The notes beneath the pieces were generated by a model. The model ran no database searches, had not been told where the DNA came from, and saw nothing but the letters and a program-made list of their open reading frames with translations. The position numbers and the translations under genes were made by a program. 53,837 bases of DNA from Bacilli bacterium (GTDB taxonomy: Bacteria > Bacillota_I > Bacilli_A > RF39 > UBA660). Below are positions 1 through 53,837 of this stretch, one piece after another. Location: positions 1 through 53,837 of the forward strand of contig JAFVEF010000006.1 of NCBI GenBank assembly GCA_017478105.1, written 5' to 3'. Each line of letters starts with the position of its first letter. Within the stretch, counting starts at the first letter, position 1.

Positions 1-410
1 GGTGCTATATCTATTCCATCTTCATATGATACTTTATATTCTAAATAGTTTGGAAGTGTTGTTATTTCTGTTCCATTTAATTTATTTGATACTACTGATA
101 CCATTCCATCGATTGTTCCGGCATTAACTGCATCTACTGTAAATTCATAGTATTCTCCAGGAATAGTAAAAGTTACTGAGTAGTTTACGGTAGTTTTTGC
201 TGTATCGATTGTTGGAGTTGAAGCAGACACACTACCTGTCTTTACTGATACATTCTCCCAATGTATATCCCATGTTGGATTATTGATAGTACCTGTTCCA
301 ATTATATTTAAATTAGTACTTAATACTGCATAACCTATTGATATTACTAATATCATTATAATTAAAATCATATAATTTAATTTCTTCTTATTTTTATTAT
401 AACTATACAT
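1..410 (-). CDS. Partial CDS (runs off window start): secreted protein with SipW-type N-terminus, paralogue of the N-terminal domain of 45098-46762
   Basis: Not in the ORF track. Read by hand: RBS GGTGAG, ATG at 410, MYSYNKNKKKLNYMILIIMILVISIGYAVLSTNLNIIG...WDIHWENV...PGEYYEFTVDAVNAGTIDGMV, open to base 1. Matches GYAYL...WNVHFDNI...PGDKYEFYIDVVNSGTIDAMV of the 45 kb gene. Confidence 0.85.
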   Translation of the reverse strand, partial: MYSYNKNKKKLNYMILIIMILVISIGYAVLSTNLNIIGTGTINNPTWDIHWENVSVKTGSVSASTPTIDTAKTTVNYSVTFTIPGEYYEFTVDAVNAGTIDGMVSVVSNKLNGTEITTLPNYLEYKVSYEDGIDIA

Positions 411-457
411 GACTCTCACCTATTATGAGTATATCAAAATACCTATTTTTTTTCAAC

Positions 458-481
458 AAAAAAAGTCATTACTGACTTTTT
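458..481 (-). terminator. Intrinsic terminator after the phosphodiester glycosidase gene
   Basis: Hairpin AAAAGTCA-TTAC-TGACTTTT with A/T tails. Confidence 0.6.
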
Positions 482-1511
482 ATTTAACTACCCAAAATGT
501 AGACATATCACGAAGTCCATATTTACCTGCAGCAACTGGAGTATTTATAATTTCATTATTAATTACAAGTTCAGATGAACTACCTCCATCTAAATTAGCT
601 GCATTATAAGCACCATAGTTTTCCATAATATCACATAAATCAACCATATCTGCACCAATACTATTTGCAAGTCTACCATTGATTACTAAAAATAAAACTA
701 TTCCATCTTGTCTTTGACCAATAGCACTTCTTGGAGCAATACCCCAACCACCATTACCTTTAACAAAACTTCTTTTTCCATTAACTATTAGATATGGCCC
801 AAACTCTATCGCATCTCTATATCCTGTTTTTATAGCTTCACTTTTACTCATATTACCAAGAATTAGTTTATTTTCATTATTAAATCCAATAAATCCTCCA
901 CCAACTCTGGCATCATCATAATCACTTACAACTTTTCCATTTGAAAATACTGTTCCATGTGGAAGAGCCCCATTACTATTCCAATCTGGATCATAAAATC
1001 CTCCAGCATTCATCGCAATTATAGCCCCTTCTCTTTTACTAACTGTTAAAATATTTTCACCCGCAACACCTAATTTAGAAGTAGTTGCGATATGAATTCT
1101 TGAAGGATCATATATTGCTACTAAAAAGCCTTGATATCCCTTACCACTAACATTTATTAATTTATATAAATCATTATCTGGATCTTTCTGTAATATTTGT
1201 TTTTCATATTCATTTCTATAAATAGTTGTTGTATATTTACGAAAAGTAATATCATTTGGATTACTAATTTCATCAACTTCAATAATACTATTATTCTTTA
1301 ATACTTTTTGTATATAAGAATCACTATATAACCAAGTTGCTAAATATCTATGATTCATAGTAGTCATAGCACTAGTAATCCAAAATTCTTTAAATGAATC
1401 AATTGGTCCATAGAAAAGAAATAAAAAAGCAAATATCATAGTAACAAAAATACTTGAACAAATAATAACAATTTTCTTAGTTAAAGACATTTTCTTTTTT
1501 TTCTTATTCAT
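480..1511 (-). CDS. Phosphodiester glycosidase (NAGPA/EpsL-like) family membrane-anchored protein
   Basis: N-terminal TM; motifs AMNAGGF, PRSAIGQ, INGR, AANLDGGSSS. Confidence 0.85.
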   Translation of the reverse strand: MNKKKKKMSLTKKIVIICSSIFVTMIFAFLFLFYGPIDSFKEFWITSAMTTMNHRYLATWLYSDSYIQKVLKNNSIIEVDEISNPNDITFRKYTTTIYRNEYEKQILQKDPDNDLYKLINVSGKGYQGFLVAIYDPSRIHIATTSKLGVAGENILTVSKREGAIIAMNAGGFYDPDWNSNGALPHGTVFSNGKVVSDYDDARVGGGFIGFNNENKLILGNMSKSEAIKTGYRDAIEFGPYLIVNGKRSFVKGNGGWGIAPRSAIGQRQDGIVLFLVINGRLANSIGADMVDLCDIMENYGAYNAANLDGGSSSELVINNEIINTPVAAGKYGLRDMSTFWVVK

Positions 1512-1513
1512 AT

Positions 1514-2080
1514 TTACTCCTCTTTACCATCCATTTTTCCATCATTATTAAAATCAATATACTTTTTACTAGTAGTATAATCATCTAATCTTAATTCAGA
1601 ATTTAAACTAGCTTGATAATCATTATACTTTTTAACGTTTTCATTATATAATTTTACATCAGTTATAAAATAATTAACTACTTGCTCATAAATACTCTTG
1701 TAATTAGAACATTTACTATTAGCTTTACTATCAGGATAATATACATCTTCACATAAATTCTTTAATGTTTTAGTATTATTCTCCATCTCATCTACTAACT
1801 TCTCATAGTTTTTTAATTTTTCTTTAACAGATGCATCATTTTGATACATAGTATCATAATAACAATTTCCTAAAGTTTCATTATATAATTCATCACGAAA
1901 AGATTCAAATATACTAGTATTAGTACTAAATGTTTCAAACTCATTATTAACATCACTAACTCTTCTAAATGTTTCTTCTCGATCATTCTTTAATCCAAAA
2001 ACAAAAGAAGCAAATCCTCCAGATATAATTAAAACCCCACTAATTGCAAGTAAACAATATACAACTTTCTTACTTTTCAT
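1514..2080 (-). CDS. Hypothetical single-TM helical protein with C-terminal DxNxDG motif
   Basis: RBS AGGTGG; TM segment; helical body with Cys residues; ends YIDFNNDGKMDGKEE. Confidence 0.7.
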   Translation of the reverse strand: MKSKKVVYCLLAISGVLIISGGFASFVFGLKNDREETFRRVSDVNNEFETFSTNTSIFESFRDELYNETLGNCYYDTMYQNDASVKEKLKNYEKLVDEMENNTKTLKNLCEDVYYPDSKANSKCSNYKSIYEQVVNYFITDVKLYNENVKKYNDYQASLNSELRLDDYTTSKKYIDFNNDGKMDGKEE

Positions 2081-2112
2081 AATACCACCTAACTTATTGT
2101 ATCAAATAAAAT

Positions 2113-2140
2113 AAAAAAAAGAAAGCAATGCTTTCTTTTT
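2113..2140 (-). terminator. Intrinsic terminator
   Basis: AAAAGAAAGC-AAT-GCTTTCTTTT hairpin at the stop of 2140-2610. Confidence 0.6.
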
Positions 2141-2610
2141 TATTTAATAATTCTACTTTTATCCTCTTCAGATAACTCTTCCAAGATATAATCATCAGTC
2201 AGTTTTAAATTATCTATATTGAAGTAACTAGTATTAAGTTTTTCCTTACCAGGTAAAACATCACTATATACAACAATAAAGCTCTTTTCACCAAATACTA
2301 ATTTTAAATAACCAGACTGAACTACATTTGTTTTATTAATAACAGTATAATTAAATCTTCCTTGAACTGAATCATAGTAAAACTCTACATCTTTAATACA
2401 AATATTATTACTACAATGTTCCCTACTCATACTATCATTTTTAATAACTACTGTATTAGGAGTTTCTACAACTTCATCTGAAAAATTATAATAATTTTTA
2501 ACATGTTTTGTACTTTTTTGTGGCTTTAACAAAAGAAGTAGTACTACTAAACAAATCATTAATAAACCACAAACTATTTTCACAACATTATTTTTAATAA
2601 AATTCTTCAT
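2140..2610 (-). CDS. Hypothetical membrane-anchored extracellular protein
   Basis: RBS GAGGGGG; N-terminal TM; CSNNIC motif; beta-rich C-terminus. Confidence 0.7.
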   Translation of the reverse strand: MKNFIKNNVVKIVCGLLMICLVVLLLLLKPQKSTKHVKNYYNFSDEVVETPNTVVIKNDSMSREHCSNNICIKDVEFYYDSVQGRFNYTVINKTNVVQSGYLKLVFGEKSFIVVYSDVLPGKEKLNTSYFNIDNLKLTDDYILEELSEEDKSRIIK

Positions 2611-2624
2611 TTGTATTACCCCCT

Positions 2625-5600
2625 CTAATTATCATCAACAACTAAATATGACATATCATTTAATTCATGATGATCATAATAATTACTTTCCTTATATAAA
2701 GTTGTACATATTTTATTTTCAGTAGGATTTAATATTATTTCACCAGTTAGAGCATCATAATCACTCATATATAATTTATAATACTTGTTACATGCATAAG
2801 TTACTCCATTATAATCAACAGTATATAATTCCGTTGGATATTCTACAGTACCAATAGCATAATTAACATAATTATTATTCTCACTATTATAGAAACAATC
2901 TTTATAGCCACAACCTACTTCAATAGTTTCAACCTTTTCTTCAAAAGGACAACTACTATTATTCATACGATCATTATATGATATTTTAATAATATCTTTA
3001 TATTTTGAAGTAATACTACTACCAGCAGAGATACATCTTCCAGAACAAAGTGCAGCACTAATTTTTTGATTACCAGGAATAGAATCATCAAATTCATATG
3101 TATGATATCTAGCTGTTTCTTCAGTTAAAGTACAACTATTAAAATTAGAAACTTTAACACTAGTAGAAGCAACATTTCCATGTGAATCTTTGACAAAAAC
3201 ATATAATAATTTTGGAGATGTAAAACTTTCATCTTCTGTACCTTCGGAATTTTCATCAAAATTATAATCATAATCAGAATAAACCCAATCTATTGTATAA
3301 ACTAAATTTTGGGCTTTTCTATTACCGGAAAAATCTTCTCCAGTACTTGATCCAACATAGTTACAATCACTTGGTACAATCATCTCGCCTAAGCTTTCAT
3401 CATAAGTAGAGGTGTTTTTAACACATATTTTGTATGTATCAAGAGGATCATTTACCTTTAAACTTAAAACAACTTTATCAGTATCATATCCATCAACATT
3501 AACATTTGCCTCAGCACTCAATATAGATGGACTTACATCTTTATATATTTTGTAAACAACTTCATTAGTTTTAGTAACTAATCCATATAAATCCTTAATA
3601 TAAGCATAAAAAGTATATTCTTGAGCATTATAATTACTAATATTAAGATCTATGTTCTTAACTAATTCATAATCATAGAAACCATCTTGATCATCTGAAT
3701 TAAAACATTTTTCTACTCCGTCAGCTTCTTTATAACAAATTTTTTCCTTTAATTCTTCAAATTCATCTGTTGCCTTTAAGATAAATTTAGCTTTTCCTAA
3801 ATTTAATTCATAATCGTTTCCAAAAGATTCCATAGTTGGTTGAGTTAAAATAACAGGGGCTTGATTTTTTAATACTTTATAAGTAGTTGTTTTAGAAGCT
3901 GAATAACCCATTCCATCAGTAACAGTAACAACCATATTTCTATTATTTCCATCATATTCGCCAGAAAATGTAAAATTTACTAAAACACTATTAGTATTTG
4001 CATCATATTGTACTTCATCAAAGCTATATGTTTCTGTTTTTACACCATCACTTACTGTATAACGCATATCACTTAAACTAGACAAGTCATCACTAACATT
4101 TATTCTAACAACACTCTCAAGTCTTCCTTCTACTCTAACATCTTGAAGAGAACCATCAGTTTCTTCAATAAATTTAATAACATTTGAATTAACTTCAACA
4201 TTATTAATCACAGGATCTTTATTTGTATATAATTTATAATCAACACTAGTTGTACTCTTCTTTCCATAACTATCTAAAACTGATACATATAATTTTCTAT
4301 TTTGATCACATGTATAATCAACAGGACAATTTTTCGCAAAAGTATAGTTAAAATCTTCCTTATAATTATTTAAATATGATACATAATTACTACCATTATT
4401 ACTATCACAATAATTGCTATCATCTGAAATACAAACAAGTAAATCATCATCTATATCATCAGAAACATTTAATGAAACTTTAGTCTCATATTTACCACCA
4501 TCAGAATAAGTACATAAAGAATTATCATTACAAGCAAGATCACCATTATTAATTTGGAAAACACTAATTGAAGGCTCTAAATTATTATAAACAGCATAAG
4601 AAGTTGTTTTACTATTTCTTAATCCACATTCATCAACAGCTTCAATAGTTAAAGTTCTATTTTTACCATCATAATTTCCAGAAAAACTAAAATCAATTGG
4701 TTTTCCATTATATCTTTGTGAAACAGTTGAAACACCATCACTAATATTAAGTGTAATATTATTAGATAAATCATCATCAACATCAACTAATACAGTTGTA
4801 TTTAAACTTCCTGTTGTTGTAAATTTTTCATCATTTGAATCAACAATAATACCACCAATACTTGGAGCAGTATTTTTATATACAGTATAAGAGAAAACTG
4901 CTGTAGAAACTTCATCAAATGAATCTTTAACAAATACTTTAACCTTTTCTTCTCTACCATCTAATCTACAACTATTAGAATCGAAATTATATACCATATA
5001 TCCACCATTAGTAAAATAAGAATTATATGGTTGATATCCACTACAATTATTTGCATTAACATCTCTAGTTAAACATACTTGTAGCTGCGTTTCATTATCC
5101 ATATCATCAGAAACACTAAGTACAAATTTACTATTATTTCCATTGACTGAATCTTCATCTAGTTTACTAAAGCCACTAGATTCCTCATGTATTTTAGGAA
5201 CTTCATTTTTATGAATATGATATTCTATCTCTTTTCTACTTTCATTATTTTGTGGATCTCTAACAATAATAAACACATGCTTAACTTTTCCTTCATCTGA
5301 TCTTTGATAATTATATGCTCTAGTATAAGCACCAGAATTACCATATTCATAAGGTGTTTGGTTTAAAGCATCCTGAAAACTATTTTCTGATAAATAAACT
5401 TTTAAATTACTTTTTGGAGTATCTTTATCTTCAACTCTTAAAGTTAAAAGAGCATCAATAGAATTATAATTTTTACCAGATGCAGAAGTCATAGTAGCTT
5501 TAATTATATTAGGACTAGAAGAACCATTAATAGAAGTATCTCCTGATAAATCTTCATAATCATAAGTTGCATCTACATCATTAACATAATTATTACCAAG

Positions 5601-6113
5601 TTTCAAATTAATAGTACTCTTTGATATATTATCAATCTTTACTAAATTAGACTCATCTATGGTTTTAACATATCTAGTAGCATTACTTTTTTCTAAATTA
5701 ATTCCTTTAGTTAATTCAATACCACGATAATAATTCTTAACTTTTTCAACTAAAGTAGCCGAATATTCTAAATTACCACCACCAGTATTTTTAATAACTA
5801 CATAAGATGAATTCTTTACATATTTTCCTTGATTAGGAGGATTTTCAAAACTAGAATCATCTAAAAACGTTAAACTCATAACAATACAATTATTCTCATC
5901 AGGTTTTTCAATAGTTGAACTAGAGGCATTCAATTTTGTTTCTGCAAGAGCAATCATTCTATTGATATCAGCAACGTATATTTTATTTCTATTATTAGAC
6001 AATAACCCAGTAAGTATAGGTAATCCAACCCCCATTAAAATACCAAGTAATACTAGTGTTGCTAGTAACTCTACTAGAGTAAATCCTTTATTATTCTTTT
6101 TCATATATTTCAC
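2625..6113 (-). CDS. Giant type IV pilin-like protein: class III signal peptide, pilin head, ~7 Ig/cadherin-like repeats, Cys-rich tip
   Basis: KKNNKG|FTLVELLATLVLLGIL prepilin motif (G-1, F1, E5); repeated N-x-x-P-x-I ... V-x-DD ... V-x-D-x-x-G modules. Confidence 0.85.
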   Translation of the reverse strand: MKYMKKNNKGFTLVELLATLVLLGILMGVGLPILTGLLSNNRNKIYVADINRMIALAETKLNASSSTIEKPDENNCIVMSLTFLDDSSFENPPNQGKYVKNSSYVVIKNTGGGNLEYSATLVEKVKNYYRGIELTKGINLEKSNATRYVKTIDESNLVKIDNISKSTINLKLGNNYVNDVDATYDYEDLSGDTSINGSSSPNIIKATMTSASGKNYNSIDALLTLRVEDKDTPKSNLKVYLSENSFQDALNQTPYEYGNSGAYTRAYNYQRSDEGKVKHVFIIVRDPQNNESRKEIEYHIHKNEVPKIHEESSGFSKLDEDSVNGNNSKFVLSVSDDMDNETQLQVCLTRDVNANNCSGYQPYNSYFTNGGYMVYNFDSNSCRLDGREEKVKVFVKDSFDEVSTAVFSYTVYKNTAPSIGGIIVDSNDEKFTTTGSLNTTVLVDVDDDLSNNITLNISDGVSTVSQRYNGKPIDFSFSGNYDGKNRTLTIEAVDECGLRNSKTTSYAVYNNLEPSISVFQINNGDLACNDNSLCTYSDGGKYETKVSLNVSDDIDDDLLVCISDDSNYCDSNNGSNYVSYLNNYKEDFNYTFAKNCPVDYTCDQNRKLYVSVLDSYGKKSTTSVDYKLYTNKDPVINNVEVNSNVIKFIEETDGSLQDVRVEGRLESVVRINVSDDLSSLSDMRYTVSDGVKTETYSFDEVQYDANTNSVLVNFTFSGEYDGNNRNMVVTVTDGMGYSASKTTTYKVLKNQAPVILTQPTMESFGNDYELNLGKAKFILKATDEFEELKEKICYKEADGVEKCFNSDDQDGFYDYELVKNIDLNISNYNAQEYTFYAYIKDLYGLVTKTNEVVYKIYKDVSPSILSAEANVNVDGYDTDKVVLSLKVNDPLDTYKICVKNTSTYDESLGEMIVPSDCNYVGSSTGEDFSGNRKAQNLVYTIDWVYSDYDYNFDENSEGTEDESFTSPKLLYVFVKDSHGNVASTSVKVSNFNSCTLTEETARYHTYEFDDSIPGNQKISAALCSGRCISAGSSITSKYKDIIKISYNDRMNNSSCPFEEKVETIEVGCGYKDCFYNSENNNYVNYAIGTVEYPTELYTVDYNGVTYACNKYYKLYMSDYDALTGEIILNPTENKICTTLYKESNYYDHHELNDMSYLVVDDN

Positions 6114-6115
6114 CT

Positions 6116-6937
6116 CTATTTATTAAAACTAAATATATTTATAAAACTACTAATAACAATAAGTAACAAACTACAAACAATTTTACTTAAAAGTATATTA
6201 ATATTTAAATAATTAATTAAAAGAAATAAGAATAAAACTTCAAGTACCAAATAAACTAACATCATAATACTCTTTTTTCTAAATAATAAATAACATAAAA
6301 AAACTGCCATTATATAAGAAATGATACTAGATATATAAATGTTTATTTTAAAAGTATTTAAAAAAACAAATAATAATACACTTATAATTCCAAGTAACAA
6401 TCCATAATTAAAATTACTATGTATTTTATTATACCAAGATACATGATTATCCTCTTCCATATAATCTTGTAATAATTTTACCATATTTTTAGTATTACTC
6501 TCAAACTTTTTTGGTTTAAATGTTTTACTTTTTTCAATTAGTTTTCCAAGTTTTTTAAAATCTCTTAATTCAAGAATATAACCTAAATCAGAAAACTCTT
6601 TAATTATTTGTTTTTGATGATCATTATGATGTTCTCCATATTTTGAAAGTCTAGCAGCAGCAATTACTTTTTTTCCTTTTTTTATTGCCGATAATATACT
6701 ACCAGCACCACCATGAGTAATAATTAAATCAGCTTTATCTACAAGCTTATCAAACTCAGGAGCTGGTATTAAATCAAATATTTCCATATTTGAAGATTCA
6801 TATTTAGTTTGACCTGCTTGAACAATAACTTTATCTTTAATAGTACCATTTTCTATTTCTTTATCAACAGCTTTTAATAATCTTGAAAAATCTTTATCTT
6901 GAGTACCTAAAACAACAAGTATCATTAGAAAATCCAC
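6116..6937 (-). CDS. PssE/Cps14G (Alg13-like, GT28 C-terminal) glycosyltransferase fused to a GtrA-like multi-TM domain
   Basis: ILVVLGTQ..F.RL, VQAG, IITHGGAGSI, EHHNDHQ; hydrophobic C-terminal ~100 aa. Confidence 0.85.
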   Translation of the reverse strand: MDFLMILVVLGTQDKDFSRLLKAVDKEIENGTIKDKVIVQAGQTKYESSNMEIFDLIPAPEFDKLVDKADLIITHGGAGSILSAIKKGKKVIAAARLSKYGEHHNDHQKQIIKEFSDLGYILELRDFKKLGKLIEKSKTFKPKKFESNTKNMVKLLQDYMEEDNHVSWYNKIHSNFNYGLLLGIISVLLFVFLNTFKINIYISSIISYIMAVFLCYLLFRKKSIMMLVYLVLEVLFLFLLINYLNINILLSKIVCSLLLIVISSFINIFSFNK

Positions 6938-7419
6938 CCCCCGTAAATACTATTTGGATATAACTTTTTCATACTTTCCCATTGAACTACAAATAAATCA
7001 CTAATTGGATAAATAAGTCTACCTGTAGCTGTTTTTGTTACCATATTAGCAAAAGTTTCTATATAAATAATCCTACTTCCAAATATTTTTCCAATACAAC
7101 ACATTGGTCCTGCAGTATGAACTCCAGTAGTAATAATATAATCAGGATGATATTTTAAATATAAAAATAAGCTAACAAAACAATTCCAAATAAGTTTAAA
7201 TATATAAGTAAATAAATGATACCTAGTACCATATACCAAAAAGCTAACTTTATTTTTATATTTATCTTTTAAATATAAATTAGATTTAGTCTTTTCAGTA
7301 ACTAGATGATAGTCACTAAAAGAAAACAATTCTTCTAATTGTAATAATTCATTTAAATGCCCACCAGTAGAAGCAATAAACATAACACGTTTTTTATTCA
7401 TATACATCACTCTCTTCAA
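6925..7419 (-). CDS. PssD/Cps14F (Alg14-like) glycosyltransferase enhancer subunit (likely start MNKKRV)
   Basis: ASTGGHL.EL, PD.IITTG, IYIETFA, TG, VQW motifs. Confidence 0.9.
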   Translation of the reverse strand: MKRVMYMNKKRVMFIASTGGHLNELLQLEELFSFSDYHLVTEKTKSNLYLKDKYKNKVSFLVYGTRYHLFTYIFKLIWNCFVSLFLYLKYHPDYIITTGVHTAGPMCCIGKIFGSRIIYIETFANMVTKTATGRLIYPISDLFVVQWESMKKLYPNSIYGGWIF

Positions 7420-8557
7420 TCAACGTAATCCATTCTTTTGATATAACTTCACTAGTATATTTCATTACACTCTCACGTGCCTTTTTCCCTACTTCTTTTC
7501 TTATTTTTTCATTTTTTATTAAATTTTCTATTTTTAAAACCATAGCATCAATATTTCTATTTTTAATTAAGAAACCATTTTCACCACTATTTATAATTTC
7601 CCTTGGCCCCTCAGCAGAATCAAACGCAACACAGACAAGTCCATGACTCATTGCCTCTAGTAATACTATTCCAAATGATTCTGTAAATGATGTCATAACA
7701 TAAATAGATGACTTATTTAAAATTTTATCTATATATTTTTTATCTTGATAACCATGCAAAGTAACTTTATCCTCTAATTTATTATCAGAAATAAACTTCT
7801 CAAGATTTTCTCTTTCCAAACCATCACCAATAATATCTAAAACCCAGTCACAATCATGTTCAACTAATCTTTTATATATTTCTAATAAATCAACAAAACC
7901 TTTTTCTTTAGATAATCTACCTACTGAAACTAATCTTTTATTCTTTAAAGTTGAAACTTTATCAGGTATTTCATCAATAGAATTAGGTATATGAACACAT
8001 ATACATCCAGAATTAAATAATCTTCTAGAATAATATCTTTCTAAATCATTAGAAACTAAAACTAAATAATCAAGACCTCTGCAACTATTAACGATCTTAT
8101 TAGCATATCCAACATTATCATGAAAATGATTATGTTCCCAGCCTATCTTTAATACTTCTTTTTTTCCGTAAGAACTAAGCCAATAATTAAAAATATCCCT
8201 AGTAGAAATAATAACATCACTATCACAATTTTTAATATAATTAGTCATTACTTTTCTTCTATAATACAATACTTTAGTTGAAAATAACCCTTCTTTAGAA
8301 ATTTTAATTATATTTTTACTTTTAAGAGCATCATGTAAAGATTTATGATTAGGTACTAAAGTATCATTAAGATATTTTACTTTAACTTTAGGATTTAAAG
8401 GAAAAACACTTTTTTCATATAATTTATAGCAAACAGCAATTTCAATATCATACTTATTTACTAACATATTAGCAAGACCAACAATAGATTTTTCAATTCC
8501 TCCATACCCTAAATGAAGTGCTAAAATTGAAATTTTTTTCATAGTATCACCATACAA
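7394..8557 (-). CDS. GT4 family glycosyltransferase
   Basis: GGIEK, WEH, VGRL..EKG, ESFGIVLLEAM, EII..GENG. Confidence 0.9.
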   Translation of the reverse strand: MYGDTMKKISILALHLGYGGIEKSIVGLANMLVNKYDIEIAVCYKLYEKSVFPLNPKVKVKYLNDTLVPNHKSLHDALKSKNIIKISKEGLFSTKVLYYRRKVMTNYIKNCDSDVIISTRDIFNYWLSSYGKKEVLKIGWEHNHFHDNVGYANKIVNSCRGLDYLVLVSNDLERYYSRRLFNSGCICVHIPNSIDEIPDKVSTLKNKRLVSVGRLSKEKGFVDLLEIYKRLVEHDCDWVLDIIGDGLERENLEKFISDNKLEDKVTLHGYQDKKYIDKILNKSSIYVMTSFTESFGIVLLEAMSHGLVCVAFDSAEGPREIINSGENGFLIKNRNIDAMVLKIENLIKNEKIRKEVGKKARESVMKYTSEVISKEWITLIEESDVYE

Positions 8558-8578
8558 AAATTATATCATTTTATAAAA

Positions 8579-8603
8579 CAAAAAAAAAGCATTTAATGCT
8601 TTT
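8579..8603 (-). terminator. Intrinsic terminator
   Basis: AAAAGCAT-TTA-ATGCTTTT hairpin right after the stop at 8605. Confidence 0.55.
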
Positions 8604-8604
8604 A

Positions 8605-9558
8605 TTATTGTACATTGTTATTTTCAACTACCACTGTTGGAACAGTAGGATTAACAACAGGTGTTGGATTAACCATAACTGGTGCATCTACTGGAGAAAC
8701 AGCTTCATTTGAGACAGGTGGAACCATAGTTGGAATTGATTGAGTATTTTGTAATGGATCTGCCCCACCATATATCTGATGATTAACTTCAGGTGTAACA
8801 TTAATTTCAGGAACAACTGGACTTGCCCCACCATATATAACTGGTTCTACTGCAGCAGGAGCAGGATTTAATGGCTCAACTACAGGAGCAACACTAGAAA
8901 CCTCAGGTGTAACTGGATTAACATCAACTGGACTAACTTCCATAACAGGAACAACAGGCTCAACACTTGGCATTGGATTTGCTTCAGGCATTGGCATAAC
9001 TGGAGCTTGTTCAACAACTGGCATTGGGTTTACTTCAGGCATTGGTGCAACTGGAGCTTGTTCAACAACAGGCATTGGATTTACTTCAGGCACTGGCATA
9101 ACTGGAGCTTGTTCAACAACTGGCATTGGGTTTACTTCAGGCATTGGATTAACCTCTACTGGCACCGGATTTACTCCCACTGGCATTGGATTTACTTCAG
9201 GCATTGGTGTAACTGGAGCTTGCTCAACTACAGGCATTGGATTAACCTCTACTGGCATCGGATTTACTCCCACAGGCATTGGATTAACTTCAACTGGTTG
9301 AACAGCAACATTAGGTTGAACAACACTAGCATCTGCCCCTGGCATTGCCGTAGGTTGTGGTTGCATCCCAGGATTTACATTATTCATCATAGGAGTATCA
9401 ACTGCAGGCTGATTAGCTTGTGCTTCCTGAGCTTTCTTTTCCTTCTTTGCCTTTTTACCAGTAACAATCAAAATAATTAAAGCGATAATTAATAATACAA
9501 CACCACCAGTAATAAACATCCCTGGAACTGTTGTAAACCAAGTTAGATCAAAATTCAT
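8605..9558 (-). CDS. Single-TM protein with long Pro/Val-rich repetitive tail
   Basis: TM followed by KKAKKEKK; repeats of (P)EVNPMPVVEQAPVxPM; two IYGGA motifs. Confidence 0.8.
   Translation of the reverse strand: MNFDLTWFTTVPGMFITGGVVLLIIALIILIVTGKKAKKEKKAQEAQANQPAVDTPMMNNVNPGMQPQPTAMPGADASVVQPNVAVQPVEVNPMPVGVNPMPVEVNPMPVVEQAPVTPMPEVNPMPVGVNPVPVEVNPMPEVNPMPVVEQAPVMPVPEVNPMPVVEQAPVAPMPEVNPMPVVEQAPVMPMPEANPMPSVEPVVPVMEVSPVDVNPVTPEVSSVAPVVEPLNPAPAAVEPVIYGGASPVVPEINVTPEVNHQIYGGADPLQNTQSIPTMVPPVSNEAVSPVDAPVMVNPTPVVNPTVPTVVVENNNVQ
8960..9300. repeat. Imperfect intragenic tandem repeats (VNPMP / VVEQAP units)
   Basis: Recurrent GGCATTGGATTTACTTCAGGC and ACTGGAGCTTGTTCAACAAC units. Confidence 0.85.
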
Positions 9559-9602
9559 AATATCTACACCCTCTATTCTATATAATCTATATTCATGATA
9601 AC

Positions 9603-9632
9603 AAAAAACATTTGCAATTGCAAATATTTTTT
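9603..9632 (-). terminator. Palindromic hairpin, probably the terminator after the RluA gene
   Basis: Perfect palindrome ATTTGCAATTGCAAAT flanked by A6 and T6 tracts. Confidence 0.5.
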
Positions 9633-9665
9633 CTTATATACAATTTATTTACAGTGTAAACAATG

Positions 9666-10352
9666 TTAAATATCAAAATTAAATAATTTCCAATACCCTT
9701 CTTTTTCAGGAAAATACTTAAATTTTAGAACCTCTTTAGTAACTGGATGAACAAATTCAAGATAGTAACTAAACAAACAGATTTGTTCTCGATCTTCTAC
9801 TCCATACTTTTGATCGCCTAATAAATAATGTCCTCGTGAAGAAAACTGAACTCTAATTTGGTGATGTCTACCAGTTTTTAATGTAATATCTACTAAACTA
9901 CAATCATTCTCTTTATTATAAGATAAACATTTATATTCAAGAATTGCCTTTTTTCCCTTTGGAGAAACAAAACTTTTTCCATCATTACCTCTTTCAATAT
10001 AATCTACAAGTGTATCATCATATACCCTTCCATGAACAATAGCTAAGTATTTCTTAACAACTTCATGATTAGAAAAAGAAGAACTTAATCTACCAGCCGC
10101 TTTACTAGTACGTGCAAAAACCATAATTCCCGAAACCGGTCTATCTAATCTATGAACAAGTCCTAAATAAACATTACCTGGTTTATTATACTTTTTCTTA
10201 ATATAATCTTTTATTAAATCAACCATTGATAAATCATTAGTATTATCACCTTGACTTAATATATTATAAGGTTTTACTACAACTATTATATGATTATCTT
10301 CATATAGTACATTTAAATTATTCATTACTTTCCCATCTTCCATAAATACCAC
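9666..10352 (-). CDS. RluA-family pseudouridine synthase (likely start MNNLNV)
   Basis: VVVKP, HRLDRPVSG catalytic motif, TGRHHQIRV, LLGD.KYG. Confidence 0.92.
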   Translation of the reverse strand: MVFMEDGKVMNNLNVLYEDNHIIVVVKPYNILSQGDNTNDLSMVDLIKDYIKKKYNKPGNVYLGLVHRLDRPVSGIMVFARTSKAAGRLSSSFSNHEVVKKYLAIVHGRVYDDTLVDYIERGNDGKSFVSPKGKKAILEYKCLSYNKENDCSLVDITLKTGRHHQIRVQFSSRGHYLLGDQKYGVEDREQICLFSYYLEFVHPVTKEVLKFKYFPEKEGYWKLFNFDI

Positions 10353-11190
10353 AAGGTAATATTAAATTATTATTAGTAATAGAAAGACCTACTTCCCCGC
10401 AACTTACTTTACCTAGACATTTTTTATTTACAGTCAAATTAAGTAAATTATAAAGAGTAGTAGCAGATAACCCTGTAGTATAAGAATTTATTAAAAAGAA
10501 CAATGGCTTATCACTCAATAATTCACTACATAAAGTAACTAAATTAGTAAGATCCTTTTCAATATCCCAAACTTCACCATTAGCTCCTCTTCCATAACTA
10601 GGAGGATCCATTATAATAGCATCATACTTATTTCCTCTCCTAATTTCTCTTTTAACAAACTTAACTACATCGTCAACTATATATCTAATATGATCTCCTT
10701 GATAACCACTACTATTAACATTCTCTTTACACCAATCAACCATTCCTCTACTTGAATCAACATGAGTAACAAAAGCCCCAGCACTTAAACAAGCAACAGT
10801 AGCCCCACCAGTATATGCAAATAAGTTCAATACTTTTATTTCTCTTCCACTTCTTTTTATCTTTTCCATCATATATTTCCAATTAACAGCCTGTTCAGGA
10901 AATAAACCAGTATGTTTAAATCCCATCTGTTTAATATGAAATACTAAATTCTTATAACCAATTTTCCAAGATGGTGGAACATTTTTTAAATTTTCCCAAT
11001 GTCCTCCACCTTTATTACTCCTATGATAAACTGCATCTATTTTACCTTTATATTTTTCTAATAAATCTCCATTATCCCATATTATTTGAGGATCAGGTCT
11101 TAATAAAAAAATATTTCCCCATCTTTCATATTTCATACCAAGAGAAGCATCTATTATTTCATAGTCATTAAAATCATCCACAACTAACAC
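10318..11190 (-). CDS. Class I SAM-dependent methyltransferase (RlmI/YwbD-like)
   Basis: KHTGLFPEQ, VLNLFAYTGG, VDSS, IIMDPPSYG. Confidence 0.88.
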   Translation of the reverse strand: MLVVDDFNDYEIIDASLGMKYERWGNIFLLRPDPQIIWDNGDLLEKYKGKIDAVYHRSNKGGGHWENLKNVPPSWKIGYKNLVFHIKQMGFKHTGLFPEQAVNWKYMMEKIKRSGREIKVLNLFAYTGGATVACLSAGAFVTHVDSSRGMVDWCKENVNSSGYQGDHIRYIVDDVVKFVKREIRRGNKYDAIIMDPPSYGRGANGEVWDIEKDLTNLVTLCSELLSDKPLFFLINSYTTGLSATTLYNLLNLTVNKKCLGKVSCGEVGLSITNNNLILPCGIYGRWESNE

Positions 11191-11238
11191 AATAATCCCT
11201 CATTTCCCATTAAGTATATCATATAAAGAAAAAAACAT

Positions 11239-11943
11239 CTATAAAGATGTTACATCAGATCCACTAATTATAGACTTACAGTAGCTACAACGAACTTTTC
11301 CCCTTTTATCAACATCGTTTAAAGCCCCACAATTACTGCAATGAACAGTTTCTAAATCACTAAATACTTTTCTCTTCTCAATTGTATAATATATAATCTC
11401 TCCATCTACTTCTTGAATCCTTATCCCATTAATTAATCCTTTATTATTCAAATATACTAAATCATCTAAAACTTGTTTTCTTAAACTCTTAACATCCAAA
11501 TAATTAGGATTACTAACTAAAGCAGCTATCTCATCTACTTGTAAATGAGACCCATAAATATATGGTTTATACTTATCAAGTAATTTTTCATCTTCACTAC
11601 TACAAGGATATAATTTTAAATTAACTGTATCAACATACAAATCACCAATTAATCGCTTATTTTTTAAATATCTAATCTTTATAATACATTCAGGTACAGT
11701 AGTCTTAGTAGCATCACTTATCTTTTTTATATCATATACCCCACCACTAACCATTTTATAAATATTATTTAATTTAGCATCAAAATTCTTATCACTAGGA
11801 TATATTTCTCCATAGAACTTAGCATATCTTTGAAAAGAATTCTCATTAACATGTTTTATATCTATATTCTTATTTACTCTTAATAGTTTTGTAAGAAAAA
11901 ATACAAAAATAGCTATACTTACTATTATTATCATGTATCCCAA
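11239..11943 (-). CDS. Hypothetical single-TM protein with C-terminal zinc ribbon
   Basis: N-terminal TM; CSNCGA ... CSYC at the C-terminus. Confidence 0.7.
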   Translation of the reverse strand: MGYMIIIVSIAIFVFFLTKLLRVNKNIDIKHVNENSFQRYAKFYGEIYPSDKNFDAKLNNIYKMVSGGVYDIKKISDATKTTVPECIIKIRYLKNKRLIGDLYVDTVNLKLYPCSSEDEKLLDKYKPYIYGSHLQVDEIAALVSNPNYLDVKSLRKQVLDDLVYLNNKGLINGIRIQEVDGEIIYYTIEKRKVFSDLETVHCSNCGALNDVDKRGKVRCSYCKSIISGSDVTSL

Positions 11944-11952
11944 TTAAATCAC

Positions 11953-12759
11953 CTACTCTGAAATATTAAATATTTGTCCATAATCAGTAATAATATTGTT
12001 TCCATTATATGCAATTATTCTATCTTTATACTTAGTTAAAACTTCATTCAATACAAACTCATATTCACAAACAACATCTACATATTTAGAACATACATCT
12101 CTATTAGAAATATTCATTCGATATATTCCTTTATCAGAAATTAAATAAGTTCTTAAAGAATTTCCTGCATAAAAGAAATCAACTATATTACCATACTTAC
12201 TTTTATCATAAATAATATTAGTAGATACTATAGAATAATTATTATTATCATCCTTACTTAAAACATAATCATAAATATTACCATCTGCTTTTAAAATATA
12301 ATATTCAAGTTCACTAATACTTTGTACCTTTAATATATCTTCATCTCTAAGTAATAAACTATATAAAGGATATAACTCATCTAAATTATTAACTAAAGAA
12401 TAAGCTTCATTCTTATCAGTTGCCTTAATATAATATAATAAATTATCATCTGCTTTAACAACATCAGTATTATAAATAGCTTTTATTTTATGCGTAAAAA
12501 CACTCTTCTTACAATTCTCATCATTAGAAAATATCCCACTTAAAGATACGTCATATAATTCCCCATTTTGATTTACATAACCACCGTCGATTAAATATTT
12601 AATCTTATCAAGAGGATCATTTTTATCTTTAGAATAAACCCTCTCACACTTAAATAATCCATTCATACTATAGCCTTGATGTCTTATATCTCTAGTAGTA
12701 TTTCCATTACAACCAGTACATATAAAAGTTAAAAGAATTAGAATTAAAACTTTTTTCAT
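11953..12759 (-). CDS. Putative lipoprotein
   Basis: MKK plus hydrophobic stretch plus lipobox-like ICTGC. Confidence 0.7.
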   Translation of the reverse strand: MKKVLILILLTFICTGCNGNTTRDIRHQGYSMNGLFKCERVYSKDKNDPLDKIKYLIDGGYVNQNGELYDVSLSGIFSNDENCKKSVFTHKIKAIYNTDVVKADDNLLYYIKATDKNEAYSLVNNLDELYPLYSLLLRDEDILKVQSISELEYYILKADGNIYDYVLSKDDNNNYSIVSTNIIYDKSKYGNIVDFFYAGNSLRTYLISDKGIYRMNISNRDVCSKYVDVVCEYEFVLNEVLTKYKDRIIAYNGNNIITDYGQIFNISE

Positions 12760-12822
12760 ATAATCACTACCTCTATTATAAATATATCATAATTTATAAA
12801 GAAAAAAAACTACTACCGTAGT

Positions 12823-13119
12823 CTATTTTTTATATTTCTTTAATCTCTTTTTAATCATAAAAACTAAATCCATAGAACCATTAATTCTATTTAATACAAT
12901 CAAAGCATCCTGTAATTTTACTCTATCACTTACTTTATCCTTTACAAGCATTGCCTCTTCTTTATAATTAAAATTATCAATAGGATTAACCTCAATAAAA
13001 TTCTCTATATATTCTTTAATATCTTGTAATACAAATTCTTTTAATGGATACTCATCCATTAAACTAACTCCATAATATCCTCCAACTAAATATCTAAATT
13101 GATCTTTTAACTCTTCCAT
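12823..13119 (-). CDS. Small hypothetical protein
   Basis: RBS AGGTGA, 98 aa ORF with genome-typical composition. Confidence 0.65.
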   Translation of the reverse strand: MEELKDQFRYLVGGYYGVSLMDEYPLKEFVLQDIKEYIENFIEVNPIDNFNYKEEAMLVKDKVSDRVKLQDALIVLNRINGSMDLVFMIKKRLKKYKK

Positions 13120-13208
13120 AGAATCACCTAAAAATATAATAACAAAAAATCGAAATAAAATACTACTAAAAATATAATAATTATGATAAAATTAAACTAG
13201 GTGAGACT

Positions 13209-13796
13209 ATGGAGAATAAAAAAGACCTAAGATTTATTATTATATTCATAGTAATTGTTGGTATTTCTTTAATATATCTAGCCCAAGCATCATATGCAAA
13301 ATACCGAAGGCAAATAGATGGAAATGTAGAAGCAACAGTTGCTCAATGGAATATTAAAGTAAATAATGAACTAATAAATAATAAAAGTGTTTTAACAAAT
13401 GATATAATTCCTTATTTAGAAAGCAATCCTTATATAAAACAAAATGTAATAGCCCCAGGAGGAACAGGATATTTTGATTTAAGTATAGATGGTACTGAAG
13501 TTGACGTAGACTTTACATATCAAATAACTATTGAAAATGATGAATTAGCTCCTCTAGAAGACTTAATAATAACTCGTTACGAACAAGACAGAGTTGCTTA
13601 TAATTACAATTCTGAAACAGGAATAACTGGTAATATAACTAAAAATACAGGTCCAGTAAATGTAAGAGTATACTTTATGTGGAATGATTCAGAAACAAAC
13701 GTAATGGATAATCAAGCAGATACTGAATATGCAACACAAACAGAAAATCCAATTGCTTATATAATAGCAAAAGTTCGCTTCAAACAAAAACAATAA
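13209..13796 (+). CDS. SipW-dependent signal peptide protein (TasA/camelysin-like fibre subunit)
   Basis: TM then ASYA|KY; VAQWNIKVN, IAPGGTG motifs shared with 13822 and 20593. Confidence 0.75.
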   Translation: MENKKDLRFIIIFIVIVGISLIYLAQASYAKYRRQIDGNVEATVAQWNIKVNNELINNKSVLTNDIIPYLESNPYIKQNVIAPGGTGYFDLSIDGTEVDVDFTYQITIENDELAPLEDLIITRYEQDRVAYNYNSETGITGNITKNTGPVNVRVYFMWNDSETNVMDNQADTEYATQTENPIAYIIAKVRFKQKQ

Positions 13797-13823
13797 AAAA
13801 GATCACTCATGTGATCTTTTTTT
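13795..13823. terminator. Bidirectional intrinsic terminator between convergent fibre-subunit genes
   Basis: AAAAAAGATCAC-TCAT-GTGATCTTTTTT. Confidence 0.75.
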
Positions 13824-14556
13824 ATGACCCTAATCTTTGTTGAGCTAATAATCTAAGTGTTAAACTTAAACAAGATTTTCCAGTATCCTTCTCATACAAA
13901 GCACATTGCATACCGAAGAACGAATCAGCATCATCTTTTTCAATATATAATCTATTTTTATTATTATCAAATACAGTACTATCACTAACTTCAAATTCTA
14001 CATACTCTTCACCATTATTTATATAATATACAAAACCAGGATCATATGTATAAACAGAATCCATTGTGTAATACTTATCAGTTTCCTCAAAGCCCCAATG
14101 AACAATAGTATCAAAACTAATATATTGATTTATTCCAATGTAATTAGCACTAGGAGTAAAATTAACTTTGAAAGGATAATTAGTTTTTAAATAAGTAGCC
14201 GGATCATTAACACTAATAGTATGACCCAACAATGTAAATGAAGTAACTTCAAAACTAAAATCCGCAATAACATCACTATGATTATAGACCGTAACAGTCT
14301 TAGCATAATCTGGCATACCTGGTTTCATTTTAGCAATATTTATCTCAACATCATGAGTTTCTACATCATCTTCTTTAAATTCAATATCCCAAGCCGCAAC
14401 AGTTGCATCCAAACTTAAACTAGCATTAGCTGAAAAAGCAAACCACGCAAAAATATTAACACCTAAAGTAAAAAGTGCTAAGAAAATACTAACATACTTC
14501 TTCTTGATTATAGCTTTTTTCCAATTTTCACGTTTTTCGTAGCTTGTATCTTTCAT
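13822..14556 (-). CDS. SipW-dependent signal peptide protein
   Basis: Basic N-region, TM, NIFA|WF; VAAWDI, MKPG motifs. Confidence 0.75.
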   Translation of the reverse strand: MKDTSYEKRENWKKAIIKKKYVSIFLALFTLGVNIFAWFAFSANASLSLDATVAAWDIEFKEDDVETHDVEINIAKMKPGMPDYAKTVTVYNHSDVIADFSFEVTSFTLLGHTISVNDPATYLKTNYPFKVNFTPSANYIGINQYISFDTIVHWGFEETDKYYTMDSVYTYDPGFVYYINNGEEYVEFEVSDSTVFDNNKNRLYIEKDDADSFFGMQCALYEKDTGKSCLSLTLRLLAQQRLGS

Positions 14557-14568
14557 CTAATCCTTCCT

Positions 14569-15228
14569 TTATAATATTTCTATTTCATCTTCTTTTTTCT
14601 TTTCCACAACTTCTTCTTTTTTTTCTACTTTTTCCACTTCTTTTGTGGATTTTTTCTTTTTCTCAATAAGTTTTAACTCATTCTTTTCAACTTTAATATC
14701 AGTAATAGTTTGTAATACCTCAAGTACTATTATTAAAACTAATGGACAAAAAACAAGTAAAAAGAATCCAAGTTGTGTTTTAACTATATGATTTATTTGA
14801 GTAATTATAGGAACTACTCCAACAACTTTACCTAGTATTTGACTTTCTTCTATCTTAGGATCTTCTGCTAAAGAATTTACACCTTTAGTCGTAAAAAGTC
14901 TTCCCTTATCAGTATCTTCAATATTTATTATTCTATGTGTAATAAGCATTCCTTCAAGTCCACCCTTATTACCTCTATAGGCAATATCATCACCTATTTT
15001 TAATTTACTAATATCATAATCTTTAACCGCAATAACATCATTTATATCATAAACTCCAGCCATAGACCCAGTCGCAACAGTAAAAAGTCTATATCCAAAA
15101 ACACTATTATTACCAGTCATTCTTTGAATAATAATAAAACTTAAATATAAAATTATTATACATATAAAACAAACTTTTATAATACCAGTAACTATTTTAA
15201 AAACAATATTATCTAATATTTTTTTCAT
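14569..15228 (-). CDS. sipW: SipW-type (ER-type, S26B) signal peptidase I
   Basis: VATGSM (catalytic Ser), GDDI, LITHRI (His), TKG; flanking TMs; likely ATG at 15228. Confidence 0.88.
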   Translation of the reverse strand: MKKILDNIVFKIVTGIIKVCFICIIILYLSFIIIQRMTGNNSVFGYRLFTVATGSMAGVYDINDVIAVKDYDISKLKIGDDIAYRGNKGGLEGMLITHRIINIEDTDKGRLFTTKGVNSLAEDPKIEESQILGKVVGVVPIITQINHIVKTQLGFFLLVFCPLVLIIVLEVLQTITDIKVEKNELKLIEKKKKSTKEVEKVEKKEEVVEKKKEDEIEIL

Positions 15229-15229
15229 C

Positions 15230-16360
15230 TCATGCCTCAACTTTAAACATATCTAATAAATCATCTATACTCTTAACTTCTCTATCTAATCTATTATCCA
15301 ATATATTTATAATGCTCTTTCTTCTTTTAATATTCTTCTCTTTAATCATCTCTATTTGTTTTAAAAATACATCTTTTACTCTATCCTCAGTAAGTAAAGG
15401 ATCAGTTTCTAATAAATTATCAATTAATCTTACAATCATTTGTTGAATAATATTAGTTTCATTAGTACTTTGACTACTACTTATAAAATTCTTATTCGCA
15501 ATAAAAGCCATTAAAAACGCTTGATCATATTCATTTTTTAATACACCTTTATCAAAATAATCTCTTTTTTCTTTTTCTTTTTTATCTTTACTTTGAAAAG
15601 ACTGAATATAATTCCATAACTCCTCAGCTTTACGGAAATTAGGATTTTTTAAAATAACATTAGTTTTCTTAATAGGACTTCTAACAGGAGCCACATGAAG
15701 TCTTGTAAGTGTCTGCATTAACTCTGTCCCAAAGAATCCATCTATTTGCTGCTTTGCTTTTTTAATTCTTTCCGCAAAAGAAAAACCATTCTTACTACCA
15801 CTATGTTCCTTTATACTTTTAGAAACATCACTCATATCAATAGATATTTTTAAGTTTTCCCCAAATACCTTAGTATTAGCTTCATACTTCATGATATTCT
15901 TATCCATACAATAACTAGAACCAGAAGTAGCTTCTACTCTTTGTTCAAAAAACATTCTTAAATTATTAAGTAAAGTAAAGATAAATCTATTTTCATAAGT
16001 ATCCATACTTTCCTCTTTATTTATATTAAGTATCTTAGAAGGTTTAACATCACCATTATCTTCAACTTTTTGAATTAAATTAGTATGTTGAGTAAGATGG
16101 ATAACAGATTCAACAGTAACTTTACGAGCAAGTTCTACTTTAACGATTTCTTCTTCATTTATAATGAATCTCTTTGGATTACGTAAGATATTATCAATAT
16201 ATGGTAAAACATCTTCTAAGATATCTAACCACTCATAATCAAAATCTTTCATATCGTAATCTTTCTTTACGAATAAAGTAGAATTCAAGTTATTTAAGAA
16301 CACTTCGTCATCATCAAGTTTTTCATCTTCTTCTAAAACAACTTCTTCTTGATTATCCAT
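15230..16360 (-). CDS. DUF2357 (McrC-like N-terminal domain) protein with no recognisable nuclease domain
   Basis: NPKRF..EE, DTYENRF, TNVILKNPNF...LW motifs; directly downstream of the McrB-like gene; C-terminus helical/charged. Confidence 0.72.
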   Translation of the reverse strand: MDNQEEVVLEEDEKLDDDEVFLNNLNSTLFVKKDYDMKDFDYEWLDILEDVLPYIDNILRNPKRFIINEEEIVKVELARKVTVESVIHLTQHTNLIQKVEDNGDVKPSKILNINKEESMDTYENRFIFTLLNNLRMFFEQRVEATSGSSYCMDKNIMKYEANTKVFGENLKISIDMSDVSKSIKEHSGSKNGFSFAERIKKAKQQIDGFFGTELMQTLTRLHVAPVRSPIKKTNVILKNPNFRKAEELWNYIQSFQSKDKKEKEKRDYFDKGVLKNEYDQAFLMAFIANKNFISSSQSTNETNIIQQMIVRLIDNLLETDPLLTEDRVKDVFLKQIEMIKEKNIKRRKSIINILDNRLDREVKSIDDLLDMFKVEA

Positions 16361-16376
16361 CTAAATTACCTCCTTT

Positions 16377-17915
16377 TTATACCATCTTCTTAAGTCTTAA
16401 TAAATAGTCTTTACACTCCTTAAAGTTTTCTTTTCCAAAACTCTTATCTAAGAATTCAATAAATGGATCAATTTCATCACGAATATAAGCTAAGTTTAAT
16501 TGTTCAAACTTACGTAAAATCTTACGAGCTATATAATAATCTACTCCATCTACTTCTCTTCCACCACAACCAACATAAGTTGCGACAAAGTCTTTCATCT
16601 GTTTAACAATACGGTTACCGAAAGCTATACGGAAATGTTTAATAACATAATCATCCATATCATTTATTTTAGCTTCCATCTCACTAGTTAATGGATATTT
16701 ACTCTTAGCTTCAGCAAATAATCCTTCCAAGTAAGAACTATTAATATTCATCGCATCTGTATCAATAGGTTCAAATACTTGTCCTTTATCATTAATATCA
16801 ATTGGCATAGCACGGTCATACACCTTATCAGTAACAGCAAATGTAGAATCATCGTTATTGATTGTACCAATATACCACATATTTCCAGGTATTTGTAACT
16901 TACCTTGTTTTAACCTCTTAGGATCATTTGGCCAAACACTTGGAACTAACTCAATTATCCACTCATCACGAGAAGGCATTTCTAGAATAGATAACATTTC
17001 TGCAAAATAGTACTCAACACGAGCGATATTCATTTCATCTAGTACAGTTACATAAACATCATCTGTATATCCAGCTAAATACATACCTTTTAAAACTTCA
17101 GTCTCATTAAACTTCTTTGTAAATTCGTTGAAATAACCAAATAACTCAGTTCTATCACGCCATGAAGGTTGAACAGAAGCGATAATTGCATCATTCTTAA
17201 TAAATTTACCCCAAGCATAAGCAAGTGAAGTTTTACCAGTACCAGAAATACCTTGTAGGATAACTAACTTAGTAGCACTTAATCCTGATATAAATAATCT
17301 AATCATTTCACTTGTATAATAAAGTCTTAACTTAGAAGCAGCAAAGTTTCTAAATATTTCAACTAACTCTGGTAAAGTAAAAGTATTACCATAATTTTGT
17401 ACTTTATAATCTTTAAATTGTAAATCAATCGCATGTAATTTAGAAAATCTGATATCTCCATCTTCTTCATCATCACTAAGAGTCTCAGTTTCACCAGTCT
17501 CTTCATTAGTAATAGTAGCCTCTTCTCCAGGTTTTAAACCTAATTGAGAAACTTTCATCGCAAGAATCTTTTCTTTTTCTTGAACTAAATTCGCAACTTC
17601 TCTATTTAATTCACCAATTTCTTGTAACATTGATTCTTGTTCAACTAAAGTCTTTCTAAATTTTAAATACTTTCTAATAAAGAATAGAATAAGCATAACA
17701 ATTAATCCAAGAACAACAAACATCACAATAACAGCTATAACTACTAAAACCCATTCTCCACCAGTAAAATCTTTTCTATATCTGTCAATTATATATAAAT
17801 AATCTGGTATACTAAACATTTGAATTAATCCTTTAAAGAATCCACCTATTATAGATCCAACTCCTTCAAAGAAGACATTCATAAATTCAAATAAGAATCT
17901 AACATATGTATCCAC
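16377..17915 (-). CDS. McrB-family AAA+ NTPase with N-terminal transmembrane and coiled-coil segment
   Basis: Walker A GISGTGKT, VQPSW..LFGYFN, Walker B LDEMNIARVEYYF, GTINNDDST (NxD-type signature), DKVYDRA; TM at ~aa 55-80; GTG start. Confidence 0.85.
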   Translation of the reverse strand: MDTYVRFLFEFMNVFFEGVGSIIGGFFKGLIQMFSIPDYLYIIDRYRKDFTGGEWVLVVIAVIVMFVVLGLIVMLILFFIRKYLKFRKTLVEQESMLQEIGELNREVANLVQEKEKILAMKVSQLGLKPGEEATITNEETGETETLSDDEEDGDIRFSKLHAIDLQFKDYKVQNYGNTFTLPELVEIFRNFAASKLRLYYTSEMIRLFISGLSATKLVILQGISGTGKTSLAYAWGKFIKNDAIIASVQPSWRDRTELFGYFNEFTKKFNETEVLKGMYLAGYTDDVYVTVLDEMNIARVEYYFAEMLSILEMPSRDEWIIELVPSVWPNDPKRLKQGKLQIPGNMWYIGTINNDDSTFAVTDKVYDRAMPIDINDKGQVFEPIDTDAMNINSSYLEGLFAEAKSKYPLTSEMEAKINDMDDYVIKHFRIAFGNRIVKQMKDFVATYVGCGGREVDGVDYYIARKILRKFEQLNLAYIRDEIDPFIEFLDKSFGKENFKECKDYLLRLKKMV

Positions 17916-17917
17916 AA

Positions 17918-18979
17918 CTATCCCTCCTCATATAATAAAATATCAATATTTTCATTCTCATAATTAACAAAGAAATCTCTATCTCTATATTTATAATCAA
18001 CAACTATTAAATAAGAGAAAAATCCCTCATTAACAATATTTTCAGTTTTTAAATAAATATCATTTATATGAGAATAATCTTGTAAACAAGCATAAGTAAA
18101 TGAATCATCAAAAGCACTTCTTTGATTTAAAAATATATTATAATCAATTCCTAATACAACATATTTTTTAAATAAAGGATTATCTATCAAATCATATATC
18201 TTATCAATAATTTTTCCTCTACTAATACAATCACTAGAAAGTTCTAATATATATACTTTACTCTTTTTCTTATCTAATAAATTTTTAAGTAATTCTAAAG
18301 ATATTTTTTGAATTAGACATTCAATCTTTTTAATATCTAACATATCTTCTTCATATACCTTATCTACCATTAACTTCTTATAATTATCTAATGATTTAAT
18401 TTGTTGTTTTAAACTAATAAAGTCTATATCATCATGGCGTTCAAACTTACGACTTGCTATAGTAAAATAATTATCTTTGTAATTTAATAATTTATTATTA
18501 GTATTATAAGTCTCTCTAACATAACTAACTAATTTATTATCTAAATTACCAATCATACTCTTTACAATTTCATTATTATTAACAAAATCTAAAACAACTT
18601 TCTCAATTGAATCTTTACTATCAATATTCAATTGATCAATCTTTATAACTTCTAAAACAAAACCCTTACTTTTCTTAATAAAAGTAACATTTTCACTATA
18701 TTCACTATTACTAACTTCTAATTCATACTCTAAATAATTATGAAGTAACTCTTTCATAGCTCCATCTAATTCTAAAATTAAATTATCTATACTATAAGTT
18801 CCATTCTCAATTGTATCAAAAACACTATAATAATAATTATCAACATAAGTTTTAAAATACATTTTAAATACATCTTTCGCAAATTTATCATGTCTTTGAT
18901 ATATCAAACAAGCATATTCTACTAAGCGATTAATCTTATAATTCATAAAAACACTAATTAAATTATTCACACTAATCAC
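17918..18979 (-). CDS. Hypothetical cytoplasmic protein, first gene of the McrB-like operon
   Basis: 353 aa ORF, 2 bp from the next gene; TGATATAAT extended -10 upstream. Confidence 0.7.
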   Translation of the reverse strand: MISVNNLISVFMNYKINRLVEYACLIYQRHDKFAKDVFKMYFKTYVDNYYYSVFDTIENGTYSIDNLILELDGAMKELLHNYLEYELEVSNSEYSENVTFIKKSKGFVLEVIKIDQLNIDSKDSIEKVVLDFVNNNEIVKSMIGNLDNKLVSYVRETYNTNNKLLNYKDNYFTIASRKFERHDDIDFISLKQQIKSLDNYKKLMVDKVYEEDMLDIKKIECLIQKISLELLKNLLDKKKSKVYILELSSDCISRGKIIDKIYDLIDNPLFKKYVVLGIDYNIFLNQRSAFDDSFTYACLQDYSHINDIYLKTENIVNEGFFSYLIVVDYKYRDRDFFVNYENENIDILLYEEG

Positions 18980-19029
18980 CTATCTTTACTCTTTTATCAT
19001 TATATCATAATTATTTAAATATTTATCTA

Positions 19030-19965
19030 CTAATTTGCAGAAATTACAGAAACTCTAATAATAGAATTTGGGTTTACAACAGGATATGTATAATTCTTTG
19101 AAACATCATCTTTATAAAAGATAATTGAATTACTTGAAGAAGCATTTACTTTAAAAGAAAATTTCTTAACATAATTAAACCCATCAGCTAAAGTAACCTC
19201 TTCATAATTAGTATTCAGTCTCCTTAAAAACAAATTATTTGTCATATCTACTAATAATAAACTAGGATCATATTCAACAGTTACAATAGATGAAAAGCAC
19301 TTATCCTTATCAGTCTGACTTAAATTATTGTAAACATCTACACTTACTTGATCCCCAACATTATAAGTTGAAAAAGCTTCACTAACTTGATAATAAGAAA
19401 TAGAATTAGTGAAATTGATTGTTAAAAACTTAGAATTAACACTATCCACAATATCATAAGAGAAATTACTCTTTAATACTCCTATAGTATAAGTAGCAGA
19501 CATTGTCTTAACATAAGGACTAGTAGAAGTAACTGTTGTAGTAACTACAGCTTGATCTCCTTCATAAAAGTTCTGCTTAGGAGTAACAATTAAACTATAG
19601 TTATCAGTTTGATCCTCAGGATGTAATACTCCTTCAGTCTTACTCAAAGTACAAGTAACACTACTAGGACAATTATAAGATATTTCATAAGTAATATCCG
19701 TCTTAGTATAACGTTCACTATTCTTACGATTATTAATATCTATTGTTAAAGGATAACTATTAACTCCATCCCAGTTATTTATTGAATAATTCTTCCCATT
19801 AACAGCTAAAATAGTACTATTAAAATAAAAACCTTTAGTCTCTAAAATATAACTATTCAAAATATTTTTTATATATCTACCAAAAGTAAAACTAACAAAA
19901 AGAAAAATAAATAATGATACTACAACAATTTTACTGGCAGTTTTATGTTCTCTAATAAATCTCAT
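19030..19965 (-). CDS. SipW-dependent-like secreted protein
   Basis: TM then TFG|RY; beta-rich body. Confidence 0.68.
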   Translation of the reverse strand: MRFIREHKTASKIVVVSLFIFLFVSFTFGRYIKNILNSYILETKGFYFNSTILAVNGKNYSINNWDGVNSYPLTIDINNRKNSERYTKTDITYEISYNCPSSVTCTLSKTEGVLHPEDQTDNYSLIVTPKQNFYEGDQAVVTTTVTSTSPYVKTMSATYTIGVLKSNFSYDIVDSVNSKFLTINFTNSISYYQVSEAFSTYNVGDQVSVDVYNNLSQTDKDKCFSSIVTVEYDPSLLLVDMTNNLFLRRLNTNYEEVTLADGFNYVKKFSFKVNASSSNSIIFYKDDVSKNYTYPVVNPNSIIRVSVISAN

Positions 19966-19974
19966 AGTAACCTC

Positions 19975-20592
19975 CTATATAACTTGTTTAGAATCAATTA
20001 TTATTTCTATACTTTCTAAATAATTAGCATATATTGGATTAGTTGCATAACTAGTAGGAAAACTAACCTCTAAAGTATAAATATCTGTCGTTTTAGTAGT
20101 ATATGGAAGTTCATATTCACCTTGTGAGGTATATAATCTATACCAAGCCAAATCACTATCTTGTTGTGCTTCAGCTGAACCCAATATATTAGTTGCAGTA
20201 TTACTAGGTAATTCATTACGATACATCTTAATTAAAATAGGTAAATTAGTAGTAGTACGTACCTTTACTTTATAACTAATATCCATATCACTTAAAGTAG
20301 TCCCCTTAAAATTAGACACACTAAATTTATAAGTATAAGCCTCATCTCTAGGAATAATACCTTCTGGTTCTAAATTAAAACTAAGCTTTTCAGCATCAAT
20401 AATATAAATAGCTTTATCAATATCTGCATTAATTTTCGCAGCCATTTCATATCTAGCATAAACAACACTAAGTAAAAAATAAGCTAAAAATAAAACTACT
20501 AATAATAGAAACGCAAAAAGAAGAAATCTAAATTTCTCATTTTTATACTTAATATGAAATCTATAATTAATAGCCTTATTCACTATTCTCAC
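19975..20592 (-). CDS. SipW-dependent-like secreted protein
   Basis: TM then VYA|RY; camelysin-like F.VSN...D..Y pattern; terminal beta strand. Confidence 0.7.
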   Translation of the reverse strand: MRIVNKAINYRFHIKYKNEKFRFLLFAFLLLVVLFLAYFLLSVVYARYEMAAKINADIDKAIYIIDAEKLSFNLEPEGIIPRDEAYTYKFSVSNFKGTTLSDMDISYKVKVRTTTNLPILIKMYRNELPSNTATNILGSAEAQQDSDLAWYRLYTSQGEYELPYTTKTTDIYTLEVSFPTSYATNPIYANYLESIEIIIDSKQVI

Positions 20593-21225
20593 CTACCCAT
20601 TATATGGAACAATTTCTTCTCCTGTATATTGATATGCATGAAAATGTATTTCAAACAAATCATCTAATTCTTGATTATCTTCTTCTATTGCCTCCATATC
20701 CGTTAAAGCATCAAAGAAAAAGTCAACACTAATATTAATTTTTTCAGATAACTCACTAATTGGAATTATTCCAGTATATTCATCCTCTCCCGTTCTAGTA
20801 AATGTATGATCTGAAGTAATAGATGAAAATGTAAGTAACTTATCTTCATCAATTTGTTTATCTACAAATTTAAAAGTATAAATAATAGCAACTTCTGATC
20901 CAGTAGGATCTAATTCCATCGCAATAGTACCACTACTACCAGGAGATATTTTCTCTTCTCTTGTATGAGTAGATTCCCAGGTAGTATTATCTAAAATAAC
21001 ATTCTTATCAAGAGTTCCATCACTACCAATAACATCTTCTCCATTGATTTTAATACTTATTCCAGCAACATCATTTTTAACTCTAGCATCAACTAAACTT
21101 TCATATGCTGTATAAGTAAGAGATGCTCCCAAATATAAGAAGCAACCAATCAACACAACAATAAGAATAACGCGAATTTTATTAGCTCTTTTTCTTATAT
21201 CTTCCATATTATCTCCTATTATCAC
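20593..21225 (-). CDS. SipW-dependent-like secreted protein (paralogue of 13209; likely start MEDIRK)
   Basis: TYT|AY; ISIKING, KISPGSSG, SEVAI.Y motifs. Confidence 0.7.
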   Translation of the reverse strand: MIIGDNMEDIRKRANKIRVILIVVLIGCFLYLGASLTYTAYESLVDARVKNDVAGISIKINGEDVIGSDGTLDKNVILDNTTWESTHTREEKISPGSSGTIAMELDPTGSEVAIIYTFKFVDKQIDEDKLLTFSSITSDHTFTRTGEDEYTGIIPISELSEKINISVDFFFDALTDMEAIEEDNQELDDLFEIHFHAYQYTGEEIVPYNG

Positions 21226-21302
21226 AATTATAGCATAATAATAAATAATTTAAAATAAAAAAAAAGTAAAAAACCAATGAATAAATCATTGGTTTTATAG
21301 TT

Positions 21303-21893
21303 TTACAATACTTCAATATTATCAGTTTTCTTATTATTAGTAGGCTTATCATCACCATCATCTTCTTCATCTTCATTTCTTTCATACCTAATAATAACAA
21401 TAAACTCATATACTTGATAAATAAATACAACCATAATTGGAAGTAATACTAAGAATAAGAATCCGATTTTACTTTCCAAAACATCAAGTATAGCTCCTAA
21501 ATTAGAATGACGAGAAGCATACTTACCAAGAACTCTAGTTGATGCGATTGTAATACCATCCTCATCATTTAAAGTATAAAGATTAGTAAAATCATCTTTT
21601 TCAATTTTTGTAACAGCATTAGTTTTAATAACATATTTATCATTATAAACAGCATAATAATAAATCATATCACCAACTTTAATATCATTAGAATTCTTAA
21701 TAATTAGTAAGTCACCTTTTTTAACATCATGAATATTTCTCTCATCAGTCAAACTAATATTATCAAATGTATATTCACCAAATTGAGTAAATCCATGTTC
21801 ATTACGACATAATATAAAACAAGTAATCGCAATAACATAAACAATAATTATAACTTCAAATATAGACCAAACCCAATTTAAAAACCTTTTCAT
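21303..21893 (-). CDS. SipW-like protein lacking the catalytic Ser and His (pseudopeptidase)
   Basis: Same topology and FG.Y, KGDLLIIK, IKVGD.I.Y, VLGK, GFLFLVLLP motifs as 14569, but no GSM, THR or KGD. Confidence 0.72.
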   Translation of the reverse strand: MKRFLNWVWSIFEVIIIVYVIAITCFILCRNEHGFTQFGEYTFDNISLTDERNIHDVKKGDLLIIKNSNDIKVGDMIYYYAVYNDKYVIKTNAVTKIEKDDFTNLYTLNDEDGITIASTRVLGKYASRHSNLGAILDVLESKIGFLFLVLLPIMVVFIYQVYEFIVIIRYERNEDEEDDGDDKPTNNKKTDNIEVL

Positions 21894-21937
21894 ATAATCA
21901 CCATCCTAATAATAACATATATATTTTTCATTTTCAA

Positions 21938-24900
21938 TTACCCATCACTTTTTTTCTTAACAATAACATACCTAATATCTTCATCTATCAATTGATCATT
22001 ATCATACAATTTAAACGATATCCTATAAGTACCACTAGTAAGATTATCAGCCAAATCGAAATCAAAAGTTTTCTCAGTAGTAGAATCCATATTAATATAT
22101 ACCTCATTACCATGACCATATGCCTTACTAAATCTATTTGCGAACAAATTATTAAAATCAACTGATGTATAACTTGTTCCATCTATATCAGAAATATCAC
22201 GTTTATATACTTCAACTCTAAAATTAGGATTATTCAAATTAGCATTATATTTAACAGTATATTGATTTACTTTAGTATTGTTCATATTTAAAGAAGTTTC
22301 TCCATCTACTACTTTAAATAAATCATCACATTCTACTGTAATAGAATTATCATTATTAACTACATGTACTAAATAATCACTAGACACAGAATTTTCATAC
22401 GATGAATTATGTAATCCATCATCAGAAGCAAACAATGTATATCTAATTGTATAATCTTCCGGAGGTAAGTCTGAACTTACTGTTAAAGACACATTTTTAA
22501 CTAAGTTAGAAACTTTATCCGCCAGTTTAATTCTATATACCCCATCACTATCCGCAAAGTATTGCTTACGATCAAAGATTATACTAGTACCAACTAATAG
22601 TGATGAACTAACTGGATCACCATTTCTATCAAGAATACTAACATTAAGACCCATTTTACTAGATTCATAATTAGTATCAATAACAGATTCACGATTATCA
22701 GTTTCATTATATTTAATATCAGTTGAATAAGTAAATTCATCTGCAATATTATAATATAAATATTCTTCATTATCAGTTATAGTTTGTTCTAAGACAACGT
22801 TACTACTATTATAAAGATTAAAATACATTAAAGGTTCACGAATACCAAGAACATTATAAATAGTACGATCCTCAGGAGTTCTTAATTCAAATAACATATA
22901 ATTATCTAAATGTTGTCCTGTTGTAGTTGTTTCTTTAAAATCAAAGATAAACATAAACTCTTCATCGACTAATCCAGCTTCTTCATCATAATAAACATGA
23001 TTCATAACAGCATCATCATATCTATTATTAGTACTTGTACTATCCATTTTTATAAATTTACTTAACCTGTAAGTAATTTCATTATATTGAGCAAGTTGCT
23101 GGACAGAATCATTATAATCTTGTTGTGTAATTCTATAGTAATAATACTCTGGTCTATTAGTATTTCCACAGAAATCTAACATTGTAATCATTGTATTAAC
23201 AGGTAAAGCATAATTAGTAACTAATACATGGAAATATTCATTATTATTACCATATACTTTTTTAAAGTCATCATTCCATGATATTAGTGAATAATAAGTA
23301 CTAAATTGACTTTGATTAGTAATATTAACAGATGTAGAAGATGGCATTTCATATCTCTTATCATATGAAATAGAAGCATCATAACTATCAACATCAGATA
23401 TTTTCATAGCAGTAAGTGTAACAGTTACTGTAATAAATTTAATATCATAATCAATTTGATTCTTAGGGATATCAGCTCTTAAAGTAATAACTAAAGTTCC
23501 AAGTTTTCCATCACAATCAATATTCTTAGCATGATACAAGTAAAACATAAGCGAAGGAACTAATTGCCTACTATCAGTAGTATACTCTTCATTTCCTATA
23601 AAAGAGCCACCATCAGCACTTAAATATTTTGTAGTTCCACGACCAGTCCACTCTTGAGTTTCAGCTTTCATTGAAAGACCTAACACACCATTAGCTATTT
23701 CAGGAGTTTTAGCAACTCTTGGAACATCATTAGAATCAACTAAAGATATTTCAGGATTTAAACCACTAGTATCAGCACCCAATACTGTAAATATAGTATT
23801 ACCAGCAGCAAAGTCATCTAATTGTAATTCAGCAGTACCTAAAGATGAATACTTAGTTGCTAAAAGACTAACTTCATAACTAAAGGCTTCAAATCCGATT
23901 ATCCAACGATATCCTCTTTCACCTAACGTAGAAGGATTAATATATGCCGTAGAAACCTCAGTCAAATCATCATTCAAGAAATTAGAATAGAATCCATCTA
24001 AAGTAATATCATGATTAGTATGATGTAGCCCTTTTACATAACTACCACCAATAATTTCCATACTGGCATTTCCTCTATCACCATAATTAACTGATTGATC
24101 ATATAATCCAAAACGATAAGTACCATTATCATATGGAGTATACATTCCAAAGAAAGTCATACCAGTAACTTTACCATATGCTGTACCAGCAGGGTTTGTA
24201 GTTACATTTAAGTTTTGACCAGGAACCATATAAATACGATTATCTACATTCTTTGTAACAGTCTTATTATCATCATCAATACCAACAACAGCTGGAACAA
24301 CATTACTTCCTGAATCAACACCACTATATAATTCTTTTAATAAATTTGCATTGTGTTGAAGTAACAATGTAGTTCCATTTTTAATTGTCATCTTATCAAT
24401 AATGTTAAATGAATATTTAATATCAGAATACTCATTTGTTCTATCCGTAGTACCTTCAAGTTCTATTACTGAATGATCAATTACCAAGTTAGTAGCACGT
24501 TGAATAGAAATACTCTTATTAGGTTTTTCAAGTGTACCTAAATCTTTAACTAAAATATTAGAATCACCTGCTGATGAAGAAGCATTTCCTGAACCAAAGA
24601 TACTACCATTGATAATAAAGTCATGATCATTAGCAATATATCCAGCTCCGTTTATCGTTACATCAATACCTTTAGTAACAGAAATAAATGTCCAGTCATA
24701 TGTTTCACTACCACTAGCATTTGACTCACCACCACCAAATACAGTACCAGTTATTCTAATATCATCTTCTACTAGATCATTATTATTAACTGCACTAGTA
24801 CCGATATTTGTATGAGTAACACCATAAACGACTGCCATCTTAGGTCCACCGTAAACATTACCATGAACTATTCCACCTACTAAATTAACTGTAGCAACAG

Positions 24901-27900
24901 AATTATCAACACCAGAAACACCAGTAGAAGCCGCATTTCCTGAACCAAATACGCATCCAGCATCAGGAGCAACAGTACTAGCAGTTCCAACTTCTGTACT
25001 TCCATCTATTGTAATAGTAGAATTTCCACGAACAACAGCCGTAGAACCATTACCACCTGCAAATGCATTACCTAAAATATGAGCATCAGTAACAAATACC
25101 TCAGTATTTCCAGATACTGTCCCTTCATTACCGCCACCATATAAATTATTATTTATTGTAGAACCATTTATATCTACAACAGTATTACCAGTAACACCGG
25201 CAGCATTTCCACCACCATACAAGTCATTACAAATTAGTTTATGAGTTTCCACATTAGTATTACCAACAGTTGCTAAGTTACCACCACCGTACATAGTATC
25301 AACAACACCACCGATAGCATTAATATTAGCCGTACTTGTAACACCACCACGGTTATTTCCACCATAAACATTAGTTACATGAACATCAGGAACATATTCA
25401 TTTATTGGTCTGACAGGTTCCCCAGTAACATCAAATGAATTTAAATCAGTATCAGATAAAACACTGAAACTAAATGAATAACTACCACCTGGACTTAAAC
25501 TATTATAACCATAATAACGATTTACCGAATTAACAGTCGCAACTCCATTTTCAAGAGTAATATTAGATTGTGAATTGTTCGCAAATATTTGTGAACCAGG
25601 AACATTTAAAGATATTTCCCAATCTTGAATAGTCTCTATTGTAAGGTTCGTTACAGTAACATTTATTTCCGCATAAGTAGGTTTATTAGATTGTGGATAA
25701 TAACCAGGTGCACGTTTATTATAGTTTACAGTAACAGCTAAGTTATCAGAACCAAGTGTTACATTTGATGTAGTAATATTACCAGAATTATTAGAACCAC
25801 CATAAACATTTACTATATTTCCATTACCAATATTTACATGTGTATTTCCGACACCAGCTTCATTTCCTCCACCATAAACATTTGTTATATTTCCACCATT
25901 AACACCGACATTACTTGTAACACAATAAGCATTATCTCCTCCACCAAATAAATCAGTAACAGTAGATTTAATTGAAGTTATATTAGTTGTTGTTGTTTGT
26001 CCACCTTGATTATTTCCACCATAACCCTTAGTAATAGTAGAAGTATCAATTACAACATTACTTTCACCAACAGTACCACTTACATTAGATCCTCCAAATA
26101 CTTTATCACCAGTAACACCCGTTAAAGTAACATGAGTATCTGTAGCTCCGGCTTTTTTTCCTCCGCCATAAACACTATGAACACTACGATTAGTTACAGT
26201 GACATTTGTAGTTCCACTTTCAGCTTCATTTCCTCCACCATAAATATCTAAAGTTATTGTTGCAGCATTTCCATTAACAACAACATTGGTATTATTAGTT
26301 AAACCATCTAAGTTATTACCACCATATATCTCATTAACAGAACCACTAGAAACTGTAACATTAGATTGTGAAACAGTACCTAATAAGTTAGAACCTCCAT
26401 ATAAATTACCAGTAATAGTAGCTCCTTGAAGTCTAATATCAGTATAATCTTGATTGGCATTATTTCCTCCACCAAAAGCATCTCCGATTGTACCACCATT
26501 TAAGTATACAACGTCTCCATTACTTGGCTTTCCAGAGGCATCAAATCCACCAAATACTTTTCCAATTGAACCACCATTTACATTAACAGTTATATTTCCA
26601 ACAACCTTTGGTGATTTATCTCCACCTTTACCACCACCAAAGACATTATTAGTAACAACACCACCGTTAACAGTAACTGTTGTTGTAGCATTAGAAGTTG
26701 TAGAAGTTTCATTTATCGCATTAACTGTACCATAAGCACTACCACCATAAACATTTCCTTTTACTTGTCCGCTACTAATCGTAACAGCAACATTATCACG
26801 TACATAAGTACCAGGAGAATCACTGTCTGTATATCCACCTTCTCCACCGCCATAAACATCAGTTTTAACAGTACCTCCGTTTACAACAACATTAGTAGAT
26901 CCATAAACAATTCCTTTGGCACAACTTCCACCATAAACACTACCAGTAACTTCACCAGAATTTACAGAAATATTAATAGTCGAAGTAACATTGCTACTAC
27001 CACTACCATTATTATTTCCTCCACCGTAAACACTACCTTTTACGGTTCCACCATTTATATATATATTTGTAGAAGAAGCATTACCACTTTGAGCCACAAC
27101 AGCTCCGTAATTTCCTCCTCCATAAACATTTTTTCTAACATCTGCACTATCTTCAACAATTACTATAGAATTATTAACTGAACCTATTTGAGAGTAATTA
27201 CTATTACCATTACCGGCACCAAATACAGAACCAGATTCTATACCAAATCTTGTATCATTTTTTCCACCAACTTGGCAACTTCCACCAACACGTACCAGTG
27301 TACTACCATTTAATGTTCCTTTAGAACTACTACTATTACTTCCATTATAACCATTTGAACCACCAAAAACGCCATAATTAATAACTCCACCAGTAGCATT
27401 AATCAAACGATTTCCATGTGTTTCAGTAACAGCAGCTCCACCAAAGACAGCATCCATTTCACCACCTTTGATGTTAATATAAATCGCATTATAGTTTGTT
27501 AAATTAGTACTAATAAGTGGTCCACCATTTATATATAATACTTTCCCACCTTCAACTATTATTTCCGCAGGAGAGTAAATAGTACCACCATTTAATCCAC
27601 CTACATAAATTCCAGCAGCAGTATCAGTAGTATCTTCACCAAATGTACCACTCTTTATAATAGTTGTTATATATTTAGTAGCATTATTAGCTCCATAAAT
27701 ATAACCACCATATGATGAAGTAGCATTATAATAAACTCCAAGTTTTTCATGATCATTATTTATTCTATCAAAATCATTTCCATAAGTTGCAGTACCATCA
27801 ACATAATAAGTTGCTGAAGAATTATTAGTACTTACACCACTAAGATAATTATAATAACCTGATTCAACTATTAAACTATATTTAGTAGGGCTTCCACTAG

Positions 27901-30466
27901 AACCGGTACTATTATTTCTACCACCAACTACACCACGAGCATTTGAATAAGTACCTTCAACGTATTCAGGATTCCACCATGAACCAGCATTATAAGTACC
28001 AGTAGATATTGGAATTCCTCTACCAATTTTTAAATTATAAAAATTTCCATAAACATAATTATAATATGAACTAGAAGCACCACTACTACTAGGTTGAATA
28101 GATCCCGTATATAAATCACAGTATTCAATTCTAAGATCAGCTCCCGCATCAACAGAAGCACTACTCAAATCAATACTATAATTACTTCTATTAGAACCAT
28201 TATTTAAACCTGTAACAGTAACTGGAACATTATTAGTAAACCCATCAATATCACTTGTCAAATAAGCAATATTAGTATCTCTAGTTGCTAAATAATAATA
28301 ATCATAATTAGTATCTTCATTAAAAACATCAGTCTCATTATATTGAACTAATTCATAATAAGTACAACTACCACTACAAGTACCACTATTCTGATAAACA
28401 CCTTTATCGGTATACATTCCTGCATAACTTTGACCATTACTTAAATTTCTCTTTCTAAAATAACCCGCAACACTATCACCATCATTTAAGAAAGAATTAA
28501 TATCATAACCTGTTGGTGTAGGAAAATTATAAACATACATATTACGATTTGAAAGATAATAATAAGTTTTAGAAAAATCAACATCAGAAATATCAACCGG
28601 CATATAGAAAGTACATGTTTGAGAATAATATCTTCCTTGTCTACGATAAGGAGTACATGCTTGATTATTTAAAGAATTACCTCTATCATTAACTGCTCCA
28701 CTAGGATAAGTAACACCATAATAACTAGTACCACTCTCTATGGTTTCTCTAGAATAAAGAGTAGGAATAGTAACACTTGGATCAAAAATAGGAGTTCTAG
28801 TAGTTGTCGGATACATCCCAACATCCTTTAATCCAGTATCGTCCAAATATCCACTATTTACACTTGCAACTACACTACTAGCTTCAGTCCAAGAAGCATA
28901 CATAGTAATCGATATTTCACTTTGTGCAGGTACTGTAACATATCTAGTATAAGTATCCATATCTAACCTTACAACAGCACCTTCATAATCAGTAACCCAT
29001 CCATTAAAGGCTCTATCATTAGGTCTTGCTGCATAAGGATTATCAATTAATGGAATAGTAACATAGCCATTAACTATAGGATAATATTTATAATAAACAT
29101 AATCAGAATATCTATCACTAAGTGAAACATAACCAGTTAAAGTACTACCCTCAGTGATTTCAGTTCCCTTATAAGCAATATAAACTTTTGCTAAATTAGC
29201 ATCACTATATATATTTTGATTAGTACCAGATGGCATAGTACCATTATCACTATTAGTATAGTTTAATCCCATATAGTAATAATAATCTGCATCTAAATCA
29301 TTAACGTAAACAGTACCATTATCTAATCCAGAAGCATGAATAGATAAAGCTGGACTTCTCATAATTGAGAATGAAAATGATTTAGAAATAGGAGAAGATT
29401 GAACTACAACTTCTTTTTCTTCTTCTACAATAACTTTTTTAAGAATAAACTGATTATCAACATAATCCCAATATAAATCAACTAATTCTTCATTAAATAT
29501 AGTTTTTAAATCATCAAAACTAACCTTTTCATCACCCTTAGTAATTACACCTTCACTAAGTATGTATTGATTAGTAATTTTCTCATCTAAAATATTATTA
29601 TTCTCATTATTATTAACAACAATCTCACTAATAACATTCTCTACTTTACCTAAATTATTAGATATTATAGAAACACTATTATTTTTATTATTATCATTAA
29701 TTACTCCAATCAATGAAACATTCTTAACAAAAACTCCATCTCCACAACTACCAAGTAAAGCACTAATTACATTCTCACTACTACTTATACTTGCAGTATT
29801 TATATGAAAATTACTAATAGTAATATTTTTAAATTCAGAACTATAAGTTTTTTCAACAACCTCACTACTTTCTAATTCTTCTTCTTTTTCTTCTTTAGTA
29901 TTATCACTAATTCCAACTAATCCACCAATTACAACCTTTTCAAGTGTCTCATCAGGAATAATTGAATAGTTTGCGATAACTATATTATCGAAATAAGCAT
30001 CAACAGTTTTAGAAAACATTCCATAATAATTAGTATCCCCTATTTTTTGAGGCTTTTTAATTAAAAAGTTTTTAAAAGAGTACCCCTTCGCATCTAAATG
30101 CCCCTTAAATACACGCTCTTGATCTTCTAAAACAACCCCTAAAGGAGTTATTTCACGATCATTAAAATCTATATCATTATCTAGGACATAATATTTATCC
30201 TGATAAGCCAAAAAAGAGTCACCTTCAATTAACTCTTTAAAATACATATATTCGCTTGCATCACTAATTACATAAGGATTCTCCGCTGTACCATTACCAG
30301 CTTTAAATGACGTCGCAACTAAAACACCATCCCATCCTTCTTCCAGTGAACCAAATGTTATTTTTCCACTTACTAAAAAGTAAGATAAAAAAGAAGCAAA
30401 AACTAATAGAAAAGCAAATAAAACTCTAATAAATAGTTTTTTTATTTTCAATTTATTTACTTTCAT
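21938..30466 (-). CDS. Giant 2842-aa secreted adhesin (GLUG-like N-domain, Gly-rich beta-helix repeats, CBM2-like insert)
   Basis: Signal ending ITFG; WDG...GNGTAENPYVI; dozens of VYGGG/VFGG repeats; NVTVTN...DWEI...LSPGGSYSFSF module; no C-terminal anchor. Confidence 0.8.
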   Translation of the reverse strand: MKVNKLKIKKLFIRVLFAFLLVFASFLSYFLVSGKITFGSLEEGWDGVLVATSFKAGNGTAENPYVISDASEYMYFKELIEGDSFLAYQDKYYVLDNDIDFNDREITPLGVVLEDQERVFKGHLDAKGYSFKNFLIKKPQKIGDTNYYGMFSKTVDAYFDNIVIANYSIIPDETLEKVVIGGLVGISDNTKEEKEEELESSEVVEKTYSSEFKNITISNFHINTASISSSENVISALLGSCGDGVFVKNVSLIGVINDNNKNNSVSIISNNLGKVENVISEIVVNNNENNNILDEKITNQYILSEGVITKGDEKVSFDDLKTIFNEELVDLYWDYVDNQFILKKVIVEEEKEVVVQSSPISKSFSFSIMRSPALSIHASGLDNGTVYVNDLDADYYYYMGLNYTNSDNGTMPSGTNQNIYSDANLAKVYIAYKGTEITEGSTLTGYVSLSDRYSDYVYYKYYPIVNGYVTIPLIDNPYAARPNDRAFNGWVTDYEGAVVRLDMDTYTRYVTVPAQSEISITMYASWTEASSVVASVNSGYLDDTGLKDVGMYPTTTRTPIFDPSVTIPTLYSRETIESGTSYYGVTYPSGAVNDRGNSLNNQACTPYRRQGRYYSQTCTFYMPVDISDVDFSKTYYYLSNRNMYVYNFPTPTGYDINSFLNDGDSVAGYFRKRNLSNGQSYAGMYTDKGVYQNSGTCSGSCTYYELVQYNETDVFNEDTNYDYYYLATRDTNIAYLTSDIDGFTNNVPVTVTGLNNGSNRSNYSIDLSSASVDAGADLRIEYCDLYTGSIQPSSSGASSSYYNYVYGNFYNLKIGRGIPISTGTYNAGSWWNPEYVEGTYSNARGVVGGRNNSTGSSGSPTKYSLIVESGYYNYLSGVSTNNSSATYYVDGTATYGNDFDRINNDHEKLGVYYNATSSYGGYIYGANNATKYITTIIKSGTFGEDTTDTAAGIYVGGLNGGTIYSPAEIIVEGGKVLYINGGPLISTNLTNYNAIYINIKGGEMDAVFGGAAVTETHGNRLINATGGVINYGVFGGSNGYNGSNSSSSKGTLNGSTLVRVGGSCQVGGKNDTRFGIESGSVFGAGNGNSNYSQIGSVNNSIVIVEDSADVRKNVYGGGNYGAVVAQSGNASSTNIYINGGTVKGSVYGGGNNNGSGSSNVTSTINISVNSGEVTGSVYGGSCAKGIVYGSTNVVVNGGTVKTDVYGGGEGGYTDSDSPGTYVRDNVAVTISSGQVKGNVYGGSAYGTVNAINETSTTSNATTTVTVNGGVVTNNVFGGGKGGDKSPKVVGNITVNVNGGSIGKVFGGFDASGKPSNGDVVYLNGGTIGDAFGGGNNANQDYTDIRLQGATITGNLYGGSNLLGTVSQSNVTVSSGSVNEIYGGNNLDGLTNNTNVVVNGNAATITLDIYGGGNEAESGTTNVTVTNRSVHSVYGGGKKAGATDTHVTLTGVTGDKVFGGSNVSGTVGESNVVIDTSTITKGYGGNNQGGQTTTTNITSIKSTVTDLFGGGDNAYCVTSNVGVNGGNITNVYGGGNEAGVGNTHVNIGNGNIVNVYGGSNNSGNITTSNVTLGSDNLAVTVNYNKRAPGYYPQSNKPTYAEINVTVTNLTIETIQDWEISLNVPGSQIFANNSQSNITLENGVATVNSVNRYYGYNSLSPGGSYSFSFSVLSDTDLNSFDVTGEPVRPINEYVPDVHVTNVYGGNNRGGVTSTANINAIGGVVDTMYGGGNLATVGNTNVETHKLICNDLYGGGNAAGVTGNTVVDINGSTINNNLYGGGNEGTVSGNTEVFVTDAHILGNAFAGGNGSTAVVRGNSTITIDGSTEVGTASTVAPDAGCVFGSGNAASTGVSGVDNSVATVNLVGGIVHGNVYGGPKMAVVYGVTHTNIGTSAVNNNDLVEDDIRITGTVFGGGESNASGSETYDWTFISVTKGIDVTINGAGYIANDHDFIINGSIFGSGNASSSAGDSNILVKDLGTLEKPNKSISIQRATNLVIDHSVIELEGTTDRTNEYSDIKYSFNIIDKMTIKNGTTLLLQHNANLLKELYSGVDSGSNVVPAVVGIDDDNKTVTKNVDNRIYMVPGQNLNVTTNPAGTAYGKVTGMTFFGMYTPYDNGTYRFGLYDQSVNYGDRGNASMEIIGGSYVKGLHHTNHDITLDGFYSNFLNDDLTEVSTAYINPSTLGERGYRWIIGFEAFSYEVSLLATKYSSLGTAELQLDDFAAGNTIFTVLGADTSGLNPEISLVDSNDVPRVAKTPEIANGVLGLSMKAETQEWTGRGTTKYLSADGGSFIGNEEYTTDSRQLVPSLMFYLYHAKNIDCDGKLGTLVITLRADIPKNQIDYDIKFITVTVTLTAMKISDVDSYDASISYDKRYEMPSSTSVNITNQSQFSTYYSLISWNDDFKKVYGNNNEYFHVLVTNYALPVNTMITMLDFCGNTNRPEYYYYRITQQDYNDSVQQLAQYNEITYRLSKFIKMDSTSTNNRYDDAVMNHVYYDEEAGLVDEEFMFIFDFKETTTTGQHLDNYMLFELRTPEDRTIYNVLGIREPLMYFNLYNSSNVVLEQTITDNEEYLYYNIADEFTYSTDIKYNETDNRESVIDTNYESSKMGLNVSILDRNGDPVSSSLLVGTSIIFDRKQYFADSDGVYRIKLADKVSNLVKNVSLTVSSDLPPEDYTIRYTLFASDDGLHNSSYENSVSSDYLVHVVNNDNSITVECDDLFKVVDGETSLNMNNTKVNQYTVKYNANLNNPNFRVEVYKRDISDIDGTSYTSVDFNNLFANRFSKAYGHGNEVYINMDSTTEKTFDFDLADNLTSGTYRISFKLYDNDQLIDEDIRYVIVKKKSDG

Positions 30467-30483
30467 GTTCTCACTTCCTACTT

Positions 30484-31710
30484 TTAATAATTACCTATTC
30501 TAACCATTCTTTCTATTTTATCTAGTTCAAAGACATTTTTATTATCAAATCTATTAGATACTTTCTTCATAAATTCAATTAAAGTATGTAACTGTTTAGA
30601 AGCAGTCTTATCATTTTTACTAATTTGTTTAAATTTATTATCTTTATCGATTTGAACTTTATACTTTAAAATCTTATATATACCATCAAACATTTCATCA
30701 TCATTATATAAAATTGCATAAGTAAGTAATCTTAAGAATACATAAATAGGCATATCATAAATTTTATTTCGAATAGTTTCAGTTAATCCTACTCGATCTA
30801 AATCATAATCATATATTTCTTTAAATGGTGGATTGTTTATTTCCTCAGTCAACTTGATAGAATTATCATTTACTAACAATTGACATAATTTATAAACATA
30901 TTGATATTTAGTTAACCATTTCTTATTCATTCTTGCTTTCGCAACATGATTCTTTTTACATTTAAGTATTGATACTACAAGATCAACAGTTTCTTTTTCT
31001 TTAGTATCTCTCTTTTTCTTTTTAACAGGTTCTTCAACCATATAATCATCAAATGATAAAACTTCAATTTCTTGAGTAGCTTCTACATTATCAGCTTCTT
31101 CTTCATTCGAATCCTTTATTTTTTCCATTTCATCCAAAGCTATTGTTACTGTAAGACCAGTAGATGGTTCTTCAATTCTATTTGGATTTGAAAATAAATC
31201 ATTTGGTAATTTCGCATTTTTCTTTTGTTCTTTTAAGATGTATTTTTCAATTATTTGATCAAAATTGAATAAAGCAAGTAATATAAATACTATTAAGAAA
31301 ATTGCGATAGATTTAATAATAAAACTTGGTGATACTACATTAACAACTCTACCAACCATTTGATCTTTACTAATTTCTTCATCCGAAACATTATTGACAT
31401 CACCTTTAGTTATATATTTATCACCATTTTTACTAACTAATCGATGTGTTATTAAAGATCCATCTTTATTTTTAAATGTAATAATATCATTTACCTTAGC
31501 ATCTTTTGTTATTTTAACAAATATTATATCATTAACTTCAATAGTACCAGACATAGATCCAGTCGCAACAACAAAATAAGTATAACCAAATACATTTGCA
31601 TAATCTTTCTTCATTAGATCAGTAACTACAAACGTATAAATACATAAAGATACAAGTAAGACTAAGAAAACAGAAGCTACATATTTCAATATAGTTTTCA
31701 CTTTTCCCAT
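30484..31710 (-). CDS. sipW: SipW-type signal peptidase I with a large C-terminal cytoplasmic extension
   Basis: VATGSM, LITHRL, TKGD.N..D; second TM then ~255 extra aa. Confidence 0.85.
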   Translation of the reverse strand: MGKVKTILKYVASVFLVLLVSLCIYTFVVTDLMKKDYANVFGYTYFVVATGSMSGTIEVNDIIFVKITKDAKVNDIITFKNKDGSLITHRLVSKNGDKYITKGDVNNVSDEEISKDQMVGRVVNVVSPSFIIKSIAIFLIVFILLALFNFDQIIEKYILKEQKKNAKLPNDLFSNPNRIEEPSTGLTVTIALDEMEKIKDSNEEEADNVEATQEIEVLSFDDYMVEEPVKKKKRDTKEKETVDLVVSILKCKKNHVAKARMNKKWLTKYQYVYKLCQLLVNDNSIKLTEEINNPPFKEIYDYDLDRVGLTETIRNKIYDMPIYVFLRLLTYAILYNDDEMFDGIYKILKYKVQIDKDNKFKQISKNDKTASKQLHTLIEFMKKVSNRFDNKNVFELDKIERMVRIGNY

Positions 31711-31877
31711 CTAACTCACCACCAATCTATTCTATCTTTATCATTATAACATATAAAAAAAAACTATTAAAGCTTTTTCTATAAAATTTATAATCATTTT
31801 TATAATTATTATTCCCCATAAATAATAAACTATTCTACCAGTAAATTCTTCCAGTAATCCACTACAAAAAAAAGAGA

Positions 31878-33497
31878 CTAAACAGTCTCTATTTCTTCTT
31901 CATCTTTAACTACTATTCCTTGCATTTTACATAAATTATTAATTTCAGAAATACTAATATGACTTCTATCTATATTTTGTATTAAATTAATATATTTAAC
32001 AGTATCCATAGTAGCATCAATATTATCTTGATCAATCATTTCATTAGTAACAGCTAAATTTAATAATTTATACTTTTCCGCAACTATAGATACAATATCA
32101 AATTCCGTTAAAGCATTAACTTTTCTTAAAAATCTATTATTTGGATTATAAAGGAATTTAAAATAATCATTAACATTCTCTTCTAAACTTTTTTCTTCAA
32201 ACTTTTCATCACCAGAGAAAGACTTTTCTAAAAAACTAAATGAAGATAATGCACTATAAAATAAATCATAAATACTTGCCGATTCACTTAACTTATTTAA
32301 ATTATTAGTCATCTCTAAATCTTCAAGTTCATCATAAATAGTACATAATTTCTTTATCTGCTCATTCATTTCTAACATATAATTACGCATTTTAGCATCA
32401 TTCTTACGAGCCAAGAACCCAATACCATTAGCTTTCAAATACTTTTTATAAATACCAAGTCTTTTCTTATTTTCTTTATCAGCTTCTTTTTTCTTAGAAG
32501 CATATTGACTCTTTACACTATCTTTATTTTTATATCTTTCCAATAAATCTTTTAAGATAAATTCATAATTATAATATTTTTTTAACTCATTTAATGTCAA
32601 ATATAATCCCATAACAGCAGAATTATATTTTTGCTTATCTTCATCACTTAAACTAGCATAATCACCGTTAATAGCAAAAACATTATAATTCTTTCCTCTT
32701 GCCGGAGCATCTACTAAATAATCAGTTATTTTCTTTTTAGCATCTAAAAATAATTTAGAATTATAATACTCATCAACTGCTATTTTAGTACCAACTTCAA
32801 ATCTATATGAAGTATACTTAGATACTACATTATCTTTATTAACTTGACTTTTCTTATTCTCATCTTCAACTAATTTTTGAACATATTTAGAAAGTTCTTT
32901 TTCATACTTAGAAACAATATCCTTAAGATTCATTTTTAATTGAATTTTAATCATAGGACATGCAAAATATATTTTTTCAAATACATCCTTCATAATATCA
33001 GAATTAGGATTATCTAGTAATGCTGACATATATTGTTCAGTAAACATAGTATATTTAAAATCATTAAGAGTAAGAACAATTCCATATTTTTTAAAACGAT
33101 TAATAAAATCTAAAATAATATTATCCAAATCTTCTAAAGAAGTTTCTTCTTTAATAGAAGCAATTAAAAAATCTAATTTTAATTTAAAACTATCATGAAT
33201 AGTACTATTAAGTTTTACTAAATTTAGAAGTTTATCAACTTCAGCTAACTCTTTATCATACTCTTCAGTTTTATCAACAGGCATCTTATTCTTAAATCTT
33301 TCAACTAATTCATTCTCAATAAGAACTTTATATTTATCAAATACAACATGTTGAGAATTTACATAATTATTTCTATCTTGAATTGCTTTAAGGTGAAATT
33401 TTTCTTTTACTTTCTTTGTTCCTTCATCTGTTTCCAAAACAAAATTATCAATATGATTTTTATTGATTTCTATTTGTTTAGTAATAGTATTATTCAT
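31878..33497 (-). CDS. Hypothetical helical/coiled-coil cytoplasmic protein
   Basis: Long ORF; likely ATG at 33497 overlapping the end of the upstream small gene. Confidence 0.7.
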   Translation of the reverse strand: MNNTITKQIEINKNHIDNFVLETDEGTKKVKEKFHLKAIQDRNNYVNSQHVVFDKYKVLIENELVERFKNKMPVDKTEEYDKELAEVDKLLNLVKLNSTIHDSFKLKLDFLIASIKEETSLEDLDNIILDFINRFKKYGIVLTLNDFKYTMFTEQYMSALLDNPNSDIMKDVFEKIYFACPMIKIQLKMNLKDIVSKYEKELSKYVQKLVEDENKKSQVNKDNVVSKYTSYRFEVGTKIAVDEYYNSKLFLDAKKKITDYLVDAPARGKNYNVFAINGDYASLSDEDKQKYNSAVMGLYLTLNELKKYYNYEFILKDLLERYKNKDSVKSQYASKKKEADKENKKRLGIYKKYLKANGIGFLARKNDAKMRNYMLEMNEQIKKLCTIYDELEDLEMTNNLNKLSESASIYDLFYSALSSFSFLEKSFSGDEKFEEKSLEENVNDYFKFLYNPNNRFLRKVNALTEFDIVSIVAEKYKLLNLAVTNEMIDQDNIDATMDTVKYINLIQNIDRSHISISEINNLCKMQGIVVKDEEEIETV

Positions 33498-33678
33498 CTT
33501 TAGCTTCACCACCATCTTCTTGATTTTCACTTGCATCTTCACTAACTTCTTTTTCTTCTAAAATAATACTTTCTTTTAGATATTGAAGATGAGATAGTAC
33601 TTCATCATATAAGACTAATAAATCACTATCATTTAATCCCTTAATTTCAGTTAAAATTTCATTATTCATATATTTCAC
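33490..33678 (-). CDS. Small acidic hypothetical protein
   Basis: RBS GAGGTGA; stop overlaps the start of the next gene (ATGAATAA). Confidence 0.6.
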   Translation of the reverse strand: MKYMNNEILTEIKGLNDSDLLVLYDEVLSHLQYLKESIILEEKEVSEDASENQEDGGEAKDE

Positions 33679-33687
33679 CTCATAGAA

Positions 33688-33716
33688 TAAAAGCCTTCAA
33701 ATAACTGAAGGCTCTT
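33688..33716 (-). terminator. Intrinsic terminator after the putative major fibre subunit
   Basis: AGCCTTCA-N6-TGAAGGCT followed by a T tract on the minus strand. Confidence 0.7.
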
Positions 33717-33736
33717 AAATATTATCTAAATTATTA

Positions 33737-34726
33737 TTAAGATCCAGAACTAGAATCAATACTGAATTGTAAACTATAAGTTAAAGATCCACCAGAAGCT
33801 TTATCCTCACAGTCAACATCTTGTCCTTCTATCCACATATAAATTCTAACCTTAGTAATTCCAGCGGCAACATCAAATGCATTGATATAAGTAGATTCTG
33901 GGATACCAGCTTCAACACTACCAACAGTAGTAACTGGAGAGAAATAATTTTCATCAGTACTATTTAAACGAATTCCGTTTGCCTTAGCAATAGGAGCTTT
34001 AACTCCATTATAAGCTAATTTACCACCAGAAGTTTGTCCAACAGTAATACCATATACGTTTAAGGCATTAGCAACACCATTTGCAGTGTGAACATCGTAG
34101 TTTGGTTCCCAAATCTTAACAGATTCAGATCCAACAATACCTTGAGCTTGAGCAGCAGTAGAACCTGCAGCAACACTACCTTCTTTAATAAAAGCAACAC
34201 GAGCAGCATTTTGAATTCCAGTTGCAGTTCCCTTAGCAACTACACTTGAATTACTAGTTAAGTAAACTGTTTGAGCAATTGTTGATTGGAAGAATAAATC
34301 GAATACAACAAAGTCTCCAGCAGTTCCTAAAGTTTCAGTAGATTTAACAGCAGTTAACAAGTTATCTCCTGAAGTAGCATCTGCTTCAATTGTTCCTTTG
34401 AACATTTCCAATTTACCAGCATTAACAACACCAGCAGTTGAAACAGGAACAGCTGTATTAGGTGCAGTAGGTAATTGGTTAACAACACCAGTCCAAGTAG
34501 CTCCTTTAATATCAGCGTTAGTAACAATTGATTTCCAGTTAGCAGCATCAACAGAAATTTGTAAACCTGTAGATGTAGAAACTGTAACATCAATTGATTC
34601 TACTGTAACAGTTCTGTTTGCAGTAAACCATGCATAAGTTGATGCAGATAATACTACAGCAGTAAATAAAATCATTATGATAGCTAATAAAATTTTTCTC
34701 TTTTTTCTATCTCTTTTCTTTTTCAT
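33737..34726 (-). CDS. SipW-dependent protein, probable major fibre subunit (TasA-like)
   Basis: Textbook STYA|WFT cleavage motif; Ala/Thr/Gly-rich; strong RBS AAGGAG; own terminator. Confidence 0.8.
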   Translation of the reverse strand: MKKKRDRKKRKILLAIIMILFTAVVLSASTYAWFTANRTVTVESIDVTVSTSTGLQISVDAANWKSIVTNADIKGATWTGVVNQLPTAPNTAVPVSTAGVVNAGKLEMFKGTIEADATSGDNLLTAVKSTETLGTAGDFVVFDLFFQSTIAQTVYLTSNSSVVAKGTATGIQNAARVAFIKEGSVAAGSTAAQAQGIVGSESVKIWEPNYDVHTANGVANALNVYGITVGQTSGGKLAYNGVKAPIAKANGIRLNSTDENYFSPVTTVGSVEAGIPESTYINAFDVAAGITKVRIYMWIEGQDVDCEDKASGGSLTYSLQFSIDSSSGS

Positions 34727-34743
34727 AATTAAACTCCTTCATA

Positions 34744-35457
34744 TTATTTTTTTGTTTTATTTTTCTTTACTTCGACATGTTCCTCGGTAAAGGACATATG
34801 CATTTTTATTTCGCCACCTAATAAATCGTTTTTACATTCTGGATCGTCTCCCTCAATCCATACAACAACTGTATAGCGATCTTTTCCATTAGGCTTAAAA
34901 CTTTTTCTTTGTTCCAATACTGCTACCGTATCAGAAACAAACCTCTTGGTACCCTCTTCAGCACTTCCATCAATTTTACTTTTCTTAGCATAGACTACTT
35001 GCTTTCCATTTTGAATAATCATTATTCTGATTGCTTCATCTACTTTAAGAATAGTATCATCGATGTCAATCTCATACCAATAATGGACGGTTTCTTCTCC
35101 TGCATTAACTACATAGAAAGAATATGCAATATAATTATCTCCATTATGTGCACCTGTTCCTTCATCTAGATTCTCAGGTAACCACTTAATGGAAATATTA
35201 TCCATATAGTCAATAGTCTCTGCACCAAGTTTTATCTGTTTATTAGATATTTTTCCATCTTCAGAAAGAAATACATTCTTTCTATTTGATAAGTTCTTAT
35301 CTAATGTAACAGTAAACCTTCCACCTTCGTAAACGATATATAGAGCTAAATAAATAATTGATATTACAATCAGTAATAGCAAAAATACAATCTTAACAAT
35401 TTTCTTAAATAACTCTCGTTTGTAAATTTTCTGTGCCTTTACTTCTACTTCATTCAT
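34744..35457 (-). CDS. Membrane-anchored paralogue of the fibre subunit
   Basis: TM without a SipW motif; C-terminal VWIEGDDPEC...GGEI matches MWIEGQDVDC...GGSL of 33737. Confidence 0.7.
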   Translation of the reverse strand: MNEVEVKAQKIYKRELFKKIVKIVFLLLLIVISIIYLALYIVYEGGRFTVTLDKNLSNRKNVFLSEDGKISNKQIKLGAETIDYMDNISIKWLPENLDEGTGAHNGDNYIAYSFYVVNAGEETVHYWYEIDIDDTILKVDEAIRIMIIQNGKQVVYAKKSKIDGSAEEGTKRFVSDTVAVLEQRKSFKPNGKDRYTVVVWIEGDDPECKNDLLGGEIKMHMSFTEEHVEVKKNKTKK

Positions 35458-35522
35458 TATCAATCACCACTCTGTCTATATATTGTATCACTAATGCCAC
35501 CTTTCCTACTATGCCTAATATT

Positions 35523-35551
35523 ATTATAGACAGAAAAAATTTTTAAATCAA
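35523..35551 (-). promoter_or_regulatory. SigA-type promoter for the 34744/33737 pair
   Basis: TTGATT-17bp-TATAAT. Confidence 0.6.
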
Positions 35552-35629
35552 TATAAAAAACAAAAAAATGTAAAATAATTTAAAATTTTACATTTTTTAT
35601 ATTTTTTTATAAATTTTTAATAATAAAAA

Positions 35630-35716
35630 TGGTGCTTCCATCCGGACTTGAACCGGAACTCTATTGCTAGAAGCAGATTTTGAGTCTGCCGCGTCTACCA
35701 ATTCCGCCATGGAAGC
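35630..35716 (-). tRNA. tRNA-Leu(CAA)
   Basis: GCTTCCA/TGGAAGC acceptor stem, D-loop GGTAGA, anticodon arm GCAGA-CTCAAAA-TCTGC, long variable arm, GGTTCAAGTCC, encoded CCA. Confidence 0.96.
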
Positions 35717-35728
35717 ACGTACATGTTT

Positions 35729-35756
35729 ATTATATCACAATTTATAATTCATTCAA
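35729..35756 (-). promoter_or_regulatory. tRNA promoter
   Basis: TTGAAT-16bp-TATAAT with extended TG. Confidence 0.55.
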
Positions 35757-35762
35757 GACTTT

Positions 35763-36332
35763 TTAATTTTCCTTATATCTTGATTTATATAAATCAGCTT
35801 CCGTATCTTCTTCTTTAGAAACATCTTGCAATATCTCATCTAATTTAGGTAAATCAGCTGTTGAAGACAATCCAAAATAATCTAAGAATTCATTAGTTGT
35901 TTCATATAATATAGGACGTCCAGCAGCCTCACTTCTTCCACTTTCTTTAATAAAACCTTTCGCAACTAACTTACGAATAATTGATGCACTCCCAACTCCT
36001 CTAATTACATCAACCTGTATTCTAGTTATTGGTTCATTATAAGCAATAATTGCTAAAGTTTCTAATGCAGCTTGTGATAATGTATTAGTCTCCGGATTCT
36101 CTATTAGTTTATGATAATACTCTTTATGTTCAAATTTAGTAGTCAATTTAAATCTATTACCTAAAAAATCTATTCTTAATCCTCTATCTTCTTCTTCATA
36201 ATCCTTCTTAAGATCCATTAGTAATTCTTTTGCTCTACCCTCATCTATTTCTAAAACCTCTTCTATTTGTTCTAAAGTTAAACCATCTTCCCCTACAACA
36301 AATAAAAGTCCTTCCAATACTGCTTTCTGCAT
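35763..36332 (-). CDS. scpB: SMC-Scp complex subunit ScpB
   Basis: LEGLLF..G, LSQAALETLAIIAY..PITR, GRPILY.T..FL.YFGL. Confidence 0.95.
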   Translation of the reverse strand: MQKAVLEGLLFVVGEDGLTLEQIEEVLEIDEGRAKELLMDLKKDYEEEDRGLRIDFLGNRFKLTTKFEHKEYYHKLIENPETNTLSQAALETLAIIAYNEPITRIQVDVIRGVGSASIIRKLVAKGFIKESGRSEAAGRPILYETTNEFLDYFGLSSTADLPKLDEILQDVSKEEDTEADLYKSRYKEN

Positions 36333-37057
36333 TATATCGCCTCACAAACTATATCATCAAATTCCTTATCTTGAATTATTTTAATTTCCTGCTCTTTTGC
36401 CATTTCTAAAATAGCTAAAAATGTCGCAACTATATACTCCTTATTAACAACAGGAAATAATTCAAAAAAAGAAACTCTCTTTTTATTTTTTAAAATACTT
36501 TTAATATCATGCTTTCTAGAACTAACACTTATCTCTTTAACTGTAACTTTAGTCTTTATAGGCTTACTATCTATTTTTCTTTGATAATATTTTTGAAAAG
36601 CACTAATTAAATCATCTAAAGATACATCACAATGTATTTCATTATCACCATCACTATAATTTTTAATACTCTCTGGTAACTTAGTATATATTTCTTTTCT
36701 TATTAATTCTTTTTCTTGTAATACTTTAGTAATATCTTTATATGCTTGATACTCTAATAATCTATTAACCAAATCTTCTCTAGGATCAACTTTCTCTTCT
36801 TCTTCTACCTTATCTTTATTATTAGGAATCAACATCTTAGACTTAATTTCTAATAATTCACAGGCCATTACTAAATATTCTGAAGAAACTTCTAAATTTA
36901 ATTTTTCTTGTTCATTTAAAAAATCCATATATTGTTTAGTAATTAACTCTATTTCAATATTCATTATATCCATTTTTGATTCTTTAATTAAATGTAATAA
37001 TAAATCTAGAGGTCCTTCAAAATCCTGAATTTTAAAATCTAATTCCATAAGTATCAC
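36332..37057 (-). CDS. scpA: Segregation/condensation protein ScpA
   Basis: FEGPLDLLLHLI, EYLVMA.L.IKS, DPR..L..RLLEY, FLAILE. Confidence 0.95.
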   Translation of the reverse strand: MILMELDFKIQDFEGPLDLLLHLIKESKMDIMNIEIELITKQYMDFLNEQEKLNLEVSSEYLVMACELLEIKSKMLIPNNKDKVEEEEKVDPREDLVNRLLEYQAYKDITKVLQEKELIRKEIYTKLPESIKNYSDGDNEIHCDVSLDDLISAFQKYYQRKIDSKPIKTKVTVKEISVSSRKHDIKSILKNKKRVSFFELFPVVNKEYIVATFLAILEMAKEQEIKIIQDKEFDDIVCEAI

Positions 37058-37112
37058 TCCGAACTATATCCATTATAACATAAAAGATGCTATAATAGAA
37101 ACAGGTGATTAA

Positions 37113-37421
37113 ATGAAACGTTTTAATGAATTAGATGAAGGCTTTATTTGTGAACACTGTAATAAAGAAGTAAAACCATTATATTATTCTTCAAGAGATC
37201 ATTGTCCATATTGTTTATATTCAAAACATGTAGATATAAATCCAGGAGATCGATTAAATCCTTGTAAAGGTCTATTAAAACCAATTGAAATAGAAAAACA
37301 TAAAGATACTTATAAAATTATATATCAATGTGAAAAATGTTTAGAAAAACATAAAAACATCATCGCTAAAGATGATGATATGGAAGAAATAATAAAAATA
37401 TCAACAAAAAATAATCAATAA
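37113..37421 (+). CDS. RNHCP-domain zinc-binding protein
   Basis: FICEHC, RDHCPYCLYSKHVD..PGDR...C.G, C..C. Confidence 0.85.
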   Translation: MKRFNELDEGFICEHCNKEVKPLYYSSRDHCPYCLYSKHVDINPGDRLNPCKGLLKPIEIEKHKDTYKIIYQCEKCLEKHKNIIAKDDDMEEIIKISTKNNQ

Positions 37422-37430
37422 AACTATTGA

Positions 37431-38384
37431 TTATTTTTCTATTAATTTCGCATGAATTACTTTTCTACCTTTATTATCATCACTACAAGTAGACAATGTA
37501 ATTATTTTATCACCTACACCTACATCTAATCCAAAATCATATTTACTTCTACCTTTAAGAGTATTAAGAAATTCTAAATAATCATTATCACTATAGAAAT
37601 TATTTTGTAAATAATAAACTTCTGGATCTATGTAATAACAAGAAAATATTTGATAAACAAATCTTCCACTCTCATTAAGTACAACTATATAATGATTAGA
37701 ATTCTTAAACCATTTATCGGTAAATACATTACTTACACTTCCAAATGCTGTTTTATTAAGTAAATTATGTCCATAAAAAATAGTATTAGAATCACTCATA
37801 TCTGGATTATTTCTATAATCCATAAATGTCCAACCACTAGCTTTAGGATTCTTAACTATATCATGATTTAAATAATAATCATTATTAGTAGTTTGTACTA
37901 TCGGATAATTTATATTAGTACCATCAACTTGTAACCAACTAACAACATCACTATTAGTATTTTTTAAATCAGCAAAAGATACTTGATCTAATCTCATACC
38001 TCCATATTTACGATATAAATTTACTTCATTAGAAGTATAAGTTTCCTTATCACTTAAAATCTCTTCCTTAGGAACAACTTTCTCTTCAACAATAGAATCA
38101 TCAACATAAGTAATATCATCTTTATCAACATATAAATATGTTTGTAAAAAAGCTCCAAGTAAAAATACTACAATTATAAATAAAAACGCAATTGGATCAG
38201 ATTGCTTCTTCTTAAAAAAAACACTAATCTTTTTAAAAAGATTAACTGGAATAACTTTACTTATTAAATAGAATAGACCGTAAAAATAGAAAAAGAATCC
38301 TTTAGCCATAATTAAAGCTAAGTAATAAAAACCAAGCTGTGTAGTTTCAAATAAATATTTAAAGATACTAATAATTTTTTTCAT
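37431..38384 (-). CDS. srtB: Class B sortase with extended hydrophobic N-terminus
   Basis: INYPIVQ..NDYYL, FMDYRN, YGHN, TLSTC, GR. Confidence 0.9.
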   Translation of the reverse strand: MKKIISIFKYLFETTQLGFYYLALIMAKGFFFYFYGLFYLISKVIPVNLFKKISVFFKKKQSDPIAFLFIIVVFLLGAFLQTYLYVDKDDITYVDDSIVEEKVVPKEEILSDKETYTSNEVNLYRKYGGMRLDQVSFADLKNTNSDVVSWLQVDGTNINYPIVQTTNNDYYLNHDIVKNPKASGWTFMDYRNNPDMSDSNTIFYGHNLLNKTAFGSVSNVFTDKWFKNSNHYIVVLNESGRFVYQIFSCYYIDPEVYYLQNNFYSDNDYLEFLNTLKGRSKYDFGLDVGVGDKIITLSTCSDDNKGRKVIHAKLIEK

Positions 38385-38527
38385 AATATCTCCCTATCTA
38401 TTATAGAACCTTTTTCTAATGTTAATACTTTACTTTTCTTTTGTTTATGTTCTACAAGTAATACGACATTACCTGTTACAAAAGATACTATAAGCATCAA
38501 GGTAAAAATCAAATATACTGTATACAT
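38381..38527 (-). CDS. 48-aa single-TM protein translationally coupled to the sortase
   Basis: Not in the ORF track. RBS GAGGTGA; MYTVYLIFTLMLIVSFVTGNVVLLVEHKQKKSKVLTLEKGSIIDREIL; stop overlaps the sortase start (ATGA). Confidence 0.7.
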   Translation of the reverse strand: MYTVYLIFTLMLIVSFVTGNVVLLVEHKQKKSKVLTLEKGSIIDREIL

Positions 38528-38618
38528 AAACTCACCTCTATTCTTATAATAATTATAACCAAAATAAAAGTAGAAATAAATATTATTTGAAAAAGATTAT
38601 TTTCTTTACGTAAAATAA

Positions 38619-38969
38619 CTAATTACGAGGTTTAAAGATTAATGTAAATAAAAAGGAAAAAATAATTGCACAAGCTATACCAGTTGCAGTTAAATCAAAC
38701 ATTCCCATAAAAATACCCATAAACCCACAACTTTCAGCTTTAAGTAAAGCACCATGTATAAGTGAATGTCCAAAACTAGTAATCGGTAAGAGAGCTCCTC
38801 CACCTACTATTTTTATAATTTTATCATAAATACTAAAAGTATCTAAAAAAGCTCCAATAACTACAAATATAGACGTAATATGTCCTGCAGTTAACTTTGT
38901 ATTATCTAATATTATTTGAGCTATTAAACAAAGTAACCCACAAAATAAAAATGAATTAATTAAATACAT
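38619..38969 (-). CDS. spoVAE: Stage V sporulation protein AE (SpoVAC/SpoVAEB family)
   Basis: FL.GLLC.IAQ..LD.TKLT.GH, GA.LPITSFG, IFKP; likely start MYLINS near 38969. Confidence 0.88.
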   Translation of the reverse strand: MYLINSFLFCGLLCLIAQIILDNTKLTAGHITSIFVVIGAFLDTFSIYDKIIKIVGGGALLPITSFGHSLIHGALLKAESCGFMGIFMGMFDLTATGIACAIIFSFLFTLIFKPRN

Positions 38970-39961
38970 TATATTGCCTCCAAACTTATCGCATGACAAA
39001 TAGAATTAATATTTTCTTTTTGATATATAAGAATTGGTGAAAATAAAGCTCCAGTTGCTAAAAACAAAACTCTTTTAATTTTTTTATTTTTTAATAAATC
39101 ATAAATATATGAATAAACAACTAAAGCACTACATACTGGTCCACTACCACCAGCTTTTATATTCTTTTGATTATCTAAATCATAAAGCATAACACCACAA
39201 TCATTATAATTTTCACTTAAATCAATGTCATAATATTTTTTCATATAATCAATTACTATTTCTTTTCCATAAATACCCAAATCACCAGTAAGTATTAAAT
39301 CATAGTCTTTTGGACTTCTTTTCGTTTCTCTAAAATGTTTAACCATTGTATCAATCGCAGCTCCTGCCATTACTCTACCCATATCATTAGGATCATTTTG
39401 ATTATAATCAATAATTTTACCTAAAGTTGCACACTCTACTTTAATAGATGTTTTCTCCTTAGTTAATAAACTACAAGCTGCCCCTGTTGCTGTAAATGTC
39501 GCACTATTTGGTCTTGGTGCACCATATTCAGTTGGATATCTAAATTGTTTTTCACTTGTCATGTTATGTGATGATACTAAACAAACAGCATTTTTAATAA
39601 AATTAGCTTGAATAAAATTAGCAGCAATTATCATTCCAAGTACACTACTACTACAAGCTCCATAAATACCAATAAAACTATTTCCAACTTCAGAAGCTCC
39701 ATAAGTAGAAGCTGTTATTTGATTAAGTAAATCTCCTCCTACTACTAAATCAATTTCATTCTTTAAAGTAGAACTCTTTTTCATAAGTAAAACTAAACTA
39801 TCTTTAACAGACTTAATCTCTGCTTTTTCAAATGATTTTTCCCCAAAATATAAATCATCATATGTTTTATCCATAAACCTTCTCAAGGGTCCCATCTTTT
39901 CATATGGACCACAAACAGTAGCTGTCTCATCTATATACACTTTATTATAAAAGAAAGTCAT
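38969..39961 (-). CDS. spoVAD: Stage V sporulation protein AD
   Basis: GDLLNQ, YGACS, EKQFRYPTEYG, YDLILTGDLG, GGSG..CS, TGAL.SP. Confidence 0.95.
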   Translation of the reverse strand: MTFFYNKVYIDETATVCGPYEKMGPLRRFMDKTYDDLYFGEKSFEKAEIKSVKDSLVLLMKKSSTLKNEIDLVVGGDLLNQITASTYGASEVGNSFIGIYGACSSSVLGMIIAANFIQANFIKNAVCLVSSHNMTSEKQFRYPTEYGAPRPNSATFTATGAACSLLTKEKTSIKVECATLGKIIDYNQNDPNDMGRVMAGAAIDTMVKHFRETKRSPKDYDLILTGDLGIYGKEIVIDYMKKYYDIDLSENYNDCGVMLYDLDNQKNIKAGGSGPVCSALVVYSYIYDLLKNKKIKRVLFLATGALFSPILIYQKENINSICHAISLEAI

Positions 39962-40410
39962 CCTATTCCTCCAATCAAATATCTAATCATACCAAAAAAC
40001 CAAGCTGCAACTACTCCATATATTATTACACTACCTGCTAACTTAAACATATTAGAACCAATTCCATAAATTGGTCCTTCATTTTTATAATCTAAACTGC
40101 TACTTGTCATTGAATGAGCAAAACCAGTTATTGGAATAATTAACCCACATCGAAAATAACTAACTAGATTATCAAAAAAACCAAGAGCCGTAAACAAACT
40201 AGCTAAAAAAATAAATACTACTATCATCAGAGTTGAAGAATCACTTCTTGACATATTTAAATACATACAAAAGGCCTCTATCATTAACTCACCTAAAAAT
40301 CCAATAAAACCACCACTAATAAAAGCCAACAAACTATTTTTTAACCTAGATTCTTTAGCTTTATGCAAATCACAAATTTTATCATATTTAGTATTTCTCA
40401 TAAATATCAC
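39958..40410 (-). CDS. spoVAC: Stage V sporulation protein AC
   Basis: AF..GG.IG, IPITGFA.SM, GIGSNMFKLAGSVI.YG. Confidence 0.92.
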   Translation of the reverse strand: MIFMRNTKYDKICDLHKAKESRLKNSLLAFISGGFIGFLGELMIEAFCMYLNMSRSDSSTLMIVVFIFLASLFTALGFFDNLVSYFRCGLIIPITGFAHSMTSSSLDYKNEGPIYGIGSNMFKLAGSVIIYGVVAAWFFGMIRYLIGGIG

Positions 40411-40455
40411 CTATCAATAATTTACCCAAAACAAATAAAAACATACAAAAAAAAC

Positions 40456-41073
40456 TTAAGAATATAAATTAACCTTAAGTTTTTGTAATATCTTTTTTTC
40501 TTTTCTAGATACTTGGACTTGAGAAATACCCAGTCTATTAGAGATTTCACTTTGAGTTAAATCATAATAATATCTAGCAAGTATTATATTTTTATCATCT
40601 TCTGGAAGATTATTAATTTCCGCTCGTAAATCCATAATGTCTGCATTAGTTTCATTATCTTTATTATAAATATCTAAATGATTATCCAAAGAATCTATTG
40701 AATCAGTCGCAATAATTGCATTATCAACCTCTTCTTCAGAAACATCTAAATATAAAGATAACTCTAAATTAGTAGGCTCTCTACCTAATTTTTGAGACAT
40801 TAACTCTTTTGTTTTAATTATTTTTTTCTTTAATTCAATTAATTCTCTACTAACTTTAATTCCACTATTTTCTCGAATATATTTATTGACTTCTCCAATT
40901 ATATAATAATAAGCAAAACTAGAAAATTTAGTACCAAAACTATTATTATAATGACGATATGCATCCATAAGTCCTATCATTCCAGCTTGATACAAATCAT
41001 CTAAATCATACCTTTTAGAATACTTACTAATTATACTATAAACAAGTCCTTCATATTCCAAGACCTCTTCCAT
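40456..41073 (-). CDS. sigF: SigF/SigG-family sporulation sigma factor (SigF by synteny)
   Basis: DDLYQAGMIGL, TKFSSFA...IIGE, IKVSR, LGREPT, TQSEI..LGISQVQVSR.EK; upstream of spoVAC. Confidence 0.75.
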   Translation of the reverse strand: MEEVLEYEGLVYSIISKYSKRYDLDDLYQAGMIGLMDAYRHYNNSFGTKFSSFAYYYIIGEVNKYIRENSGIKVSRELIELKKKIIKTKELMSQKLGREPTNLELSLYLDVSEEEVDNAIIATDSIDSLDNHLDIYNKDNETNADIMDLRAEINNLPEDDKNIILARYYYDLTQSEISNRLGISQVQVSRKEKKILQKLKVNLYS

Positions 41074-41125
41074 ATTCCTCCTTTCAAAAATAAATATAAA
41101 ACAACATAAAAAAAACTTCTATCTT

Positions 41126-41132
41126 TTCGACA
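41126..41132 (-). promoter_or_regulatory. Spo0A box (TGTCGAA) upstream of the sigma gene
   Basis: Exact consensus in TTTGTCGAAA context, ~53 bp upstream of the start, in CpG-poor DNA. Confidence 0.65.
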
Positions 41133-41197
41133 AAAGCTTTCAAAAATAGAATTTTTTAATTTTTAATTATAAAAATATTTATTTAATAGATAATTAA

Positions 41198-41665
41198 TTA
41201 CTTATCAGTTGATCCAAATCCACCAAGTCTTTCACCACTAGCTTGGTCATCATCAACAATTAAATATTTGGAAAAAACACCTTGTCCTATAGCTTCACCT
41301 TTTTTTACTATAACATCTTCATCTAAGATATTATAAAAAGCAAACATAATATGACCATCATTATCTGGATTACCATAATAATCTTTATCAATTACCCCAC
41401 CTGAATTTGCAAGAACAAGTCCCTTTTTCTTTGGATTAGAACTTCGATTATATAAATATAATACCTCATCATCCATCATATAAGCCTTTATTCCAGTAGG
41501 TATTAAAGTAGGTTTCTCGCTATTACAAGGAACTACTGTGTCACAACAACATTCTATATCATATCCAGCTGAATATTTTGTCTTTCTAACTGGTAAATTA
41601 ACATCTTTATCTAAATAATCTTTACAAACTTCAAATCCTCTATTCTTCATATAAAACAACTTCAC
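41198..41665 (-). CDS. dut: dUTP diphosphatase
   Basis: SAGYD, PTG, RSS, GVID.DY, R.GGFGST. Confidence 0.93.
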   Translation of the reverse strand: MKLFYMKNRGFEVCKDYLDKDVNLPVRKTKYSAGYDIECCCDTVVPCNSEKPTLIPTGIKAYMMDDEVLYLYNRSSNPKKKGLVLANSGGVIDKDYYGNPDNDGHIMFAFYNILDEDVIVKKGEAIGQGVFSKYLIVDDDQASGERLGGFGSTDK

Positions 41666-42134
41666 CTTTCTTAAGACTTTTTTTCACATCAATTACTCTT
41701 TGATTACTAGAACCCTTCCATTTTAAAGTAGGATTCCTTAATTCATCAACATATTGGCCATCAACCACAACATCTAAATATTTAGAAACTTCTTTATCCA
41801 TTAAATATTCATCAAATAAAAATCCAGTCCATGCCCAAATAGTTTTATTAGGATAAACCTCTTTAAATCTTTTTGCCAGTTTTAAAGTACCATCAACATT
41901 TTTAGGATGCATAGGTTCTCCACCAAGTATAGATAAACCAGCAATATGGTCTGGCTTAGAAAGTTCAATTATTTCATCAATCTCCCTATCAGTAAACTCT
42001 TTTCCTCCTAAAAAATCCCATGTTTCACTATTAAAACAATTCTTACAATGAAAACTACAACCTTGAAAGAAGATGGATACTCTAACGCCAGGTCCATCCG
42101 CAATATCCATCTTTCTAATTTTATTATATCTCAT
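41640..42134 (-). CDS. nrdG: Anaerobic ribonucleotide reductase activating enzyme (radical SAM)
   Basis: DGPGVR, CSFHCKNC, LGGEP, GSSNQR. Confidence 0.95.
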   Translation of the reverse strand: MRYNKIRKMDIADGPGVRVSIFFQGCSFHCKNCFNSETWDFLGGKEFTDREIDEIIELSKPDHIAGLSILGGEPMHPKNVDGTLKLAKRFKEVYPNKTIWAWTGFLFDEYLMDKEVSKYLDVVVDGQYVDELRNPTLKWKGSSNQRVIDVKKSLKKGEVVLYEE

Positions 42135-44344
42135 TATAAGTCCTTATTATCCAAGTGAATAACTCTCTCTTTTATTTCTTGAGTTCTTCCCTTATTCCAG
42201 AAATTAGATCCAATATATCCACAAGTACGTCTCGCAACATTCATTGTATCATGATCCCTATTTCCACAATTTGGACAATACCACTCTAAGTTTTCATCAA
42301 TTAGAATTTCTCCATCATAACCACATTTTTGACAATAATCTGATTTTGTATTTAATTCAGCATACATAATATTATCATATATAAACTGTATAACTGCCAT
42401 TACAGAATCTAAATTTCCTTGTAAATCAGATGTTTCAATATAAGAAATTGCTCCTCCTGGACTTAACTTTTGAAATTCACTTTCAAGTTTTAACTTAGTA
42501 AAAGCATCAATTTCTTCAAAAACAGGTACATGATAACTATTAGTAATATAATCACGATCAGTAATACCTTTAATAACTCCAAATCTTTCTTTTAAACATT
42601 TCGCAAATTTATATGTTGTAGATTCAATTGGAGTACCATAAACAGAATAATCAATATCCTCTTCTTCTTTCCACTTACGACATGCATCATTTAAATACTG
42701 CATAACAGCCAATCCAAAATCTTTACCTTTTCCATTATCAGTATGTGAATGCCCAGTCATATATTTAACACATTCATATAATCCAGCATAACCCAATGAT
42801 ATAGTAGAATAACCATGATGTAATAATTCATGAATAGATTCACCTTTATCTAATCTTGCTAAAGCACCATGTTGCCATAAAATAGGTGCAACATCACTAG
42901 TAACTTTAGATAATCTCTTATGACGTATTTGTAAAGCTCTATGACAAAGTTCAAGTCTTTCATCCATTATCTTCCAAAAATCATCCATATTTTTATCACT
43001 AGATAAAGCAACATCAACTAAATTCAAAGTAACAACACCTTGATTAAATCTACCATAATACTTACCTTTTCCAGGAACATAGTTTTTAGCTTTAGCTATA
43101 TTGCCCAGAGAAATACTTCTATCAGGAGTTAAGAATGAACGACAACCCATACATGGATAACAATCCCCTTCTCCATTTTCATTTTTCTTTAATTCTAGCA
43201 TTATTTTTTCAGATATATAATCAGGAACCATTCTCTTGGCTGTACATTTCGCAGCTAATTTAGTTAAATAATAATACTTACTACCTTTATGAATATTATC
43301 TTCTTCTAATACATATAAAAGTTTAGGAAAAGCTGGAGTAATATAAACACCACTTTCATTCTTCATTCCTTGAATTCTTTGATTTAAAAATTCCTCAGTA
43401 ATCATAGCAACTTCTTCTTGATATTCTTTATCTTCACCTAAATACATACAAACACTTAAAAATGGAGCTTGACCATTAGTATTAGTCATAGAATTAATTT
43501 GATATTGGAAAGTTTGTACTCCATCAGTTATTTCTTTTTTCAAATCTTCTTCAACAAACTTTTCAATTTGAGCTTTAGTTAGTTTTCTATTTTTATATCT
43601 TTTCTCATAATATTTACGACTACTTCTAACAAAAGGAGCTAAATGAGTCAATGTAATAGTTGCTCCTCCATATTGTGATGAAGTAACAGCAGTTATAAGT
43701 TGTGTAGCAATTGTCATAGCAGTTAAAAATCTATGTGGTTTTTCAATCATAACACCATTCATATTAGTTCCATTTTGTAACATATCATCTAAATTTATTA
43801 AATCACAATTATGTAAAGCATTTTGAGCAAAATAATCAGCATCATGGAAATGAATTATTCCATCATCATGTGCTGTAACAATATCTTCAGGTAGTAAAAA
43901 TCTACGTGTAATATCTGTACTAGTAATACCTGCTAAATAATCTCTTTGTGTAGTAACAACTTTAGCATTCTTATTAGAGTTTTCTGTATTCCAATATTCA
44001 TTTTCTCCATCAATTAATTCTTTAATACTTTGATCTGTAGTATTACTACGACGAACTAATTCACGTGTATAACGATAAGTAATATAATGCTTCGCAAGTT
44101 CATACTTACCAATAGACATTAACTTCATTTCAATAATATCTTGAATATCTTCTACAAGAATTCTTTTCTTACCTAATTTTTCTATGTATTTAATAATATT
44201 TTTAATCTGTACAGAAGAAGCCTTTTCCTCCTCTTCTACTTCAGTATTAGCTCTGTTAATTGCATTTTCTATCTTTTCAGGACACCAATCAACCATATGT
44301 CCATCTCTTTTAATTACCTTCATATAACGCACCTCTATCATCAA
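42134..44344 (-). CDS. nrdD: Class III ribonucleoside-triphosphate reductase (likely start MKVIKRDG)
   Basis: ATP cone VIKRDG, IHFHD, NC, MGCRS, TPIES, TNSYH, CxxC..CPNC, RTCGY glycyl-radical loop. Confidence 0.96.
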   Translation of the reverse strand: MMIEVRYMKVIKRDGHMVDWCPEKIENAINRANTEVEEEEKASSVQIKNIIKYIEKLGKKRILVEDIQDIIEMKLMSIGKYELAKHYITYRYTRELVRRSNTTDQSIKELIDGENEYWNTENSNKNAKVVTTQRDYLAGITSTDITRRFLLPEDIVTAHDDGIIHFHDADYFAQNALHNCDLINLDDMLQNGTNMNGVMIEKPHRFLTAMTIATQLITAVTSSQYGGATITLTHLAPFVRSSRKYYEKRYKNRKLTKAQIEKFVEEDLKKEITDGVQTFQYQINSMTNTNGQAPFLSVCMYLGEDKEYQEEVAMITEEFLNQRIQGMKNESGVYITPAFPKLLYVLEEDNIHKGSKYYYLTKLAAKCTAKRMVPDYISEKIMLELKKNENGEGDCYPCMGCRSFLTPDRSISLGNIAKAKNYVPGKGKYYGRFNQGVVTLNLVDVALSSDKNMDDFWKIMDERLELCHRALQIRHKRLSKVTSDVAPILWQHGALARLDKGESIHELLHHGYSTISLGYAGLYECVKYMTGHSHTDNGKGKDFGLAVMQYLNDACRKWKEEEDIDYSVYGTPIESTTYKFAKCLKERFGVIKGITDRDYITNSYHVPVFEEIDAFTKLKLESEFQKLSPGGAISYIETSDLQGNLDSVMAVIQFIYDNIMYAELNTKSDYCQKCGYDGEILIDENLEWYCPNCGNRDHDTMNVARRTCGYIGSNFWNKGRTQEIKERVIHLDNKDL

Positions 44345-44382
44345 ATTATAAAATAATTATACACACAAATTTAGAAATATAT

Positions 44383-44400
44383 TTGTTGCATTTGCAACAA
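44383..44400. promoter_or_regulatory. Palindromic Crp/Fnr-type operator
   Basis: Perfect inverted repeat TTGTTGCA-TT-TGCAACAA between the divergent nrdD and regulator genes. Confidence 0.65.
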
Positions 44401-44439
44401 TTTACATAATTTGCTAAAATATTTTTAGAAGGTGAAAAA

Positions 44440-45066
44440 ATGACTAATCTTTTTGAAAATATTAATGATAAAAATATCGATAAATTAAAACGATTTCTAA
44501 GAGCTCTTACAGTAAATTATCCCAAAAATATTAATGTCCTATCCAATGTAAACCTTGACAATTATATCGCAATTATTGACAAAGGCAGTGTACAATTCAT
44601 ATACAATGACTATGATGGCAATAAGACGATAATCGAAGAATTAAAAGAAGGGGAATTATTTGGTACTCTACTATCATCTATTACGGAAGAGGTCGACTGT
44701 ATAACTAAAGAACAAACACAAATAACTTATATTGAATTCAATGATATAACAAACGATGAAATAATAAAATCAGAGTTTTATATTGTCTTTATAAAGAATC
44801 TAATTAAATTATTAAGTGATCAAGTAAAAAATAAAAATAATAGAATTGAATTACTAACAAAGAGAACTACAAGAGATAAATTACTAGAATACTTTAGAAT
44901 GCAATCCCAAGAAAAAGGAAGTAAAACTTTCACAATACCATTAACATATACCGAACTTGCAAATTACCTATCAGTAGATAGAAGTGCTATGACAAGAGAA
45001 TTAAACTATCTAAAAGAAGATAATCTAATAAAAACCAATAAAAGAAGAATTACTCTTCTATACTAA
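44440..45066 (+). CDS. Crp/Fnr family transcriptional regulator
   Basis: cNMP-like domain (G.LFG), RDKLL.Y, ELANYLSVDRSAMTREL HTH. Confidence 0.9.
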   Translation: MTNLFENINDKNIDKLKRFLRALTVNYPKNINVLSNVNLDNYIAIIDKGSVQFIYNDYDGNKTIIEELKEGELFGTLLSSITEEVDCITKEQTQITYIEFNDITNDEIIKSEFYIVFIKNLIKLLSDQVKNKNNRIELLTKRTTRDKLLEYFRMQSQEKGSKTFTIPLTYTELANYLSVDRSAMTRELNYLKEDNLIKTNKRRITLLY

Positions 45067-45093
45067 AAAAGAAAAGATCTAATCTTTTCTTTT
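45065..45093. terminator. Bidirectional intrinsic terminator
   Basis: AAAAGAAAAGAT-CTA-ATCTTTTCTTTT between convergent genes. Confidence 0.65.
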
Positions 45094-45097
45094 ATCT

Positions 45098-46762
45098 TTA
45101 TGTATCATTTCCACCTTTTACAACAAATGTTAATCCTGATGGTTTCCCATTACTTGCATTTAGTCTATCACAATCAGCTTGTGTTCTTCCGTAACCTGTA
45201 GTTGCTAATGAGCCAGTAAACATTCCACCCATATTGGTTACATTTGACGTATCCATACTACTTAAATCAATTGTAGTAAGTCCTGTTGTATTATAAAACA
45301 TTCCAGACATACTAGTAACTTCACTAGTATTTACATTTTCCATTATAACACTGCTTAATAAGGAAAGATCAGCAAATAATCCATTAGTACTTTTTGCTTT
45401 ATTAAAGTTCCAGTTACTTATATCTATTGTAGTTGCCTGACTACCATTAAATATTTCTGAGAAATTGGTAACTTTACTAGTATCAAAATTACTTAAATCA
45501 AGTGTAGTAACTTTTGTATTTGCAAACATTCTACTCATATCAGTAACTTCACTTGTATTTACATTATCCATTATAATTGTAGTTGCTGCAGTATCAGCAA
45601 ATAAAATTCTTGTACTTTTTACTTTATTAAAGTTCCAATTGCTAATATTTATTGATGTTGCTAAAGAATAAGAAAACATACTACTCATATCTGTAACTTT
45701 GCTTGTATCAAAATTACTTAAATCTAATGAAGTTACCACACTAGACTCAAACATGCCATACATGGCTGTTACGTTCGAAGTATCAAAACTACTTAAATCT
45801 AGTGTATTAAGATTATTTGCATGAAAAAACATTCCACTCATGTTAGTAACTTTTGAAGTGTTAAAAGTACTTAAATCAAGTGTAGTAACTTTTGTATTTG
45901 CAAACATTCCGTTCATATCAATCACATTTAAAGTATCGATTGTAGATAAATCTATTGAAGTTGCTTGACTTTCATTAAACATAACAGACATATTAATAAT
46001 TGGATAATTATTGACTGAACTACAGATTGTTGATGTTACTGGTGATGTAGAAGTAGCATCAGTTAATTTAACAGACCATCCATTTTCTGCTTCACTATAA
46101 GTATACGTATATTGTCCATTTGTATATGTTGCGTTATTTACTAATTCTCCATCATAAGTACATGGATGTGCACCTACATAGACAATAGCAGAATCATTTG
46201 CTTGAACATAATTGACTGTTGCAGATATATTAAAAACTGTATCTTCTTGTGGATAATTTGTTGTATCGGCATTTTCTAAATATTTAAATGATACTTTTAA
46301 AGTCTTTGTTTCTCCTTGTTTTAAATATTCATGTTGTGATATTGGGGATCCATTACGATATGTTACTTCATAACTTAGATACTTTGCTTGAGCGGTTGTT
46401 AGTTCTGGTAAGAGTACTAAACTATCTACCATTGCATCAATTGTTCCTGAGTTTACTACATCAATATAAAACTCATACTTATCGCCTGGATTTTCTAATT
46501 GAGCAGAAAAACTAACTGTAGTTAATTCTGATATTGCAGGAGCTGTTACTGGTTCTACACTACCTTCTACTGGTTGAATATTATCAAAGTGAACATTCCA
46601 TTCATTATCTTTTAACTTAGTAACTCCTACAATTGATAAATCTGTCCTTAAATATGCATATCCTAAACCTAGAGCTACACATACTAAAACAAACAAAGGA
46701 ATTAAGAATCTTGTTTTATAATTATATTTAAACTTTTTAACAAATCTTCTTTTAAACTTCAT
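45098..46762 (-). CDS. Surface protein: SipW-like N-terminal domain plus DUF285/BspA-type leucine-rich repeats
   Basis: LGYA|YL; ~9 repeats of MF...LDLS.FDTSKVT.M. Confidence 0.85.
   Translation of the reverse strand: MKFKRRFVKKFKYNYKTRFLIPLFVLVCVALGLGYAYLRTDLSIVGVTKLKDNEWNVHFDNIQPVEGSVEPVTAPAISELTTVSFSAQLENPGDKYEFYIDVVNSGTIDAMVDSLVLLPELTTAQAKYLSYEVTYRNGSPISQHEYLKQGETKTLKVSFKYLENADTTNYPQEDTVFNISATVNYVQANDSAIVYVGAHPCTYDGELVNNATYTNGQYTYTYSEAENGWSVKLTDATSTSPVTSTICSSVNNYPIINMSVMFNESQATSIDLSTIDTLNVIDMNGMFANTKVTTLDLSTFNTSKVTNMSGMFFHANNLNTLDLSSFDTSNVTAMYGMFESSVVTSLDLSNFDTSKVTDMSSMFSYSLATSINISNWNFNKVKSTRILFADTAATTIIMDNVNTSEVTDMSRMFANTKVTTLDLSNFDTSKVTNFSEIFNGSQATTIDISNWNFNKAKSTNGLFADLSLLSSVIMENVNTSEVTSMSGMFYNTTGLTTIDLSSMDTSNVTNMGGMFTGSLATTGYGRTQADCDRLNASNGKPSGLTFVVKGGNDT
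45230..46000. repeat. DUF285-type intragenic repeats (~24-25 codons each)
   Basis: Includes an identical 40-nt block ACTTAAATCAAGTGTAGTAACTTTTGTATTTGCAAACATT near 45491 and 45869. Confidence 0.8.
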
Positions 46763-46768
46763 AAATTC

Positions 46769-47464
46769 TTACTTCCTTTCTAATTCTTTTTTATAAATAA
46801 CTAATAATACTCCTACTATTCCTAATATAATAAAAGGAATTAAATTCTTAGTATCTCCAAGTATTCCAGTATCTGGTATTGGTAATATTTCAATAATATC
46901 AGTATTTGGATTAACTATATCATCACCAGGATCTTCTGGTTCAGGATCAGGATCTTTTCTATAATCAGCATAAAAAGTCCAATCTATTTTAGAATTACCA
47001 TAAACTTTAGTACTCCCATAACTTTCTAATAATTTAGTTTCAACTACCATTACACTTCTATCTTCAGGTTCAAATTTACCAAGTAATACTACATCTTGTA
47101 AATTAACACCTGTATTAGAATAATCTAATCCTCTAACAAATCCATCATATATTAATTCATCATCTAAATATATTTTCATAGTTAAATGATCAAATAAATC
47201 TCTAACATTACTATCATTATCAACAGGAATTACTTTAAAATATAATTCATGAGCTTCTTCTGTCCCATTCTCTATTATAAGTTCATCTCTAAAAGTATCT
47301 CCAGGCATCATATCTAAATGTTTTAAAAATACTTTTTCATCAATTAAACTACTTTGATAATATAATTGACCATCTTCTTCAGTAAAATATAATTTATTTT
47401 CTAAAGCATTAACTGGACTAATAATAAGAAAAAATAATAATAGAAACGTAATTATCTTTTTCAT
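46769..47464 (-). CDS. Sortase-anchored cell-wall protein (IPDTG) with TasA-like domain
   Basis: Sec signal VNA|; MMPGD...IEN motif; Pro/Asp linker; IPDTG plus TM plus basic tail. Confidence 0.78.
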   Translation of the reverse strand: MKKIITFLLLFFLIISPVNALENKLYFTEEDGQLYYQSSLIDEKVFLKHLDMMPGDTFRDELIIENGTEEAHELYFKVIPVDNDSNVRDLFDHLTMKIYLDDELIYDGFVRGLDYSNTGVNLQDVVLLGKFEPEDRSVMVVETKLLESYGSTKVYGNSKIDWTFYADYRKDPDPEPEDPGDDIVNPNTDIIEILPIPDTGILGDTKNLIPFIILGIVGVLLVIYKKELERK

Positions 47465-47477
47465 AATTTAACCCCCC

Positions 47478-48134
47478 TTAGGCAATAGAAACATTAGTAC
47501 CCCATACAGTTCTATATTGATCAAATTGAACTGTTTCTACTTTTATAGTTAAAGTATAAGTACCAGAAGAATATCCTCCTGATGTAGTAGTACAAGTTTT
47601 TGTATGTAAACTACTATTTTCTACACAATTACTATCTAAATTAATCTCTACATCTTTATTAAATGTAACAGATTGAATAAATGAAGATGTACTTTGATTC
47701 TTACTTATTTTATTTTTGTAATAATAATAAGTTTTTCCACCTTCAGTAGCTTGAGTCCATTTAGTATTTAAATCACTACTAAAATTAATAACTGCTGCTC
47801 TTACACCATTAGATACTAATGGCATACTTCCACCACTAGAATTTTTCCACTCTTCAGTATAACTAATTCTAACAGCAGCATCTACATCACCAGTATTTCT
47901 AGCAATTATAGTTTTAGGAGTAGTAGTTCCAGGTGTCCAATTATTTGGACTTTCAAAAGTTTCTACAACTTCCATTCTATATGGTTTAGTACTAAAAATA
48001 TTACTAAAAGTATCACTACTAGTAAAATAAGCAAAAGTACCTCCAATAAAACCTAATAATGCTATAACTAATAATGCTATAATTGATTTTTTCTTTCTAT
48101 TTTTCATCTTTAATATCTCCTTTTTTATCATCAA
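47478..48134 (-). CDS. BsaA-like SipW-dependent biofilm/fibre protein (likely start MKNRKK)
   Basis: GTFA|YFTS, E.F, WTPG...K..NTG, VRI, YYYYK, ETVQ...VWG. Confidence 0.8.
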   Translation of the reverse strand: MMIKKEILKMKNRKKKSIIALLVIALLGFIGGTFAYFTSSDTFSNIFSTKPYRMEVVETFESPNNWTPGTTTPKTIIARNTGDVDAAVRISYTEEWKNSSGGSMPLVSNGVRAAVINFSSDLNTKWTQATEGGKTYYYYKNKISKNQSTSSFIQSVTFNKDVEINLDSNCVENSSLHTKTCTTTSGGYSSGTYTLTIKVETVQFDQYRTVWGTNVSIA

Positions 48135-48597
48135 TAATATTACTTAGTAAAAATTCAAGTACCAATATAGTAACAACAATCGCTACTAAGTATAAATGTT
48201 CATTAACAAACTGTATAAAGTATCCTACATATGGAATATATATATTACTATCAACTCCCATAATACTACTATAAGTAAGATCTAAACTATCTACACTATT
48301 ATTCGCATCACCTTTAGTTTGAATAATACCATTATTAATACTTGTAATTCTATGAGATACTAGAGTCTTATTATCTTTTAATTTAAAAGTAACAATATCT
48401 CCTACTTTTAAATCACTCTCTTCTACTGGATGATAATATATTACACTTCCTGTTGGTAAAGTAGGTTCCATAGAACCAGATAATACAACTAATGGTTTAT
48501 AATTAAACAACATTGGTAAACATATTATTACATATAAAGTTATAAGTATATAAATAATATTAGATAAAAAGTGTATTATTTTTTTTATTATTTCCAT
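48097..48597 (-). CDS. sipW: SipW-type signal peptidase I
   Basis: VLSGSMEP, GDIVTF, VSHRI, TKGDAN..D, IPYVGY. Confidence 0.92.
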   Translation of the reverse strand: MEIIKKIIHFLSNIIYILITLYVIICLPMLFNYKPLVVLSGSMEPTLPTGSVIYYHPVEESDLKVGDIVTFKLKDNKTLVSHRITSINNGIIQTKGDANNSVDSLDLTYSSIMGVDSNIYIPYVGYFIQFVNEHLYLVAIVVTILVLEFLLSNIIDDKKGDIKDEK

Positions 48598-49172
48598 GTA
48601 ATATCATCTCCATTTATCTCAATATCCTTACCCCATATTTCTTTAATAGCTTTTGGAGTTGCTTGAATAGCTTCATAATTAAATATTAAATTATAGTCTT
48701 TATACAAAGAACTACTACTAGAAGATGAAATACTTCCACCACTTAATTGAATACTATCAAGTATTTGTAAAGTATCTCCTCCTTTAACAACTTTTTCTAA
48801 ATAACACCATCCATCATGATATCCTAAATAACCTGGTTGAGTAGAAGTTGTAGTACCATTATTAACCCATGTTTTAATAACTCCTACCCCTCCTGGATTA
48901 GCATCCAATAAATTATTACTAGTATCTTTCCATACTTCGTTATAATTATATCTTATAATTACATCTACACCATCTTCATTATTTACAAAAGACACTTTTT
49001 TAGTTCCCCAAGTATCATAAAACTCTTCTTCTATTTTTACATCATATATTCTAGTTTTAAATTGATTAGGAATTACTACATTAGAATAAAATAAAGCAAA
49101 TGTTGTACCAATAAAAACCATTACTAATAATAAAATTATAAAAACTAATGGTTTTTTCTTTATCTTTCTCAT
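48588..49172 (-). CDS. BsaA-like SipW-dependent protein (paralogue of 47478)
   Basis: TTFA|LF, NQF, EEF, DGW.Y, EAIQAT...IWG. Confidence 0.75.
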   Translation of the reverse strand: MRKIKKKPLVFIILLLVMVFIGTTFALFYSNVVIPNQFKTRIYDVKIEEEFYDTWGTKKVSFVNNEDGVDVIIRYNYNEVWKDTSNNLLDANPGGVGVIKTWVNNGTTTSTQPGYLGYHDGWCYLEKVVKGGDTLQILDSIQLSGGSISSSSSSSLYKDYNLIFNYEAIQATPKAIKEIWGKDIEINGDDITWK

Positions 49173-51286
49173 GATCCACCACTTCCATTTATTCTATTGT
49201 TAACACTTCCATCTGAATGATAAAATCCTTTTCTAACAAAACTATTATTAAATGTAATTGAATAATTATTTCCATTTTCTACTGTTAATTTAGAAAAATT
49301 ATTTGTAATACTACCAGTAACACTTAAGTTATATTCTTGTGGAACTACTTCTCCAATATAATAATCTCCTTCTGGTAAATATATATCTTTACAATTATTA
49401 TTTTTTAATAATAACCAATAATTAACAGAATCTCCATCAAAATGATAAGTATCATTATCAGTATCTATTGCGATTTGAAAATCTTTAGTAGAACTAATTC
49501 CACTTCCATTAGTACAAATACTTACTTTAGGTACTAAACCAAATGAAGCATCTGTATGTGGATTACTATCTATATCATAAATATATCCATCATTACTTAA
49601 AGCACTTACTCCTTTGATTCTATTAGTAATTGTATCTATTTCTGAGGCATAATCATCTTCTGAAATTGTATATGATAAATAAACTATTTTCGAACTTCCT
49701 ACATTTAAAGTATCTATCTTCGCAGTATGTTCACTCATTACGGTATATTCACTACCTGATATAAAATGAGTATTATCATTTTCTACTTTCAATACAACAT
49801 CACGTAAATTACTTGTATGATTAGGAGTAACACTTACTTCAATTATTACTTGTTCTCCAGGAGAAAATCTATTTTTTAATTGATAATTATTATCTAATAC
49901 TCTATTACTCATATTAATTGAAAAAGTACCATTTAATTCCATCCATTCTCCATAAACAACTACATCATGATTTGGCATTTTAAAGGAATTATCACTATAC
50001 CACCCTAAGAATTTATAACCAGTTGGTTCATTAGTTACTGGTGTAAGAGTAACAACATCTCCTTCATTATATATAACTTCACTAGGTAAATAACTATCAC
50101 TATTAGGAGGTAATATACTATCATAAAATTCATATTTTAATTTATATCTCACCTCTTCAAATAGCCCAGTAAAAACAACATTACTACTTGGCATTGAAAA
50201 GCTATTATCAGTAACTGTAACATCAGTACTATTCCATCCAAGGAATTTATATCCGTTAATGATATCTCCAGATTTAAGACCATCTACAAATACTTCACTA
50301 CCAGGATAATAGTTCTTTTCACTAGGTAAAACATATCCATTAGGAGTAGTACCTTGAATAGTATAAGTAGCTTTATTTTTAGGTATTTCAGTAAAACTAC
50401 CAGTAAATAAAACATCATGATTTGGCATAGTAAAATGATCATTAGAAACACTAACGTCTTCACTACTCCATCCACTAAATGTATAACCTAAGTAATTAAC
50501 TGGTGCATTTAATAAAACACTGGCGCCTTCCATATAAGCTGTTGTAACAGAAGGAGTAACTCCACTCGGAACAGTTCCTGTAAACTGATATGTAACATTG
50601 TGTAAAGTAGCAAATTCATTTCCCATGAATGTATGAACAGTATTTGAATTAACTAATAAACTTTTCTCTCTAATTGAAGCAAAATTATAAAAATCTCTTC
50701 TTGTCTCAACTAAAGTAGTATTAGGATCATCTATGGTTGCTGGAGTCTGTGTTATAATACCAACTGTCAAATCGCAACCCGCTTTTAAATTTTTAACTCT
50801 AAAAGAAACTGTTCTATTGGTATCATTATAATGCAAGCCATGATAAGTATAGTTAATATGATCATTATCCCAAACACCTTCACTAACACTTGCTTCATTA
50901 GTATCATCAATTACTTTTCCAACACAAGTATTTCCTCCACTACGTGTACTAGCCCCAATTGTTCCATCACTTGTAGTAACAAATCCCTTGAATGTTAAAC
51001 CATCAGGTATTTTATCTGTTATATACATCTCTCCACTTTTAATTTCTGAAACAGTAGTATCATTAGATTCAACACCACTTTTATCTACACCATCATAACT
51101 AACTTTTAAATAATAAGTTAATTCACTATCAGCTTTAACCGGAACATCATTTTCCATTATTTCTGAAAAACTATTAGACACAAACAAAGAAACTACTATA
51201 AGAATTAATAGGACAACAAAGAAAATATAAGTATATTTAATCTTTAATCTAGTTTTAACTAAAACATTCTGATTCAAACAACTCAC
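49169..51286 (-). CDS. Multi-domain surface protein (DUF11-like domains, three InlB-B/SHIRT-like repeats, pilin-like C-terminal domain)
   Basis: ITDKIPDGLTF; 3x GY.F.GW...F.MP..DV; LPEGDY.I.E. Confidence 0.72.
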   Translation of the reverse strand: MSCLNQNVLVKTRLKIKYTYIFFVVLLILIVVSLFVSNSFSEIMENDVPVKADSELTYYLKVSYDGVDKSGVESNDTTVSEIKSGEMYITDKIPDGLTFKGFVTTSDGTIGASTRSGGNTCVGKVIDDTNEASVSEGVWDNDHINYTYHGLHYNDTNRTVSFRVKNLKAGCDLTVGIITQTPATIDDPNTTLVETRRDFYNFASIREKSLLVNSNTVHTFMGNEFATLHNVTYQFTGTVPSGVTPSVTTAYMEGASVLLNAPVNYLGYTFSGWSSEDVSVSNDHFTMPNHDVLFTGSFTEIPKNKATYTIQGTTPNGYVLPSEKNYYPGSEVFVDGLKSGDIINGYKFLGWNSTDVTVTDNSFSMPSSNVVFTGLFEEVRYKLKYEFYDSILPPNSDSYLPSEVIYNEGDVVTLTPVTNEPTGYKFLGWYSDNSFKMPNHDVVVYGEWMELNGTFSINMSNRVLDNNYQLKNRFSPGEQVIIEVSVTPNHTSNLRDVVLKVENDNTHFISGSEYTVMSEHTAKIDTLNVGSSKIVYLSYTISEDDYASEIDTITNRIKGVSALSNDGYIYDIDSNPHTDASFGLVPKVSICTNGSGISSTKDFQIAIDTDNDTYHFDGDSVNYWLLLKNNNCKDIYLPEGDYYIGEVVPQEYNLSVTGSITNNFSKLTVENGNNYSITFNNSFVRKGFYHSDGSVNNRINGSGGS

Positions 51287-51371
51287 TTCCTCTATTATTA
51301 CCTATTATTCCACATTATAATTATAGCAAACATAAAAATATTTGTCACTAAAAAAGAGCCTATAAAAAGCT

Positions 51372-53528
51372 CTATCTAGGTAATAAACTTAAACTAACTT
51401 TATTTTTTTCTAAAGACACTTCATCAACCCAACAATCAACAATATCACCAACACTAAATAAATCACTTGGATGCTTGATATATTGATTAGATAATTTAGA
51501 TATATGAGCAAGTCCATCATTATGTAATCCAATATCTATAAATAAACCAAAATCAACTACATTTCTAACTGTTCCTTGTAACTTCATCCCAACAGTTAAA
51601 TCTTTAATATCTAAAACATCACTTTTCAATATAGGTTGTGGATATTCATCTCTAGGATCTAAATTTGGTTTTTTTAAAGAACTAATAACATCTTCTAAAG
51701 TATAAATATCAGTACCAAGTTTTTCACTACATGCAGTAACATTAATCTTATTAAGTTTATCTATTAGTTTAGAAGTACCAATATCAGAAATACTACAATC
51801 TAAATCTTTTAATAAATTAAGCGCAATATCATAACTCTCAGGATGTATAGCCGTAGAATCTAAAACATTTTCTCCTTCAGTAATACGAAGGAAACCTATT
51901 GCTTGTTCATATATTTTATCAGATAAAATCTTTTTCTTTTTTAATTCTTCACGAGACATTATCTTTCCTACTTTTTCACGATATTCTAAAAGTTTATTTA
52001 TACAACTTTTAGTAATACCAGATACATATGATAGTAAAGATTTAGATGCTGTATTAACATTAACACCAACACTATTTACACATTTTTCCACAACGAAATC
52101 TAAATTGTTTTTTAATTTACTTTGACTAACATCATGTTGATATAAACCAACTCCAATACCTTCAGGTGGTATCTTAACTAATTCAGATAATGGATCTTGA
52201 AGTCTTCTTCCAATACTAACAGCACTTCTTTTTTCAACTGCTAAATCTGGGAACTCTTCTATTGCTTGAGTTGAAGCAGAATAAATAGATGCTCCTGCTT
52301 CACTAACAATTACATATTTACAATCCAAATTATATTCATGAATCATATCACTACAAAACTTTTCTGATTCACGTGAAGCAGTTCCATTCCCAATCGCAAT
52401 TAAATCAACATTATATTTTTTTATTAATTGTACTACGACTTCTTTACTTATTTTAGTATTTTTCTCTTCCATTCCCTTTAAAAATGGTTTAATAACACAA
52501 CTGTCTAAATAATTACCAACTTTGTCAATTACTGCCAATTTACATCCATTTACAAATCCAGGATCAAAAGCCAAAACAACTTTTTCTTTCATTGGTGGAG
52601 TTAATAGTAAAGCTTCTAGATTTTTACCAAAATTTAAAATTGCTGCTTCTTCACCTTTTTCAGTTAATTCACTTCTAATTTCTCTTTCAACTGAAGGAGC
52701 AATTAATCTTTTATAAGAATCAGCTATTGCTTCACTAACATAATTACTCACAAAACTATTATTATTTTTAATAATCTTTTTTTCTAAATAAGCAATTATC
52801 TCATCTTTATTAACTTCAATATTTACAGTTAATACCTTTTCAGCTTCACCCCTATTAAGAGCTAATATTCTATGAGGTTTAATATATTTTACTGCTTCAT
52901 TATAATCATAATACATCTCATATATTTTATTCTCATCTACTGCACCTTTTTTTAATTTAGATACTACAACACCATTCTTATAAAAATAACTTCTAATATA
53001 TTTACGATAACTAGCATTATCACTAATCCACTCCGCAATAATATACTTTGCTCCCGTAATAGCTTCATCAACAGATTTAACACTATCATTTATAAATTTA
53101 CTACAAAGTGAATTAATATCCCCAGTACTTGGAAAACTCATTATCATTTTAGCTAATGGTTCAAGTCCTGCTTTAATAGCTTCAGTTGCTTTAGTCTTTT
53201 TCTTTTCTTTATATGGTCTATATAAATCTTCTACTTCAACTAACTTATTACATTTCATAATAGAATCTTTTAATTCATCAGTAAGTAATCCCTTTTCATC
53301 AATTAATCTAATTACATCTTCTTTTCTTTTTAATAGATTATTTTGATATTCATAAACATCTCCTATTTTTTTAATAGTTTCTTCATCTAAAGCACCAGTA
53401 GCTTCTTTTCTATATCTCGCAATAAAAGGAATAGTATTACCTTCTCCAAGTAAATTTAAAACAACACTTACTTGTTTAGTACTTATCCCTAAATCATTAC
53501 TAATTTCATTTATAATCATCTCGTTCAT
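51372..53528 (-). CDS. tex: Tex transcription accessory protein (S1 RNA-binding)
   Basis: EGNTIPFIARYRKEATG, DPG..GCK, IGNGTASRE, RRLQDPL.ELVKI, GVG.YQHD, IHPESY, S1 domain. Confidence 0.95.
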   Translation of the reverse strand: MNEMIINEISNDLGISTKQVSVVLNLLGEGNTIPFIARYRKEATGALDEETIKKIGDVYEYQNNLLKRKEDVIRLIDEKGLLTDELKDSIMKCNKLVEVEDLYRPYKEKKKTKATEAIKAGLEPLAKMIMSFPSTGDINSLCSKFINDSVKSVDEAITGAKYIIAEWISDNASYRKYIRSYFYKNGVVVSKLKKGAVDENKIYEMYYDYNEAVKYIKPHRILALNRGEAEKVLTVNIEVNKDEIIAYLEKKIIKNNNSFVSNYVSEAIADSYKRLIAPSVEREIRSELTEKGEEAAILNFGKNLEALLLTPPMKEKVVLAFDPGFVNGCKLAVIDKVGNYLDSCVIKPFLKGMEEKNTKISKEVVVQLIKKYNVDLIAIGNGTASRESEKFCSDMIHEYNLDCKYVIVSEAGASIYSASTQAIEEFPDLAVEKRSAVSIGRRLQDPLSELVKIPPEGIGVGLYQHDVSQSKLKNNLDFVVEKCVNSVGVNVNTASKSLLSYVSGITKSCINKLLEYREKVGKIMSREELKKKKILSDKIYEQAIGFLRITEGENVLDSTAIHPESYDIALNLLKDLDCSISDIGTSKLIDKLNKINVTACSEKLGTDIYTLEDVISSLKKPNLDPRDEYPQPILKSDVLDIKDLTVGMKLQGTVRNVVDFGLFIDIGLHNDGLAHISKLSNQYIKHPSDLFSVGDIVDCWVDEVSLEKNKVSLSLLPR

Positions 53529-53618
53529 CTTAACACCTCCAGATTATAATATCAAAAATTAAAAAGAAAAAAAAGTCTTAAAGACTTTATTATCCATTAA
53601 ATATACATAATTTGCACA

Positions 53619-53647
53619 TTGACAATAGAACATTTGTTTGCTATGAT
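53619..53647 (+). promoter_or_regulatory. Strong SigA-type promoter
   Basis: TTGACA-17bp-TATGAT with extended TG. Confidence 0.7.
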
Positions 53648-53653
53648 AATATT

Positions 53654-53733
53654 GGATATGTTTGAAATATATCAGATGTTTTCCCCTTCTGACTAAGAAG
53701 GGAGACTTGCTAACCATTGTCAAGTCTTTTTTT
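53654..53733 (+). ncRNA. Candidate ~80-nt small RNA
   Basis: Lies between the promoter and the terminator AGACTTG-N11-CAAGTCT-T tract; internal hairpins; no RBS-led ORF. Confidence 0.55.
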
Positions 53734-53837
53734 GTTAGTCTTAAATAGTAAAAAAGAGCGCAATGCCCCTTACCCCAAATAATATTATTATTGACAATTA
53801 TTATATACTTCTTTTACTCTTGCATAATATATTCTTA

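What the first reader, a model, noticed from the sequence alone, without database searches (positions are those of the whole stretch)
15230..17915. McrB-type NTPase with a transmembrane anchor in place of a DNA-binding domain, paired with a nuclease-less DUF2357
Seen: the AAA+ core is intact (GISGTGKT, LDEMNIARVEYYF, GTINNDDST, DKVYDRA), but the N-terminus is an amphipathic helix, TM helix and coiled coil. The partner keeps the DUF2357 motifs (DTYENRF, N...KNPNF..LW) and then ends in ~120 helical residues with no PD-(D/E)xK motif I can find. Known: McrB hexamers are stimulated by the McrC N-terminal domain and cleave DNA through the McrC nuclease; NxD-type McrBs pair with DUF2357. Inference: motor and activator are retained while specificity and nuclease domains are lost, i.e. 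a restriction machine repurposed at the membrane. Membrane-associated phage sensing is an alternative.
Basis: partly seen in the sequence, partly recalled or inferred. Interest (0 to 1): 0.88.

Follow-up and report, generated by a model that had tools for sequence, protein, structure and literature searches.

The report
Membrane McrBC-like GTPase in a fibre-secretion operon
A membrane-anchored relative of the McrBC restriction motor and its nuclease-less partner sit inside a conserved operon for signal peptidases and TasA-like surface-fibre proteins, a gene arrangement that has been named in print (CoCoPALM) but never studied experimentally.

Summary
ORF 16377-17915 (-) encodes a 512-aa McrB-type NTPase with an intact core, one strong TM helix and a coiled coil in place of a DNA-binding domain. 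ORF 15230-16360 (-) encodes a 376-aa DUF2357 (McrC N-domain) protein with an all-helical C-terminus and no nuclease signature.

The pair is not free-standing. It lies in a tight operon with SipW-type signal peptidases, an inactive peptidase-like protein, small secreted proteins with a TasA/pilin-like beta-sandwich, a 2,842-aa surface protein and an uncharacterised 353-aa cytoplasmic protein (X353). In 80 related loci, the DUF2357 gene follows the NTPase gene in 77, and a signal-peptidase gene lies within 4 kb in 79.

This matches the "CoCoPALM" systems named in one paragraph of Bell et al. 2024 (eLife, PMC11090510), so it is a new member of a known but unexplored kind.

New here: a complex prediction (ipSAE 0.76, best control 0.00) docks the DUF2357 C-terminal helix onto X353. 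In many relatives X353 is fused to a membrane signal peptidase. X353 was found in 55 of 55 loci with a short DUF2357 and 0 of 14 with a long one.

My best reading is a GTPase module coupled to peptidase-dependent fibre biogenesis, not DNA restriction. That function is inferred, not shown.

The parts
16377..17915 (-). 512-aa McrB-like NTPase (CoCoPALM 'McrB' component)
   Evidence: ORF. Profile hit to E. coli McrB 6hz4_A, E 3.4e-5. Walker A, Walker B and N-N-D-[D/E] present in 80 of 80 relatives.
17676..17753 (-). Transmembrane helix, about residues 55-80, followed by the basic stretch RKYLKFRK
   Evidence: Kyte-Doolittle 19-residue mean 3.52 for residues 58-76. A TM segment is present in 80 of 80 relatives. 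A cytoplasmic C-terminus is inferred from the positive-inside rule and the need for GTP.
17541..17663 (-). Predicted coiled-coil segment, about residues 85-125
   Evidence: Invariant L97, E99, L103, N104, V107, L110 and E113 in alignment A1. Only sub-threshold FtsL, FtsL_2 and DivIC hits, E 0.04-1.
16782..17333 (-). AAA+ GTPase core, residues 195-378
   Evidence: Aligned to McrB residues 18-203 of 6hz4_A.
15230..16360 (-). 376-aa DUF2357 / McrC-N-like partner without a nuclease
   Evidence: Pfam DUF2357 E 4.3e-13. Model matches McrC at Z 9.0 and 8.1. Lies immediately downstream of the NTPase gene in 77 of 80 loci.
15236..15388 (-). C-terminal long helix, residues 325-375; predicted docking site for X353
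   Evidence: Helix 325-375 in the model. Interface residues 343-376 in the complex prediction, ipSAE 0.76 against a best control of 0.00.
17918..18979 (-). X353: 353-aa cytoplasmic protein of an uncharacterised family; stands alone here, fused to a signal peptidase in other lineages
   Evidence: No Pfam or NCBIfam family. Homologous to the C-terminal domain of 633-756-aa peptidase fusions. 661 representatives at E <= 0.001. Predicted to bind the DUF2357 C-terminus.
14569..15240 (-). SipW/archaeal-type signal peptidase I; overlaps the DUF2357 stop by 11 nt
   Evidence: TIGR02228 E 6e-20, 71.7 bits against a cut-off of 51.85; NF046067 SipW E 8e-22, below its cut-off. The GSM serine and THR histidine are kept.
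13822..14556 (-). 244-aa secreted/anchored protein with an N-terminal TM helix (T244 family)
   Evidence: TM at 22-40. Homologue downstream of SipW in 59 of 80 loci.
13209..13796 (+). 195-aa protein (T195): N-terminal TM/signal helix, S-Y-A-K-Y motif, TasA/pilin-like beta-sandwich
   Evidence: Model pLDDT 88.6. Foldseek top hit is the TasA fibre 8aur_A, E 6.1e-4, followed by donor-strand pilins. VIA Z 6.5-7.2, tied with generic Ig-like folds.
19030..21225 (-). Three further small N-terminally anchored proteins (311, 205 and 210 aa), partly paralogous to T195
   Evidence: ORFs and TM segments. Conserved positions in related loci.
21303..21893 (-). 196-aa two-TM signal-peptidase-like protein lacking the catalytic Ser and His (probably inactive)
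   Evidence: Alignment with the active paralogues. Homologue in 69 of 80 loci.
21938..30466 (-). 2,842-aa protein with an N-terminal hydrophobic segment and no Pfam domain (candidate surface/fibre-associated giant protein)
   Evidence: Large homologues are present in many related loci.
30484..31710 (-). 408-aa second signal peptidase (S24/S26-like) with two TM helices and a cytoplasmic tail
   Evidence: Pfam Peptidase_S24 E 5.8e-5. Catalytic motifs GSM and THR kept. N-terminus 38-42% identical to the peptidase part of the X fusions.
31878..35463 (-). Upstream cluster genes (554, 329 and 239 aa). The 329-aa protein has a TasA-type signal-anchor motif (S-T-Y-A-W-F-T).
   Evidence: N-termini. Homologues recur in related loci. 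The cluster ends at ScpB, 35763-36332.
13795..13822 (-). Terminator-like hairpin closing the operon after the 244-aa gene
   Evidence: 6 terminator-like sites found against 1.2 expected. Another lies at 21270-21296.

Best explanation
[quoted passage not shown] 2024). They belong to a chromosomal cluster of about 22 kb (about 13.2-35.5 kb). The cluster encodes two apparently active SipW/ER-type signal peptidases, one inactive peptidase-like protein, several small TasA/pilin-like secreted proteins, a giant surface protein and a cytoplasmic domain, X353.

Proposed mechanism, all inferred:
1. The GTPase forms a membrane-tethered ring through its TM helix and coiled coil.
2. The DUF2357 protein engages the ring as McrC does and stimulates GTP hydrolysis.
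3. Where McrC carries a nuclease, this partner carries a long C-terminal helix that docks onto X353.
4. In many related lineages X353 is the cytoplasmic tail of a membrane signal peptidase. GTP hydrolysis would thus be coupled to, or would gate, the processing, export or polymerisation of the fibre subunits.

It is not a DNA restriction enzyme.

My odds: CoCoPALM identity about 0.9. A role in surface-fibre or secretion biogenesis rather than defence about 0.6-0.65. The specific motor-adaptor-peptidase coupling about 0.35.
For: Identity of the pair: see the observation check.

Operon: gaps of 2, 16, -11 and 12 nt link X353, the NTPase, DUF2357, SipW and the 244-aa gene. Terminator-like hairpins bracket 13.8-21.3 kb.

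Context conservation:
- All 6 unnamed-genome loci (52-81% NTPase identity) keep NTPase > DUF2357 > SipW > T244.
- In 80 named loci, DUF2357 is immediately downstream in 77. A signal-peptidase homologue lies within 4 kb in 79 and somewhere in the locus in 80. X353 or a BLAST match to the peptidase-X reference set (some of these are standalone X proteins or plain peptidases) is immediately upstream in 64.

Secreted proteins: T195 models as a TM helix plus beta-sandwich (pLDDT 88.6). Its top Foldseek hit is the TasA fibre (E 6.1e-4, prob 0.99), followed by FimG/PapG/CfaB pilins and the archaeal bundling pilus 7ueg. SipW matches TIGR02228 above its cut-off.

Coupling to X353:
- X353 is homologous to the C-terminal domain of 633-756-aa peptidase fusions.
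- The complex prediction gave ipSAE 0.75, 0.76 and 0.77 against a best control of 0.00. At calibration this mark was reached by 58 of 80 solved complexes and 2 of 110 mismatched pairs. Runs agree in at least 76% of contacts. Partner pLDDT was 84-85. The interface is DUF2357 residues 343-376 with X353 residues 4-18 and 160-228.
- Of 69 loci with a complete partner and at least 1.1 kb upstream, X353 was found in 55 of 55 with a short DUF2357 and 0 of 14 with a long one.

Conservation and spread: the NTPase is the best conserved cluster protein, at 54-86% identity (median 65), against 30-76% (median 40) for DUF2357. It is near-universal in several families: f13 21 of 23, f20 14 of 16, f29 7 of 7, f19 6 of 6. 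In a same-genus genome (L016) the cluster's downstream flank carries the same housekeeping genes.

Literature: Bell et al. 2024, passages read.
Against: No experiment exists for any CoCoPALM system, so the function is inferred from context.

The TasA/pilin-like call for T195 is moderate. VIA Z 6.5-7.2 ties with generic Ig-like sandwiches, and no chain reached Z >= 8. None of 33 family members hits Pfam Peptidase_M73.

Known TasA and donor-strand fibres assemble without a cytoplasmic NTPase (established knowledge; the papers were seen only as listings). The need for a motor is therefore unexplained.

The complex prediction used my own alignments and three chains, unlike the calibration set. pLDDT of the non-partner chains was only 54-56. 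The X353/short-DUF2357 co-variation may reflect a single evolutionary event.

Distribution within the window's own family is patchy: 14 of 37 genomes that are at least 90% complete. One 94%-complete same-genus genome lacks the gene (G020). Some genomes carry 2-3 copies.

The ancestry is from defence systems, and a PADLOC candidate model (PDC-M26A) hits the AAA+ core.
Confidence: 0.55

Rival explanations
1. The GTPase/DUF2357/X353 module is a nucleotide-dependent switch or checkpoint. It gates peptidase activity or the choice and order of subunits, for example in response to a cytoplasmic signal, and does no mechanical work on the fibre.
For: The same context evidence as the best explanation. 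TasA-type fibres need no motor (established knowledge). X353 is a separate, confidently folded cytoplasmic domain (partner pLDDT 84-85). It has a weak, unverified language-model lead to EAL-type signalling domains (0.89).
Against: AAA+ McrB rings are mechanochemical in the known systems (established knowledge). None of 21 X-family members hits Pfam EAL, and there are no PDB sequence hits. Nothing here separates 'gate' from 'engine'.
Confidence: 0.2
2. It is an anti-phage or conflict system acting at the membrane. The McrBC-derived sensor would trigger an abortive or surface-remodelling response, with the secreted proteins and peptidases as effectors or as decoys for phage receptors.
For: McrBC ancestry. 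The PADLOC candidate PDC-M26A hits the AAA+ core at 6e-36. Patchy presence within the window's own family, 14 of 37. 2-3 copies, some in tandem, in some genomes, and a few copies with in-frame stops.
Against: No nuclease or other recognisable toxic effector was found. The DUF2357 and X353 proteins hit no PADLOC model. No integrase or compositional break was seen, and the genes flanking the cluster are housekeeping genes; the downstream ones recur in a same-genus genome. The NTPase is very strongly conserved. Several families carry it almost universally. A search for 'PDC-M26' found 0 papers.
Confidence: 0.15
3. It is a cell-division or envelope-remodelling factor, with the FtsB/FtsL-like TM/coiled coil recruiting the GTPase to the divisome.
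For: Bell et al. call the N-terminal domain FtsB-homologous. Weak FtsL, FtsL_2 and DivIC matches, E 0.04-1.
Against: These matches are all below threshold and are shared with unrelated single-TM/helix families. In FtsB/FtsL the coiled coil is extracytoplasmic, whereas here it must sit on the GTPase (cytoplasmic) side (inference). No division genes lie in the cluster except the neighbouring ScpB, which is outside the conserved block.
Confidence: 0.04

Closest known systems
[quoted passage not shown] 2024, eLife 13:RP94800 (PMC11090510; passages read, supplements not seen)
   Same: An McrB-like GTPase with an N-x-D-[D/E] motif fused to a TM helix plus coiled coil. A DUF2357/McrC homologue with a helical or coiled-coil extension. 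Tight association with signal-peptidase-family genes.
   Different: Nothing contradicts membership. The paper gives one paragraph and a figure supplement and defers analysis to a future publication. I did not see in the passages read the X353 domain, its fusion to signal peptidases, its predicted docking to the DUF2357 C-terminal helix, or the TasA-like fold of the small proteins. These may be in its supplements.
Canonical McrBC type IV restriction enzyme (E. coli 6hz4; T. gammatolerans 6ut5)
   Same: The AAA+ GTPase core (profile E 3.4e-5). The McrC N-terminal domain fold (Z 8.1-9.0). The adjacent B-then-C gene order.
   Different: No N-terminal DNA-binding domain; a TM helix plus coiled coil stands in its place. 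No PD-(D/E)xK nuclease in the partner. Operon with secretion genes.
CoCoNuT systems (Bell et al. 2024)
   Same: According to the paper, the same NxD branch of McrB GTPases, with coiled coils on the subunits and McrC homologues that often lack an active nuclease.
   Different: CoCoNuTs are cytoplasmic and are paired in tandem with HEPN or other nucleases and RNA-binding domains. None of these is present here, and this GTPase is membrane-anchored.
SipW-TasA(-TapA) biofilm fibre system of Bacillus, and archaeal bundling pili (8aur, 7ueg)
   Same: A SipW/archaeal-type signal peptidase encoded next to small secreted beta-sandwich proteins. These carry an aromatic-Ala-x-aromatic motif after the signal anchor. 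The TasA fibre is the top Foldseek hit for T195.
   Different: No Pfam Peptidase_M73 match (0 of 33). The known systems have no cytoplasmic NTPase. Here there are several peptidase paralogues, an McrBC-like module and a giant protein.
Signal-peptidase-like pilus chaperone SipA/LepA of Streptococcus pyogenes pilus islands
   Same: A catalytically inactive signal-peptidase homologue encoded with fibre subunits, comparable to the 196-aa protein here.
   Different: Those pili are sortase-polymerised. No sortase or LPXTG signal was seen in this cluster; I checked only the C-terminus of the giant protein.

Membership tests
CoCoPALM (Bell et al. 2024) | McrB-like GTPase domain of the NxD-motif branch | tested here: inconclusive
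   The McrB-like core is shown. The motif is N-N-D-D in 79 and N-N-D-E in 1 of 80 relatives; D355 is invariant and position 356 is D/E in A1. This fits the paper's 'NxD usually followed by E or a second D'. However, the ungapped HMMER alignment to E. coli N-T-A-D also allows an NxxD reading. No phylogenetic placement was done.
CoCoPALM (Bell et al. 2024) | GTPase fused N-terminally to an FtsB-like TM helix plus coiled coil | tested here: inconclusive
   The architecture is met: TM in 80 of 80, with heptad-like invariant residues at 97-113. Homology to FtsB/FtsL/DivIC is only sub-threshold, E 0.04-1.
CoCoPALM (Bell et al. 2024) | Adjacent McrC homologue (DUF2357) | tested here: met
   Pfam DUF2357 E 4.3e-13. 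McrC is the top structural match, Z 9.0 and 8.1. Immediately downstream in 77 of 80 loci.
CoCoPALM (Bell et al. 2024) | Association with signal-peptidase-family proteins | tested here: met
   SipW overlaps the DUF2357 stop and matches TIGR02228 above its cut-off. A peptidase homologue lies within 4 kb in 79 of 80 loci.
CoCoPALM (Bell et al. 2024) | Coiled coil also on the McrC homologue | tested here: met
   A 51-residue terminal helix (325-375) in the model matches only coiled-coil chains. 14 related loci carry a KE-rich helical extension of about 340 aa.
Canonical McrBC restriction system | N-terminal DNA-binding (specificity) domain on McrB | tested here: not met
   Residues 1-190 consist of a hydrophobic/amphipathic helix, a TM helix, a coiled coil and an acidic linker. 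No DNA-binding family matched.
Canonical McrBC restriction system | PD-(D/E)xK nuclease domain in McrC | tested here: not met
   No D/E/K column is conserved at 90% or more after residue 249 in 32 sequences. After residue 258 the model has one strand and three helices, too few strands for the fold.
Canonical McrBC restriction system | GTP-dependent DNA cleavage | not testable with these tools
   This needs biochemistry.
TasA/camelysin family (Pfam Peptidase_M73), for the small secreted proteins | Sequence match to the family model | tested here: not met
   0 of 33 members hit PF12389 at E <= 1. No PDB sequence hit.
TasA/camelysin family (Pfam Peptidase_M73), for the small secreted proteins | TasA-like beta-sandwich fold with an N-terminal donor-strand region, and a cognate SipW | tested here: inconclusive
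   Foldseek top hit is the TasA fibre 8aur_A, E 6.1e-4. VIA gives Z 6.5 over 123 aligned residues, tied with generic Ig-like folds. The language-model lead to a TasA cluster is 0.94. SipW is adjacent.
PADLOC candidate system PDC-M26 | Both subunits match the system's models | tested here: not met
   The A model matches only NTPase residues 197-318 (profile 314-436 of 724). DUF2357 and X353 match no PADLOC model at E <= 0.1.
Archaeal/ER-type (SipW-like) signal peptidase I, for ORF 14569-15240 | Family model above cut-off, with catalytic Ser and His | tested here: met
   TIGR02228 gives 71.7 bits against a cut-off of 51.85. The GSM and THR motifs are kept. The SipW equivalog NF046067 is below its cut-off (77.7 against 190).

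The most novel reading that the evidence does not exclude
An McrBC-derived GTPase ring is the cytoplasmic engine of a previously unrecognised class of surface-filament or secretion apparatus in low-GC gut Firmicutes. The McrC nuclease has been replaced by an adaptor helix. That helix plugs into the cytoplasmic tail domain (X353) of a SipW-type signal peptidase, so that GTP hydrolysis is mechanically coupled to cleavage and polymerisation of TasA-like subunits. This would be functionally analogous to the ATPase/prepilin-peptidase platform of type IV pili, but built from restriction-enzyme parts.
Probability: 0.35. Interest if true: 0.8.

Novelty: new member of a known kind. Interest (0 to 1): 0.5.

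Why it matters
If the reading holds, a restriction-enzyme motor has been converted into part of a protein-export or fibre-assembly machine. The system is very common in uncultured gut and rumen Bacilli and Clostridia: at least 595 species-level genomes carry a relative.

It would also be the first donor-strand or TasA-type fibre system with a dedicated cytoplasmic NTPase.

The predicted contact between the DUF2357 C-terminal helix and X353 gives a specific, cheap experiment for a system that is so far only named in the literature.

Tried and rejected
- Expression: the look-up of sequencing runs listed no RNA holder. This says nothing about expression.
- PDB sequence searches with profiles of DUF2357 (A2), the T195 family (A3) and X353 (A4) gave nothing meaningful.
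- Pfam scans of every member gave no shared family for the T195 family (0 of 33 hit Peptidase_M73) or for X353 (0 of 21 hit EAL). A4 wrongly contained one non-homologous row, the L081 peptidase. I removed it for the HMM and rebuilt the alignment as A6.
The EAL lead (0.89) remains untested. A representative search showed a small dedicated family: 661 representatives at E <= 0.001, and the best 150 are mostly stand-alone proteins of about 300-390 aa, plus shorter partial sequences.
- Nuclease search by fold: neither Foldseek against PDB nor VIA-wide listed a nuclease for the DUF2357 model. Residues 258-322 were barely tested by those lists, so I rest the 'no nuclease' claim on the alignment and secondary structure instead.
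- FtsB homology of the N-terminus could not be confirmed.
- The long DUF2357 forms do not contain an X domain. Their extension is a KE-rich helix.
- Promoter-like sites were not above chance: 60 found against 70 expected.
- Literature: 'CoCoPALM', 'McrBC/pilus/signal peptidase/NxD' and 'DUF2357/McrB/transmembrane' returned only Bell et al. and its preprints. 'PDC-M26' returned 0 papers. The single 'McrB' mention in the C. perfringens BsaA preprint is an E. coli genotype.
- Supplementary file 1 and Figure 3-figure supplement 1 of Bell et al. could not be seen. They may already show the operon parts I describe.
- I did not build a hexamer-plus-partner model or a phylogeny. MAG titles are unreliable as taxon labels.


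Full report
OBSERVATION. The window is a low-GC stretch (about 21-36% GC) of a 1.28-Mb, 86%-complete MAG. Near-identical proteins are labelled 'Bacilli bacterium' or 'Mollicutes bacterium' in NCBI. At the given coordinates two adjacent minus-strand ORFs exist: 16377-17915 (512 aa) and 15230-16360 (376 aa).

The 512-aa protein is McrB-like. A 7-sequence profile hits E. coli McrB (6hz4_A) at E 3.4e-5 over residues 195-378. NCBIfam McrB gives E 7e-5 and Pfam AAA_5 gives E 0.008; both are below their curated cut-offs. Walker A (GISGTGKT), Walker B ([LIV]DExN) and N-N-D-[D/E] are present in 80 of 80 relatives. Residues 58-76 form a strong TM segment (hydropathy 3.52), also present in 80 of 80 relatives. 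They are followed by a basic stretch and a segment with invariant heptad-like residues.

The 376-aa protein matches Pfam DUF2357 at E 4.3e-13. Its AlphaFold model (pLDDT 76.6) is most similar to McrC of T. gammatolerans (Z 9.0, 134 aligned) and of E. coli (Z 8.1, 126 aligned), over model residues 40-257. Foldseek also gives McrC (6ut7_G) probability 0.98, although E is only 0.04. After residue 258 the model has one strand and three helices, the last spanning 325-375. The 32-sequence alignment has no acidic or lysine column conserved at 90% or more after residue 249.

CONTEXT. The pair is not free-standing. Read in the direction of transcription, the cluster encodes:
- a 239-aa and a 329-aa anchored protein; the latter has a TasA-type S-T-Y-A-W-F-T signal motif;
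- a 554-aa protein;
- a 408-aa S24/S26-type signal peptidase;
- a 2,842-aa protein with no Pfam domain;
- a 196-aa two-TM peptidase-like protein that lacks the catalytic Ser and His;
- three small anchored proteins (210, 205 and 311 aa);
- a 353-aa cytoplasmic protein, X353;
- the NTPase and the DUF2357 protein;
- a SipW/archaeal-type signal peptidase (TIGR02228, 71.7 bits against a cut-off of 51.85);
- a 244-aa anchored protein;
- on the other strand, a 195-aa anchored protein, T195.

From X353 to the 244-aa gene the intergenic distances are 2, 16, -11 and 12 nt. Terminator-like hairpins lie at 13795-13822 and 21270-21296. The cluster is bounded by ScpB on one side and by housekeeping RNA-modification genes on the other.

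CONSERVATION.
- In 41 related genomes the NTPase was found in 20. That is 18 of 24 same-genus genomes, G000 itself, and 1 of 16 genomes from other families.
- Six fetched loci with 52-81% NTPase identity all keep NTPase > DUF2357 > SipW > T244.
- In the best 80 loci (54-86% identity; titles are Bacilli, Mollicutes/Tenericutes, Erysipelotrichaceae and Clostridia MAGs, mostly gut or rumen), a DUF2357 gene is immediately downstream in 77. A signal-peptidase homologue lies within 4 kb in 79 and somewhere in the locus in 80. T244/T195-family genes occur in 59.
- The NTPase is the most conserved component: median 65% identity, against 40% for DUF2357, 36% for SipW and 35% for T195.
- Among 300 class-level genomes (298 of them at least 90% complete and at most 5% contaminated), 109 have a match at E <= 1e-40. 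The spread is strongly family-structured: f13 21 of 23, f20 14 of 16, f10 14 of 18, f29 7 of 7, f19 6 of 6. Other families show none: f5 0 of 30, f12 0 of 18, f22 0 of 15. The window's own family is patchy at 14 of 37. That threshold also admits other McrB forms (partial matches in 600-900-aa frames), so 109 is an upper bound.

LITERATURE. Bell et al. 2024 (PMC11090510; passages read) describe, within the NxD branch of McrB GTPases, 'another large clade'. [quoted passage not shown] Coiled coils are usually present on both the McrB and McrC homologues. The authors name these CoCoPALM and defer them to a future publication. Searches for 'CoCoPALM' and related terms found nothing further. The present locus fits this description.

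Of the defining features, three are met: the DUF2357 partner, the peptidase association and the coiled coil on the partner. Two are consistent but not decisive. The N-x-D-[D/E] motif matches the paper's wording but also fits an ungapped NxxD alignment to E. coli. FtsB/FtsL/DivIC similarity is only sub-threshold. I note, as an inference, that the coiled coil here must sit on the cytoplasmic GTPase side, which is the opposite topology to FtsB.

WHAT THE SECRETED PROTEINS ARE. T195 orthologues share an invariant Tyr in a [S/T]-Y-A-[K/R]-Y motif just after the TM helix, and conserved W, P, W, D and Q positions. The model (pLDDT 88.6) is a TM helix plus beta-sandwich. Foldseek ranks the TasA fibre first (E 6.1e-4, prob 0.99). 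Next come donor-strand pilins (FimG, PapG, CfaB) and the archaeal bundling pilus. VIA gives Z 7.2 (PapG pilin domain), 6.5 (TasA) and 6.0-6.4 (cannulae/Hyper2), but these tie with generic Ig-like folds. Pfam Peptidase_M73 is not matched by any of 33 members. I read these as TasA/pilin-like fibre subunits, with moderate confidence.

THE NEW LINK. X353 has no family assignment and belongs to a small dedicated family (661 representatives). It is homologous to the C-terminal cytoplasmic domain of 633-756-aa proteins whose N-terminus is a membrane signal peptidase. In the window's lineage the peptidase (408 aa) and X353 are separate genes.

A three-chain complex prediction was run with DUF2357, NTPase residues 81-200 and X353 as the partner. 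It scored ipSAE 0.75, 0.76 and 0.77, against 0.00 for all three controls. At calibration this mark was reached by 58 of 80 solved complexes and 2 of 110 mismatched pairs, and those counts hold only roughly for my own alignments and three chains. Runs agree in at least 76% of contacts. Partner pLDDT was 84-85 and the other chains 54-56. The confident interface is DUF2357 residues 343-376, the terminal helix, against X353 residues 4-18 and 160-228.

Independently, consider the 69 loci with a complete partner and enough upstream DNA. All 55 with a short DUF2357 have an X domain. None of the 14 with a long DUF2357 has one. In the long forms the extra ~340 residues are a KE-rich helix. This may reflect a single evolutionary event.

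MECHANISM.
- Shown: the domain composition, the operon, its conservation and the predicted interface.
- Inferred: a membrane-tethered GTPase ring, activated by the DUF2357 finger domain as in McrBC, is connected through the partner's C-terminal helix and X353 to a signal peptidase. It thereby drives or gates maturation and assembly of TasA-like fibre subunits and perhaps the giant protein.
- Rivals: a pure regulatory switch (0.2), a membrane defence system (0.15) and a division-related role (0.04).
- Against my reading: known TasA and donor-strand fibres need no NTPase, distribution in the window's own family is patchy, and there are no experimental data.

VERDICT. It is a typical member of the named but unexplored CoCoPALM class, so I file it as a new member of a known kind. 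The predicted DUF2357-X353-peptidase connection is a specific, testable addition. Interest 0.5.

Noticed in passing
window 21303-21893 (-): The 196-aa two-TM protein aligns with the SipW-type peptidases but has neither the GSM serine nor the THR histidine. It is probably an inactive, chaperone-like signal-peptidase homologue. Homologues occur in 69 of 80 related loci.
   Followed up: partly
window 17918-18979 and 30484-31710; L011:8194-10698, L012:8403-10355, L013:8557-10617: Split versus fused forms. In other lineages one 650-834-aa protein carries a signal peptidase, a TM helix, an acidic linker and the X domain. In the window's genus these are a 408-aa peptidase and the separate 353-aa X353.
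   Followed up: yes
L072-L074, L078-L081, L086-L089, L091, L094, L095: A Clostridia-type variant of the locus has the order TasA-like gene > SipW > NTPase > long DUF2357 (677-853 aa) > giant protein. In the three long partners inspected (L073, L080, L087) the C-terminal extension of about 340 aa or more is a charged, largely KE-rich helix. No X domain is present.
   Followed up: partly
G123:C22, G244:C45, G092:C2, G314:C1, G188:C32, G321:C14: Some genomes carry two or three copies of the NTPase gene 3-15 kb apart. A few copies have one in-frame stop (G314 TAA, G188 TAG, G321 TAA), so they may be pseudogenes or sequencing errors.
   Followed up: no
window 21938-30466 (-): A 2,842-aa ORF with an N-terminal hydrophobic segment and no Pfam domain at E <= 0.01. 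Its size varies greatly among relatives, from about 600 to 2,600 aa.
   Followed up: no
L018, L026, L046, L052, L060-L062, L074, L085, L096 (record titles): Contigs carrying this Firmicute-type cluster are titled Muribaculaceae, Bacteroidales or Acidaminococcus fermentans MAGs. These are probably mislabelled or mis-binned records, so titles are unreliable as taxon labels.
   Followed up: no
window 7394-8557 (-): A group-1 glycosyltransferase (E 8.5e-44) also matches Pfam 'GT4-conflict' weakly (E 8.4e-7). It lies outside the conserved cluster.
   Followed up: no
window 17813-17897 (-), NTPase residues 7-34: A conserved hydrophobic/amphipathic N-terminal helix precedes the TM helix, with invariant R6, F7, F16, G18, G25, G29 and F34. 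It does not reach the TM threshold. Whether it is a re-entrant helix, a second TM helix or a surface helix is open.
   Followed up: partly
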